A stretch of DNA of 64,000 nucleotides from Octopus sinensis (taxonomy: Eukaryota). The position numbers and the translations under genes are program-made. The notes below the pieces were generated by a model, which did no database searches, was not told where the DNA came from, and was given only the letters and a program-made list of their open reading frames with translations. The DNA is taken from positions 12,152,001-12,216,000 of the forward strand of contig NC_043016.1 of NCBI RefSeq assembly GCF_006345805.1, given 5' to 3'. Positions 1 to 64,000 of this stretch are shown here, piece by piece (position 1 is the stretch's first letter; every line of letters begins with the position of its first letter).

Positions 1-263
1 TCAGAGTGTAGTTGGTGCAAAAAGAAACCAACTTAATAAGTACTGGTTTCGATTTGTTCCACTAAACCAGTCAAAGGCAGTACCACACACAGCACTGCCA
101 CAGTCCAAGAACTGTAACAGGTAATTTTTGTGTACCTTTACCTAGACATCATGTGATGGTTGTGAAGGAGCATGATCATCATACAAGTGAGGTTGTTCAT
201 TTCAAGTTGTGCTTGGAAACAGGTGAGAGTTGACAACAGAATGACCCGGGTGTAGAAATATTT

Positions 264-625
264 CATCATCGTTTAACGTCCGCTTTCCATGCTGGCATGG
301 GTTGGACGGTTCAACTGGGGTCTGGGAAGCCAGAAGGCTGCACCAGGCCAGTCTGATCTGGCAGTGTTTCTACAGCTGGATGCCCTTCCTAACGCCAACC
401 ACTCCGTGAGTGTAGTGGGTGCTTTTTATGTGCCATCAACACAGGTGCCAGACGAGGCTGGCGAACGGCCACGCTCGGATGGTGATTTTTTATGTGCCAC
501 CGACACAGGTGCCAGACGAGGCTGGCGAACAGCCACGCTCAGATGGTGTTTTTTTATGTGCCACCGACACAGGTGCCAGACGTGGCTGGCGAACGGCCAC
601 GCTCGGATGGTGTTTTTTATGTGCC
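264..625 (-). mobile_element. RTE-tail (SINE-like) copy with internal ~62-bp tandem expansion
   Basis: CATCATCGTTTAACGTCCGCTTTCCATGCT... tail plus three GTGCCACCGACACAGGTGCCAGACGAGG units. Confidence 0.85.
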
Positions 626-871
626 TCAACAAATTCTGTCTGACTCATGCAAGCATTGAAATGCAGATATTAAATGATGATGATGATGATGAGGTACAAT
701 GAACTGTCACAGTAGAAGAAATACCTTTTGTTAGGTTAAGAGTGATAAAATTCAAGAATGCATGCAATTAGCATTTCCCACAGAATATAGTAAACAGATC
801 AGTACAAATATATACAAAGGAAAAAAACCCCCAGCTAAATTAAATAAAGGATTGTTGATTAAAATACATAC

Positions 872-961
872 ATAAGCGAAATGTCCAACCAGTCCACAAT
901 TGGAGCAATAAACCCTTGGGTTACAACGAGATGGCGTCTTCATAATAGGTCCTTCTCTGGT
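872..961 (-). CDS. ZCCHC7: ZCCHC7/Air1-2-like, coding exon 7 (TREGPIMKTPSRCNPRVYCSNCGLVGHFAY; 5th zinc knuckle). Gene continues beyond the left edge.
   Basis: Minus-strand cttcag| acceptor and |gtatgt donor; 90 nt, phase 0-0. Contains the start of a CX2CX4HX4C knuckle and resembles the ZCCHC7 KTPSR...YCxxC segment. Confidence 0.9.
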
Positions 962-1084
962 CTGAAGATCACATTGACATAAAAAAAAAAAAAAAAGAAA
1001 TAAAAACATTAGATAAAATTTGCCAGATTCTCCAACAAAACATTCTTTTCACAACCAGCTTTTCAAGTTTTCAATTCCCCATTA

Positions 1085-1430
1085 CTCTTTTACTTGTTTC
1101 AGTCATTTGACTGCGGCCATGCTGGAGCACTGCCTTCAGTCGAGCAAATCAACCCCGGGACTTATTCTTTGTAAGCCCAGTACTTATTCTATCGGTCTCT
1201 TTTTGCCGAACCGCTAAGTGACGGGGACATAAACACACTAACACATACATATATATATATATATACATATATACGACAGGCTTCTTTAAGTTTCCGTTTA
1301 CCAAATCCACTCACATGGCATTGGTTGGCCCGGGGCTATAGCAGAAGACACTTGCCCAAGATGCCACGCAGTGGGACTGAACCCGGAACCATGTGGTTGG
1401 TTAGCAAGCTACTTACCACACAGCCACTCC
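1085..1430 (-). mobile_element. tRNA-headed SINE family (GGAGTGGCTGTGTGGTAAG...). Further copies at about 26600, 39555, 40270, 48250, 50430, 52540 and 62930.
   Basis: Recurrent GGTTCAGTCCCACTGCGTGGCA-CTTGGGCAAGTGTCTTC core with an internal (TA)n/(CA)n segment. Confidence 0.8.
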
Positions 1431-1863
1431 TGCAGCTATAGTTTAAAATTTTTAAGTATTTAAGCCTTTAACATCAGATTATTTTGTTAAGTAATTTGCA
1501 AAGGAAACAGCAGTGTCACTGGGCACGCACGCACACGTGTGTGTGTGTGTGTGTCTTCCATCACCATATGACAACTGGTTCTGGTTTGTTTACATCCCTG
1601 TAACTTAGCAGTTCAGTATCAGAGTTCAACAAAATAAATACCAGTTTAAAAAAAAAAAAAAGTACTAGGATAAATTTGTTTGACTAAAACTCTTCAAGGC
1701 AAGAGCCCCAGCAGTCTAATCACTGAAACAAGTAAAAGATGAAGGACTATTTCCGTCAGCTTAAAATAAACTAAATTCTGAATGTAACGAAAAAGTTTCA
1801 CTATAAAGTTCATTTTTCTCTCAATCACACACACAAAAAAAACAAAAAACAAATAGGACTTAC

Positions 1864-1899
1864 GGTCGCATGGTATCTTCTCCAAAGATCAGGGCATTC
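1864..1899 (-). CDS. ZCCHC7: ZCCHC7 coding exon 6 (ECPDLWRRYHAT)
   Basis: ttaaag| acceptor and |gtaagt donor; 36 nt, phase 0-0. Completes knuckle 4 and carries the Air/ZCCHC7 (I/L)WRxY motif. Confidence 0.92.
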
Positions 1900-2474
1900 C
1901 TTTAAGAAAAAAACAAAAAAAAAAAAAACGATTGAATTTCAAATTATTCATAACAAAATTTCAATGTCCTAATGAGTAAATAGTGAAACTTAACTTTTGT
2001 CATGAATCAATTATAAGAACAATAGCAAAAATATATGGTGTTTAGCACCAGGTCAACAACAATCATGTGGAATTATGATCAAAAGCTTCCAACCATGGCC
2101 AACCCATCTTTTTGGGGGTGTATGTAAGACTATCACTTACTATGTTCTTTGTAAAACTATTTTCTAGCCTTAACTAGTTTCAGTCATTAGACTGTAGCCA
2201 TTCTGGGCATGTTGAAGAATATTTTAGTCGAATGAATCAACTCCATTATTTTTTAGAGTCTGGTACTTATTCTATTGGTCTCTTTTGACAATGATGGGCC
2301 TCTCTCAGTTTCCATCCACCAAATCCACCCACAAGGCTTTGGCCAGCCCAAGGTTCTGGTAGTAGACATTTGCCCAAGGTTCCATGCAGGAGGACTGACC
2401 CAGAATCACATGGTTGGGAACCAAGCTTCTTACCACCCAGACTTGTCTATGACATCATCACCTGATACATAAAC

Positions 2475-2820
2475 CGGCCGATGCCAGCACCGCCTCAACT
2501 GGCTTCTCTGCCGGTGGCACATAAAAAGCACCATCTGAACGTCGCCAATGCCAGCGCCGCTTTGGCTAGCTTCCGTGCCGGTGGCACATTAAAAGCACCA
2601 ACCGATCGTGGCCGATGCCAGACCCCACCTGGCACCTGTGCAGGTGGCACGTAAAAAGCACCCACTACACTCGCGGTGTGGTTGGCGTTAGGAAGGGCAT
2701 CCAGTCGTAGAAACACTGCCAGATCAGACTGGAGCCTGGTGCTGCCCCTGGCTTCCCAGACCCCGGTCGAACCGTCCAACCCATGCTAGCGCGGAAAACG
2801 GATGTTAAACGATGATGATG
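2475..2820 (+). mobile_element. RTE-tail (SINE-like) copy
   Basis: Same family; ends GTTAAACGATGATGATG. Confidence 0.85.
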
Positions 2821-3286
2821 GGCCTGCCCAGTTCCCGCTTACCAATTCCACTCACAAAACTTTGGTCAGCCAAGGTCTTATAGCATAAGACACAGTAGAA
2901 CTGAACCAAAATAATTAAGAACTCTACAGCATATGTCAAATAGAACTAATTATGATGATTACAAGAATTTAACCGAAATGGAAACAAACGAAATATTCTG
3001 TTGAATGTTTTATATGAACTTCAGAAGGCTTTACAAGTTGAGAGTCAAGTCAGGAGGTTCATCCTCAGCTTGGCTGCCACGACTGTGCAGTTGTCAACAT
3101 CTCAACTAAGGATGAATCTCACAGTAGACTGTCAACTCTGCAATAAAAAACACAATATTTACTTTTGTCTAAATTGCATCTTTTGACACTTGGCTTTAAC
3201 CGAAGAAGAAAAAAATGCAAAAAAAAAAAAAGAAAAGAACGGGATTTAGCTAATACAAAGGACAAAGCTGATACCAAGTTTGAATA

Positions 3287-3700
3287 TCATCATCATCGTT
3301 TAACGTCCGCTTTCCATGCTAGCATGGGTTGGACGGTTCAACTGGGGTCTGGGGAGCCCGAAGGCTGCACCAGGCCAGTCAGATCTGGCAGTGTTTCTAC
3401 AGCTGGATGCCCTTCCTAACGCCAACCACTCCGAGAGTGTAGTGGGTGATTTTAAGTGCCACCGACACAGGTGCCAGACGAGGCTGGCGAACGGCCATGC
3501 TCGGATGGTGTTTTTATGTGCCACCGACACAGGTGCCAGACGAGGCTGGCGAACGGCCATGCTCGGATGGTGTTTTTATGTGCCACCGACACAGGTGCCA
3601 GACGAGGCTGGCGAACGGCCACGCTCGGATGGTGTTTTTTTATGTGCCACCTACACAGGTGCCAGACGAGGCTGGCGAACAGCCACGATCGGATGGTGTT
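3287..3700 (-). mobile_element. RTE-tail copy with four ~62-bp internal units
   Basis: Highly similar to 264-625. Confidence 0.85.
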
Positions 3701-3804
3701 ATATGAAGACGAAAAAAAAAATTGCACCAAGATTTAATACTAAATTAGGGATGTGATTTATATGAGTGTGTGTATAGAATTATGTATATGTATATACTTA
3801 TCTG

Positions 3805-4085
3805 TGGAGGCGCAATGGCCCAGTGGTTAGGGCAGTGGACTCGCGGTTTCGATTCCCAGACCAGGCGTTGTGAGTGTTTATTGAGCGAAAACACCTAAAA
3901 GCTCCACGAGGCTCCGGCAGGGGGTGGTGATCCCTGCTGTACTCTTTCACCACACTTTCTCTCAGTCTTTCTTCTGTTGGCCTGCTTGTTTAGCCAGCAG
4001 GGTGGCGTCATTTGAAGCGCATTGTGACCAGCGATGTGTAACAACATCTGATGGTCTGGTCGGTCACGCGATCACATGATATACT
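3805..4085 (+). mobile_element. tRNA-derived SINE
   Basis: Head TGGCCCAGTGGTTAG (A box) and GTTTCGATTCC (B box), followed by a non-tRNA body. Confidence 0.75.
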
Positions 4086-4624
4086 TATCTACATACATGC
4101 ACACTACCCAGTTTTAAGTTCTATACCAGATGTATTCTATTATTGTTATATTACCATTCATACACACACATGTTTAATGGAACACACACGGAATTTGGAT
4201 CAAGTTAGTGAAAAGTTGTGCCAAGAACAGAAAATATCAAGTTAGTGAGTGATAGATTAGGATTGAAGATTAAATCATTATTTAGATCTCACAGATTTAA
4301 TTAAATCAATGCAAAACAAACATAAGAATCTTCATGATACAGTTTCTTTAACATTTGAAGAGACATGGAATAATTTGTTTCTAGCACAGGTAGAAGACCC
4401 GATATTTTAGGAGAGGAGAATAAATGATTATATCAACCCCAGTATTTGACTGGTAATTGGATTTTACCAAACTCAGAGAGAGAGAAAGGCAAAATTGAAC
4501 TTTGTGAAATTTGAATAAGGAAAAATAAAGAGAAAAATAAAGCAAAGTTTTTTTTTACCCAATTCTACATTGATTTTGAAAATCCAATAAAAATATCTTT
4601 AAAAAATCAGTTTCATTTACTTAC

Positions 4625-4798
4625 ATGATACATATGGCCCTTCATGTCACATCGGGAACAGTGTGCATTATAAGGGCGTTTGCATGCATTGCAATCACGA
4701 GTAAAATGTCCAGGGCATTCACAGTTAAAGCAAATACTATCTGGGCACTCATGGCTTTTGTGTCCTAAAATTCCACAGAGATAACATACAGGTGGTTT
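4625..4798 (-). CDS. ZCCHC7: ZCCHC7 coding exon 5 (KPPVCYLCGILGHKSHECPDSICFNCECPGHFTRDCNACKRPYNAHCSRCDMKGHMYH)
   Basis: tttag| acceptor and |gtaagt donor; 174 nt, phase 0-0. Encodes knuckles 2 and 3 and most of knuckle 4. Confidence 0.95.
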
Positions 4799-7079
4799 CT
4801 AAAATTTAAAAAAGAAGAGAAAAGAATGCAAAGAATTTTGAAAAAGAAGAAGAAAAAAAAGAATATATTTTACAGTTTGATTCTCTTAAACTATCTTTTA
4901 AACATCTAGAACTTAATTATGAAGTAAAACTATTTTAGAGTCATATTCGTTTGGCAAGTATTTTGAAATAAGAGCTGTTTTAAAAATGAACGAATTATAG
5001 AATAGAAAAGACATTTTAACCGTTTAAAGAAGCACAGAAAAAAAACAAAACTGCTGCAATCACCTCATTTTATTTCTTAATAGTACCACAAATTATGGTA
5101 ATTTTAACATTTATTTTTCCATGCTGGCATTATTTTTAGAACTGCATCATGCCCCTGTCTCCATTGCTACCTCTAACTTTCAAATGAATAATCTCTTATA
5201 CTCCATGTCTTTGAAAGTGCAAAGCCATCTAACAGTTTGTTGACAGGGGTACTGACCACATCACTACTTATAGCTCAGATTTTCAGAAAAACAAATACAT
5301 ACATGCACAAGCATGCATCTGCATATATATATATATATATAGGACATTTTGACAGGCCTCTCAGTCTTTGACAATCAAACCCACTTGCAAAACTGGTTAG
5401 CCCAGGGTTACAGTAGAATATACTTGGCTAAAGTACCATAGAGTGGGACTGACCTCGAAGCCATGTCTGTGAAACAAACTTTCTTTAACCACAAAGAATG
5501 CTTGTGCTTATGTAATGTAAAAGAAAAAAAAAAGATAAAATTTGGTCAATGAAAAATTCAAATTACAAACCCAAGTAGTGGAATTATATAAGCAATAAGA
5601 TTGTAGAAGTCTGAAAACCTTTGGAGGTTTCATAATATAGACAGTACTATTTAGAAACAAAATAACTAAATTGAACTGTTTAATATTCAGATTATTTTGT
5701 CAGATGTAATGCTTATGTATTCACATTGTTTCGAATTAATCAAGCATTATCTCAAAGCTTCGTGAGTTTAGTGCTGTGATTGTTTATTTTTACAATATCA
5801 TTGTAGGATAGATGTGAAAGACTAAATCTGGCTTCATCATGATCATCATTTAACATCTGTTTTCCAAGCTAAGATGGGTTGGATAGTTCGACAAGAGCTA
5901 TTAATGCCACGGGCCACAGCAGGCTTCACTGTTTTGGCATGGCTTCTATGGCTGAATGCCCTTCCCAACACCAACCACTCCACAGAGTGAAATGGGTGCT
6001 TTTTTATGTAACACCAGCACCAGTGCTTTTAACAGGTAGAATATTAGAGCCAGGTATGGATAGCTTAAATGCAAAAAGGGTTAACAGTATCTCTGTTCTT
6101 AAAAATGGTTAAAAAAAGATTAAAGTAGTCTGTGATGTAATTGCTGAAAAAAAAGTAGAGAGTCAGAAAATTAAAGTGAAACTTAAGAATAAAGAGTTTG
6201 ATAAAATCTCCAATTTTATATTCGTTTTTCATGTCAAAGAAATTTGCAGAAGTAAAATGGGACCAATTTTACAGGCAGATACTTTACTCCTTTACTGACT
6301 CCAGCATGGAAGTTGCAGCCATGGTAGGATACAGTCATTTACAATATATTCACTATATTTCTGACATTTCTTATATCAAGGGAAAATGGCTGTGTCCATA
6401 GCTTTTATTTATTCAAAGCCTTAGAGATATCTGGTGACGTTAATGAGGTAAAAGGTGAAGAAAATTGACAAGGAAGGGGTTCTAACCAGACTGGAGTGAG
6501 GAAGAAGAATTGGTCAACATGCTTATTAAATGGGGTTTTGGTGGTGAAGTAAGAGAAAGGGTAGAAGAGGTAAATATGTTACATGCTTCAGTTGGGGAAA
6601 CTTGAAGACCGTCATATTCAAAAGAGCAAGGATCTTTTTAGCAGCAGGAAAGAGCAGATGGCTAAAATGACAGGCTAGGGATCACAGTTCCCATACCTTA
6701 GGAAACAAGAATTTGTAAGAGGAATATTTGTTAGGAGGGGGTGGGGTGGGGGGGCAATTTAGGAACAATGCACAAAGTAGGCTACACTGTGTGAACATTG
6801 AGAAACGAATTTCCCACACCTGACAGTTTTAGACATTGCATGGGGATAAGAGGGTTGAAAAAAAAAAAAACCCAGCTTAGAAAGGGAACTCCAGAGTTGA
6901 CATATTGTAGTTTTCATTTCCTGTTAAGGTAATGGAGTTGGGGACCAACATGTAACAAAAGTGAGTATTCAATTATAAAGGGATGCCTACACAGATTGTA
7001 TTAGGGACATGAAGCAGCATAGTTCCAACAGAAGCATGATTCAACTGCTCCTAGGACCAGAATATAAAAGGATACTAAA

Positions 7080-7376
7080 CACATCCGAATCGTGGCCGAT
7101 GCCAGCGCCGCCTCGACTGGCTTCAGTGCCGGTGGCATGTAAAATGCACCAATCTGACCGTGGCCATTGCCAGACTCCCCTGGAACCTGTGCAGGGGGCA
7201 TGTAAAAAGCACCCACTACACTCACGGAGTGGTTGGCGTTAGGAAGGGCATCCAGCCATAGAAACACTTCCAGATAAGACTGGAGCCTGGTGCAGCCTCC
7301 TGGCTTCCCAGATCCCCGGTCGAACCATCCAACCCATGCTAGCATGGAGAACGGACGTTAAACAATGATGATGATG
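7080..7376 (+). mobile_element. RTE-tail copy. Others at about 5840-6030(-), 15137-15380(+), 38644-38930(-), 45785-46200(-), 49590-49815(+), 58180-58322(+), 59180-59480(-) and 63190-63450(+).
   Basis: Shared GAGTGGTTGGCGTTAGGAAGGGCATCCAG core and GAT tail. Confidence 0.85.
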
Positions 7377-7588
7377 ACAGCACTTTAATAATTCCATACA
7401 AGAAGGAGGTGGGGGTCAAATAGAAATAAAGACACTTAGGTGCATGTGAATATATGTTGGGCTACCAATAGACAAGAAATAAATTTCGTATATTTATCAT
7501 TAGCAATTAATGACATTTTAACACAAACATCAAAAATATTTAATAAGTGTTTGCTTTATAGATGGGTAAAATATTGAGAAATAAGTAC

Positions 7589-7692
7589 CATTTGCCGACA
7601 ATCTCTGCTAAGATGACCAACAAGGGAACAGTTACCGCACTTGAAGGTCTTTGTCAAAATAGGGTCTTCAGCACTCTTTTTATCTTCCTTCA
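7589..7692 (-). CDS. ZCCHC7: ZCCHC7 coding exon 4 ([V]KEDKKSAEDPILTKTFKCGNCSLVGHLSRDCRQM; knuckle 1)
   Basis: attag| acceptor and |gtactt donor; 104 nt, phase 1-0. Intact CX2CX4HX4C and in frame with the flanking exons. Confidence 0.88.
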
Positions 7693-9050
7693 CTAATCAG
7701 TTAAAAGACAATGTTTCAATATAGTAAACATAAATATAGTTTGGGAATGATTTTTCTTTTTACTGTACAAAAGCTTCCTGTCACAACAGAGTTCAAATAC
7801 TAATTTATGGTAGATGTAACATATTTTGTACCCAGATCAGAAAGCCTGGAAATCTTAAAGCTCAACCCAAGTTTAACCCAGAAGATAAAAAAAATTAAAT
7901 TAAAATCATTTGTGTACATGTGTTTGTATATACATATGTATACACAATTGCGTATGCATACATATATAAATATATATGCAATTTCTTCTATAGTCATTTC
8001 CAAAAGCCTTGTAAAAAAAGATTAATTTTTAAGTACAAATTTAATGTTATATACATTCTCTACAGCATGTTTATGTACAAGAAACATGAATTGATGCTTG
8101 CTATGGGATTTAGTCTAGAACAATTTCTCCGAAATGCTTTGCTGTTAAAAACACATGCTCCGAATGATGTCAGCAGAGTCAGACACCTGAGTTCTGGCAT
8201 AATTTCACCTCTTCAGCTTTTAGAGTTAGCAAAGCAAGGAATTTCTATCAGTTGAGTCCTATAAAGGAACAAAAGTCTCTAGGTAGGGACAAAATAACTG
8301 AGGAAGTATTTGACATTGAGCAGGTGAAAAACACCCCAGATGTCATTTCGAGCAGGTTTTTAACAGAAAAAGTTCTTGAAAAGTTATTCTCTGAGTCTGA
8401 ACCCTGCCGCAAGTATCGTTCCATGTTTGTTTCATATGTGCTACAGATAATGTACACAGTTTTGATCTCTGCTGTTTCAAGTGCATAAACTGATTTAACT
8501 ACAAATGTAATTTAAAATTTTAAAATTTTAACCCTTCTGTTGCCATATTTCTGTTTAAATATATTGCCTTTGATTCATTTAATCCTGAAAGTAACAAAGA
8601 ATTTAGAAAAATAACTTGGGTCGTTATTAGGCTACTGTTTAGGACACAAATTAACATGAAATTTTAATGGAAGAAGGTTTTAATTTGGATCAATTTAAAA
8701 CAGAAAAGGTATCAACTCAGAACAAAGGGTGGTCTCATGTAGGTTAAAAATCAAATGGACTAAATATGAACACTCTTAAAATGACTATGTATCATAGTCA
8801 CAGACAGGTCAGTATCAAAAGGGCTAAAAAAGGGAGCAAACTAATATTTGAAGTAAACTTTAACAAAATAAATAAATAAATTGCATAACTAGTATTTTAA
8901 GTCATAAAATAAAGGTTTCATTTTCCAGGAGGAACATTCTCAAACATCTTAGAATGGACAAAGGATTTTAATACAACTGCATTTAAAACTACATTCTGCA
9001 AACTGGAATGAAATGATGAATTATGCAAGAGCCCTAACTCAAACCATATT

Positions 9051-10257
9051 CAGGGGTTGGTCAAAATAATGGAAACACCTAGCATCATAATTTTGAAATA
9101 TCTATAAAACTGTCGAAAGCTTGTTTATTTTTATGATGTTTTTTTATTTATTATTAGTGTTGCTAAAATTGCTGATTCTTTTCAGATATCATCAGAAAAA
9201 GGCAATTAAAATTCATTAAAATGACAGATCTATCAGACTTTCAAAGAAGTCAAATTGTTGGTGCTTGTATGGCAGGCACTAGTGTAACGAAAACAGCCGA
9301 AATGTTTGCTGTACCAAGAAGTACTGTCTCAAAAGTAATGACAGCCTTCGAGAAAGAGGGAAAAACCTCCTTGTCTAAACAAAACTCTGGAAGAAAGCCA
9401 AAACTGTCAGGGATCGTTGGACAATTATGCAAATTGTTAGAAAGGATCACAAAAGTACAGATCCCCCCATTACTGCAGAGCTTAATGACCACTTCAAGAA
9501 CCTAGTTTCCACAAAAACTGTTCACTGGGAGCTGCACAAAGCCGGATTACATGCAAGGGCTGCAATCAGAAAACCACTACTTTCAAAAGCAAACATTGCA
9601 AAGCGTTTAAAGTGGAGTAAAAACCTACAGAATTGGTCCCTAGGGCAGTGGAAGAATGTTATTTTCTCGGACAAGTCATCCTTTACCTTATTTCTGACCA
9701 CCAGCCAAAAGAAGCATTTGACCCAGACTGCCTTCTTCCACCTGTGAAACATGGAAGATCTGTGATCTTGGAAATCTGCCGGCCCAATGGTTTCCCTTCA
9801 TGGCAGAATTAATAGTCAAGACTAATTAAGCATTTTATCTGATCAAATTCATCCTGTGGTTGCAGAACGGTTTCTGGAGGGAAACGCAATCCTTCAGGAT
9901 GATAATGCACCGATTCACACAGCTAAAGTTGTTACTGAATGGCACAAGGAACATTCTAGTGAAGTTGAACATCTTATCTGGCCACCACAGTCCCCGGATC
10001 TCAATATTATTGAACATTTATGATGCATTTTAGGAAAACAAGTAAGGAGTTGATATCCTCCACCATCATCACTACAAGAACTGGAGACTGTTTTAGCTGA
10101 AGAATAGACAAAAATTCCTTTGGAAACAATTCAAACTTTGTACTAGTGCATACCTTGTAGAATTCAAGCTGTAATTACTGCCAAAGGCGGTACTACCCAC
10201 ATTAAAATAAATTTGTTTGAAATTTTAAGGTGTTTCCATTATTTTGTCCAACCCCTG
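9051..10257 (+). mobile_element. Tc1-family DNA transposon, full length (1207 bp), transposase disrupted
   Basis: 30-bp TIRs CAGGGGTTGG(T/A)CAAAATAATGGAAACACCT, 29/30 identical; TA on the right flank. Paired-like HTH start at 9221 and IFSD, LQDDNAPIH and SPDLNIIE motifs, broken by frameshifts and stops. Confidence 0.95.
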
Positions 10258-10689
10258 TATAGTGATTTCCCCTCACGCCACTATGTTTATACATTCCATC
10301 TATCTATTATGTTATAAGCCATCAGGGCCCATTGATGATGTCTTGCATTTGCAAGAACATGGTTAACAGATTATGAGGTGTCACTTTGCATTAGAAGTAA
10401 TTTGTTATTTGAGTGGACACGAAATGAAAGACACAATGTGCCAATGGATCTGAGAATTGAACCCACAATCTTACAATCATGAGGTTGAAAACGTTTTGTT
10501 TTTTAATGATATTACCAAATTCAAATACACACGTACCAATTACAGTTTGACCGAAACAGGTGAGCCACAAAGTTCCAGTCGGATCTGGCAGTGTTTCTAT
10601 GGCTGGATGCCCTTCCTAACGCCAACCACTCATAGTGTAATGGGTACCAATGCCACATAAAATACAAATTCAAATACACACGTACCAAT

Positions 10690-11285
10690 TACTGGAGTAA
10701 TATTTTTCTTGAAACTAAGAGTACCACCACCACAGAATATTTTTTAATTCTGTTAAGAAAAAAAAAAGTGCTTTGTCTGGAATTTATATGGATTATTCGT
10801 CATTGTTCGACCGTGGTTGAGACAATGGAATTTACCATGCTACGCCAGACTTCACAGTCCATCATAGCATTACGGAGGTCCTGTTGCTGGATGCCTGTAT
10901 CCCTGGAGATTACATCAGGGTAGGAGAGTGTGCGCCCTCTGGAATCACGAGTAGATGGCTTCCAGAGGAGAAGAGTGGAAATTACCTCTTTTTCAGCTCT
11001 ACAACAATGTCCAGCAAACTGAACTCTTCTACTTTTCACAAGAGATGACACAGGTGGTAGTTTCCCATATATTTGTACTTTGGTTGGATGGCGCTTCCAC
11101 GAGAGATTTTGAGCTCTCATAAGGAGGCAAGTGTAGGTTCCATCCAACCGCCTCTCAAGCTTCTTTGATAACGTCCAGGTTTCTGAGCCATATAGTAGAA
11201 TTGGTTCGACTGTGGCTTTGGAGATTTTAAGTTTGAAGTCTCTACTTAGATTTGATGACCAGATCTTATGCATGTCATGGATTAT
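10690..11285 (-). mobile_element. 5'-truncated RTE-clade LINE, C-terminal ORF fragment
   Basis: ORF 10800-11273 contains ILLYGSETWTL...RRVQFAGHC...GR, typical of the region after the RT domain in RTE elements. Confidence 0.85.
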
Positions 11286-11867
11286 TAACCTTATCTGTCT
11301 TTAGAAAAGCCATTACCTGAGCTTAACTTTATTTGCTATATGCACCCCTAACAGCTGACCTTGATCTTGTGACAAGGGTAGTAGGGTCAGCTAGGAAACA
11401 CACATGCAGAGCATTAATAAACACTATAAATTAATGACTATTTCATATAACTGGCTGAAACCCTTTAGCCTTCAAATTATTCTGTCAAAAGCAATGCTTA
11501 TGCATTCACACCGTTTTTGATTTAATCAAGCTTTATCTCATAGCTTTGAGATTTCAATGATGTGATTCTATATTTTTAGAATGACATTGTATGGTATGTA
11601 TGAGGGGCCAGTTTATGATCTGGCTAGTTTAAACATAAAGCAAATAGATTTAAGAGTCAAGCACAGAGTTCAGGGCCCACTAATTTTCACAATAGCTGGT
11701 TGATAAGAGATTTGATCTCAGCTTAAACATACTTTCATTTCTTAACTACTTCACATGTTCATCTATTTGTATTATTGGTATAAAAAAAATAACCTTTCAA
11801 TAACTTGGAAAGAACCCTCCCCTCCAAGAAAAAAAAAAGAAGCCATTTGTTGAAATTCAATACTCAC

Positions 11868-11930
11868 CCTTCAGCCTCATTAGTGGTCTATTTACTGCTG
11901 AATTATCTTTTTCTAAAGACCTCCAAAATG
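11868..11930 (-). CDS. ZCCHC7: ZCCHC7 coding exon 3 ([T]FWRSLEKDNSAVNRPLMRLK)
   Basis: ctttcag| acceptor and |gtgagt donor; 63 nt, phase 1-1, open frame that links exons 2 and 4. Confidence 0.72.
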
Positions 11931-12489
11931 CTGAAAGGTAAGCAGAACAAAAAAAGTTACAAGAAAATAAATCTAAAAATGTAATGCTGTACCTGATGAA
12001 ACCCCTTCTTCACAGAAAGAAGCTTACTTAAAAGCAACAGTAATAACAAATGGCAATCTTTACATCCAACTGAACAGGGATGTTGTGTTAGAACACACAA
12101 TACTGCATTACTTATCTTGAGAGAACCTCTCATAGGGATTTGTGGTGCATAAAAACACTCCAATTTATATCACTGATAGACAAGAATTGTCTGCTATAGC
12201 TGCTGGAACTACCAAATCATGTGATTTCACTGCTTTGCACTCCTCAGTGGCAGATGTCTGGTAGCAATGCAGTATTTGGTGTTCTAGCAAAACATGCATG
12301 TTAAGTTGGACATAAAGATTGCCTAATTTAATACTTGCACTCATACACTTGATATTCCACCTGCAATGCAGTCGTTTTAGACATGGAAATTTTTTAATAC
12401 ATTTAAGATTTAAAAGAAAAAAAATTGCGTCTTGTACACCAGCATACATGGTATTCAGATTTGCGTATGGCAGTTGTACAGGTACAACA

Positions 12490-13318
12490 GACACTACAAA
12501 TGTACAGAAAATAGACTCCATCAAATGCCAATGGAGTAAGCTAGAGGTAGTTGATAGTTTTCGTTATCTAGGTGACCAAGTCAGTAGTGGAGGTGGATGC
12601 TCCGAGAGCATAACTGCTAGAATAAGAATAGGCTGGGCAAAGTTCAGAGAGCTCCTACCTCTGTTGGTAACTAAGGACTTCTCCCTCAGAGTGAAAGGTA
12701 GACTGTATAATGCCTTCGTGTAAACAACCATGCCACATGGCAGTGAAACAGGGGCTGTGACTGCAGAGGACATGTGAAGGCTTCAAAGAAATGAAGTCAG
12801 TATGCTTCGCTGGATGTGCAATGTCAATGTGCATGTATGACAAAGAAAAAAACTGGGCATAGGCGGCATTAGATGTGGTGTGCAAGAGAGACGAATGTGC
12901 TGCTATGGTCATGTGATGGGTATGGACGAGGTCAGCTGTATAAAGTGCCGAGCTCTAATTGTGGAAGGAACCTGTGAAAATGGTAGGCCCAGAAAGACAC
13001 GGGACAAGGAGGTGAAGCATGATTTTCGAATGTTGGGCTTCATAGAGGTGATGACAAGTGACTGAGTGAGACCTTTGGCATAATGCTGTGAAATAGTAGT
13101 AATGGCCATTCTCAGTGTCATGTGAATGGCACCCATGGAACTGTAGTCGTGGCCAATGCCACATAAAAAGTACCCATTACACTATGAGTGGTTGGCGTTA
13201 GGAAGGGCATCCGGCCATAGAAACACTGCCAGATCCGACTGGAACTTTGTGGCTCACCTGTTTCGGTCAAACTGTTTAACCCATGCCAGCATGGAAGGCA
13301 GACATTAAATGATGGTTT
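12490..13318 (+). mobile_element. RTE LINE 3' fragment with 3' UTR and GAT tail
   Basis: LEVVDSFRYLGDQVSSGGGCSES...RIRIGWAKFRELLPLL...GRPRKT, running into the abundant ...GGAAGGGCATCC...CATTAAATGATG tail. Confidence 0.9.
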
Positions 13319-14273
13319 ATCTGTATGTATTGCATAATAATGATAGATGGAAACTAGGCAATGTTTCAAAATAAGAGAGAGGCAGGAGGAAGAAGAAATA
13401 ACAGTTGAAATTCAGAAGTGCAAAATTAATGAAGTCATTATTCAGGAGACATCTTATATTGTTGCAGAAAATTTCGATTATGCATTTTTGTTCAATTGTT
13501 CACCATTCATTTTCCAGGATAATGAAGATCTTATGAAGTCAAGTCATTAACATATTTAATTCAGACATCAAAGATCTAATTTGAAATAACTTATACAGTA
13601 ACAAAAGGACTATGTTTGGATTAAGCTGTTTAGTCCTGGGACTACTCTGATCAAAAAGACAGACCTACAATCAAGGGTATTTCTACCTATGAATTATACT
13701 GTCTTTTCTGAGTACCCTGGACAACTTATCCAGGGTATCATTTTATAAGGATACATTAGGGTGTGGTTATAAGGACACAGTGGAATGTGGAACATGGTTT
13801 TTGTGGGATGTAGTCATGTGATCACATAGGAGCTCCCTCATCAGCTCCTGAGTAAAGCAATTTATTGCTGGAGGCAGCTTTTAATCAGAAAGCAGTTACT
13901 TGGCAAAGAGTAAATACCATAACATGAATGCATGCAATGAGGTCCAGAGTTCAATCCTACTTCACTGTTGTATCTTGGGTATCACCTCAAGTTAACCCAA
14001 ACCTTATTAGTGAAATTGGGTGTAAAAAAAAAAAAAAAAAAAAGAAACCCCCTCACTGAACGGATTGTACCAATAATTCAAGAGGTTCATACCCGTGACA
14101 CTGATTTAGCCTAGAATGATAATAGTACACGTATTTGGAATACTCATCCACTGACACGTTAATTCAATGAGTAGGTAGTGCTTATTTGATTGAAGAACCA
14201 AATATTCAACAAGAAAACTATATGAAGGAATACATTAAAGAACAGATGCCCTTTGAAGAGATAGGAAACTTAC

Positions 14274-14413
14274 TTGGATCAACAGTCTCTGTTTCTAAGT
14301 CAGTTTGAGAACCATAATGGATATAACTATACAGTTCGCTCTCTATTTCCTTTAATCTTTCTGCTTCTTCCTCTTCTTCATCCTTCTCATCATCATCATC
14401 GAATTCATCATAC
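14274..14413 (-). CDS. ZCCHC7: ZCCHC7 coding exon 2 (YDEFDDDDEKDEEEEEAERLKEIESELYSYIHYGSQTDLETETVDP)
   Basis: tcttcag| acceptor and |gtaagt donor; 140 nt, phase 2-1. Acidic run followed by ELYSYIHY, resembling the ZCCHC7 N-terminal LYSQIHY motif. Confidence 0.88.
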
Positions 14414-16556
14414 CTGAAGATACAATAGAAATATAAGTTACTGCCATCTGAGGGTTTCTCATTTACAGCAGAATGGACAGGAACAATGTGAAAGGTAGTG
14501 TTTTTTTTTGCAAGAACAACGCATCGCCTGGTCTGGGAATTGAAACCATAATGTTGCAAGCAAGAGTGTAACACCCTAAGCACTAGTCCACCATACAGTA
14601 TATAAGATTTGTTTTTATTTTTAAATATCTACTGAGTATAAGATTTTAAAAATTGTGGAATGGAAACCATTCTTAACTGTAACCTATTTCTTTATTACCC
14701 ACAAGGGGCTAAACAAGGACAGACATAGGTATTAAGTCGATTACATCGACTCCAGTGCATAACTAGTACTTAATTTATCGACCCCAAAAGGATGAAAGGC
14801 AAAGTCGACTTCGGCGGAATTTGAACTCACAACGTAACGACAGACGAAATACGGCTACGCATTTCGCTCGGCGCGCTAACGTTTCTGCCACCCCTGTAAC
14901 CATTTAGTCAGAACCAACAATGCCCATGATCTGGAAAGTAGCTCAACCCATACTAATTAGATTAATACAGTTGATTTTGAATTTCGATAGGAAGCAGAAA
15001 GTGGTGAAGTGATTTGTTTGTTTAAACAGAATAAATTTTATATCATCAAATGAAGACACATAAATTAGGAGTTTCCCATACCTATCTACCCAACACCAAT
15101 AGACACTTCATCTTCACAGCATTAAATTCATTCCACTATGGCATGTAAAATGCACCAATCCGACCGTGGCCGTTGCCAGCCTCGCCTGGCACCTGTGCAG
15201 GTGGCACGTAAAAAGCACCCACTACACTCACGGAGTGGTTGGCGTTAGGAAGGGCATCCAGCTGTAGAAACATTGCCAGATCAGACTGGAGCCTAGTGCA
15301 GCCTTCGGGCTTCCCAGATCCCCGGTCGAACCGTCCAACCCATTCTAGCATGGAAAGCGGACGTTAAACGACGATGATGATATGAAGTGTATAGCTTTTT
15401 CTTTACAGAACAGAACTTGTCTTCTTAGATTCTATTTCACTGTTAGCTTCTCAGTCTTTTGACTAAGGTTAAAGTGAAATATATTTAGTCAGTTGTTCAA
15501 AGGCATATGGTTCAGTGGCTACAGTTTCAGGCTCCCAATTGTGAAGTTGTGAGTTCCATTCTTGGACTGGGGTGTGTGTTGTGTTCTTGAGCATGTTTCA
15601 TGTTGCTCCAGTTCACTCATCTGTAGAAATGAGTCGCGGCATCACTGGTGCTAAGCCTTTGCCTTGGACAACATTGGTGGTATCAAGAAGAGAGGCTGGT
15701 ATGCATAGACAACTGCTGGTCTTCTACAAACTACCTTGCTTGGACTCGTGTCTCAGAGGGGAACTTTCTAGGTGCAATCCCATGGTCATTCATGGCCGAA
15801 GGGGGTCTTTGTTGCTCTCAGCAAGTGAGAGACACAGGAATGATGATAAAGACAAATGTATCATACGGGCTATAGTGGAGGTGCTTTGTAGTTTACCTGA
15901 TTAGAAGTCTAAATGAAATAAAGAAGAAAACGTTTGTTGACTAGAGATTGTAGTGTATTGAGGAGCAGTTAATTAAATGCCCTCGAAATTTTTGAGGGAG
16001 CAAGAATAATCTGGAAAGTGTTGAAAACACCAGGTTGTGAGAATAGTTCAATTTGAACTACTCTTATTCGTGTGCTTAACAGAGGATCAGCAACTAACCA
16101 ATATTGGAATATTTTTTAATATTCTCAAGAGGAAATATCTAGCTTTTGCAATGCAATTTTAGCAAGGTTAGACGTGTAGTTACAATATGTAGCATTTCCC
16201 GCAAAGTTGCTGTGAGATAAGCAGTTCTATTTCATTTGGCAAATATAGTCACACACACACACTTGCATTCCTAAAGCAAACCGAGTCAGAACATGTTTAA
16301 ACTGGGCTAAAATCCCAAGGTATTGTAAACAAAATGAAAAAAAAAATGAATTGCCAACTCATCCATATTACTCATAGCGGTTTTAAATGTTACTATAAAA
16401 CCTGTGTACCTCAAAACTAAAAAATTCTGCTAAGTTTGACTTGCAAACGTTTGTTCCTGTAAGCTCCATACTGGGCTTCTAAACAGAAACGTTTGTAGAA
16501 CATTCAGGTAGAAATAAATTTTGTTAATTACAAATTTTAAAAGTTAAAATACTTAC

Positions 16557-16597
16557 AGCTCATAAGATTCGTCTTCATCACTAATACGGGGCAACAT
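16557..16597 (-). CDS. ZCCHC7: ZCCHC7 coding exon 1 (MLPRISDEDESYE[L])
   Basis: ATG at 16597-16595; 41 nt ending in |gtaagt. Phase 2 matches exon 2. A ttttcag acceptor 5 nt upstream of the ATG implies a further non-coding exon. Confidence 0.75.
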
Positions 16598-17979
16598 TTT
16601 CACTGAAAAGCAAAACAATTTCCTTTTATATGAAGTTGAGTCAGATTGTCTTCAAACGAGTTCAAATGAAATCATTTCTATACTTCTAATGAATTGGTCG
16701 TTAGTTAACTAGCGAGTATATTGTAAAAAGAGTGAAGACAGTGGTAAAGTTACCTTAAACATAAAATAGAATCCTTATTTATTAATCTAGATTAACAAAA
16801 TAACTATTTACGGTATATGTGAGGGGGGGATAGCAAAGAAAAAAAAATGCGATCATCATAACATTAAGCCAGGGCACAAGGAAAAATATGTAACACGATT
16901 TAGGATAACTGCAATTAGCTGATGGGTATAATCGAATAATTAGTATGATAGAGTTGGAAGTTTAAACTATTCCGTAGCGGTGACAGACATATAATTCATA
17001 GAGATATTAATTTAATTTACTATAACCATAAGAGAATTCCGGGAAACCGGAGGATAAAAGTTAGCCTCTCAAATATGGTGACCATTGAATCTATTTGACA
17101 GTAAAATTAACTGGCGTTGGTAGTAATATACAATTTCTTTTCTTGGTTAAAAAGTAATTTATTTGGATTAAAATATATCAGTTTTCTTTAATAAAAGAAA
17201 TATCGAGGGGAAGCAAAACTGAGTGGACATAAGGCGCATACGAAAGGCTAACATTAAGCATCCAAGATGCACCAATTCATATAAATACCAGAGTATTAAG
17301 AATACCCAACGTTATCCTATTAAAAAAATATACATAAATGCTATTATAATGCAAACGGGAGTTTGTCAACAAAACTGGGAAAGTAAAAGAAATGTTAAAA
17401 CGGCTAAATGTGTAGAGAAATTTGGAAGTTTTAAAGTAACCATTGAAAGAAGAAACTTGGGGTGGGTAAATATGAAAACATAAACAATCGGTCAACTGTG
17501 CAACAACAAATAATAAACAACGGGGTTTCTAGATTCATAAAGTAAGTTAATAATTTATGAGAGAAGAAAAAAAAAAGAGACACGAAGAAGATATTTGATG
17601 AATGGATATCAGAAATTACTGGTTTAAAAGACGAAGCCGATTGTGTACGTAAGTGTATAATGAGGTTATAATTAAGATTTTATATATAATTAATTTTTTT
17701 TCTCTCTTTGTTTAGTGATAGGAATAGAATCTAACAACATAAATTAACTTACAAAAGGTAGAATATACGAAAGAGCACGTGAAATGTTAGCAAAAGGTAT
17801 CATCCTCCCCCCCTAATAAATGAAAAAAAAAAAATCCACAAACTTTGAGTGATTTTTAAGTGAAAATATAAAAGACTAAAAGTTGTGAAATCTAAAAAAA
17901 GTCAGCGTGGTTCACCGTGCGACTCTTAAGTGAGCGGAGTTAGAGAAGAGAGTCGCCGCGCGACGACGTTGCCAGCAGC
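16598..17979. promoter_or_regulatory. Shared divergent promoter / 5' UTR region between ZCCHC7 and CCS
   Basis: The two ATGs are 1383 nt apart. No recognisable SINE copies here, and a CpG-enriched patch lies at about 17905-18000. TSS positions cannot be determined from sequence. Confidence 0.6.
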
Positions 17980-17997
17980 ATGGACTTCCCCAGCTCG
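17980..17997 (+). CDS. CCS: CCS exon 1 coding part (MDFPSS)
   Basis: gcagcATGg Kozak-like start in the CpG-rich patch, followed by |gtgcgt. Phase 0 joins exon 2 in frame. Identified by context only. Confidence 0.7.
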
Positions 17998-18184
17998 GTG
18001 CGTGATTTTTTTTTTTTCTTTTAATTCATAATGCTTCAATCATCATCGTTTTTATGGAACTTTGTTCGACTGCTGATCAATTGCTTTCCTTTAAATTTAT
18101 TATTTTCTTCTTTTGCTTTTTTTTCATATGGTTCGATACGTAAATATGTTTCTTTAGGATTGAAACCCTAACTTTCGCCCATTA

Positions 18185-19140
18185 ATTATTATTATTATTC
18201 CTGTTTTGTCCCTTTATGTAATCATGCGTGTCAGCCCTTGTGGCCAATAAAAAAGAATTGATTATTATTATTATTATTTTACACGATTTTTTCACAAACG
18301 GACAAAACCCTTTGCAACCTTTCGTCCTGTTTTGTCCCTTTATGTTTTCTAATCATGTGTGTCAGCCCTTGTGGCCAATAAAAAAGAATTAATTATTATT
18401 ATTATACGATAGGCTTCAAGGGACTGAAATTTGTAGAGAGGAGAGGTTTGTAAAGTAAATAAAACTGACGCTGCTGGTACTTAACTGGTATTTATTTTGC
18501 TTTGCGGTATTTCGTCTGCCGTTATGTTCTGAGTTCAAATTCCGCCGAGGTCGACTTTGCCTTTCATCCTTTCGGGGTCGATTAAATAAGTACCAGTTAC
18601 GCACTGGGGTCGATGTAATCGACTTAATACCTATGTCTGTCCTTGTTTGTCCCCTCTGTGTCTAGCCCCTTGTGGGTAATAAAGAAATAGGTAGTTATTT
18701 TGATGACCCCGAAAGGATGAAAGACAAAGTCGACCTCGGCGACATTTGAACTCTGAATGTAAAGCGGAATGATGATAATAATAATAATATTGAAGATGAT
18801 TTCAAATTTTGGCACAAGGCCAGCAATTGTCCCCTCTCTGTAAAACTTTTATGGCGAATAAAAAAACAGGTACTCAATTTCTCGACCCCGAAAGGATGAA
18901 AGGCAAAGCCAACCTCAGCGGCATTTGAACCCAGAACGTAAAGACGAACGAATAATAATGATTTCTGTTATAGGCAGAAGACCTGAAATTTGGTAGGAGG
19001 GGACTAGTCGATCACATAGCCACCACCACCATCCCTAGTGCCTTACTGGTACTCAATTTATCGACCCCGAAAGAATGAAAGGAAAGGTCGACCTCGGCGG
19101 AAGTTGAACTAAGAACGTAGCGGCAGGCGAAATAATAATA
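18185..19140. mobile_element. Cluster of SINE pieces (GAGTTCAAATTCCGCCGAGGTCGAC family) in both orientations. Other copies at about 14680, 30820, 31495, 34660, 36070, 47720 and 55960.
   Basis: Repeated CCCCGAAAGGATGAAAGGCAAAGTCGAC motif and (AAT)n tails. Confidence 0.8.
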
Positions 19141-21039
19141 ACAATAATCTGAATCAAGTACAAGCTACAACTAAAAAAATTGGTGTGCTCGCACACATCT
19201 ACAAATTTTTGAAATAATTGTACCTGTTTTTTTTAATCTACACCTTCTGAAAGGTATTTTGCAGAAAATTTCATTTTCTCATAACTTTTAGAAGAAAGTG
19301 TATTTTTATACCCTTCCTTCTAAAAGTTGTGAGGAAGTGGGGGACACACTTATTGCAAGTTGCCTTGCGTTTTACGTAGGTAAATTTTAAAATTTATTTT
19401 ATTATTGTTAAAATTAGACTAAAAGAAAATTCAGAAATTAGTAAATTTAACAGGTTCTTCTCTTTTATTCCAACTTCTTCCACTTCGGAAACGATTCGTG
19501 TTTCTTTTAGCAATTTGGAAAAACAAATGAAACTTTATCCACCTTTATGAGTGAAGCAGACTAGGGTAATAGAACAACGCAATTAACTTATTCTTTATAA
19601 GTACTTTTGAAAAACTAACAGTTTTTCGCTTAATTTTGGAATTTTATATCCGTTTTATTATCAGTCGTTTATGTACAAATTCTTAAAACTAATAATAAAG
19701 TTAGCAATGTTTCGTTTGTGCCATAAATAAAGTTTTGTTTCGTGAAGTGTGGTTACTGAATATAGACTTGGCAAGATAAACAAAATTTTGGAAGTTCCAA
19801 CTTGGATAACTCACTATATTTTCTTCCTTGATTTCTGGAAAGAAAACTCGTAAATTCTGTCCTCATAGTATGCGCACACTATCACTTTCTAAGCGCATGA
19901 TTAGTACACATATGGTCACTCTCACTTCATTTTTCACTCCCTTTAGCAAAGAAAATTGAATTACACTCAAGAATCTATATATTCTTGAAATTTAGAAATG
20001 TCGATTTTTGCCAATTTTTTTGCAGGTTCGTATTCCCTGTAGCCGAAAGGGAGAGGTTTGTGTCGAAAAAAACAACTTTTTAAGGGTGGTTTTTGTGGAC
20101 GGTGGACTGGTATTTATTTTCGATGGTTTGTTTTCCTTGTAGCTCTTTCATGTCACTATTTAAATTATTTTCTTCATCGTTTATATTTGAATATGAATTG
20201 TCAGTTGTTTCTTTTTCTTTTTTCTTTCTTTTTTTACTTTTAATATTATTATCAGGCAGATACATAATTGTCAAGAAGCCTCAGACAAATACTTTGCGTT
20301 ATCAAGTTACTACCCTTTATACTTTGAGTTCAAATCTCGCCTGATTTTCCTTTTATTTAACCGTGGTCGATAAAATAAAATATCAGTGAAATATTAAGTT
20401 ATTTAATCGTCTATAATCTCCCTCAAGATCTATGGGCGACGCTAAGAAGCAGTTTATTTTTCAAAGTTTTGGAAGTTTACTTGAAATGCAACAACTTCTA
20501 GACTTGTAATGTTGCTTATGAAGATGCATCATTCGTTACTTTGGCGCTACCACCTGCCAGAAATCAAGGGAAAAAGTCATTTTTTGAAAATTTTAGCTGT
20601 TAAGTTTGCATTCCAGTTACATGGTCTCGGGTTCAGTCCCACAGCGTGGCACCTTCTACTGTAGAAGACGGGCTTGATTTTTTTTCTGTTTGGTTTCATT
20701 TTCCGAAATTTTAAAATTAAGTGAAATTTTTCAAATTTGGAATATTGATGTAATTTTTCACGTTGAATCTGATGTTATTCATTTGTTCTTGAAAAATTTT
20801 AGAAAAGAGTTACTGAAGTTTAAAGTCTGATAATTTTTGTCTAAGAAATCAGGATTTGGAAGCTAGCATTTTATGCACAATGACACCATTACGACGACAA
20901 AACATTTGATGATTGAAGTTATAATAACTTAAGTCATATAATGCTAAAATTACCCCTCCCCCCAAAATGGTTAAATTACTAAAAAGCAGGTACTTCTTGG
21001 TTATCTCACCTCCATTCAAAAATTTAGTTATCTCCCCCT

Positions 21040-22740
21040 GTAGTGTAGGATACAGCTTAGTCACCTGTATATAATCAAGTTATTTGGGAAAGCACCGTCC
21101 CCAATGACTGGTGTAGCAGTATCATAGTCAGCTGCTGCAAGGGTAAAGGTGATGCCTTATGTAGAAACAACTACAGAGGTATCAAACTGCTGAACCAGGT
21201 CATGAAAGTTACTGAGAGGGTTATAGCACAACTGATAAGAAATAGAATTAAACTAGATGAGATGCAGTTTGGTTTTGTACTTGGGAAGAGTACCATAGAT
21301 ACTATCTTCCTAGTGAGACAGCTGCAGGAAAAGTACTTGGCCAAAAGTAAGCCATTGTACTTAGCCTTCATCGACCTGGAGAAAGCTTTTGACAGAGTTC
21401 CCTGCTCTGTTACATGGTGGTCTCTAAGGAAGTTAGGAGTAGAGGAGTGGCTTGTTAGAGCTCTGCTGTCAGTAAGGTGAGAGTCGGCCATGAATACAGT
21501 GATGAATTCAGCATTCAGGTAGGGGTTCACCAGGACTCAGTTCTCAGCCCACTCTTATTCATCATAGTCCTCCAGGCCACAACAGATGAATTCAAAACTG
21601 GATGCCCATGGGAACTGCTATATGCTGATGACCTTGCTCTTATTGCAGAATCTTTAGCAGAACTGGAGAAGAAATTCCAGATATGGAATCAAAGGACCTT
21701 AAAGTTAACCTAGCAAAGGTCAAAGTTGTTGTTAGTAAGAAAGAAGATAAAACTCTCGTTCTGTCAGGGCCATTTACCTGACAGAACGAGAGTTTTATCT
21801 TCTTTCTTACTAACAACAACTTTGACCTTTGCTAGGTTAACTTTAAGGTCCTTTGATTCCATATCTGGAATTTCTTCTCCAGTTACCTGACAGGTTCAAT
21901 AAGTTGGAAGAAATTCCATTCACTTTACCTAGTGTAAATTATGGACACATAAGAGAATGAATGGAATCACAGGTAGATTAACAGATAAAGTAGTCTTTGT
22001 GTGCAGGAACAATAAGCACTGAGAACCCACAGGACTTAGATTCTCTCAAATGCCCAGGAGGCTCTCTTGAGAATGTAGATAGTTTCTGTTACCTAGGTGA
22101 CCAAATTAGCATTGGAGGAGGATGCTCTGAAAGTATTGTTTCTAGAATAAGAATAGGGTGGAGGAAATTCAGATAGCTATATTATGGTGGGAGGTTTCAG
22201 GTATACCTAAACAAGTGTGTCCCCTCCTGACTTCATTTCCTCATAACTTTCAGAAAAATAGATTTTCCCTTAATGGAATTTATTACAGATGCCTTTCAAA
22301 GGTGTTGATTCTGATTATATTGTAATTTAATGTGGCAACAAGAAGGACTCTCTCTCAGAGTGAAAGGAAGACTGTATGATGCTTGTGTGTGAATGGCTAT
22401 ACTCCATGGTAGTAAGACATGGGCTCTGAATGCAGAAGACGTGTAGACTGAAGAGAAATGAAGGAAGTATGCTCCATTGGATGTGCAACATCAGAGCACA
22501 TGTATGACAAAGTGCAAATCTATTGAGAGAAAAGTTGAGTATAAGAGGAATCAAATGCAGCATGCAAGAGAGAAGACTGCACTGGTTTGGACATGTGATG
22601 CGTATGAATGTGGGCAGGTGCATAAAGAAGTGCCGATCACTGAAAGTGGATGGTACCTGCAGAAGAGGGAGATCCAGAAAGATGTGGGATGAAGTGGTAT
22701 GAACCAATTTCAGGATGATGGGCCTTATGGAGGAAATGAT
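21040..22740 (+). mobile_element. Degenerate RTE LINE covering the RT domain, rearranged internally
   Basis: YRGIKLL, QFGF...STIDTIF, AFIDLEKAFDRV, VGVHQDSVLSPLLF and LLYADDL motifs, with frameshifts, a fold-back and an insertion. Confidence 0.92.
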
Positions 22741-22801
22741 AATAGACCCCACTTCTTTGACAGTATCCTGCCACTTATATTATGACCATCAAACCTCAAG
22801 G

Positions 22802-24165
22802 GTATTCCCTGGCACTTGCCACCATCTCTCTCTCTCTCTCTGTCTTTACTTGACCATTCCATCTATATTCTGATCCCTGTCCATTGTGAGTATGCCCTGG
22901 CAGTTTGCCACCATCTATATCTCTCTCTCTTGCCTTTACTTGACCATTCCATTTATATTCTGATCCCTGTCCATTGTGAGTATTCCCTGGCACTTGCCAC
23001 CATCTATATATCTCTCTCTTGCCTTTACTTGACCATTCCATTTATATTCTGATCCCTGTCCATTGTGAGTATTCCCTGGCACTTGCCACCATCTCTCTCT
23101 CTCTCTCTGTCTTTACTTGACCATTCCATTTATATTCTGATCCCTGTCCATTGTGAGTATTCCCTGGCACTTGCCACCATCTATATATCTCTCTCTTGCC
23201 TTTACTTGACCATTCCATTTATATTCTGATCCCTGTCCATTGTGAGTATTCCCTGGCACTTGCCACCATCTCTCTCTCTCTCTCTTGCCTTTACTTGACC
23301 ATTCCATTTATATTCTGATCCCTGTCCATTGTGAGTATTCCCTGGCACTTGCCACCATCTCTCTCTCTCTCTCTTGCCTTTACTTGACATTCCATTTATA
23401 TTCTGATCCCTGTCCATTGTGAGTATTCCCTGGCACTTGCCACCATCTCTCTCTCTCTCTCTTGCCTTTACTTGACATTCCATTTATATTCTGATCCCTG
23501 TCCATTGTGAGTATTCCCTGGCACTTGCCACCATCTCTCTCTCTCTCTCTTGCCTTTACTTGACCATTCCATTTATATTCTGATCCTGTCCATTGTGAGT
23601 ATTCCCTGGCACTTGCCACCATCTCTCTCTCTCTCTCTCTTGCCTTTACTTGACCATTCCATTTATATTCTGATCCCTGTCCATTGTGAGTATTCCCTGG
23701 CACTTGCCACCATCTCTCTCTCTCTCTCTTGCCTTTACTTGACCATTCCATTTATATTCTGATCCTGTCCATTGTGAGTATTCCCTGGCACTTGCCACCA
23801 TCTCTCTCTCTCTCTCTCTTGCCTTTACTTGACCATTCCATTTATATTCTGATCCCTGTCCATTGTGAGTATTCCCTGGCACTTGCCACCATCTCTCTCT
23901 CTCTCTCTTGCCTTTACTTGACCATTCCATTTATATTCTGATCCCTGTCCATTGTGAGTATTCCCTGGCACTTGCCACCATCTCTCTCTCTCTCTCTTGC
24001 CTTTACTTGACCATTCCATTTATATTCTGATCCCTGTCCATTGTGAGTATTCCCTGGCACTTGCCACCATCTCTCTCTCTCTCTCTTGCCTTTACTTGAC
24101 CATTCCATTTATATTCTGATCCCTGTCCATTGTGAGTATTCCCTGGCACTTGCCACCATCTATAT
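22802..24165. repeat. ~89-bp minisatellite, about 15 units, each with an internal variable (CT)n
   Basis: 16 occurrences of CCCTGGCA(C/G)TTGCCACCATC at 87-93 nt spacing. Confidence 0.97.
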
Positions 24166-24228
24166 CCTGCTGTCTCCCACTTTCTCTCTCTCCTTCACAG
24201 CAGTACATCTGTTTCTGTTTTCATTCCT

Positions 24229-24264
<36 letters not shown>

Positions 24265-26314
24265 CAGCCAAGTAAAGCATGTACCTCCTCTACAGCTAGA
24301 TGCCTGTTTCTGTCTCTCTGTCTCACTATATAATCTTTCATCACCTCCACCACTGCATCTTCCCCTCTCAAAAGAATTTTGTCTTGCAGGTTACTAGGTG
24401 ACCCTGTCAGTGCAGGTGCCACTTAAAAGCATGTAGTCCACACTGTAAAGTGGTTGGCATTTGGAAAGGCATCCAGCTGTAAAAACTATGCCAAAACTGA
24501 CCTCACCTGTGCTTGTACCATGTAAAAAGCACTAAGTTCACTCTACTGAGTGGTTGGTGTTAGGAAGGGCATCCACCTGTAAAAATCCTGCCAAAACAGT
24601 CACAGAAGTCTGGTGCAGGCTTCTTTCTGGCTGGCTCCTGTCAAACTCTCCAACCCATGCCAGCATGGAAAGCAGATGTTAAACAATGATGATGATGATA
24701 ATTGTGGTAGCACAATTTAGGTATTCTAAATAAATGTTAAAAATTATGTTATGCAATATTGAAATACCTTTTAATAATTTTTATTGTAAGGAAAATGGGA
24801 TTTACAATAAATGCCAATGTGTGCCTTATGAATACATTTGAGCACTGTACAGACCAGGCCGAAGGCTGGGAAGCCTGCTAGTATGTACTTAAAATGAAAA
24901 AATAATCTTTTATTTCCTCATGTAAAAATGTTTCTTAGCTTTCCTTCCACCCAGCATTCATGAAATATGCTTCCCCGGTCATCACACACTTTTTTTTAAA
25001 CATCTTTGTAGAAGCAGTAATGAAGACTGACCATTGTAGATCTTCCAAAGACTGATGTGTTCAATACTATTGGTATTCAGTTTAAGTAATTGAATATTTA
25101 CACCTGTATTGTGGTGGGAGGTTTCAGGTATACCTAAACAGGTGTGTCCCCTCCTGACTTCATTTCCTCATAACTTTCAGAAAAATAGATTTTCCCTTAA
25201 TGGAATTTATTACAGATGCCTTTCAAAGCTGTAGATTTTTTTTTATATAGGAATTTAATGTGAAAATTTTGTTCAGGAGTTTAGGTAATTTACATGGATC
25301 AGTTTTGTTTTCTTATAACTTTTTTAGAAACTATCTATTAATAAAATTTTCTACAAATACCTCTCAGGTGGTATAGGTTAGGATTATATCAGAATTTAAT
25401 GTGGAGAAAAAAGATTGGTAGGCCCTCAAACATACACACCAGTACACATCATCATTTAATGCCTGCTTTCTATGCTAACATGAGCTGGATGGTTTGATAG
25501 GAACTGGCAGACTACAACTAATATCTCACTCTGTCATCTGATATTCAGTAAATGAAGGTGAATATTGATTGTAGTCTGTCATCACAAATTTTTTATGAAA
25601 AAGACATTTTTTGGATGAGGGAAAAATGTACATTGAAATTTGAATTGTGAGAAGCACCAGCGAGTTATTCCAATTTTGTGTGTTTTGGGACAAAGGTTAG
25701 AATATTTCTGTCAAAATTCACTGTCTTTGTTTCAATTAATTTTTAAAACAAATTCTTTTATTCTTTTACTTGTTTCAGTCATTTGACTGCAGCCATGCTG
25801 GAGCACCGCCTTTGGTCGAACAAAATGATCCCAAGACTTATTCTGTCGGTCTCTTTTGCCGAGCCGCTAAGTTATGGGTACATAAACACACCAACATCTC
25901 CCTCTCTCCTATACTCCATTCTTGACCCCTCTCTTGTCTGCTATCATTCTCAGTGCCCTTTTATATCTACCTGCAAGCCCTGCTTACTATAGCCCCATGT
26001 GTACCTCTATATCCCCCTCCCTGCTGCTCCTACACTTTGCACATCTTTCTGCTACTTTCTACTCTATTCCCCTTCTTGAACCATTCCTATTTCCGTCATC
26101 TTACCCCTCTCCATTCCATTCATTTCCATCCCCAATTCTAACCGTCTCTTGCTCCCCTTATACACTCTTATGAAACTTCAGAAGTGCAAAATTTTTTTCC
26201 ATTACCTAACTTGGAATGAGATATTGATGGGTGTTTTTGTTCTTTTTTTGTTTAATAAAAAATTTTTGTAGAGTAAAATTTTCATTGTAACTTTTTTTAA
26301 AATTTTGTTTTCAG

Positions 26315-26387
26315 ACCGAGTATGCAGTTCAGATGTCTTGTAAGAGTTGTGTAAATGCTGTTAAAAAGACTTTGGAAGGAGTTGATG
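26315..26387 (+). CDS. CCS: CCS exon 2 (TEYAVQMSCKSCVNAVKKTLEGVD; Atx1-like domain, MxCxxC)
   Basis: ttttcag| acceptor and |gtaata donor; 73 nt, phase 0-1. Intact MSCKSC copper motif. Confidence 0.95.
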
Positions 26388-28624
26388 GTAATATCTTAAA
26401 TTTATTTAACCATTTAGCATATCAGGCCAAAATAGTCTCCCTGTTTTATGTTCAAACTGATTAGATCCAGTCTCTCACACCTACCCTACAATGCCATTCG
26501 GAAAATGAACAGTTATATCATTGAAGTTGCAAAGTTACAAGATAATGCATGATTAATTCAAAACAATGTAAATAAACAGACTTGGCTATACAGGTGCAGA
26601 CATGGCTGTGTGGTAAGAAGCTTGCTTCCCAACCACATGGTTCTAGGTTCAGTCCCTCTGCGTGGCACCTTGGGTAAGTGCCTTCTACTATAGCCTCAGG
26701 CTGACCAAAGCCTTGTGAGTGGATTTGGTAGATGGAAACTGGAAGAAACCTGTTGCATATAAATATATTGGCGATATGAACTTCTAGAGAGGACCCACCC
26801 ATGTCAGCGAAACTGAGTTCTGGAAGCACTGTATGTCCCATCCACACTTAACGAGAAAACGTCTCACACACTCCACCTCGACAAACCAAACTACATCTCT
26901 GCATCTCTTTTCTTCCTCACATTTCCACTTCATGCAATATGCTTACCTCCAATTTCCCAATCCTGTCTTCTTAGGCCTCTGTCACTGTATCATTGCTATC
27001 TGCTAGCCCCCAACCTGTTTGTTCCACCCACATGTCCTGACTCACTGTATTATTGTGATTTGCTAACCCCTGACCTGTGTGCTCCACCCACACGTAACAA
27101 GAAAAATTTTCACTCACCCTACCCCAACAAACCAATCTACATCTCCACATCTCTTCTCTTTCTCACATTTCCTCCATTATACATTACGCCTAGCTCTTAC
27201 TCCCCAGTCCTGTCCTCAAGGGCCCGTTCCTCTGTATCATTGCTATCCAATGGACCCCAACTATATATACCCAGGTTTTCACCACTCACTCCCCCACCTC
27301 TGTACTCTTTAATCGAACTTCCTTTGCAATATTTTACCACTTATATTATGGTGTTCAAACCTCAAGGGTACGCCCTGGTACTTTCCACCATCTATATCTC
27401 TCTCTTCCTTTGCTCAACCATCCCATTTATACTCTGATCTCCATCCCTTATGAGTATGCCTGGCATTTTGCCACCATCTCTATCCTGCTCTCTCCCACTC
27501 TCTCTTTCCTTCTCCTGCACTTCCCTCAGGCTGGGTAACTATGTAGTTCCTTTGCAGTGGCACACCTGTTTCCATCTTCATTCCTGATCTCTCTCTCGCT
27601 CTCTCTCCCTATCTCTCTCCCTCCCTCCGAGCAACCATGTACTTCCTCTACAGCAAAACATTTGTTTCTGTCTCACCATAACCTTTCATCATCCAACACA
27701 AGATCACCTCCTCCAATGCCCCTTCCCCTCTTGAAAGTTTTTTGTTTTTTGTTTCTTGTCTTGCAAAAACTTGGTGATCCTGTTAGTGCAGGTGTCACTT
27801 CAAAGCACCCAGCATGCACTGTAAAATGGTTGGTGTTTGGAAGGGCATCCTGTTGTAAAAACCTTGCCAAAACTGACCTTGCCTTTGCTTGTGCTACATA
27901 AAAAGCACTAAGTCCACTCTGCTGAGTGGTTGGTGTTAGGAAATGCATTCAGCTGTAAAAATCCTGCCAAAACAGTCACAGAAGTCTGGTACAGGCTTCT
28001 GCTTGGATGGCTCTTGTCAAACCATTCCACCCATGCTAGCATGGATGGCAGACATTAAACGATAATGATGATGATAACACATATATATGTATATATTTGT
28101 GTATGTCTGTGTTTGTCTCCTGCCCAATCGCTTGACAACCAATGCTGGTATGTTTATGTCCCCGTAAATTAGTGGTTATGCAAAAAAGAATAATGGAATA
28201 AGTACTAGGGTTACAAAGAATACGTCTTGGGGTCAATTTCTTTGACTAACACCCCTTAAGGTGTTGCTCCAGCATGGCTGCAGTCTGAAACAAATAAAAG
28301 AATGGCTGAAACAAGTAAAAGAATAAAAGAATTACCTTTCATAGAGTAATCTGAATGCTAAAGAGTTAAAACCTCATGTCATAGTTTTCATAATTCCACT
28401 GTAGTTTAGGATCATATTGAAGAATTCTAATATGGCAAAATAAAATTAGACTGTTGTTGTTTAGCCCCAGTTTTGCTCTGATTGAGCAGAAAAATGTTTT
28501 ACCAAAGGTTCTTCAGTTTTGACTATCTCATCTTACTTTTCAACTACAATGTTCCATAATCCACATTTCTCCAAGATGGTAAGGTGGAATTTGAGGTTTG
28601 ATTCAGCTAAATTTTTTACTAGCT

Positions 28625-28833
28625 TAACCCTTTAGCATTTAAACTGGCCACATCCAGTCTTCTAGTTTTATGCTCAAACCAGCCCTATTAGGCCACTCAC
28701 ACCTACTCTACAATGTCTTTCTACAAATAAGCAATCACATTATATAAATCTTGAAGTTACAAGATAATACATGTTTTATTCAAAACAATGTGAATAAAAT
28801 AAGCATTTCATTTGACAGAATAATCTGAATGGT
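28625..28833. mobile_element. TTAA-flanked (piggyBac-type) MITE. Relatives near 5680, 11460, 26405, 38510, 38975-39260 and 45650.
   Basis: Starts TTAA|CCCTTTAGCATT and ends CTGAAT..GGTTAA; the internal sequence recurs across the window. Confidence 0.6.
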
Positions 28834-28957
28834 TAAGTAACATTCCAGTGTCTCCTATGTTAAGATGTTGAGTCCGAATATACTTAGAAATTGAACTAAT
28901 TTCTTCCGTTGTTCCATGTATTTATTCTTCATTTTAATTTTCATTAATTTTCCTAAG

Positions 28958-29095
28958 GCATCAGCTCTTTTGATATAAACCTGGAAGAACAGCGTGTTGT
29001 GGTTAAATCTGTTCTACTGAGTTCTCAAATTAAAGAACTGCTTGAAAAATCTGGTAAAAAAGTAGCATTACAGGGCTATGGATCAGAACTTACTG
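28958..29095 (+). CDS. CCS: CCS exon 3 ([G]ISSFDINLEEQRVVVKSVLLSSQIKELLEKSGKKVALQGYGSELT)
   Basis: cctaag| acceptor and |gtaaat donor; 138 nt, phase 1-1. Remainder of the HMA domain. Confidence 0.95.
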
Positions 29096-30009
29096 GTAAA
29101 TATACATCTATTTTCTGGCTTTTCTTTGACTTTTCTGAACTAGTTCTTATTTCTTTAAGCGCCTCTTAATCAGTCTTCAAGTAAATTTTTTTTTTGTTCA
29201 TCAATAATAATTAGAAGCAATGTTTCTAACCATTTATTTTCAATTCTCTCATATCCAATTTATTTTTACTTCAAATAATATTTAGTAAAGGATTTTAAAA
29301 CATATCTTTAATACATTAATGTCACATATACTACCAGTGATTCATTGCAAACTCCACACAGCCTCCATATGTACCACCAGGGCTACATTTTCATAATTTG
29401 AGAAAATATTTTCTGTATCTTTAACCTGGTTTCAAGGATATTTAAAATAATATGAGTGCTAAATATTAAAGTTTAATTATTAAATATTGTGATAATGCCA
29501 AAAAATTACATTTCCTTGTAATCAAACTATATGCAGTGTGACTAGAAATACGTGGCATCACCAATAAGTTCTGATAACAAACTGTGGAAGTTAACATGTT
29601 AAAATCCTTTTGTGACAATATTTCTAATAAAATATGATATACTGTCCTTGTTTCAGTTTTGAAAATAATCAGTATTTCAATAAGATAACAACCTTTGTCA
29701 TCAAGCAGGTGTTTAGAACATATTTTAATACAGATGTTCTCACAGATGTTAAAGAAGTGGGGTAGTCTGAAGGTGTGTTGGTGTGTTGTTTCCACCAATA
29801 CTCCTACTTCTGTTTTTATCATACTAAATTGACTGTTGGTTGACCCATTTCTACACAATTTCAAAATATTTCATTCTTTTTTTTTTTTCTATAAACATAA
29901 TATGCTCTCAGTTAAACATATGACATTTATTTTATAAACAACATCCAAGTTTATGCTTAAAATGTTTTGTTTCTCTTCATTAATGTCACCCAGTGTTAGC
30001 TTTAGTGAA

Positions 30010-30470
30010 TCACACACACACTCTCTCTCTCATCACACATACACTCTCATCATGCACACACACTCTCTCTCATCATGCACACACACTCTCTCTCATCATG
30101 CACACACAATCTCTCTCATTACACCCACACACTCTTATCACACACTCATCATGCACACACACACACACACTCTCTCTCATTACACCCACACACTCTTATC
30201 ACACACTCATCATGCACACACTCATCATGCACACACACTCTCTCATCATGCACACACACACACACACTCTCTCATTACACCCACACACTCTTATCACACA
30301 CTCATCATGCACACACACACACACACTCTCTCATTACACCCACACACTCTTATCACACACTCATCATGCACACACACTCTCTCAATACGCACATACACTC
30401 TAGTGCATACACTCATCACACACACACATCCTCTCTCACACACACACTCTCTCTCGCACACACAGACACT
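30010..30470. repeat. Compound CA/CT/CAT low-complexity tandem repeat in CCS intron 3
   Basis: Reiterated CACACACTCTCTCATCATG and ATTACACCCACACACTCTTAT blocks. Confidence 0.92.
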
Positions 30471-32239
30471 TTCGTACACATTCTCATGCGTAAAAAGCAG
30501 ATGCATTAGAAAACGAGCACCAATCAGTGTTATGCTACGCTGCACCCTGTTCACGCATCAAGTGGTTGGTAATAAGAAAAGCACCCAGCTAGTCAAACCA
30601 TTCACCCCAAAATGAAGGCATTTAGTTGGAAGAGCTGGAGGTTCTGTAAGCTACAGTAAAAGCTGTCCAATGAGGAGAGTAGTAACTCTCTAATAAAACT
30701 GATACAGAGTACAGGAGGCTTTTTGGGTTTGTTGCAGATTTCTCTAGTGGTGCTGGCAATGAAAAAAATTGCCAAACTATAGCTGATGATTGGTAAGGCA
30801 TCAAGCCCTTAAACCATATTCTGGCAGAAACATTAGCGTGCCGGGCGAAATGCTTAGCGGTATTTCGTCTGTCGTTACTTTCTGAGTTCAAATTCCGCCG
30901 AGGTCGACTTTGCCTTTCATCCTTTCGGGTAGATAAATAAAGTACCAGTTTTGCACTGGGGTCGATGTAATCGACTTAATCCCTTTGTCTGTCCTTGTTT
31001 GTCCCCTCTATGTTTAACGCCTTGTGAGTAGTAAAGAAATACATATTCTTAAGAAACATGGCATGCTAAATAACAATGGTTTGGTGAGGTTTTATTCCTG
31101 TTACTATAAGTGCTAGATGATCAAGTGTCCAGTGGTAACATAAATCACTCACAGAAAAATAGGCATGAAATGTCCATGATGATGATGATGATGATACAAC
31201 AGTTTTACAGTATTATTTTCATGATGAAATTGATAAACTCTTAGATGTGTTTTACCATGCTTGGAGACTTGGCATTGTGGGATGGAGCTGGTGATAGGAA
31301 AGACATCTGGGTAGAAAATGTCTACCTTAACTCATGTAAGCATGAAGTGTGAATGTTACAATGATGATAATGATAATCATGAAGTTCTTACCTTCTTTAA
31401 CAATTCAATAAAATTTTAACATGTTGGGATGAATACTAATTCATGTAAATATCTTATACAAGCTATGTCTTGAATGGAATAATATAATAAAACAAGGCAG
31501 TGAGCTGGCAGGAACGTTAGCACGCCGGGCAAAATGCTTAGCAGTATTTCGTCTTCCATTACGTTCTGAGTTCAAATTCCACCGAGGTTGACTTTACCAT
31601 TCATCCTTTTGGGGTTGATAAATTAAGTACCAGTTATGCACTGGGGTCGATGTAATCGACTTAATCCATTTGTCTGTCCTTGTTTGTCCCCTCTGTATTT
31701 AGTCCCTTGTGGGTAGTAAAGAAATAGGTATTTCATCTGTCTTTATGTTCTGAGTTCAAATTGCACCAAGGTCAACTTTGCCTTTCATCCTTTTGGGGTC
31801 GATAAATTAAGTACCAGTTGCGTACTGGGGTCAATCTAATTAACTGGGCTCTTCCCCAAAAATTTTGGGCCTTGTGCCTAGAGTAGGAAAGAATATAGTA
31901 AAACAAGAATAACAAACCAATATGTATAATTAGCTTTCATTTAAAATTACTGGGTTGGGTGGATGTATGTTTTTATATACCATTGATGCAGGTGTGGCTG
32001 CATGGTTAAGAAGCTTGCATGGCACCTTGGGCAAGTGTCTTCTATTGTAACTTTGGGCTGACAAAAACCTTGGGAGTGGCTGCAGACATTAAATGATGAT
32101 GGCAAGATAATATTATTTATTTAGTGTCTATTCTGCAAACTCATTATTTATAATATAAAACTGCATTTGTCTTTTGTTGTTTTGAATGAGCTGGTTTCAC
32201 ATTTACCAAATTTAAGAAGCTTCTTTGATATTAACGCAG

Positions 32240-32423
32240 GGAAAAATTTGGGTGCTGCTGTAGCTGCAATTGATATGGGTAAAAGTATGGTTCAAGGAGT
32301 TATTAGATTGGTACAGGCTTCACCAAAAACGTGTGTCATCGAAGGAACACTTGATGGCTTAAAACCTGGAGTGCACCGACTGAGCATACATGAATATGGT
32401 GATATCTCAAATGGTTGTAATAG
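32240..32423 (+). CDS. CCS: CCS exon 4 ([G]KNLGAAVAAIDMGKSMVQGVIRLVQASPKTCVIEGTLDGLKPGVHRLSIHEYGDISNGCN)
   Basis: cgcag| acceptor and |gtgagt donor; 184 nt, phase 1-2. Start of the Cu/Zn-SOD-like domain 2. Confidence 0.97.
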
Positions 32424-32829
32424 GTGAGTGTTATTGGGATTAAAACATCCCATAAACTAACGATTCTGTTTTTTACAAATACTTTTAAATTAGAATATAT
32501 TCTAGTGAATTAATAGGGCCAGCTAGTAGATTTAAGAGCAATATTTTCAGATTTCTTAACCATTTAGAAATGAAGTCTCCTGGTGTTTTCTGGGGTTTTT
32601 TTGCTACTGAATATGGAGCCATTTTTATGAAATACAAAAAAGTGTAAGTAGTTCATGAGACACAGGCTTGGCTGTGTGGTTTAGAAGCTTGTTTCCCAGC
32701 CAAGTGATCTCGGGTTCAGTCCTAGCCCAGGTCAACCAAAGAGCTTTGTGAGTGGATTTGGTAGACAGAAAATGAAACAAGCCTATTGTATAAGTATGTG
32801 TTTGTGTGAGTAATTTTGGAGGTACGTAA

Positions 32830-33435
32830 CATAATGGTTAGGGTATTCAGCTCATGGTTGTAAGGTCAGGAACTTGTTTTATGGTGGCACATTGTGTCTT
32901 TGAGTAAGACAGTTTATTTCACGTTGCTCCAGTCCAATCAGCTAGCAAAAACAAGTAGAACCTGTATTTCAAAGGGACAGCCTTGTCATACTCTGAGTCT
33001 TCCTAAGGATTACATTAAGGGTATACATGTCTGTGGAGTACTCAGCCACTTGCACATCAATTTCACGAGCAGGCTATTCTGTTGATTGGATCAACAGGAG
33101 CGTTTGTTGTCACAACTGATGGGGTGCCAGGGGTATCTGGCTCATTATCATAAGGTCATGGGTTTGATATCCAGCAGTTCATTATGTCCTTGAGCAAGAC
33201 ACTTTATTTCACGTTGCCCCAGTCCACTCAGGTGGGTAAAAACAAGTTGTACCTGTAATTCAAAGGGTAAGCCATGTCACAATCTGTGTCTTGCTGAATC
33301 TCCCCGAGAACTACGTTAAGGGTACACGTGTCTGTGGAGTGCTCGGCCACTTGCACATTGATTTCACAAGCAAGCTGTTCCGTTGATCGGATCAACTGGA
33401 ACATGTATTATTGCAATTGACAAAGTGCCAGAGTG
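32830..33435 (+). mobile_element. Two head-to-tail SINE copies (TGTCCTTGAGCAAGACACTTTATTTCACGTTG family). Relatives at 35090-35450(+) and 37830-38140(-).
   Basis: tRNA-like head, CORE-like central motif and a shared GTCTGTGGAGTACTCAGCCACTTGCAC body. Confidence 0.8.
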
Positions 33436-33936
33436 TGGTGAGTAATTTCATGTTTCTCTGCATGTTTTTCACTCACTGGTTTATAAACAATGGCTTCACT
33501 AACAATGTCATTTACTTTTAGTCCACCTCAAAAGCATGTTCCAGCTTCTTGACATCTTTTGATTATGTTCCACAAATCTTTATAAACAAAACACACATTT
33601 TGTTGTCGTATGTCGTCTGTTCTTCATGTGAACATGTCCAAGCTGGTCGTTCTTCATTAGACTTGAAAATGTGTTGCTTCACTTGGAAACCAGTGGGAAT
33701 TGTTGACAGGAAACATATCCAGTCACATTCTGGAGTTTAATCTAAATGTATAAAGTTAGTCAAATTTGGTACAAAAGATCTTTGTTGAAGAATTTTTTTC
33801 TTGCTTTACATAACGGTGTGATAGAATACACAAACAAAATGTTATTCAAAGTTAAAATCCTTACAGAGTATTAAAGGAATTGATGTATTTTCTAATTTCA
33901 CATTTAAAAACACAAAATTATTTTTTGTTATTTTAG

Positions 33937-33979
33937 TTGTGGAGATATTTATGGTCTAAAGCAAAAGTTTGATAAAGAT
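33937..33979 (+). CDS. CCS: CCS exon 5 ([S]CGDIYGLKQKFDKD)
   Basis: ttttag| acceptor and |gtaagt donor; 43 nt, phase 2-0. SCG continues the domain 2 alignment. Confidence 0.88.
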
Positions 33980-35516
33980 GTAAGTTTTATTGAATAATTT
34001 TCTTTATTCTTTCATGAATGAAAAGTATTCTACACAATAAAAGTATGGTTGAATGTTGTGTACTTCTGTAAGTTTTAGTAGACAGTCTCATTTACCAAAG
34101 AATGCAACCTTCCTGTTTCTGCCAACTCACAACCTATTACTTTCCATTCCAACATCTCAAGAATTATGGAGTCATTAACGACCACCATAAATATATCTTT
34201 TCTTTTGCATTTATTGTCACCTAGTAACCATCGTTACCGTTTCCATGCAAACAGATCCACTAAAAGCCCTTTCCTACAATCCATATTAGTTGTCTCTCAA
34301 AGTTAAAAACTTCAGTAGAAGCAATATTGTTGCTCTTAACTTGCATAAATCTTCCAATCTTTGGTCTGCCATGAAAGCTTCTTGGAAAATTTCTTTTCTC
34401 GTGAATTCTGTCTCTGATCTCTTGAACCTGAAGTTTCCTGTCAGACTAATCCTTCTTAGTATCTACAGACTGTGTCTAACCCATGACCTATCAACCTTGG
34501 TCGGCCTTAAGATTACATCTTCCTCATGCTGTACTTGCTGTATCAATCCATGCCTGCTGTTCTGGCCACACATACACACTCATACACATATGATATCACT
34601 TCCATAGATTGGCCGAGTCGTTAGAACATTAAACAAAATACAATATTTATTCTGGCGCCTTAATGTGGCAAGCTGGCAGAATTGCTAGCATACCAAGCTT
34701 AGTGGCATTTTGTCTGTTTTTACATTCTGAGTTCAAATTCTGACATGGTTGACTTTAGCTTTCATCCTTGTGGGGTCAATAAAATAAGTACCAGTTGATT
34801 ACTGAGGTCAATGCAATTTGGGGGGAGGGGACTAGTCGATTACACTGACCCCAGTGCTTGACTGGTACTTATTTTATCAACCCGAAATTGTTGGCCTTGT
34901 GCCAAAATTTGAAACCAGTATTTATTCTCGCACCTTGCGTTCTAGGTTCAAGTCTGGTTGAGCTCCACTTTACCTTTCATTCCCCCAGGGTCAATAAAGC
35001 ACTAGTTTAGGGTGGCAAACTCACAGAAGTATTTATGTTAGGCAGGTGGCTTTCTGGTACTTGTTTAAACTGTTTGTATTCTGAGTTCATATCATGTAGC
35101 TTTTGTGAGTAGTAGATTTTATTTTGTAATGGTTCATGGCTTAGTGCTTAGGGTACTTGGCTCATGATTGCAAGGCCACGAGTTCAATTCTCTGCAGTAT
35201 GTTGTGTCCTTGAGCAAGACACTTTATTTCACCTTGCTCCAGTCCATTCAGCTGGCAAAAATGAGCAATCCTATGATGGCAAAAGGCCAGCTGTGTCACA
35301 TTCTGTGTCGTGCTGAATCTTCCTGTGAAAAACGTTAAGAGTACACATGTCTGTGGAGTACTCAGCCATTTGCACATTGATTTCACAAGCAGGTTGTTCT
35401 GTTGATTGGATCATTTGGATCCCTCACCATCATAACCAACAGAGTGCCAGACTTAATCTACCACCATATTTAACACCACTGCCACCTGGCACCTAGTTTA
35501 TCATTACATTACTGTA

Positions 35517-35852
35517 AGCATGGCTCAGTGGTTAGAGCGTCGAGCTTACAATCGTGAGGTTGTGAGCTCGAATCCCGGACCGGGCTGCGTGTTGTGTTCT
35601 TAAGCAAGGCACTTTATTTCACGTTGCTCCAGTTCACTCAGCTGTAGAAATGAGTTGCGACGTCACAGGTGCCAAGCTGTATCGGCCCCTTTGCCTTTCC
35701 CTTGGACAACATCGGTGACGTGGAGAGGGGAGGCCGGTATGCATGGGCGACTGCTGGTCTTCCATAAACAACCTTGCCCGGGCTTGTGTCTGGGAGGGTA
35801 ACTTTCTAGGTGCAATCCCATGGTCATTCATGACCGAAGGGGGTCTTTACCC
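35517..35852 (+). mobile_element. tRNA-derived SINE with CORE-like domain. Relatives at about 15520-15850 and 55620-55872.
   Basis: TGGCTCAGTGGTTAGAGC A box and GCTCGAATCC B box, followed by the SINE body. Confidence 0.85.
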
Positions 35853-36777
35853 TTACTATAATAAAAGTGTAGGTAGAATTCAAAAGCAAAATTTTGGTTC
35901 ATTAAGAAAAGTCTCCTCCAAGGAAGCAGTCTTGATGGTAATAAGGATGTTTGAAGCCCAATAAACAGTTTTTCTACACACATAAAATTCAAATATCAGT
36001 TTGTTTTAGCAGTTGTTCCTATTTAGTTTATTAAATAAATAAATGTTTTATAAATTTTGTAGTTGCAGCGCTATACATTCTGAGTTCAAATTCCACTCTG
36101 AGGACAGCTTTGCTTTTCGTCCTTTCTGGGTTGATAAAATAAGTACCAGTCAAGCACTGGGGTCAGTGTAATCGACTAGTCCCCTCCCCCCAAATTGCAG
36201 GTTTTGTGCCTATATTAGAAAGGATAAATTTTCTAGTTGCAGGCGTGACTGTATGGTTAAGAGGTTCACCTCCCAATCACATAGTTTTGGGTTCAATCCC
36301 ACTGTGTGGCACCTTGAGCAAGTGCCCTCTATTATAACCCCAGTCTGACCATAGCCTTGTGTGTACATTTTCTAGATGGAAACTAAAAGAAGCCTATCAT
36401 ATGAGTGAGTGTGTGTTTGTGTCTCCTTATCTTGAGATTGTATGATTGTTATAAAAGAACCTTACTGTCATACAAGCAATGTAATTCATTTCCAATACTC
36501 TGGCATGAACATGTCTGGCCATGGAGAAATATTACCTTACATGGAAACAGGTGAGGGTTGGCGACAGGAAGGGCATCTGATTATAGAAAATCTGTCTCAG
36601 GAAACTCTATCTGATCCATGCAAAAATGGAATAGTGGACATAAATGGTGATGATGATGATGATGATGTTGATGGTGATGTCTAAAATTCTAGTGTTTTTA
36701 AAATGTATTACCATTAAATGTGTTAATTATCCATTCATTCACTCAGAATTCACACTGATGTATTTTATTTGTTATAG

Positions 36778-36932
36778 GCTCCTGGCAATCTTGATGTTAT
36801 AAAAGCTGGAGAGACTGGAAGAAGTGACTTCAGGCTGGTCAAAGATAATCTTATCATTTCAGAGATTATTGGTCGTTCCATGGTAATTCATGAAGGAAAC
36901 GATATATCATTTACAGGCAATCCAAGTGATAG
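36778..36932 (+). CDS. CCS: CCS exon 6 (APGNLDVIKAGETGRSDFRLVKDNLIISEIIGRSMVIHEGNDISFTGNPSD)
   Basis: ttatag| acceptor and |gtaaat donor; 155 nt, phase 0-2. IIGRSMVIHE SOD-fold motif. Confidence 0.95.
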
Positions 36933-39712
36933 GTAAATACTTTATTTAGAACTTTAAAATATACATCTTCTGAAGTTTAATCATATTTAATGAATCAGAT
37001 CTGTTGCATTCGTGTACTTTGTCAGTGTTCATCCTTCACATCTTAGGAAAGAGTGTTGACCTGATTGCTCAACTTGCTAGAAAAATAGCCAAACCTCCCT
37101 CAGATCCAACCCTACAGTTGTAAAATACAGGGTACAAAGAATTATGTGGGATAAAACATGCTGTCTGAAGGCCTCAAAGCCTAAACCAATCATATGATTT
37201 AGGATTTTAGGGTTTGTTCCCACTGCAAGACCCTGAAGGATGAAGTTTTTTACTATGATCATGGGCTGACCGAGACTTTGTGAATGAATTGGTAAGAAAC
37301 TGTAAGAAGCTTGTCATTAAACAGATTCCAAAGAAGCAAGTGTTGATGCATGTCAGCAAAACTTTTATGTAGTAAAATTGATAAAAAGAGTACAATGAAC
37401 TTGCCATGAGGAGTGGAATAATCCAAAGTTTCAGACGGATTCCTTCTGGGTGACAAGTTGAAAGGAGAGAAATTAACGAGAGACACAGTAGAGTTTTACA
37501 TCCTCTACTGTTAATTGCACGTAGAATATTGGGTTTAAAAGAACCTTGGATACAAAAAAGTTGAAGGGCAGCCTTCAACCTTTTTTCCCATCTGAAGGTT
37601 TTTAAGCCAATATCCTACATGTTGTTATTTATAGCTTTATCTATTTCGAATTCCATCATAAAAAAATAATTTACTTTATATTTCTCAAAGTTTCTAAAAT
37701 CATACAATATGTGTTGTGTGCACAGACAGATATTTATAATTTACACAGAATTTTATTGTGGTTCATTAACTGCAGTACTCTTACAATAGAGATCAGAAGT
37801 TTTGGTTATGGTAAACCAAAAAGAAACCACTCTTAACATAGTTCTCAGGGAGATTCAGCTGGACACAGAATGTGACAAGGCCAGTCCCTTTGAATTACAG
37901 GTACAACTTGTTTTTACCCACCTGAGTGGACTGGAGCAACGTGAAATAAAGTGTCTTGCTCAAGGACATAATGAACTGCTGGATATCAAACCCATGACCT
38001 TATGATAATGAGCCAGATACCCCTGGCACCCCATCAGTTGTGACAACAAACGCTCCAGTTGATCCAATCAACAGAATAGCCTGCTCGTGAAATTGATGTG
38101 CAAGTGACTGAGTACTCCACAGACATGTATACCCTTAATATGTCCTTTAACTAAAGGACATAAGCAAGTCTATGATCAAAAGCATTCCGGCTGTAACCAT
38201 CTTACTTTTTCAGTCGAGCAGTGTGTTCAAGATTCTATACATCTAGGGGTCCTTTTTAAATTTTTCCAAGCTTGTACTGTGTAATATAAGACAAATTTGG
38301 TTATTTCTAACAATTCAAAGGACCTAGAGTGAAGGTGAGGAACCTTTTTTACTACCAGGAATAAACTAAAAATGCGTGTAGGGACTGGGTATATGTATGA
38401 GAAAAATGATAAATTTGTAATTTTACAAATTCAACGGTGTATAACTGTATATTAGTTTAGGAATTTTTAGAGATGAATCAACAAGTTTTTTCAAATTTAA
38501 CTCTTTAGAATTTAAACTGTTCATGTTCAGCCTAAGCCAGATCAAGCCTCTCATTCTTACCTTTACAATGACATTCTAAAAATAAACAATTACATCATTG
38601 AAATCTCAAAGCTGTGAGATAATGCATTCTAAATTCCAAATAATCATCATCATCATCATCATTTAACGTCCGTTTTCCGCGCTAGCATGGGTTGGACGGT
38701 TCAACCGGGGTCTGGGAAGCCAGGAGGCTGCACCAGGCACCAGTCTGATCTGGCAGTGTTTCTACAGCTGGATGCCCTTCCTAACGCCAACCACTCGGTG
38801 AGTGTAGTGGGTGCTTTTTACGTGCCACCGACACAGGTGCCAGGGGGGTCTGGCATCGGCCACAATCAGTTGGTGCTTTTAACGTGCCACCGGCACGGAA
38901 GCCAGCCAAGGCGGCGCTGGCATCGGCCAATGTGGATAAATAAACATTATATTTGATAGAAAAATCTGAATGTCAAAGGGTTAAAATGGTCATATCTAGC
39001 CAAAATATTCTACCTTGTTTTATGTTCAGGGTAGCCAGATCCAGCCTCTTGCTCTGGTCATATCTAGCCACAATATTCTCCTTGTTTTATGGTAAAAACT
39101 GGCCAGATCTGGCTCCTCACACCTACCTTACAATGTCATTCTAAAGCTAGACAATCACACCATTGAAATCTCAAAGCTATGAGACAATGCATGATTAATT
39201 CAGAAAATTGTGAATAAATGAATATTTGACTGAACAATCTGAATGTTGTGAAGGGTTAAGATACAGATGAGGAGTACCATACCTCTGACAGAGCTTTCTT
39301 ACAATCTGCTTAACTTTCTCATCTTTTCCATGACTATACTTCTAAGAAGCAAACTACCTGTTGTATGTGCTTCCATTGAATTTTGATGCAGTGAAGCTAA
39401 TTCTAGGGCTTTTGTAGACTATCTGTAACTTTACTTATTCTTATATATTATGTCAATGTTGACCAACTGAAATTTTACATCATGTGTGTTGTAATGAGAT
39501 TCAATTTAAATACAAACACCTCTGTCCAGTTAGTATTGAAGGGATTAAAATAGATGCAGGAGTGGCTGTGTGGTAAGTAGCTTGCTTACCAACCACATGG
39601 TTCTGGCTTCAGTACCACTGTGTGGCATCTTGGGCAAGTGTCTTCTACTACAGCTTCGGGCCGACCAAAGCCTTGTGAGTGGATTTGGTAGACAGAAACT
39701 GAAAGAAGACTG

Positions 39713-39751
<39 letters not shown>

Positions 39752-40798
39752 TAAATAGATAGGTTTATGAGACAGAATCACCCTCAAGCAACGCAATCAT
39801 CATTGAGTGACATTATCCACCATATGTACATATAGGACTAAATATTAAAATTATCAAAATTAACACCTATAATTCTTATTCCAAATTATTAAAATTAATA
39901 CCTTCAATTTTTATTACAAATCATATACTTTACATTATCTAGACTACGCGCGTTTCATGACAACATATTCCTCAATATTGCTGAAATAGAATGTCTCTAT
40001 ACATTACCATATTAAAATGGTTATATTGCCAATCTTCAGGTCTATCTTAGATGAACTTATTTTGCTATTTACATCGTATATTAAGACATGACACACTAAA
40101 ATTATATAACTAGAAGTTGTTGGAATAAAAGTAGGAAAAAGAAATGTTAGTAAAATGAAATGTTAACTTATCTGTATGGTAATTTTCTCTCCATGAATTA
40201 AACATGGCTACCATCAGTTGTATAATCCAACATTGAGAGCTACTTTGTAGGGGAGAAGAGTTTTAGTTGAACAAATCAATCCCAGTATATCTTTTATCTT
40301 TTACTTGTTACACTCAATGGACTGTGGCCATGCTGGGGCACAGCTGTGAAAGGGTTTGGTCAGAGAGATTGACTCCAGTACTTATGTCTTTCTTGTTTGT
40401 TTTTTTCTCACGTTTGGTACTTTTTCTACCAGTTTCTTCTGTCAAACTGCTATCTTATGGGGATGTAAATGAACCAACACTGGTTGTCAAGTGGTGTTTG
40501 GTGGGGTACAAACACAAAGACACACACGCACAGGCTTCTTTCAGTTTCCATCTACCAAATTCACTCACAAGGTATTGGTTGGCAGTAGATGACACCTACC
40601 CAAGGTGCTGTACAGTGGGATTGAACCTGAAACCATGTGGTTGCAAAGTGAGCTTCACAATTCCACACCACATCTTCATTAGTCATAGGAACAAGCACTT
40701 GACACTTATTTAACGACTGCTTTGGTGATTGATTATTTTATAAGCTCTACAACTGAAATCTTAATAATTTTCTATGGAATTTAAATATTCTTTTTCAG

Positions 40799-40943
40799 AG
40801 TTGGTTGTGGCGTCATTGCTCGATCTGCTGGACTATTTCAGAATGTCAAAAAGATTTGTGCTTGTGATGGAGTTAATGTTTGGAATGAGAAAGTGAAACC
40901 AGGCAACACTGCTGAGAATGAATTGCCGAATGCTAAAATTTAG
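40799..40943 (+). CDS. CCS: CCS exon 7 ([R]VGCGVIARSAGLFQNVKKICACDGVNVWNEKVKPGNTAENELPNAKI*; domain 3 CxC)
   Basis: tttcag| acceptor; 145 nt to TAG. ARSAGLFQNxKxICxCDG is the CCS signature. Exons sum to 756 nt, i.e. 251 aa plus stop. Confidence 0.97.
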
Positions 40944-41393
40944 AAAAATATATTGCAACGGTTTGGGTTTTGTTGAAATTAATTTTTCTACAGAACTATT
41001 AAAAGTTCAATGTCAGTTGAATTTTGAAAATATATATTATAACCATTCATGAGTTTTTTTTCTTCTTTACTTATGAGCCCAGTATTACAGAAATCCATTA
41101 ATTAGCATTAATGAAAAAAAAAATCAACAAATTGCCATTAAAGATTGTGAATAATTTAATTTTAAACAAATCAGTCGATTATGTTTAAAAATGTTGATTT
41201 AAGCTAAACACTGGGTTTTCATTATTTTTTTCCCTCTGCCTTGATTTCTTGAAAAATTTTGTAATATTTGATGTATTATAGCTATTTCATTTTTATTTTA
41301 TTATTATTATTATTTTTTAAATTTTTGTCTTTGCTTTCATTAGAAGAAAATTTGATTTTTTTTAACATTCCAGAAATTTCTTCTGACTTTTGA

Positions 41394-41456
41394 AATAAAT
41401 ATATTTTTTCAAAGATTAAAGCTTTATTGTGATAAATCTAATTTCTATGGAATAAA
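41394..41456 (+). terminator. Candidate CCS polyadenylation signals (AATAAA at 41394 and 41451)
   Basis: Two hexamers about 450-510 nt after the stop, just before the repeat-free AT-rich UTR gives way to repeats. AT-rich DNA makes chance hits likely. Confidence 0.45.
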
Positions 41457-41560
41457 ATTGTTATAGTCATGGATTTCTTACTTGTAGTTTATACTGGAGT
41501 AAAAGATTGTGACAGATTGTTTTCTTAAGAATTTTATGTCATTATGGATATCATCATCAT

Positions 41561-41990
41561 TTAACCCCTTGACGCCGGTATTACCTGAAGCATGCGAGAC
41601 ACTGCTCCAGTTTTTTCTTATCTAATGAGGCTACACAAACACACAAGTGCCAACAAGATAGCGTCTATTTACGTTCACCATTACAATAACAAAGTGTCGT
41701 ACATATACGTCTACTGGTTTTTAAAAAATCAAACTCTGTGAAGCTATTTATCATAATATGATATGCACAAGTTATTCTGCTCAAGTTAAAAAAATAACTT
41801 GCATTGTACAACTCAAAACATGGTATTATCCATGTAAAGTATCCGCATGTCATTGGTCTACTGCTAGTCTCATGACTTGAACGTAACCGAAAATAGCTAA
41901 GATAATGCACGGGATGGCGAGCGTGCGCACCTAATGAGATAAAGTACACAATAGCGAACGTAAACATACTTTAGTCACTAAAAAGTCCGT
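41561..41990 (-). mobile_element. Possible piggyBac-like transposon end
   Basis: TTAA|CCCC terminus. Minus-strand translation RRICTTLCYCNGERK*TLSCWHLCVC resembles a piggyBac C-terminal Cys-rich domain. Confidence 0.4.
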
Positions 41991-42550
41991 GATAGATGTA
42001 GGGTAGAGGTAGACCCAGGAAGACATGGGATGAGGGGTCAAGCATGACCTTTGAACGTTGGACCTCACAGAGGCAATGACGAACGGCCGAGACTTCTGGA
42101 GATATGCTGTAACTGCGAAGACCCAACAAATAATGTGAGTTCATGGCTCGCTGGATGACCTGCTGTGCCTACCTTGGATTATAGGGTGACCTACTGTGCT
42201 TGATGAGACCTATTGAGTCAAGTACATCAATATCAAATGGAAATTGTAGTAGTGATACCCGTGCCAGTGGCATGTAAAAAACACATCCGACCGTGGCCAA
42301 TGCCAGCAGTGCTTTGACTGGTGTCCGTGCCGGTGGCACCTAAAAAGCACCAGCCAGTCATGGACGTTGCCAGCCTCCTCTGGCCCCTGTGCTGGTGGCA
42401 CATAAAAAGCACCCACTACACTCATGGAGTGGTTGGTGTTAGGAAGGGCATCCAGCGGTAGAAACACTGCCAGATCAGACTGGAGCCTGGTGCAGCCTCC
42501 TGACTTCTCAGACCCCAGTTGAACCATCCAACCCATGCTAGCTGATGATG

Positions 42551-42552
<2 letters not shown>
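41990..42552 (+). mobile_element. RTE LINE extreme 3' end plus UTR and tail
   Basis: GRGRPRKTWDEGVKHDL-like translation followed by the family tail ending in GATGATGAT. Confidence 0.8.
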
Positions 42553-42589
<37 letters not shown>

Positions 42590-42592
42590 TTT

Positions 42593-43455
42593 ATCCCCAA
42601 AATAATGTGGGTTTTTTAATTGCATGAACGAAAAGTCAGAGGGGGATGGGATAAACTACCTGCATCAACTTGCTATAAAAGCAGGAAGTAATTTTACCTT
42701 GTACTTATTCTTAGTGCAAGTTTTGAAGAGTGCAGTTTGAGTTTAACGGTTATTTTTTCAAAGCTATAATGGAAGTGACAAAGGAGCGTATTTTGTTTTG
42801 AGTTTAATAAAGGTAACAAAGCAACAGAATATTAGTGCAGTATATGGGGATTGGATAATAAATGTAAGCCAATGTCAACAATGGTTCCAGAAACTACAGC
42901 CTAGAAGATAAGCCTTGTCCTGGAAGATTTTAGAGCTCAACAAGGACATCCTGCAAACCCTGGTAGAACAAAATCCCATCATAACTGTTGAGAAACTAGC
43001 AGAGATGCTTGGATTTGGTCATTCAACCATTCATCACTAGAAGAAAAACGACCATCTTTGGTTTCAAAACAAAAGATATTCTTCCATCAAGATAATGCTT
43101 GGAACATACAGTGAAGATGACATTCCAAAAGCTGGAGCAGTTTGAATGGGAAACGATGCCCCACTCACCATATTTGCAGGACATTACCCCATCTGATTAT
43201 CACTTATTCCACAGTCTTCAAATCATTTGGATGGGAAAAATATGAATTCCGTAGACGAGCTCAGAACAATACTGGAGGAGTATTTTTCATCAAAGACAAA
43301 TGAATTTTGGAAGAGGAGCCTTGCAAGTCTACCAAATAGATGGAAGAACATTGTAGAAAATGGAGGGAGTATGTTTTAGATTAAAAAAGAAATTTGTTTA
43401 TCTTAATTTTGAAAAATAAGTATGAAAAAACTGCATTATTTATGGGATGGCCCAA
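42593..43455 (+). mobile_element. Internally deleted mariner (DD34D) remnant
   Basis: LHQDNA and PHSPYLQDITPSDYHLF motifs. Right TIR GCATTATTTATGGGATGGCCCAA|TA; degenerate left TIR near 42593. Confidence 0.8.
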
Positions 43456-43951
43456 TATATATATATATATATATGTGTGTGTGTTCCGATTAAATTTGAC
43501 AGCTGGCATAAAAGGAAAAGAAAACACACTATCCCACAAAAAAATACACATTCCAACAGATTCAAGTGGTCAATATACTAATTGTTGTTGTATAGTCTCA
43601 GGAGAACAACTTCTCCTTTATGATGAATATGCGTTCATAACACTCCTGATTCGTTAGTACAAGAGATTCCGTGATAGCCAATGTTTTCACATCATTAGCT
43701 AGAATCACCTTCTGACCTTAGAATCTAACAAGAGCTGATGGGTTTTGTTTAGAACTTCAGCAAACAAAACCATTTACTAATTTACACTGTTTCTGCCACA
43801 CATATCCCTGAATCATGTACTTGGTATTAGTTGCTTTAACTATTATGGGTTGTAAGCCTTAAGATCTATTGAAATAAATAAGAAAAAAATCATCTACAAT
43901 AATAAATGTGAAAGTGAATGTGTCACACTTTTTCAACTTTACTCCTCCGAC

Positions 43952-44082
43952 CCCCTTCTCTCACTATTCAATGATACTTCTACTATTCCCCATGCTTTAC
44001 CCCTCTCTCACTATTCAATGACACTTCTACTATTCCCCATGCTTTACCCCTCTCTCACTATTCAATGACACTTCTACTATTC
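43952..44082. repeat. 47-bp tandem repeat, about 2.7 copies
   Basis: CCCTCTCTCACTATTCAATGACACTTCTACTATTCCCCATGCTTTAC recurs at 44001 and 44048. Confidence 0.9.
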
Positions 44083-45030
44083 TTCATTTTTGTTTTTTTT
44101 TTCTTCTTAATCTTAACATTTTGGAAAAAATATTTCTCTAACTATTTCCATAAGTAATTTCCAAAATAAACATTTTGAAAAAATCTTTCTCTAAATATTA
44201 TAAACTGTATCAAGTAATTTAACCATAACATGTGCTTCATAATGTTTGGAACTGGAATATGTATTGAGCTCATTCTCTCATACAATATTACTTCTCATAA
44301 CTCTCTACCATAAAAATGTTGGAAACTTAGTATTTTATCAGATATTAATAAAATTTGTCAGACCTATTTTCATGCCATCAGAGCTATAAAAACTTAGCAC
44401 ACTTCGACTGCATGAAAATAGATTCAACTAATTTTATTATTATCTTAAAAAATACTAAATTTCAAACATCTTTATGGTCAAATGCGTTTAGAGTAATTTC
44501 CGAACCGTAAAAATCACACTTTAAAATAGTGTTTAGCGACAGCGGTGTAATTTTCCATTAAACTATGAACAGGAGTTTAGATACATACCAGCTACTACAA
44601 ATGATTGTTTGTACGAAAAGTAAGGCCCTGCGTACATCAAATTGTCTTTAAATTAAGTGGTGGCAGAAGAATTATCGTTGAACTTTTAGAAGGTAAGTTT
44701 ATTGTTGCCTACGGTCAGTTATATGTTGGTTGTTCAAGGGTAGAGAACGGAAACAAGCTACTTGTACTGACCCTGAATGAGAAGACAAAAAATTTTGTTT
44801 ATCATGCAGTTTTGCAAATAAGTTCCAAGTCGACAAATTATATCATTGTTTTGATGAAAATTGTTCATTGCTTGAAAAATATTGGTCAAGTTTAATAAAA
44901 TTTAATGTGTACTCAATGCATGAAATGTCACTATTGGGCCCTAGGCCGACAGGAGCTAGCTTAAAAGCTAGTATTAAATATAGGGCAGTCACCAAAGATC
45001 TTCAACCTTGTCATTAGCATATTTCTGATT

Positions 45031-45660
45031 AAATACACTGGCTTTGTTTCAATTAATTTTGAAAATAAGGAAGAATTTAAGATAATTTTGTCATTATTAA
45101 GCCGGTGTTTGGAATACAAGTTGACATAAAATTTTGATGTAAGGTTTTAATTTAGATCACTTTAACCCTTTTGTTACCATATTCTTGTTGAAATACACTG
45201 GCTTTGTTCAATAAATTTTGAAAATAATGAAGAATTCAAAATAACTGTCTTAAGCTGATGTTTGGATCATAAATTAACACAAAATTTTGATGTAAGGTTT
45301 TAATTTAGATCACTTTAACCCTTTTGTTACCATATTTCTGTTGAGAGACACTGTTTTTTTGTTTCAATCAGTTTTGAAAATAAGGAAGAATTTAAGATAA
45401 TTTTGTCATTATTAAGCTTGTGTATAGAACATTGGTATTTAAATTAACATGAAATTTCAATGTAAGATTTTAATTGAAATAATTTTAATCCTTTTATTAT
45501 AATATCTCTTTTGAAATATACTTCCCTTGTTTCAATTAACTTTAGAAATAGTGAAAGATTTATTGAAATAACTTAGATATTATGGAGCTAGTATTTAGAA
45601 TATAAATTAACATGAAATTTTGACGAAGGTTTTTAATTTAGATGATTTTTAACCTTTAGC
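45031..45660. repeat. ~155-170-bp AT-rich tandem repeat, about 4 diverged copies
   Basis: Unit starts AAATACACTGGCTTTG at 45031 and 45191, with more diverged starts at about 45344 and 45514. Confidence 0.85.
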
Positions 45661-48600
45661 ATTCAAACTGTCCATATCCAGCCCAAATATTCTACTTGTT
45701 TTATGTTCAAACTGGCCAGATCTACCCTTTCACACCTCATTCTAAATATTAAGTCATTGAAATCCAAAAGCTATGAAATAATACATCATCATCGTCGTCT
45801 AACATCGGCTTTCCATGCTGGTATGGGTTGGACGATTTGACTGAGGACTGGTGAACCACAAGGCTGCACTAGACTCCAATCTGATCTGGCAGAGTTTCTA
45901 GACCTGGATGCCTTTCCTAATGCAAACCACTCTGAGAGTGTAGTGGGTGCTTTTATGTGCCACCAGCATGAGAGCCAGTCAGGAGGTACTGGCAACAGTC
46001 ACGCTCAAATGGTGCTTTTATGTTCCACCAGCATGAGGGCCAGTCAGGAGGTACTGGCAACAGTCACGCTCAAATGGTGCTTTTATGTGCCATCTGCACT
46101 GGCAACAACTTTGCTCAAATGTTTTTTCATGTGCCACAAGCACAAATGCCAGTAAGGCGACGCAGGTAACGATCACGCTCAAATGGTATTTTTTACATGA
46201 TTAATTGAAAATAATGAGAATAAATAAGCATTACATTTGACAAGAGTAATATCTGAATGCAGAAGAGTTAAACAGAAAGCTTGTATCTTATAAGCACGGG
46301 AAACCTAAAATGGTTAAAGAATCAATAATTGCAGTATTTCTTTTCATGAGGTCTTGATTTAGAGTTTTATCCATGTTATGTCTAAATACATAGCACTGAC
46401 ACTAAAAAAAGTTTGTCAACTTATTCAAATGTGTGCGATATATGTTACGCAGTGAGTTTTGCCCCCCCCCTCCAATTTCTTCATTTATCATTTTTTCCCC
46501 CCGTAACTCTAACCCTAAAACCTTAACACCTTAAAGCTAAAACTAGTATAAATGCACGAATGATGTCATAAATAACAGTGACAAATGAAAAATACACTGC
46601 CGATAGTTGTTGTTGACAAACAATGGCATTTATTCAGCTGAATACACGTCATTGATTGGCTGAAATTACTGAAATATGACAACTTTAACACGAAATAACT
46701 TTGAAAATATAAACTTTTCTTAAAAACGCTAAGAGTAAAAGATGTTTTATATGACACATTCTACCAGTGTTCAAAGTTTGAAAGTGTTTAGTTACAAAAA
46801 ATTAATTTCTTGATCTGCCGTTCCAGTAATGCATTTGTGTTCTTGTGAACAGGATCATTTTTAAGAGATAAATTTCTAATATGTTTTTGTAGATTTAAAT
46901 TGACCGTCCTGGAACACCCAGACCAATTGATTGGCCCAAGTGATACAAGCTGAAAGGACTTTGAGGCTGATAGATTGGCCCGATGGAACAAATGTTGCAA
47001 ATGGTTGGTTTTGAGGTGAAATAGCTGATCAGAAATCGTCTTTCAGTAGATGTATCTAAATAGAAAAAAAAAGTTTTGGTGTTTTTGGCTACACATACCA
47101 AAACACTGTGTCTCAAAAGGGTTGATTAAAGTTTCTTTTTGATTAAATTTAATAAAAAAAAAAAAATTATAAATAACTTTCCATGGAAGGAAGAAAAACA
47201 AACAACAGTTCTTTGTTATATATTTTTCAGTTTTTCTTCATTAAACTTCAAGTTAGTATACAAGGCTGACATGCTGATGATAAAATCATCTTCAAAATAA
47301 AATAATTATAACTACATCGGGAGAATGTAAGGATGTTAGACATTTGTCCACATATACCAAGTACAATACATTAGATGTCACAGGAAAAGAATTTAGCTAC
47401 TGTATCCTGTCTCGAGTAAACAATGGTTATAAAAGGTAAAAAAAATTGCTTTAGATTCAGCAGCGATATTGTTGTTTAAAATTCAGCAAAATATGAAATT
47501 TTAAGAAAACAAATGCAAACAAAACTAATATTTTAAAATTACTTCATTTCTCCATCTCAAATATTGCAGTTTTTCACTTAATAAGAAATTAATTTCAATT
47601 TCATTTTGCCAACTACATGAACAGTAGAAAGTGTTTTAAAATAAGTAGGATTTTTATCCATTTTATTAAGTAATCTTCATGACAGGTTTAAAAAATTTAT
47701 TTATGAACAAATAATAATCCTTTCTATTATAGGCAACAAGGCCTGAAATTTGAGGGGAGGCTGTTAGTCAATTATATGAACCCCAGTGTTTCACTGGTAC
47801 TCAATTTATTGACCTCAAAAGGATGAAAGGCAAAGTTGACCTCTGTAGCATTTGAAGTCAGAATGTAGCAACGGGCGAAATACTGCTAAGCATTTTGTCC
47901 AGCATGCAATGATTCTACCAGCTGGCCACCTTAATAATAATAATAATAATAATAATAAAAATAAAATTAACAAATAGAAGGAAATGTAATTTCAAACATG
48001 AAATAATACATTTTAAAAATTATATGGTGGTTGAGAGAGAAACTTAATTTTTTAAAGAATTATATTTTACATACCTACAACATGAAGGATTTAATTAAAA
48101 AAAATTTTAAAAAAGGGAGATGCTGCAGGTGTTTCCAAGAGAGAAAAGAGATGTTAACTGAGATTCCTAAAATATCCTGATATATGAAACTTAAATAATA
48201 AAATTGTCAATTGTTAACTCCTGAAAAATGTGTGTGTGTGTGTATATATTCTTTTACTTGTTTGTCACTTGACAGCAGAATGGTGGAGCAATGCACTGAA
48301 GGGTTTTAGTTGGAACAAATCAACCCCAGGACTTAGCTTTCAAGCTCGTACTTATTCTATGGGTCACTTTTGCTGAGCTGTTATGGGGACATGAACATAC
48401 TGACACTGGTTGTCAAGCAGTGATGTGGGGACAAACACAGACACAAATAGCTATATATATATATGACAGGCTTCTTTCAATTGCCTTCTACCAAATCCAC
48501 TTGCCCAAATTGCCACACAGTGGGACTGAACCCAGAACCATGAAGTTGGGAAGCTAGCTTCTTACCACACACACACATATATATATTTGTTAGTAGAAAT

Positions 48601-49879
48601 ATATATGTGAGAAAAGGTTGAGTTCTATTCCATCCTTTACTTTGGAGGGTTCCAAAGGTTGATTTCTAATAAAGATTCTTCATATTTCATTGGTAACTTA
48701 CAGTTGTAAGAATTTTGTTATGAGAATTTATAGAACACATATCCTATAGAAACTCAACATGGAGAAGAAAAGATGTTAAAAATTAGAAATTCTTAAAAAA
48801 TCCTGATATATAAAACTTCTCTTCCCCATCTTTAACAGTTTGTTGAGTTTCTATAGGATACTTGTTCTATAAATTCTCATGACACACACACACATATATA
48901 TATATATCACTTATACACATAGATATATAAACACACACACACATACAATATACATATCTGACCTGGGTATGATTTTAAACGGCATCTGATAGCAAGGGGT
49001 CCTATTTCAGAAGTTCCAGAGTTTTTAAGAGAGTGAAATCACTTCTTAGCCATTACTGGTCTCAGGTTTACTCTGACCTGGAGTAGAAACACATGTCAGG
49101 GTCCTGGCTATGGGTCAATTAGCACTTTATGGAAGAAACTTCAAGCACAAACCTCAATGTCTTGTGAGTACCTTGGGAAAGGAAATGACTAGTGGGAGTC
49201 AACCTTGAGAAGCAAATCAAAGAGTGGAGTCTTCGGGTAGTCTAGTGCTCTCTTTGACTCCCTTCTGGTGACACCAAAGTAGGTGGAGCTCTACAGTTCT
49301 GTAAAGTAATTCACCTTGAAGGCCACTCCAATATAAAAACCTACAGCTTGCTTGTCACAGCAGGGGTCTCAGCCTGCTGATCCATTGTGGTCAGATCTCC
49401 AAGTCTAGAGTTGGGGGTCAGATTGCAAGGACTGGCTCACACTTTAAAACTAGTGCAAAGCAGGAAAAAAAACTTGTAGGGTCAAGAAGTGGTTTACGTA
49501 GCCATTTGGGTGCATGCTGCTCTTCCTCATGAAAGCTGAACACAGAGAAACTGCCATTATTATCATCATTATCTACTTTAATATATCCATTTTCCATGCT
49601 GGTACCACATAAAAGTGCCCATGCAGTGTCACATAAAAGCATGTGTGCAGTGCTATGTAACAAGCACCCAGCATACTCCATAAAGTGGTTACTGTTAGGA
49701 AGGGCATCCAGCTGTAGAAACCGTACTGGATCAGGCTGGAGCCGAGTGCAACTCCCCAGCTTTGGTCAAACTGTCCAACACATGCCAGCATGGACAACGG
49801 ATGTTAAATGATGATGACATATATTTCACACATACACATTCTCTTTCTCTCTAGATATATATATATTTACATATATATA

Positions 49880-50376
49880 CCATATTTGATGGCCTATAAG
49901 ATGCACCTTTTTTTAACCCAAGAATGGCTTAAAAAATTCCCCTTCGTCCAATGCACTCAATATAGGCTCAAAACTCGTGATTGTTGGCCGAAATTATACA
50001 TCAGAGGTCGTGTAGATGTAGCCTAGCCTAACTCTCTAGGACATTGTAATAACCTATTTTTTCAAAAAAACATTTGTTTATTATTATTATTATTTATCAT
50101 CATCACAATTACTATTGCTAATATTATGATTATTACATATGATGCTATTATCACCTATGGTATGTATGTTCACAAAATGTGTGCTGCCATCTGTTGGTGA
50201 ACAATCGCCTACAGTATGTTTATATCGAATGTGGATTCAATAAATTGCTTATAATAAAGTTATTCAGGTAAGTGGAGGAATTAAAATATTATTTTAGTGG
50301 TAATTTATTTTACAAAAGTATAGCCTAGGCTAGGGTGTGCCCTATGCGCTTGTGTCTTGTAGGCCATCAAATACAG
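49880..50376. mobile_element. 497-bp Tc1/mariner-superfamily (Tc2/pogo-like) MITE
   Basis: TA|CCATATTTGATGGCCTATAAGA ... TCTTGTAGGCCATCAAATACAG|TA; no ORF. Confidence 0.75.
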
Positions 50377-52779
50377 TACATTTACATACATATATATATA
50401 TATAAATTTACACACACACATTTTTTTTTTTTTTACTTGTTTCAGTCATTTTGACTGCGGCCATGCTGGAGCACCGCCTTTAATCGAGCAACTCGACCCC
50501 GGGACTTATTCTTTGTAAGCCCAGTACTTATTCTATCGGTCTCTTTTGCCGAACCGCTAAGTGACGGGGACATAAACACACCAGCATCGGTTGTCAAGCA
50601 ATGCTAGGGGGACAAACACAGACACACACACATATATATATGACAGGCTTCTTTCAGTTTGTCTACCAAATCCACTCACAAGGCATTGGTTGGCCTGAGG
50701 CTATAGTAGAAGACACTTGCCCAAGATACCATGCAGTGGGACTCAACCTGGAACTATGTGGTTGGTAAGCAAGCTACTTACCACACAGCCACTCCTGCGC
50801 CTATGTATATAAATTAACACACACATACATATATCCATTTTTTTTCTCTCTTCATTCATTTCTGTAGAAGAGTTTGGGCTTGAAACATCAAAGACCTCCA
50901 TTTTTCCTGAGCACTAAAGTAATATACTTTGTTCTTCCTTCACCTGTGTCTGTCTTCTGCATTTTGTTTCTTTTTTTTATCTGTTGTGAACTACAAACAC
51001 ACACACACACATGGTGCCTTGTTTTCATTTATTTTGTAGCACAAAATCCAAAGCCCTCAGTAAACTCCCATGTTAGAAATGAGTAGAATCTAGCATGTTT
51101 GTCACATGTAAGGCAAACAAGACTACACAATACCAAGCATATATATATATATATATATATATTAATAAATAAAACATATGCATATATATATATATACATA
51201 TATGTACGTACCTACCTCTACATGTATATATACACGCATATATGAGTACAGGACACCAAAAAAACGTTGAACACAATGAGAAACGAAAACATAGACACAA
51301 ACCCAAGGAACTGGACATTTTTCTTAAACAACAAAAAAAATAGAGTACAGGACAAATGACACAAGGAAAAAAAACCCTTCTTCAGTCGCCATGGTTTCAT
51401 CTACTCTACGTTTCGAAGGTGAAGGCGAGACATATCTTCAATAGAAACTTTCCTTCCTGCGAAAAGCAAATCAAATAAAATTTGAGATCTTTTTGCAGAG
51501 GGGTAACACACACACACATAATTTCTCTCACATACACAAATAAGTAGTAATGAACTGAAAGCATGAAGAATCAACACTGCATGAGAGGTTAAATAGAAGA
51601 GTGCCACCAATGTGACACTGACGGATTTCATGTTAATTGTATTCACAATTATTCACCCATTGTTTGAATGATAACAGCAACTCTACCATCTTGTTAGGAG
51701 AGAGCACACTCTTGCCTATTAGGATCACAGAGTTGCCACTATCATTCAAACAGTGAGTCAAAAAGTGTAAATGCATTAACATGAAACTATTGGTATCATA
51801 TCAACAGCACTCAACTATAAGAAAAGTATATATATGTACACACACACACATACACATTTTATGGCAATCGTTCACTTTAATACTATGCTTTTCTTTAGAT
51901 TTATATGGAAGGAAATGAGTATATTTAGAATTGTCACAACTGAATTCCATTCATTCAACAAAAATTCTTGAGGAACATTTTAAATTTAACAGAATTAATA
52001 TTATTTTGACTGACCAACTTGTTTTTTTTGTCTTTTTTCTTCTTTCTGCTTACTAGTTTTTATTGAAATAAGAAAATTCAAATAAATAATTAATGATGAA
52101 TTTCAAACTAAAATTCTATTTCAGTAATAAAATGAAATTGAAAGTATTTCTTGTGCTTCATAAACACCATATAAATGCACTGATCTGGATTCAAAGAGCT
52201 TATTTGAATATGATCATGTTGTCACAAAAGAGTCTCCATATGTATTTTTGTATGTATGCACACACACACACTTGCAGAAATACCATCATCACTAATATCA
52301 ACTTTTCCATGCATGCATGGATTGGGCGAAGGTTACTGAGGCAGATTTTCTGTGGTTGGATGCTCTTCCTGTCACCAACCAGGGTAATTATTTCCTCCAT
52401 GACGAGAGAGTGAATATTGGAAACGAATGACACTGCTTGTAATACAAGGGCAATCATTTCACAATCATCACATGATATAAAGACAAAAGAAACACAAATA
52501 TATACGCATTCACATACACATACATACACACAAACTCACACATATACAATGGGCTTCTTTTCAATTTCTATCATATCCACTCAGCAAGGCTTTGGTCAAC
52601 TTAAAGCTAGAGTAGAAGACATTTGTCCAAGGTATCATGCAGTAAGATTGAACCTGAAACCATGTGGTTGGGAAGCAATCTTCTCAACCACAAGGCCACT
52701 CATGCCTATTGTGTATGTATGTATATATAGACATGATGGAAATAAATAGACACCCCATAAAACATCGTTTAATGTTTAT

Positions 52780-53600
52780 TCTAACTTGTAATGGTTTATA
52801 TTTCTTATTAATTGATATTTTTATGTTTCAGGTTCTATATGAGACTGTTTAATCATGCCACGTATAAAAGAAACCTTGGAACTGTCTGAATTTCAAAGAT
52901 GCTATATTGTGGGTCATTCTGAAGGTGGAGAGCATAAAATTGCAGAAAACCTTGGGATTCCGCTTTCTACAATTAATAAAGTGATTGTACAATTCACCAG
53001 AGAGAGAGGAAGGAGTCCACATCACCTCACCCAGAGCCTTCTGACAGGACCCTTCTCTTTGTTAAGAGAAGTGTGGAGGATAATCCTCATTGCAAGACCT
53101 CTGACACAGTAGAACAAGTTGATGTCAGTCCCAGAACAGCTGTCAAGTATCTTCACAGAGTAGCAAGAAGAAAGCCACTTCTTTGACCAGCTAACATCAA
53201 GCAGAGAAAAGATTGGGCCAGTGCGATGGTGGAAAGACCACTAGCATTTTGGGACATTGTCATATTCTCTGATGAATCCAGATTTGCTGTATTTCCTCAT
53301 AGTGACCAAGTGGGGGGTCTGGAGAATCTGTGATCAACAATTTGATGCAAAAAAGATTGCAGCCAACAATGAAACACAGCAGCTATTCTGCGATGGTCTG
53401 GAGGGCAATTTGGAGCAATGGTTGATCAGAGCTGGTGGAATGTGAGGGAAACAAACTAGGATAAATATGTGTCCATATTGCAGAAAGACTCCTTACAGTC
53501 TTCTTCAGTAATGAAATCATTAAAGAATGTTGGTATTTCAGCACCAACAATTGGAAAATACCACATGGTGAACAGGAAATCAGTTGCATGGTTGGAAGAG
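52780..53600 (+). mobile_element. Degenerate Tc1-like transposase fragment
   Basis: [32 protein letters not shown]-like start and IFSDESRF motif, with many frameshifts. Confidence 0.8.
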
Positions 53601-53619
53601 AAGTAGGCAGGGGTGGTGT

Positions 53620-54050
53620 GACAATATACCTATGGTTATAAGTATGCACAGATACATGCACGCATGTGGATATTTGTACATGTGTATACATGATACATAT
53701 AAGATTGTATGGATATGCATGTGTGAGTGTATGCCCATGCATGTCTGTATGTGGTTGTACTTATGCATGTGCATAGTACACATGCAAGAGTGCATGCATA
53801 CCCGTGTATGCCTGCATATGCATACTGGTGTGTACATGCATATACATGTATACTGGTGTATACATCTGTATCCATGTGTGTATGAATGTACGTATAGATG
53901 AACATACATACATATGCATACACACACACAGGGTGTACTTGCATATCCACTTGCACGTGTACATATGTACATGTATGTGTGCATGCATGCATACTTGTGT
54001 GGGTGGGTGGGCATGTACAAGGGGGTGTGGATATGCAGGTGGACAGGCAT
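53620..54050. repeat. Degenerate (TG/TA/ATGC) alternating purine-pyrimidine tract
   Basis: Low-complexity sequence that generates many spurious ORFs. Confidence 0.9.
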
Positions 54051-54079
54051 GAACAAGCATAGGGAATTGGTGGCACTGT

Positions 54080-55500
54080 TCATGGAGGATGGTTGGTGAT
54101 GGTGCAGCTGGTCCTAAGGTGGTATACCCAGGTTGTTGGCAGCCAGTGGCATGAAGTTCACCAGTAGGGCATAGCTCTGGTGACGGCAATAGGACAGATC
54201 ATACTTCTTGTTGATGGATACTACAGGTTGGTAGAAGATGTGCAGTTTTTCGTGGAGGCAGAACTGGTAAATAGGGGTGTCAGGTAAATACGGTAGTGCC
54301 TTGTCAACAACAATCCACTTGATACTGGGTGCTTCATCTCAGAGGTCACAGTCTCCAGAGAAAGCAAGACAGGTAAGTAGAATTCTCTCTATCCCTGGAT
54401 CTGAATGAGTGCCTGTGCTGGGAGTATCTCCCCTTGAAGTCATTGGCTGTCATACCTATATAGTACTTTATCAAATGGTGTAAGAGTGGCTCTGTATACT
54501 ATGGCCCTTAAGAGGCAGGATCCTTCTAGAAGGCAGGTGGTGGAGTTTCGGCAGTTGCAGGTTGAGATTGGGGCTGTGTGGGTGCATATTTTCGTCTGTT
54601 GATGTATACGATATCTAAGCAGGAGTAGCTCACCATGATATTACGGGGGTTGAAGAGCTTGTAATATTTATGGCCTCTGAGGAAATGTTTCTTAATTAAC
54701 AACAGGAAACCTCTAGCTTTGTTAGTAGAAACTTCTAGGTTGAATGGGGGTGGGGTTTAAACTAGATAATTTTCCTTTTCATATTCCTCTTGGGATGAGG
54801 GAGGGGGTTTGGAGATCATCCACATATGTCAGCTTCTCAGTAAACCTGTGCCTAGCTGAAGCATCATTGTAGTAGAGGTGGCCCTATTAAAGATCTCCCT
54901 GTTGGTCAAGAGTTTTGATACCCCATTTTCTAATGCCTAAAACCAAGTTTCTAGAACAGGTGGTGGTGGGTGACCTCTTGTGGATGCATACCGACGAACG
55001 GCAACATGAAACTCAGAGTAACAAGTTTTGTTGAATTTTCTGCTGCTTTAAATAAAGCATATTACTCTACCACTGGTATTTGAGTACTCTTTTTTCCACC
55101 TTGTTTCACATTGATGTGTTTACTCCGGTATATATATATATATATATATACCTCATTGATGGCTGCTCCTTGTAATGATGGAAGGCTTATGTAGTTCAAT
55201 GGCCAAGAGCAATGCTATCAAGAGTCTAGAGATTTTGAAATGGTAACTATTGGCTGCAAGATTAAAGAAGAAGACTCAAACTTAATATGATTAACCCCAC
55301 TTCAAACCTGAAATTCCTGGCAACAGAAGAATGAGTGTAGGCATCAACAATGGTTCATCTCAATAATGTTTGAACTGGTTAAGAAGGGTAACATCAAACA
55401 GACTATCTAACAAGAACCTTCTTGAGACCAACCATTCGAGATAATCCAGCAACAGTCCACTCTCCACTCCACAGCAATTCCCCCACCTCATGCTTCCAAT
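54080..55500 (-). mobile_element. Highly degenerate CR1/L2-like LINE RT remnant
   Basis: Minus-strand fragments ..PFDKV, QG..LIGPPLL and LTYVDDL, in shifted frames. Confidence 0.55.
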
Positions 55501-57057
55501 CTCATTCTACATGAGCCACAGAAGATGGTCCTGAAAGCATAGAGTGCAGGTCACTCTCTTATCAAGTTGAGATCCACCATAAACAAATCCGCACCATCAC
55601 TATTTATTCCTGCTAGGATTGCCTTTGGCACATTGTGTGTGTGTTGTGTTCTTGAGCAAGACACCTCACTTCACTCAGCTGTAGAAATGAACTGCCAAGC
55701 TGTATCGGCCCCTTTGCCTTTCCCTTGGATAACACTGGTGGCATGGAGAGGGAGGCTGGTATGCATGGGCAACTGCTGGTCTTCCATAAACAACCTTGCC
55801 TGGACTTGTGCCTCAGAGGGGAACTTTCTATGTGCAATGCCATGGCCATTCATGACCAAAGGGGTCTTTACTTAATACATATAAATATAAACCCTTCTAA
55901 TACCAACAGAACCTACGGTAAATAGATTTTTCCTTATGTCAATATATTACATGCATAGGATGACAAACTGGCAGGACTGTTACTGTGCTGGGCAAAATGC
56001 CTTGAGGCATTTTGTCCATCCTCATGCTCCGAGTTTAAATTCTGCCAAGGTCAACTTTGTCTTTCATCCTTTTCAGGAACCAATAAAATAAGTATAAGTT
56101 GAGCGGGAGTGTGTGTGTGTGTGTGGGGGGGTGTAATCGACTTAACCTCCTCCCCTAAAATTGCTGGCCTTGTCTCAAAATTGGAAACCAATGTATGACA
56201 TCCATGCACACACATTTACCTACACGCACTCACACATACATGCATGCATGCACACAAACACATTACAGTCGTTAATGTGCAAAGGCTTAAGTGGTACAAA
56301 AAGTTGCTTTTGTTGGGGTTTTTCCCCCCTTCCTCCTCTCTCTGCCATTGTGCATCTCATATATTTTCATTTGACCTCCAAACTGAAGCACATAGGTACA
56401 ACTTACTATCAAAAAGAAAAAAAAGAAACATTACTTTTTTTAACATCCTGTCTAGGTTGACTTAACCTAACAGAAGAATGCAAGCATTTTTACTTGACCA
56501 GAATAGAAGGGAAGGTAAATGGTGTCTATCTGTCCACCTGAATAATTCACAATCACCCATCCTTTGCTTTACACATACACACATCAGTGTCTGTCTGGAC
56601 ACTGCTATACATTTTCAAAATACAAATTTACTTGTGAGTGGGATTTTTTTCCTCAATCATAAGAACCATTGTTTTTTTTTAACTATACCAATTCTAATGT
56701 GTTCCCAAAGACATATAGAGTAAAATGTTTTTACCCAAGGCCAGATGAAAACCCTTCACCCCAATGTATTTTTATCCTGCTCAGACAAGAAAAAAAAACA
56801 CATGTACAACCAAACACACAACTATTATTCATAACATTCATCACAAAATAATGCTCAAAGTTTTCAAGAATATTTTCAATATAAGTTTAGAAAAAGAAAC
56901 TGCAATTAAATCTTATAAAAAAAAAACAATGATTGTCAAATACTTACAAAAAAAAAAAAAAAATTTCCCTCAAGAAAAGATAGTATACTTTTTGCTAATC
57001 AAAACCACATGTGCATGAATGTGTGAAGATAAATTTAAGAGGAAGTTGATGATTATT

Positions 57058-57101
57058 ATGTATACATACATACACACATGTATATACATACATATATATA
57101 T

Positions 57102-57171
<70 letters not shown>
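57058..57171. repeat. (TA)n microsatellite, within the probable CRAMP1 3' UTR
   Basis: About 110 nt of near-pure TA, about 470 nt beyond the CRAMP1 stop. Confidence 0.95.
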
Positions 57172-57173
<2 letters not shown>

Positions 57174-57634
57174 CATGAAGTTAAATATATATACGGTGAT
57201 CAATGTTTTTGCATCCATAAAGTGCTTACCTTTACAGTAGATTCGTTAAGACTCTAATCGCCGCAGTTATATATGCCCATGGCCATTAGAGTCTAATGCA
57301 TTGTCTATAAAACGCTTTATAGGTGCAAAACCATTGGTCACTCTATGACTGGACATATATTCAACTTCATGTAACTACATTACTGCTCTAATTTTTAGAG
57401 TGTGCTTCTCTTTCTGGTATATTATGAACTGAGAATATATATATATGTATGTATATGTGTGTGTATATATATATATATACATATATATACACACACACAC
57501 ACACAAACAAGGTGTGGGGATGTGTATGCATTTGTGTCAATGATAACAAGTTGTGTTTGCACACACGTGTCATGAGCTGCCTTATATTTTTAAATTTAAA
57601 AAAAAAAAAATTTTTTTGTTGTTTTTTGATAGTT

Positions 57635-57844
57635 TCAAAGTTTCCATGGTAACGTCCTGATTTGTTGTAGACCGGTGTTCTCTTCCTCAGTGGAAGAGCT
57701 CTTAGCAGACACCGTAGCTGCGGCAGCTTGAGTCGTTCCAGCAGCAGATGCATCGGACGCAGCAACCTTTTCAGCAAGTTCAGCAAATTTGCTCACGTAG
57801 TCCATACTGTTTTCATTCATAATCATCTGTAATGTGGTATCCAA
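57635..57844 (-). CDS. CRAMP1: CRAMP1/cramped last coding exon (LDTTLQMIMNENSMDYVSKFAELAEKVAASDASAAG...LPWKL*)
   Basis: ttttacag| acceptor; 210 nt to TGA, phase 0. MNENSMDYVSKFAELA matches the CRAMP1 C-terminal MMNENSIDYISRFNDLA motif (from recall). Confidence 0.88.
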   Translation of the reverse strand: MDTTLQMIMNENSMDYVSKFAELAEKVAASDASAAGTTQAAAATVSAKSSSTEEENTGLQQIRTLPWKL

Positions 57845-59659
57845 CTGTAAAATATCAAACATAACATACAAAAATAAATAAATGAGAGAGAATACAAAAT
57901 GGAAATCCAATCAGGTGGGAAGTCTACAATTTTTAGCTCATAATCCTACATCCCTTTAGCTGAGTCAGAGTGGGGGTGCCTTGTCTTGTGAGTTACGTGA
58001 TGATCTACACAAATAACAGAAGTCAATAAACCCCATTCATGAACATACAATCATCAACATAATTATATAACCACTAACTGAAAACTTAAACTTATAAAAC
58101 ATTAGCCCATAACTCACTGACATTCAACAATACTCTAGCCAAAATTACTGAATCTGAAATAGGATCCTCCACGCTTTGTGAAATGGCTGGCATTCAGAAA
58201 AGCACCCAGTACACTCTGTAAAGTGGTTGGCCTAAGGAAAAGAACCCACGGCATGGTCCTCTGGCTCATCCATTCCTGCTGAACCACTCAACGCATGGAA
58301 AACAGATGTTAAATGATGATGAGGGGGAAAATTTTAAGAACTCTACATCCACAACTAATGAATAGTTTGGGGGATAAAACGACTACTACTGTTTTAACTT
58401 ATATCACTATAATTTTCACAATTAAGAAATATATCCACTTCCTGGTTGATGAAACACTTCACCACTAATATACAAAGCTGCTGAAATACTTATTAATTTC
58501 ACATTTAGAGCAGTGAATTTCCCCTATATAACCCTTTTGTTAACATATTTCTCCTGAAATATGCTAGCAAAATACATCACTATTAAGCTGGTTTTTGGAA
58601 TGTAAATAAACACAAAATTTTGATGGCAATTCTAAGCCGACTACAGTCTGGGCCCTCATTTCATTTGGTCCATCATTACTAAAGCAAAAACTTTTTGTTT
58701 TCCTCACCAATTTTGGGTTGACAAACTAATAAAAATCACTATCAAAAATGTTTCAGCAAAAGTCTATTTTTCTGTAATGGTATCAATTGAATTAATTTTT
58801 ATGGCTATGTGGTTAAGAAGTTCCACTTCCCAAATATGTAGTTAGAGGTTCAGTTCCACTGTGTGGTATCAAAGCTTTGTGAGTGAATTACATGGAAACT
58901 AAAAAAAAAGCTGCTGTGCATGTGTGTGTGTCTGGGCCCCCTTCTCATAACACTGCGTGATGACTGCAAAAGAAGGCCACAGTCATTGAAGTAGTGTTGT
59001 TCATTCCCAATTTTCTTTGGAAACAGTTGACCACGAGGAAATATTACCTTCATTGGAAGCAGATGCAAAAGGCTCTTGATTATAAAAAATTTTCTCCAAC
59101 AAGTGCTGTTTGGCTCATGGAAGCATGGAAAAATGGACATTAAAAGCAGCAGCACTGGCAGCAATCACAATAAAGTTAATCATCATCATCATCATCATCA
59201 TCGTTTAACGTCCGTTCTCCATGCTAGCATGGGTTGGACAGTTCGACTGGGGTTTGGGAAGCCAGAAGGCTGCACCAGGCTCCAGTCTGATCTGGCAGTG
59301 TTTCTACAGCTGGATGCCCTTCCTAAAGCCAACCACTCCGTGAGTGTAGTGGGTGCTTTTTACGTGCCACCTGCACAGGTGCCAGGCGAGGCTGGCAACG
59401 GCCACGGTCGGATTGGTGTATTTTATGTGCCACCGGCACGGAAGCCAGTCGAGGCGGTGCTGGCATCGGCCACGAGTCGGTCAGATATTCAGTTTCAATA
59501 CTCAAGTTGCTCAATCTCCCACTGACTCGGATAAGCTCATCCTTCAATCAATGTTGAGCAGAGGCAAGAAGTGAAACGACCAAGATCACAAAATATTAGA
59601 TTACCAGCTTAAAAATCAGTTTGAAATTCAACACAAGTATTTTGTGGCTGTCTTGCTGT

Positions 59660-60510
59660 CAGAAATAAGTGGTACACCTGAAAACATTATTTGTTAAATG
59701 CGCAGACTCCCTCAAATGCTTGGGTTGGAGGGTGGAGGGATCATTAGAAGTTGTAGTTAGCTTTTGTTATCTAGGAGACCAAGTTAGCAGTGGTGGAGGA
59801 AGTTCTGAAAGTGTATTTGCTAGAATAAGAACAGGCTGGGCAAAATTCAGAGAGTTTCTATCTTTGTTGGTAACTAAGAGCTTCTTCGTCAGAGTGAAAG
59901 GCAGGTTGTATGATGCCTGTGTATGTGAAGCTATGTTACACGGCAGTGAAACATGGGCTTCAACTACAGAGGACTTGTGAAGGATTGAAAGAAATGAACC
60001 TAACATGCTCTGCTGGATGGGTAATATCAGTGCACACACACACACAACTGATAATTTAAGAGGAAAACTGGGTATAAAAGACATCAGATGTGGTGGGCAA
60101 GAGAGAAGACTGTGCTGGTTTGGTCTTGTGATGTGTGTGGATGAGGACAGCTACATAAAGAAGTACTGAGTTCTAATTTTGGAGGGTACCTGTGGAAAGG
60201 GTAGAACTAGGAAAACAAGGACAAAGTTGTGAAAAAGGATCTAGGCCTTGCTGAGAAAATGACAATGGATTGGGAGATGTGGTGATCCGCTGTATTTGAT
60301 AAGACATGTCAAGCTAAGTAAAATCACTGTCTTCCACGCATACAGGGTTGTCCTTTGAGGTGCCAGTGCCACATAAAAAGCACACTTTGTTAAGTGGTTG
60401 GCATCAGGAAGAGCATCCAGTCATAGAAACCATGTCACAACAGACAATTGGTGTTTGAACAGCTCCATTTCAAACCATCCAACCCTTGCCAGCATGGAAA
60501 GCAGACGTTA
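59660..60510 (+). mobile_element. RTE LINE 3' fragment with tail
   Basis: SFCYLGDQVSSGGGSSES...GRLYDACV...LHGSETWA, then UTR ending GCAGACGTTAAA. Confidence 0.88.
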
Positions 60511-61144
60511 AAACTAGTAGATTCTCCTCTTATTTACCAAACACCTTTAATTAGAAGCTAATGGTTGTTGTTGCTTAGCCCCAGGTCAATCCTGATCAAA
60601 CAAAAGGCCCCCTGTTCAAACATGTTCCAGTTCAGCTACATTATGCAATATGTTGTTCAAAATTTTAAATCTAGCTGGGTATGATTTGAGGAAGATTTGG
60701 CTGTTATTCCTCATGTGTCAAACAACTGCTTAGAGGCTCTCTTCAATAAGCCAATTTGCAATTCTCCAAGGCATGAGAAGTCCAACCAAATTTTCCAATT
60801 TCATTGTCAAGCAGAATCACATGCTTAATACATACTAGTGTGGCCCATTCATTAAATGAAAAAAAAAAAATCCCTATTGTCATTAATAAAGGGATTAATT
60901 CCTTGAAACTTTTTTCCTATTTCTCTTCACAAAAATAAAAATTAATTAGAAAAAAAAAAAAAAAAGATTCAAAGCAACATTCTTCTTAATGTCTATTTGC
61001 AAGAACGAAGTAGCATATCTCCAATGTAAATATATTTTAATTGGATCTATGCATCTTTCTACTGCTTTCTTCTGCAATTCTGTCTCTTGTGTTTTCATAA
61101 TAGGAGAGGAAAAAAAAAAGAGAGAAATAGATAAAGATACTTAC

Positions 61145-61318
61145 ATCCATTCTAGATGTTGAAGAATCTCGAGACCAATCATTGAACAAACTATTAAGCG
61201 TTAGGTTGCTGTTGCTGTTACTGGTGGTGCTTACAATATTATTTGGCAAAGTTTCAGAAGTAGAAACCTTCTTAATCGGTGAGTCATTCAGAAGGCTGCC
61301 AAGAGAGAGATCACTCAT
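61145..61318 (-). CDS. CRAMP1: CRAMP1 penultimate coding exon (MSDLSLGSLLNDSPIKK...LNSLFNDWSRDSSTSRMD)
   Basis: ctttacag| acceptor and |gtaagt donor; 174 nt, phase 0-0. SRDS motif precedes the conserved C-terminus. Upstream exons were not found in the window. Confidence 0.85.
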
Positions 61319-64000
61319 CTGTAAAGAGATAAAATGAAAACCACATTAAGGAAGGTTTTATTACAAATGTGAGACAAATTTTCTAGCATAATAAAAGTCT
61401 AGTCCGGCTTTTACATTTCATGTCCTGATACATTTCCTGCTGTGGCTGTGTAGTCCTATCCTGGACAAACACTCCCTCTGGCAGGTAGATAAAAGTATTT
61501 AAGACAGAATTGGTAAAACTGAAGAGAGTAACAGATTTATTAATGCAGGGTTTGTTTATGTTAAATGTAACCGACCAAGCTTCTTCTCAATTTTGTGAAA
61601 GAAAAAAATTCAATTAAATTGCAGGTGGACATGGCATTTGATTGATAATTTAATTAGTACAATATTTCTTATAATATTCCATGTTAGAACCTTGAAAGAA
61701 ATATCAGACAATACTTCAAATTGCATTTTACAAAATGGCAACATGATTTGCATAAAACTATTACACATTTTTGAAAAAAAAAAAAAGAAAAAAAGTTATG
61801 CTTTCTTTCAATATATTAAATAAAACAATGAAAATAACTTTAATCCTTTGCCTGTCCAAAGCATTTTTAATAAGTTTTTCCTTAAATGTCTATAGTTGTT
61901 TTCAGGCTTTTAGTTAGCCCTTGTTTCATATGTTCTATTAAAAGCCTTCTTTCCTAAGTCCCAAGTAACTCTGGCGGTTGAAAAAAAATTAGGAATGTGT
62001 ATCATGATGCAGAGATTCAACAGGACAGACAATGGGTTAAATCATTCATTATTAAATTTTTTTGAAATTCCCCCTTTTTTTTATTAGTTTCAACACCAGG
62101 TTAGCAGCAGAAAGAAAAATATGAGAAAATGGCAAAAAAAAAAAAAAAGAAAAGAAATTAATAAATAAATTAAAATAGTTACACACACTTTTTAATACCA
62201 TGGGACAAATTAAAATTCTATAGAAATCAAATTATCATCACTTCAGAGTTGATTAAATAATATGGGTCATAATGACCTATATTAAAAAAATTAGTTGGTT
62301 ATAAGCCATTTTCCTCCTTTTATTTGTTGGGTCTTAAGAAAGAGTGCCAACGGCCTTTGCAGGCCCTTTTAGACGTGTGAGACTGATGTCATTAACCTTC
62401 TTCTGAAACCCTTGTAAGCCAACACCAGTGGGAAAGACATGAAGAGAAGGAGATTTCTACAGCACCAATATTTTAGGAAGGAAAGACTGAGCACAGTGAT
62501 GGGTAGTTAATTCACACTCTTTTGCAAGAGTAATTTCACCTATTAATTAGTTTGAAACTACTCGCTGATGAAATCTCTAAATTCTAACGGGGGAAAAAAA
62601 AACAAAAAAACCCATGCCAGTTTAATGCTGAAGACCAAAGTAGTGATTTTTGCTCTGTCTTTTAAAGCTATGCAGAAACGGGACTGGTAATCAACTCAGG
62701 AAAAAAGTTACAATTAATTTATGGGATCCAGACAAAAACCCCTAAGACCCTGCCCCTGACAAAACCCCTGTGACTTTTTTTCCCTGGATTCGTAGAAACA
62801 CATCTAATGTATAAATAGCCTTTTTTTGAAAGACAGCAGGGTGTGGTTTGAGGCAGATTTTGCTGCCATTTCTAGTACATTCACTGACTATGTAGGGGGC
62901 TTACAAAGCTAAATATTTTCAAGCATAGGTGCAAGCATGACTATGGTAAGAAGCTTGCTTCTCAACCACATGGTCCTGAGTTCAGCCTCAGGCTGACCAA
63001 AGCTTTGTGAGTGAATTTGGTTGATTGAAACTGAAAGAAGCTTGACGTATGTGTGTGTGTGCGTGTTTGCCCCACACCACTGCTTGATAACCAGTATTGG
63101 TGTGTTTACATCTCCTGTAACTTAGCGACTTGGCAAAAAAGACCAATAAAATAAGTATTAAGCTTTAAAAAAAATTTGGGGGTAATGCTGGATGGGCTCC
63201 TGTGCAGATGGCACATAAAAAACACCGTTTAAGCGTAGTTGTTGCCAGTACTGTCTGACCGGTCCTCATGCTGGTGGCACGTAAAAGCACCCACTACACT
63301 CTCAGAGTGGTTGGCGTTAGGAAGGGCATCCAGCTGTAAAAACATTGCCAGATCAGATTGAAGCTTGGTGCAGCCTTCTGGCTCACAAGTCCTCAGTCAA
63401 ACCGTCCAACCCATGCCAGCATGGAAAGTGGACGTTAAACGACAATAATGATTATATATATATATATACATACACACACACTGGTGTGTTTACATTCCTG
63501 TAATTTAGTGATTTGGCAAAAGAGACCGGTAGAATAAGTACTAGGCTTAGTCCTGGGGGTCGATTTGTTTGATTAAAGGTGGTGCTCCAGCATGGCCATA
63601 GTCCAATGACAGAAAAAAAAGTGAAAGAATAAATATATAATGTATATAAGTTTAGCACAAATAACACCAGTTAAAACAAAACCGAGGTCGAGTGAAGATG
63701 GTAACTGATAATATGATAGCCACATTATCTGTTGATATTTTGGTGCTATCATTAATAGAAGAGTAATTTCCTGCATGTGATGAAACAATATGAAAAGCCT
63801 CGATGGGACTGGCTAGTCCACATTACTCCGTAAGGAGCATAGGGTCAGTTTCCCCAGTTTCTCTGGTGTATACATATTCCTCCCTGGATGGAATGCGTGT
63901 CTGTGCAGGATCACTAATTTTTATCAGGTGAGTGGGCTGGAGCAACACAGAATGAAGTGTCTTGCTCAGGAACACAATGCCTTGCCCTGTCCAGGAATTG

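Follow-up and report, generated by a model that had tools for sequence, protein, structure and literature searches.

A perfect 108-bp palindrome in CCS intron 1 of Octopus sinensis as a probable case of serial template switching

Short-range template switching is described by a four-point model in which forward sequence is followed by a reverse-complement copy and then by forward sequence again (Loytynoja & Goldman 2017, PMC5453318; Loytynoja 2022, PMC9435742). The fold-back analysed here, from the genome of Octopus sinensis (East Asian common octopus), shows the same order of elements. As in the model, a perfect inverted repeat would have been made in one step, the sole inverted repeat present beforehand being the 4-nt CAGG...CCTG, and inversion of the spacer matches the inter-strand variant. 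Human events of 90-125 bp have been reported, with one of up to 318 bp (PMC5453318; PMC9435742); at 116 nt the octopus event lies in the long tail of this size range, and it comes from a cephalopod for which two outgroups are at hand. It departs from the model in having an extra 9-nt inverted fragment and three switches, and events with several switches were explicitly left outside the single switch-and-return model by its authors (PMC5453318; PMC9435742).

Several other systems share part of this architecture. One template-switch event can complete the pairing of an intronic hairpin, as at the present locus, and events of this kind have been described as giving rise to RNA hairpins and to new miRNA genes (Monttinen & Loytynoja 2022, PMC8794818; Monttinen et al. 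2023, PMC10710096). Such hairpins, being intronic, are transcribed from the start (PMC8794818; PMC10710096); the preferred pri-miRNA stem is about 35 bp (same sources), compared with 108 bp in the fold-back, whose Rfam matches are sub-threshold. Quasi-palindrome correction, as outlined in the Ripley 1982 model, also involves a strand switch where a short inverted repeat is present (in this case CAGG...CCTG, the two halves 8 nt apart), but in that outline it perfects a near-perfect repeat that already exists, whereas the fold-back started from 4 bp and gained 104 bp of new arm. General accounts of polymerase-theta/SD-MMEJ repair include microhomology priming, repeated priming and a short flank-templated insert at the final junction, all of which may have counterparts here; the orientation of the fold-back loop, however, contradicts the simple cis snap-back of those accounts. 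According to the proposal summarised in PMC10766183, ODIRA involves a fork at which a short inverted repeat lets the nascent strand change over between the leading and lagging templates. The fold-back may share this step, yet ODIRA gives inverted copy-number variants via hairpin-capped extrachromosomal DNA, whereas the excursion here is 116 nt with an immediate return. Finally, ADAR-edited intronic inverted repeats, a class very abundant in octopus (PMC5625713), likewise place a long repeat-derived intramolecular duplex in one pre-mRNA. Those duplexes, which arise from palindromic transposons or from the insertion of two separate repeats, are as a rule imperfect, while the fold-back, known here from sequence, is perfect, duplicated locally and closed by an 8-nt loop.

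The locus lies at CM016878.1:12173661-12173884 of the O. sinensis assembly GCA_006345805.1; all further positions are those of the window, that is, the whole 64-kb stretch that was analysed, which contains no N. The CCS exons were located by a tblastn search of the window with a CCS protein, and the matches fell on the + strand. Compared with P0001, the database protein representing CCS of both Octopus vulgaris and O. sinensis, the exons found were 98-100% identical and covered the whole protein except the first six residues, the sole mismatch sitting at an exon edge. From exon 1 at 17980-17997 and exon 2 beginning at 26315, it follows that intron 1 spans 17998-26314 (Table 1). The fold-back is flanked by these two exons, in the CCS intron 1 that the initial annotation had proposed, and lies on the sense strand, with 3.7 kb separating it from one splice site and 4.4 kb from the other. 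Genomic loci encoding P0001 were fetched from two assemblies, and the one from O. sinensis (GCA_006345805.1, CM016878.1) was base-for-base the same as window positions 14980-43943; the other belongs to O. vulgaris (GCA_951406725.2). A third locus, from O. bimaculoides (GCA_001194135.2), was obtained via the cluster member P0185.

Table 1. Features of the fold-back, its ancestral fragments, the host LINE and the surrounding CCS gene (positions in the window).
Feature	Position	Strand	Remarks
CCS exon 1, coding part	17980..17997	+	ATG GAC TTC CCC AGC TCG = MDFPSS = P0001 N-terminus; followed by donor GTGCGT
CCS intron 1, ~8.3 kb, holds the fold-back	17998..26314	+	Donor at 17998; acceptor ...TTTTCAG ending at 26314
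CCS exon 2, start of HMA domain	26315..26387	+	Begins ACC GAG TAT (TEYAVQM)
Old 5'-truncated, frameshifted LINE fragment	21065..22750, ends approximate	+ (sense to CCS)	RVT_1 match; orthologues in two species
Left arm (L), ancestral orientation	21661..21768	+	Last 4 nt CAGG (21765-21768) = microhomology of switch 1
Loop GCCATTTA	21769..21776	+	Reverse complement of ancestral TAAATGGC, part of the GKWPC codons
Right arm	21777..21884	+	Exact reverse complement of L; absent at the O. vulgaris and O. bimaculoides sites
Templated 9-nt insertion ACCTGACAG	21885..21893	+	Second reverse-complement copy; source ancestral CTGTCAGGT
Ancestral forward sequence resumed (G TTCAATAAGTTGGAAG...)	21894..21973	+	Blunt junction; colinear with O. 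vulgaris and O. bimaculoides
Fragment a	up to 21768		Forward ancestral sequence
Fragment b	21769-21884, 116 nt		Reverse complement of ancestral L+TAAATGGC; entry by 4-nt microhomology CAGG
Fragment c	21885-21893, 9 nt ACCTGACAG		Reverse complement of ancestral CTGTCAGGT; entry by TT (21883-21884)
Fragment d	from 21894		Forward ancestral sequence, from G of CCTG; blunt entry

Within intron 1 the fold-back is embedded in a decayed LINE. Its reverse transcriptase domain is recognised by Pfam RVT_1 (E = 2e-24) and retains a YADD motif; it is followed by a Cys-rich stretch, GKWPC...CKLWTHKR, at the position occupied by a PHD finger in the closest relatives, and then by a C-terminal region. The reading frame is broken by several frameshifts and stops, in agreement with the lesion-rich host that had been described, and the sequence 3' of the fold-back translates as VGRNSIHFT*CKLWTHKR, which contains the GRNSI...CKLWTHKR read earlier. 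In the database, the nearest proteins, 71% identical, are unnamed fragments that combine RVT_1 and PHD. RTE elements are known in Octopus. Other copies of this LINE in the window are limited to 3' fragments of about 70% identity, none of which spans the fold-back junction.

The two arms are reverse complements of each other at 108 of 108 positions around the 8-nt spacer GCCATTTA, exactly as first reported, and such a match by chance is effectively impossible. Base pairing stops at the arm ends, and none is gained in the flanks. The fold-back is the longest inverted repeat of the window and, a TA microsatellite aside, its only hairpin with a short spacer. Folded as a single RNA strand, the 284-nt region gave -208.8 kcal/mol against -61 ± 5 for shuffled sequences (z = -28.6); folded as DNA, it gave -135 kcal/mol (z = -31). 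The motif TACCTGACAG, which had been noticed at both junctions, does occur there twice, at 21775-21784 and 21884-21893 (repeat family D6: CCATTTACCTGACAG / CCAGTTACCTGACAG).

The O. vulgaris and O. bimaculoides loci carry the orthologous LINE copy in CCS intron 1 with matching flanks, and comparison of the sequences showed that the second arm is absent from both orthologous sites. The single-arm sites read ...AAAACTCTCGTTCT(C/G)TCAGG TAAATGGC CCTG TTCAATA..., translated as ...L S G K W P C S I..., with the junction stretch CTCGTTCT(C/G)TCAGGTAAATGGCCCTGTTCAATA. Both species thus carry the ancestral allele expected for a template-switch mutation, single-armed and with TCAGGTAAATGGCCCTGTTCAAT, including the GGT AAA TGG CCC TG + TTCAAT (GKWPC) that had been predicted from the O. 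sinensis sequence.

On this basis we rebuilt the O. sinensis allele as it stood before the event, in the order left flank + L + TAAATGGC + CCTG + TTCAAT..., and tiled the observed allele greedily with the longest exact matches to either strand of the reconstruction. Four ancestral fragments, in the orientations +, -, - and +, account for every derived base (Table 1, fragments a-d), and the microhomologies at the three junctions are 4, 2 and 0 nt, in that order. Fragment b is derived from ancestral positions 261-376 of the reconstructed sequence, so that, as expected of a template-switch mutation, 116 nt match a nearby ancestral fragment exactly when read in reverse complement. The CAGG at the first switch is the reverse complement of the CCTG located 12 nt downstream; the entry into fragment c has the context CCAGTT versus CCATTT, with 5/6 bases matching. 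All templates of the event lie within 120 nt, and the net gain is 114 nt. Relative to the ancestor the loop is inverted, with GCCATTTA in place of TAAATGGC, and eleven ancestral bases, TAAATGGCCCT, have lost their forward copy and are now found only in inverted orientation. A single switch-and-return leaves three fragments and two switches, whereas this allele has four fragments and three junctions; it therefore appears to be a serial version of the template-switch mutation. The exact tiling upholds both the CAGG/CCTG microhomology at the switch and the fit to template switching put forward in the initial annotation, with the refinement that there are three switches, the last two having junctions of 2 and 0 nt.

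The timing of the event can be bounded from the same comparison. Divergence dates given in the O. vulgaris genome paper are ~2.5 My for O. sinensis and O. vulgaris and ~34 My for O. bimaculoides. As the LINE is common to O. bimaculoides while the fold-back is found only in O. sinensis, the LINE insertion is older than ~34 My and the fold-back younger than ~2.5 My. With O. bimaculoides as the outgroup, the left arm shows lesions specific to O. sinensis, namely a 13-nt deletion (AACAAAACCTGG + A/T) that destroys ...WKQNLESKG... and substitutions at 21696 and 21720, and all three are present in both arms. The suggestion that the fold-back is much younger than its host LINE thus gains support twice over, from the single-armed LINE of two species and from the lineage-specific lesions shared by both arms. 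O. sinensis-specific substitutions amount to 17 of 815 aligned sites (2.1%), and there are no differences between the arms. A simple Poisson posterior places the event in the final 14% of the lineage as the median, with the 95% bound at 50%, which corresponds to a median age of ~0.3 My, and <~1.25 My at 95%; these are rough values, because gene conversion inside the palindrome could also keep the arms identical.

From these results, a hypothesis regarding the origin of the fold-back may be proposed: it is very probably a real germline mutation that occurred in the O. sinensis lineage after the split from O. vulgaris, by three polymerase template switches within the intronic LINE. The most likely mechanism would be that a DNA polymerase switched templates serially, primed by microhomology, within the 120-nt span. 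After synthesis of ...CTGTCAGG, the 3' end CAGG would have paired with the CCTG lying 12 nt ahead, using the strand of opposite sense, and 116 nt would then have been copied backwards, giving the inverted loop GCCATTTA and the right arm. In the second switch the end ...CCAGTT would have re-annealed at ...AAATGG (5/6 bases, with an exact TT), and the 9 nt of ACCTGACAG would have been re-copied. In the third, synthesis would have gone back to the original template, entering at the G of CCTG with no microhomology, and proceeded into TTCAAT.... This would yield the observed gain of 114 nt together with the perfect 108-bp palindrome and its 8-nt spacer. Three switches, one of them blunt and one with 2 nt, make the event more complex than the standard single switch-and-return model. 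We infer that switching took place at a replication fork, from the leading strand to the lagging-strand template, rather than during break repair, and that the resulting allele is selectively neutral.

Certain other origins were considered and rejected. With a simple snap-back within the nascent top strand, the loop would still read TAAATGGC, while the observed loop is inverted. Twin priming of the L1 type at insertion is excluded by the orthologous insertions in two species, which lack the inversion and place the event after insertion. Insertion of a foreign fold-back or MITE does not agree with arms that are both local LINE sequence with local lineage-specific lesions. A hairpin-capped end of the transposase or V(D)J type, opened into a long 'P-nucleotide' palindrome, predicts a break-centred palindrome without a spacer, whereas the centre here is the 8-nt TAAATGGC flanked by CAGG/CCTG. 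An ancestor with a second CCTGTCAGG before TTCAAT is contradicted by the orthologues, in which CCTG is followed directly by TTCAAT.

A sub-variant of the template-switching explanation, which is possible but rather doubtful, is that the same outcome was reached during repair of a double-strand break, by polymerase-theta-type alternative end joining or SD-MMEJ, through repeated rounds of synthesis, dissociation and re-annealing. The insertions templated in this pathway are usually much shorter than 116 nt, and the long inverted tract fits it poorly. Moreover, a cis snap-back of the left break end keeps TAAATGGC, so that the inverted loop needs a template in trans (the sister chromatid or the opposite strand), and just 11 ancestral nt were replaced, without any flanking deletion. 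On the other hand, the flank-templated insertion ACCTGACAG, the junction microhomologies of 0-4 nt and the repeated priming all resemble recognised scars of this repair, as these are outlined in eLife 2016 e13740, NAR 2010 gkq379 and NAR 2017 gkx1056. In the template-switch literature, inversion of the spacer is the mark of an inter-strand as opposed to an intra-strand switch (PMC5453318; PMC9435742). Taken together, the 116-nt tract and the inverted loop fit switching at a fork or between sister strands better than a polymerase-theta/SD-MMEJ scar.

The inverted 116-nt copy might also be present only in the PacBio-based consensus of O. sinensis and not in the animal, as a result of a chimeric fold-back read, in-vitro strand switching by a polymerase, or a polishing error. 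Strand-displacing polymerases do make inverted chimeras with microhomology in vitro, the copy is carried by one assembly only, and the same 850-bp stretch contains other indels specific to O. sinensis (of 20, 13 and 3 nt, besides a deletion of 1.7 kb at 21038) that possibly reflect a poor local consensus. Reads with a missed adapter or a snap-back, however, run backwards to the end of the molecule without returning, and an artefact of this type would extend as inverted sequence to a contig, gap or read end. Here the sequence rejoins colinear DNA after 125 nt, at 21894, and matches O. bimaculoides for ~850 nt further; there is no gap or contig end nearby. A single chimeric read should also be outvoted in a consensus of many reads, lineage-specific lesions occur in both arms, and the junctions are built like those of biological template switching. 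Neither exact look-ups of the first-start-to-stop open reading frames over the loop and right junction nor a homologue search with the stop-to-stop frame across the loop returned a match, results that carry no weight either way. All in all, an assembly artefact is an unlikely source of the fold-back.

A history in two steps is distinctly improbable. In such a history a small event would have made CCTG part of a longer quasi-palindrome (e.g. ...CCTGACAG), and a later switch-and-return would have used ~8 nt of microhomology. This has the merit of reducing the large event to the standard two-switch model, with a longer primer for the first switch, and ACCTGACAG is located exactly at the return point. 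The intermediate allele, though, is seen in neither O. vulgaris nor O. bimaculoides, the A before CCTGACAG is explained only by the CTGTCAGGT template and not by the ancestral C, and two independent rare events would be required at one site.

Under the preferred explanation of serial switching in one event, the fold-back appears to be a clean case of a known mutation type, the short-range template switching described in primates, and a new instance of it. It is more a useful natural test case than a surprising finding, and what is known of CCS, LINEs and editing is unchanged. A serial template switch has been polarised base by base, with the ancestral state fixed by two outgroups, and the perfect palindrome of >100 bp was created from a 4-nt CAGG...CCTG inverted repeat in a cephalopod rather than in a primate or microbe. 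If confirmed in reads, the locus would provide a datable young long palindrome for estimating survival time in an animal germline, and a natural pair of alleles of the same intron, with the hairpin in O. sinensis and without it in O. vulgaris, for testing ADAR hyper-editing and the handling of dsRNA in octopus. It would also serve as a warning that aligners and variant callers would show such an event as a 114-bp insertion of unknown origin.

Long perfect palindromes are unstable and are not expected to persist for long; at 108 bp with an 8-nt spacer, the present one is of a size that extrudes hairpins or cruciforms and is prone to deletion. The palindrome is probably of recent origin, may be polymorphic, and will likely decay starting at its centre.

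At the RNA level, the position of the fold-back in intron 1 on the sense strand suggests that it is transcribed within CCS pre-mRNA, where it would form ~108 bp of perfect dsRNA that may be hyper-edited by nuclear ADAR. The predicted hairpin is a plausible ADAR substrate, given that its perfect 108-bp stem exceeds the near-perfect intramolecular duplex of >~50 bp that such substrates have; the initial annotation had fairly spoken of a potential substrate of ADAR or Dicer. Long duplexes formed by repeats are the main substrate of ADAR hyper-editing across animals, and the octopus signal was the strongest among the species surveyed (PMC5625713); hyper-editing would therefore be the expected fate of the transcript. 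In an Rfam scan of the fold-back, all matches to miRNA precursors were under the gathering score, generic, and centred on the palindrome, with mir-556 on top at 63.3 bits against a gathering score of 84.

It is very improbable that the fold-back is a newborn hairpin-RNA locus of <~1 My, constitutively transcribed in the intron of a housekeeping gene, whose duplex is processed, as endo-siRNAs against the many genomic copies of the host LINE family, or heavily edited by ADAR. If this were true, O. sinensis and O. vulgaris would form a natural before/after system showing how cephalopods handle a new long self dsRNA. That it is also a functional newborn element under selection, either a precursor of the endo-siRNA, hpRNA or miRNA-like type or a regulator that acts on the splicing or expression of CCS by way of ADAR, is extremely improbable: the predicted hairpin is perfect, very stable and located in a presumably transcribed intron, intronic template-switch hairpins have seeded new miRNA genes in primates (PMC8794818; PMC10710096) and dsRNA editing is very active in octopus (PMC5625713), but absence from the sister species means that there is no conservation, the site is deep in the intron, far from either splice site, and the stem is ~3x the preferred pri-miRNA length, with Rfam matches below threshold. 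The two arms together contain 69 adenosines (43 + 26).

Five lineage-specific structural changes fall within about 850 bp of O. sinensis sequence in and beside the LINE of CCS intron 1: the fold-back, three short deletions inside the LINE and the loss of a longer segment just 5' of it, at a site a mere 620 bp from the fold-back. On interspecies sequence comparison, this longer loss is a deletion specific to O. sinensis. Such a concentration of changes may be a coincidence, may mark a locally error-prone region, or may reflect an assembly consensus that is weak at this point.

Features in and around the LINE and further 3' in CCS, with their status in O. vulgaris (CCS locus L002, GCA_951406725.2) and O. 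bimaculoides (CCS locus L003, GCA_001194135.2)
Feature	Window position	Setting	Status in other species
~1.7 kb missing	21038	5' of LINE	present in O. vulgaris (L002 5921-7644), partly in O. bimaculoides (L003 7695-8689)
20-nt deletion	~21458	inside LINE	O. sinensis-specific, polarised by O. bimaculoides
13-nt deletion	21683/21684	inside LINE	O. sinensis-specific, polarised by O. bimaculoides
3-nt deletion	~21904	inside LINE	O. sinensis-specific, polarised by O. bimaculoides
~3.6-kb segment	21973-25618	LINE 3' part, 89-nt array and more	no counterpart in O. vulgaris (L002 8504/8502)
~158-nt repeat, first copy	22177-22334	LINE 3' region	also in O. bimaculoides
~158-nt repeat, second copy	25104-25262	same intron	
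89-nt tandem array	22802-24161	adjoins LINE 3' end	absent from O. vulgaris; 1-2 units, then an assembly gap, in O. bimaculoides
72-nt inverted repeat	34812-34883, 36128-36199	later CCS intron	within a match to O. vulgaris L002 17722-19303
~305-nt insertion	37829-38139		site empty in O. vulgaris and O. bimaculoides

Further 3', the absence of about 3.6 kb from O. vulgaris reflects either a derived deletion or a collapse of that species' assembly, because O. bimaculoides retains the 3' part of the LINE. The tandem array comprises 15.3 copies of its unit at 96% identity. The two copies of the ~158-nt segment, which lie 2.9 kb apart, are 93% identical and probably belong to a short interspersed repeat.

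Another perfect inverted repeat was observed in a later CCS intron, where all 72 positions of the two arms match across the 1244 nt that separate them. The 1.6-kb stretch carrying it matches O. vulgaris colinearly over its full length (95.6%), and the arms resemble DNA-transposon terminal inverted repeats. Were they older than the species split, about three differences between the arms would be expected; none was observed, which is slightly fewer.

The ~305-nt insertion matches, in reverse complement and at 95.5%, a segment of the same gene (33014-33323) that lies 4.5 kb further upstream. The insertion is matched equally well (95.1%) by that segment's O. vulgaris orthologue, and weaker copies of the family exist, so insertion of a transposable element is a more likely origin than a second local inverted duplication.

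The closest protein relatives of the octopus LINE, P0065 and P0113, appear in public databases under bacterial names, in a Herbaspirillum metagenome-assembled genome (MAG) and in a partial record for E. coli; this almost certainly reflects animal DNA contaminating those records.

What the first reader, a model, noticed from the sequence alone, without database searches (positions are those of the whole stretch)
33015..38138. 253-bp, 99%-identical inverted pair bracketing CCS exons 5-6 (198 nt, frame-preserving)
Seen: 33015-33267 matches the reverse complement of 37886-38138 at 250/253 positions. The block spans the junction between two tandem SINE copies, so it is not explained by two independent insertions, and identity drops abruptly outside it. 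Exons 5 and 6 lie between the arms and total 43+155=198 nt. Both boundaries are phase 2, so skipping them keeps the frame. Inference: a recent inverted copy or gene conversion created an intronic duplex that could drive back-splicing to a 198-nt circRNA, or an in-frame CCS isoform lacking half of domain 2, and could also be edited.
Basis: partly seen in the sequence, partly recalled or inferred. Interest (0 to 1): 0.7.

Follow-up and report, generated by a model that had tools for sequence, protein, structure and literature searches.

The report
Young inverted repeat around octopus CCS exons
In the East Asian common octopus, a roughly 305-bp stretch of intron was recently copied backwards into another intron 4.6 kb downstream, so two exons of a copper-chaperone gene now sit between near-identical inverted repeats; this is an ordinary kind of young mutation, and its effect on the RNA is untested.

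Summary
Window 33014-33267 is the reverse complement of 37886-38139 at 251/254 positions. CCS coding exons 5 (33937-33979, 43 nt) and 6 (36778-36932, 155 nt) lie between the arms. Skipping both exons keeps the reading frame.

The window is Octopus sinensis (CM016878.1). The right arm belongs to a ~305-bp insertion (37833-38137) that is missing from the same site in O. vulgaris and O. bimaculoides. The insertion is an inverted copy of the junction between two old, 77%-identical tandem SINEs in intron 4. It starts and ends inside SINE bodies, has no target-site duplication and no tail, sits beside a 5-nt target deletion, and shares 5 nt of microhomology at one junction. No other tail-head junction occurs in the 165 kb sampled. 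It is therefore a local templated inverted duplication. It is not a young composite SINE and not conversion of an older copy.

The abrupt identity drop comes from two mutation clusters inside the copy. The predicted RNA duplex is very strong (299 bp, ddG -409 kcal/mol). The likeliest consequence is ADAR hyper-editing. Back-splicing and exon skipping are possible but untested, and octopus circRNAs are reported to be scarce. Three more local inverted templated insertions lie in the same window.

The parts
33014..33267 (+). Left arm (donor), the 99% core. It comprises the tail of SINE copy 1 (33014-33120) and the head of SINE copy 2 (33121-33267), in CCS intron 4.
33268..33323 (+). Continuation of the copied donor segment at lower identity. 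It contains a cluster of 6 left-arm-specific changes at 33267-33282.
   Evidence: no local template found for the cluster
37833..38137 (-). O. sinensis-specific inserted element in CCS intron 6, about 305 bp: an inverted copy of 33016-33323. It equals SINE unit positions 196-311 followed by 1-203, so it is one unit long but circularly permuted.
   Evidence: Absent in O. vulgaris (L002 28180/28191) and in O. bimaculoides (L003 24199/24204). Unit mapping.
37886..38139 (-). Right arm, the 99% core, complementary to 33014-33267.
37838..37861 (-). Right-arm-specific changes near the inner insertion junction: two CpG transitions (37838, 37847) and one dinucleotide change (37860-37861).
38138..38150 (+). 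Outer junction. TTAAT microhomology is shared by donor and target. Compared with the empty sites, YGGTT is lost and the next few target bases are altered. There is no target-site duplication.
32820..33120 (+). SINE copy 1 of the old tandem pair. It is 77% identical to copy 2 and is present in O. vulgaris.
33121..33432 (+). SINE copy 2 of the old tandem pair. O. bimaculoides has a single recombinant copy (copy-1 head plus copy-2 tail) at this site.
32240..32423 (+). CCS coding exon 4. It ends in phase 2 (..AAT AG|).
33937..33979 (+). CCS coding exon 5, 43 nt, 669 nt downstream of the left-arm core.
36778..36932 (+). CCS coding exon 6, 155 nt, ending in phase 2, 953 nt upstream of the right-arm core.
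40799..40943 (+). CCS coding exon 7, the last one, carrying the CXC motif and the stop codon.
35144..35450 (+). Monomeric SINE of the same family in intron 5. It is the only competing partner for the right arm (76-87% identity, ddG -113 kcal/mol).

Best explanation
The window is Octopus sinensis chromosome CM016878.1; window position 1 corresponds to about 12,152,001.

Shown: in the O. sinensis lineage, after its split from O. vulgaris, a ~305-bp piece of CCS intron 4 was copied in inverted orientation into intron 6, 4.6 kb downstream. The copied piece is the tail of one old SINE plus the head of the adjacent one, 33016-33323.

Inferred: the copy was made by a DNA-level templated process, either replication template switching or break repair that primed on the nearby opposite strand. 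It was not made by retrotransposition, transposition or gene conversion. The two arms are 99% identical over 254 nt. The last ~55 nt of the copy look more diverged because of one mutation cluster in each arm.

The result is a young, lineage-specific intronic inverted repeat, probably neutral, bracketing exons 5 and 6.

Inferred, not shown: in the CCS pre-mRNA the arms should form a ~250-300-bp near-perfect duplex that loops out 4.6 kb. In an octopus the most likely consequence is promiscuous A-to-I hyper-editing of both arms, which would partly melt the duplex. Low-level exon 6-to-5 back-splicing (a 198-nt circle) or exon 5-6 skipping may also occur. At the DNA level, 254 bp at 99% identity could in principle support recombination that inverts the exon 5-6 segment. 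Nothing indicates a selected function.
For: Identity of the locus:
- L001 (GCA_006345805.1, CM016878.1:12159980-12202943) equals window 7980-50943 at 100%.
- The spliced exons are 100% identical to the annotated CCS protein of O. sinensis and O. vulgaris.

Insertion polarity:
- O. vulgaris aligns collinearly up to window 37832 and resumes at 38138, with only about 5-10 nt between.
- O. bimaculoides shows the same empty site.

Local donor:
- The insert's best match is 33019-33319 on the opposite strand. All other family copies match at 75-87%.
- The two O. sinensis arms share 11 states that differ from the O. vulgaris left locus.
- The right arm keeps the O. vulgaris state at 8 sites where the O. 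sinensis left arm has changed.

Not a SINE insertion:
- The element starts at unit position 196 and ends at 203, with no head-first start, no tail and no target-site duplication. There is a 5-nt target loss and TTAAT microhomology.
- The tail-head junction occurs only at the left locus (both species) and in the right element within 165 kb.

Heterogeneous identity:
- There are 3 differences in 254 nt versus 11 in 57 nt, Fisher p = 8e-7.

Same mutational style nearby:
- Three further local inverted templated insertions have microhomology or multi-switch junctions. One of them is shared with the independent O. vulgaris assembly.

RNA-level plausibility:
- The cofold gives 299 intermolecular bp and ddG -409 kcal/mol, against -113 for the best competitor.
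- Neither arm has a within-intron inverted partner. The arms lie 669 and 953 nt from the splice sites.

Literature:
- Hyper-editing tracks long near-perfect dsRNA formed by neighbouring inverted repeats, and octopus is an extreme case (PMC5625713).
- Octopus circRNAs are few, and ADAR is said to antagonise back-splicing (PMC9699675).
Against: - Only one O. sinensis assembly is available and no reads could be inspected, so the insertion is not independently confirmed. A junction-spanning ORF was not on record elsewhere.
- No genome-wide search of O. sinensis was possible, so an unlinked paralogous donor cannot be strictly excluded.
- The template-switch mechanism is inferred from junction anatomy alone. 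One junction has only 1 nt of microhomology.
- Both breakpoints fall at the same TTAAGGGT motif in adjacent SINE units, giving an exactly unit-length copy. Simple template switching does not explain this.
- The 6-change cluster in the donor arm has no identified template.
- All three O. sinensis-specific events have no O. vulgaris-specific counterpart in 43 kb. This could be chance (p = 1/8), lineage biology, or something about that assembly.
- No RNA evidence of any kind was examined.
Confidence: 0.75

Rival explanations
1. A young composite (dimeric) SINE: the tail-head block is itself a mobile unit that retrotransposed into intron 6, and the left locus is just another member of that family.
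For: The element is exactly one SINE unit long (unit positions 196-311 plus 1-203). SINE dimers are known in other taxa (PMC4758252).
Against: There is no target-site duplication, no 3' tail and no head-first 5' end. Both ends lie inside the SINE body, and 5 nt of target are lost. The left tandem is old: it is shared with O. vulgaris and its halves are 77% identical. Yet the insert matches that particular diverged locus at 99%, while other family copies match at 75-87%. No further junction copy occurs in 165 kb.
Confidence: 0.03
2. Gene conversion. An older inverted SINE already sat in intron 6 and was overwritten by the left locus. In a weaker form, the insertion is real, and a later conversion tract of about 254 nt re-homogenised part of it.
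For: The identity step is sharp: 1.2% versus 19% divergence. The older inverted pair at 34812-34883 / 36128-36199 is 100% identical in O. sinensis, while its counterpart shows 3 differences in 52 nt in O. vulgaris. That hints that arm-to-arm conversion does happen here.
Against: The strong form is excluded, because the orthologous site is empty in two species and nothing was there to convert. The weak form does not remove the need for mutation clusters. The unconverted 57 nt would be 19% diverged, about five times the whole O. sinensis-O. vulgaris divergence of roughly 3-4% in these blocks.
Confidence: 0.2
3. An assembly artefact: the inverted copy was introduced while the single long-read O. 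sinensis reference was being assembled or polished.
For: There is only one O. sinensis assembly. Three local inverted copies are specific to it and none to the O. vulgaris assembly in the 43 kb compared. Two of them are 99-100% identical to their donors.
Against: The CCS right arm differs from its donor at about 13 positions. It keeps the ancestral (O. vulgaris) state at 8 of these and has private changes at 4 to 5, which a copy made from the same reads would not show. The junctions carry microhomology and small target changes typical of real events. A similar event is shared by two independent assemblies.
Confidence: 0.07
4. A selected regulatory element: the inverted pair exists because it drives a functional exon 5-6 circRNA or a regulated in-frame CCS isoform.
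For: The geometry is favourable. The arms are 669 and 953 nt from the splice sites, have no within-intron competitor, and form a very stable duplex. The 198-nt circle would carry an open, stop-free frame with one in-frame ATG. Inverted repeats flanking circularised exons are the accepted facilitators of back-splicing (abstract of PMC4479058).
Against: The element is present in one species only and is very young, so there is no conservation to argue for function. circRNAs are few in octopus, and ADAR is thought to suppress them. The skipped protein keeps only 49 of 133 profile positions of the Sod_Cu domain and is unlikely to fold. No skipped isoform appeared among the database hits.
Confidence: 0.05
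5. Reinsertion of an excised unit-length fragment. One SINE unit was released from the tandem, for example as a small circle formed by recombination between the two copies or by cuts at the repeated TTAAGGGT motif. It was then captured at a TTAA-containing break in intron 6.
For: The insert is one unit long, with both ends at the paralogous TTAAGGGT motif. The empty target site contains TTAA, and the filled site has TTAA at both ends.
Against: The donor tandem is intact in O. sinensis. The element has no terminal inverted repeats, and its ends do not match piggyBac-type termini (sequence). CGGTT is lost between the left flank and the TTAA, so there is no clean TTAA duplication. The other three local events do not involve TTAA. 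TTAA is frequent in a 37% GC genome.
Confidence: 0.07

Closest known systems
Inverted intronic repeats (IRAlu-type complementary sequences) flanking circularised exons in mammals
   Same: Two reverse-complementary SINE-derived sequences sit in the introns on either side of internal exons, within about 1 kb of the splice sites, with cross-intron pairing much stronger than any within-intron pairing. This is the arrangement that facilitates back-splicing (PMC4479058 abstract; Ivanov et al. 2015 as cited in PMC9699675).
   Different: The arms here are not two independent SINE insertions. One arm is a direct local copy of the other, so the duplex is far longer and more perfect (251/254) than a typical Alu pair. 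The host is an octopus, where circRNAs are reported to be scarce. No back-splice product has been observed.
Template-switch mutations and MMBIR/FoSTeS-type templated insertions
   Same: A nearby sequence is copied in inverted orientation. There is microhomology at a junction, no target-site duplication, a small loss at the target, and clustered base changes near the breakpoints. Sister events in the window show multi-switch junctions. The known class is described in PMC7954356 and PMC8421209 (abstracts).
   Different: By its title and abstract, the short-range class in great apes (PMC7954356) concerns events below the kilobase scale, whereas these copies are 52-305 bp taken from 0-4.6 kb away. 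The unit-length, same-motif breakpoints of the CCS event are not a recognised feature. The mechanism is inferred from anatomy only.
ADAR hyper-editing substrates formed by neighbouring inverted repeats
   Same: A long, nearly perfect intramolecular dsRNA within one pre-mRNA is the class that carries most hyper-editing in all Metazoa, and octopus is the strongest case (PMC5625713).
   Different: Editing at this locus has not been measured. Typical substrates are pairs of independently inserted repeats or palindromic transposons, not a templated local copy.
Octopus tRNA-derived CORE-type SINEs (OR2 of Ohshima and Okada 1994)
   Same: The repeat unit is about 310 bp. By eye it has a tRNA-like head and a MIR/CORE-like motif (CCTTGAGCAAGACACTT). 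Octopus is reported to carry a CORE SINE, OR2 (PMC4758252).
   Different: Family assignment was not tested, because no repeat library was available. Rfam found no tRNA match at E up to 1. The right element is not a retrotransposed SINE copy.

Membership tests
Flanking-inverted-repeat circRNA locus | Reverse-complementary sequences in the introns upstream and downstream of the exon(s) | tested here: met
   Left arm in intron 4, right arm in intron 6; 251/254 complementary.
Flanking-inverted-repeat circRNA locus | Cross-intron pairing outcompetes within-intron pairing | tested here: met
   Neither arm has a within-intron inverted partner. ddG is -409 kcal/mol versus -113 for the best alternative.
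Flanking-inverted-repeat circRNA locus | A back-splice junction (exon 6 donor to exon 5 acceptor) observed in RNA | not testable with these tools
   No RNA-seq access. The supplementary text held for PMC9699675 has no hit for these coordinates or this gene, and the animals profiled there appear to be O. vulgaris, which lacks the right arm.
SINE retrotransposition (including a composite or dimeric SINE) | Target-site duplication flanking the element | tested here: not met
   The filled site compared with two empty sites shows loss of YGGTT and no duplication.
SINE retrotransposition (including a composite or dimeric SINE) | The element begins at the pol III head and ends in a 3' tail or simple repeat | tested here: not met
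   It begins at unit position 196 and ends at 203, both inside the body.
SINE retrotransposition (including a composite or dimeric SINE) | Multiple dispersed copies of the same composite unit | tested here: inconclusive
   None beyond the donor and the insert in 165 kb from four loci. The whole genome could not be searched.
Gene conversion between pre-existing inverted repeats | The recipient copy is present before the event, in outgroups at the orthologous site | tested here: not met
   The site is empty in O. vulgaris and O. bimaculoides.
Template-switch / microhomology-mediated templated insertion | The insert is a copy of nearby sequence on the opposite strand | tested here: met
   The best and only high-identity match is 33019-33319, inverted, 4.5 kb away.
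Template-switch / microhomology-mediated templated insertion | Microhomology at the junctions, no target-site duplication | tested here: met
   TTAAT (5 nt) at the outer junction and a single C at the inner junction; small target loss. With so few junctions, chance cannot be excluded.
Template-switch / microhomology-mediated templated insertion | Error clusters or extra switches near the breakpoints | tested here: inconclusive
   There are 4 to 5 private changes within 30 nt of the inner junction in the insert and 6 changes in 16 nt in the donor. Two are CpG transitions, and the donor cluster has no identified template.
Cut-and-paste DNA transposon or MITE (for example piggyBac, TTAA target) | Terminal inverted repeats plus a clean TTAA duplication | tested here: not met
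   The termini share nothing beyond TTAA, and CGGTT is lost at the left flank.
ADAR hyper-editing substrate | A long near-perfect intramolecular dsRNA within a transcribed unit | tested here: met
   Both arms lie in introns of one annotated gene on the same strand, and 299 bp are predicted to pair.
ADAR hyper-editing substrate | Clusters of A>G mismatches in RNA reads | not testable with these tools
   No read data available.

The most novel reading that the evidence does not exclude
The CCS pair may be one instance of an unusually active mutational process in Octopus, at least in the O. sinensis lineage: template-switch copying of 50-300 bp from 0-5 kb away in inverted orientation. That process would continually create near-perfect intragenic dsRNA. 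The 64-kb window holds four such events. Three are O. sinensis-specific and one is shared with O. vulgaris but absent from O. bimaculoides. If general, this would explain why octopus genomes have an exceptionally high fraction of loci able to form long, nearly perfect dsRNA and the strongest hyper-editing signal among animals. Porath et al. 2017 reported that observation and explained it for frog (a palindromic transposon), and the passages I read give no comparable explanation for octopus. It would also offer a route by which new ADAR substrates arise.
Probability: 0.2. Interest if true: 0.7.

Novelty: new member of a known kind. Interest (0 to 1): 0.35.

Why it matters
On its own this is a young, probably neutral structural variant in an intron, and intronic inverted repeats around exons are well known.

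Its value is as a clean natural experiment. Two very close species carry the same gene with (O. sinensis) and without (O. vulgaris) a 254-bp, 99% inverted partner, and everything else is about 96-97% identical. Comparing total RNA from the two species would show directly what one long perfect duplex does to editing, back-splicing and exon inclusion in an animal with extreme ADAR activity.

The wider lead could matter more. If recurrent local inverted templated insertions are general, they bear on where cephalopod dsRNA and editing substrates come from.

Tried and rejected
- Young composite SINE. Rejected on junction anatomy and on the absence of other junction copies.
- Pure gene conversion. 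Rejected because the site is empty in two species.
- piggyBac-like TTAA mobilisation. Considered because TTAA flanks the insert and lies in the empty site. Rejected because there are no terminal inverted repeats, no clean duplication, and no TTAA at the three sister events.
- RNA-templated copy of an edited intron. The arm-specific changes are C>T, T>A and AT>CA, not A>G, so nothing supports it.
- Tandem duplication as the origin of the left SINE pair. Rejected because the two copies are only 77% identical. The single O. bimaculoides copy is a copy-1-head / copy-2-tail recombinant, which fits deletion there.
- Local template for the 6-change cluster at 33267-33282. None found.
- Independent confirmation through a junction-spanning ORF in other public assemblies. 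Nothing on record.
- Rfam scan of 31-40 kb. No relevant family and no tRNA hit for the SINE head.
- The supplementary text held for the octopus circRNA paper. No hit for this locus, and the study appears to have profiled O. vulgaris animals, which lack the right arm.
- Literature search for octopus together with inverted duplication. No paper in the library held both terms.


Full report
**1. The observation**

The repeat finder reports an inverted pair at 33014-33267 and 37886-38139. It is 254 nt long, 99% complementary, with 4618 nt between the arms. A base-by-base comparison gives 251/254, with mismatches at 33046, 33096 and 33218. All other direct or inverted pairs of the same repeat family in the region are 62-89% identical. 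The pair is therefore real and a clear outlier.

A BLAST of the SINE unit (33121-33432) shows that the right element is unit positions 196-311 followed by 1-203. On the outer side, similarity stops dead at 33013/38140. On the inner side it continues, across a 1-nt indel, to 33323/37829 at lower identity. The whole stretch is 311 nt at 95.5%.

**2. The gene and the exons**

Splice-site inspection then gave these coordinates:

| Exon | Coordinates | Length |
|---|---|---|
| 4 | 32240-32423 | 184 nt |
| 5 | 33937-33979 | 43 nt |
| 6 | 36778-36932 | 155 nt |
| 7 | 40799-40943 | 145 nt |

- The spliced product is 100% identical to a 251-aa protein annotated as copper chaperone for superoxide dismutase in O. 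vulgaris and O. sinensis (P0001).
- Exons 4 and 6 both end two bases into a codon.
- Joining exon 4 to exon 7 stays in frame.
- The skipped protein would lose residues 138-204. It would keep only profile positions 1-49 of 133 of the Sod_Cu domain.

**3. Where the window comes from, and the comparative test**

The protein is encoded on two public chromosomes. L001 (GCA_006345805.1, CM016878.1) equals window 7980-50943 at 100%, so the window is O. sinensis. L002 is the O. vulgaris chromosome OX597829.1. The O. bimaculoides and Argonauta hians loci were fetched as well.

- O. vulgaris aligns collinearly at about 96-97% up to window 37832. It resumes at 38138 with only a handful of bases between.
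- O. bimaculoides shows the same empty site, L003 24199/24204.
- The ~305-bp right element (37833-37137 is not meant here; the element is 37833-38137) is thus an insertion in the O. sinensis lineage.
- The left tandem SINE pair is present in O. vulgaris.
- In O. bimaculoides the left locus is a single copy made of the copy-1 head and the copy-2 tail. This fits a recombinational deletion there. The tandem is old, and its halves are only 77% identical.

**4. Source of the insert**

- The insert's only high-identity match is 33019-33319 on the opposite strand. Other family members match at 75-87%.
- In a three-way alignment with the O. vulgaris left locus, the two O. sinensis arms share 11 states that O. 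vulgaris lacks.
- At 8 of the positions where the arms differ, the right arm keeps the O. vulgaris state and the left arm is derived. At 5 positions the right arm is derived. One of those five, 37831, is better read as a target base at the junction.
- A probe across the tail-head junction finds only the left locus (both species) and the right element in the 165 kb available.
- The insert is therefore a local copy of this particular old, diverged locus. It is not a member of a young dispersed family. I could not search a whole genome.

**5. How it was made (inferred)**

The three sites read as follows:

| Site | Sequence |
|---|---|
| Empty, O. vulgaris | ...ACCACTC CGGTT TTAATATATTGTTCTTTAAC... 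|
| Empty, O. bimaculoides | the same with TGGTT |
| Filled, O. sinensis | ...ACCACTC [TTAACATAG ... ACCCTTAAT] ATGTCCTTTAAC... |

- There is no target-site duplication and no tail.
- Both ends lie within SINE bodies.
- Five target bases are lost.
- TTAAT is shared by donor and target at one junction, and a single C at the other.

This anatomy fits a templated, microhomology-primed copy from the opposite strand, either replication template switching or repair synthesis. The class is known from PMC7954356 and PMC8421209 (abstracts). It excludes retrotransposition and cut-and-paste transposition.

Two things remain unexplained. First, both breakpoints fall at the same TTAAGGGT motif of adjacent SINE units, which makes the copy exactly one unit long. 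Second, the differences are strongly clustered: 3 in 254 nt against 11 in 57 nt, Fisher p = 8e-7. Six left-arm changes lie in 33267-33282, with no local template. Four to five right-arm changes lie within 30 nt of the inner junction.

The divergence of that 57-nt stretch (19%) is far more than the whole O. sinensis-O. vulgaris divergence. Time alone cannot explain it, and neither can a later partial gene conversion.

**6. Predicted consequences (inferred, none observed)**

- Cofolding the two arms gives 299 intermolecular base pairs and ddG -409 kcal/mol. The best competitor, the right arm with the intron-5 SINE, gives -113.
- Neither arm has an inverted partner within its own intron. The cores lie 669 nt upstream of exon 5 and 953 nt downstream of exon 6.
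- This is the arrangement that facilitates back-splicing (PMC4479058 abstract).
- The 198-nt circle would have a stop-free frame with one in-frame ATG. That is a curiosity, not evidence of translation.
- Against high expectations, a survey of 18 octopus tissues retained only 296 high-confidence circRNAs. Its authors attributed the low levels to ADAR melting intronic duplexes (PMC9699675).
- Hyper-editing across animals is concentrated in long near-perfect dsRNA formed by neighbouring inverted repeats, and octopus shows the strongest signal (PMC5625713).
- I therefore rank the outcomes in this order: hyper-editing of both arms is likely, a low-level circRNA is possible, and a meaningful skipped protein isoform is unlikely.
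- No shorter isoform appeared among the database hits.
- At the DNA level, 254 bp at 99% identity in inverted orientation could support recombination that inverts the exon 5-6 segment. This rests on general knowledge and was not tested.

**7. The same kind of event elsewhere in the window**

A self-comparison of the window lists four near-identical local inverted pairs. A catalogue of indels of 50 bp or more against O. vulgaris and O. bimaculoides shows that they are insertions.

| Event | Inserted copy | Donor (inverted) | Identity | Distribution | Junction features |
|---|---|---|---|---|---|
| A | 37833-38137 | 33016-33323 | 99% core | O. sinensis only | TTAAT microhomology, 5-nt target loss |
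| B | 10544-10647 | 13170-13273 | 99% | Absent in O. vulgaris | 17-nt fold-back and 30-nt target duplication |
| C | 34812-34887 | 36123-36199 | 98.7% | Present but shorter in O. vulgaris, absent in O. bimaculoides | 7-nt microhomology TGCAATT |
| D | 21777-21884 | 21661-21768 | 100% | Absent in both other species | Perfect fold-back with multi-switch junctions |

No O. vulgaris-specific counterpart was found in the 43 kb compared. Three against zero is not significant (p = 1/8). It leaves open chance, lineage biology, or a peculiarity of the O. sinensis assembly.

For the CCS event an artefact is unlikely. The insert has diverged from its donor and keeps ancestral states that the donor has lost.

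Porath et al. noted that the fraction of loci able to form long near-perfect dsRNA is exceptionally high in octopus. They explained the same observation for frog, and the passages I read give no comparable explanation for octopus. No paper in the library held both 'octopus' and 'inverted duplication'. This is the most novel reading my evidence allows. It rests on one 64-kb window.

**8. Verdict**

The 'recent inverted copy' reading is supported and sharpened: the pair arose from a species-specific, local, templated insertion. The composite-SINE and pure gene-conversion readings are rejected. The RNA-level proposals remain plausible but untested, and editing is the most likely outcome.

This is a new member of a known kind, an intronic inverted repeat created by a templated inverted duplication. 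Its intrinsic interest is modest. It is useful as a natural with/without comparison between O. sinensis and O. vulgaris.

Noticed in passing
window 10544-10663 (donor 13170-13273): A second O. sinensis-specific local inverted copy: 104 nt, 99% identical to sequence 2.5 kb downstream, and absent from O. vulgaris. It is followed by a 17-nt fold-back piece and flanked by a 30-nt direct duplication of the target (CAAATTCAAATACACACGTACCAATTAC[A/T]G).
   Followed up: partly
window 21661-21884: A perfect 108-nt palindrome with an 8-nt spacer in CCS intron 1, inside a LINE reverse-transcriptase-like remnant. The second arm (21777-21884) is absent from both O. vulgaris and O. bimaculoides. Its junctions show several template switches.
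   Followed up: partly
window 34812-34887 and 36123-36199 (both in CCS intron 5): An older inverted templated insertion with 7-nt microhomology (TGCAATT). It is present in O. vulgaris as 52 nt at 94% and absent in O. bimaculoides. In O. sinensis it is 72 nt at 100%, although it predates the species split, which hints at arm-to-arm gene conversion or a later extension.
   Followed up: partly
window 33267-33282: A cluster of six changes in 16 nt (one deletion, C>T, G>A, three T>A) is specific to the O. sinensis left arm. The right arm and O. vulgaris keep the older state. No template for it was found in the window.
   Followed up: partly
window 22802-24161: A tandem array of units about 89 bp long, 96-97% identical, lies in CCS intron 1 within a 3.6-kb stretch (21974-25617) that has no counterpart in O. 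vulgaris. The O. bimaculoides assembly has a run of N there.
   Followed up: no
L003 about 19040-19400 (O. bimaculoides), versus window 32820-33432: O. bimaculoides has a single SINE where O. sinensis and O. vulgaris have the tandem pair. Its head resembles copy 1 and its tail resembles copy 2, with a further 56-nt gap. This looks like a recombinational deletion between the two copies.
   Followed up: partly
L002 27621-27981 (O. vulgaris), equivalent to window 37630: O. vulgaris carries its own 361-bp repeat insertion about 200 bp from the empty site of the CCS right arm, so this part of intron 6 has been hit independently in both species.
   Followed up: no
window 33937-33979 and 36778-36800 (CCS exon 5 and the start of exon 6): Compared with human CCS, which I recalled from memory, the octopus and Argonauta proteins have a shortened loop here (SCGDIYGLKQKFDKDAPGNLDV). 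It lacks the histidines of the zinc-site loop and has N where the human sequence has the aspartate of GDLGN. Octopod CCS domain 2 may therefore not bind zinc.
   Followed up: no
window 289-702, 2495-2779, 3316-3756, 7001-7345, 42210-42536, 59076-59525: Another very abundant repeat family contains the motif GGATGCCCTTCCTAACGCCAACCACTC and gives spurious long ORFs (...LDALPNANHS...) on both strands. The donor of the 10.5-kb event belongs to this family.
   Followed up: no
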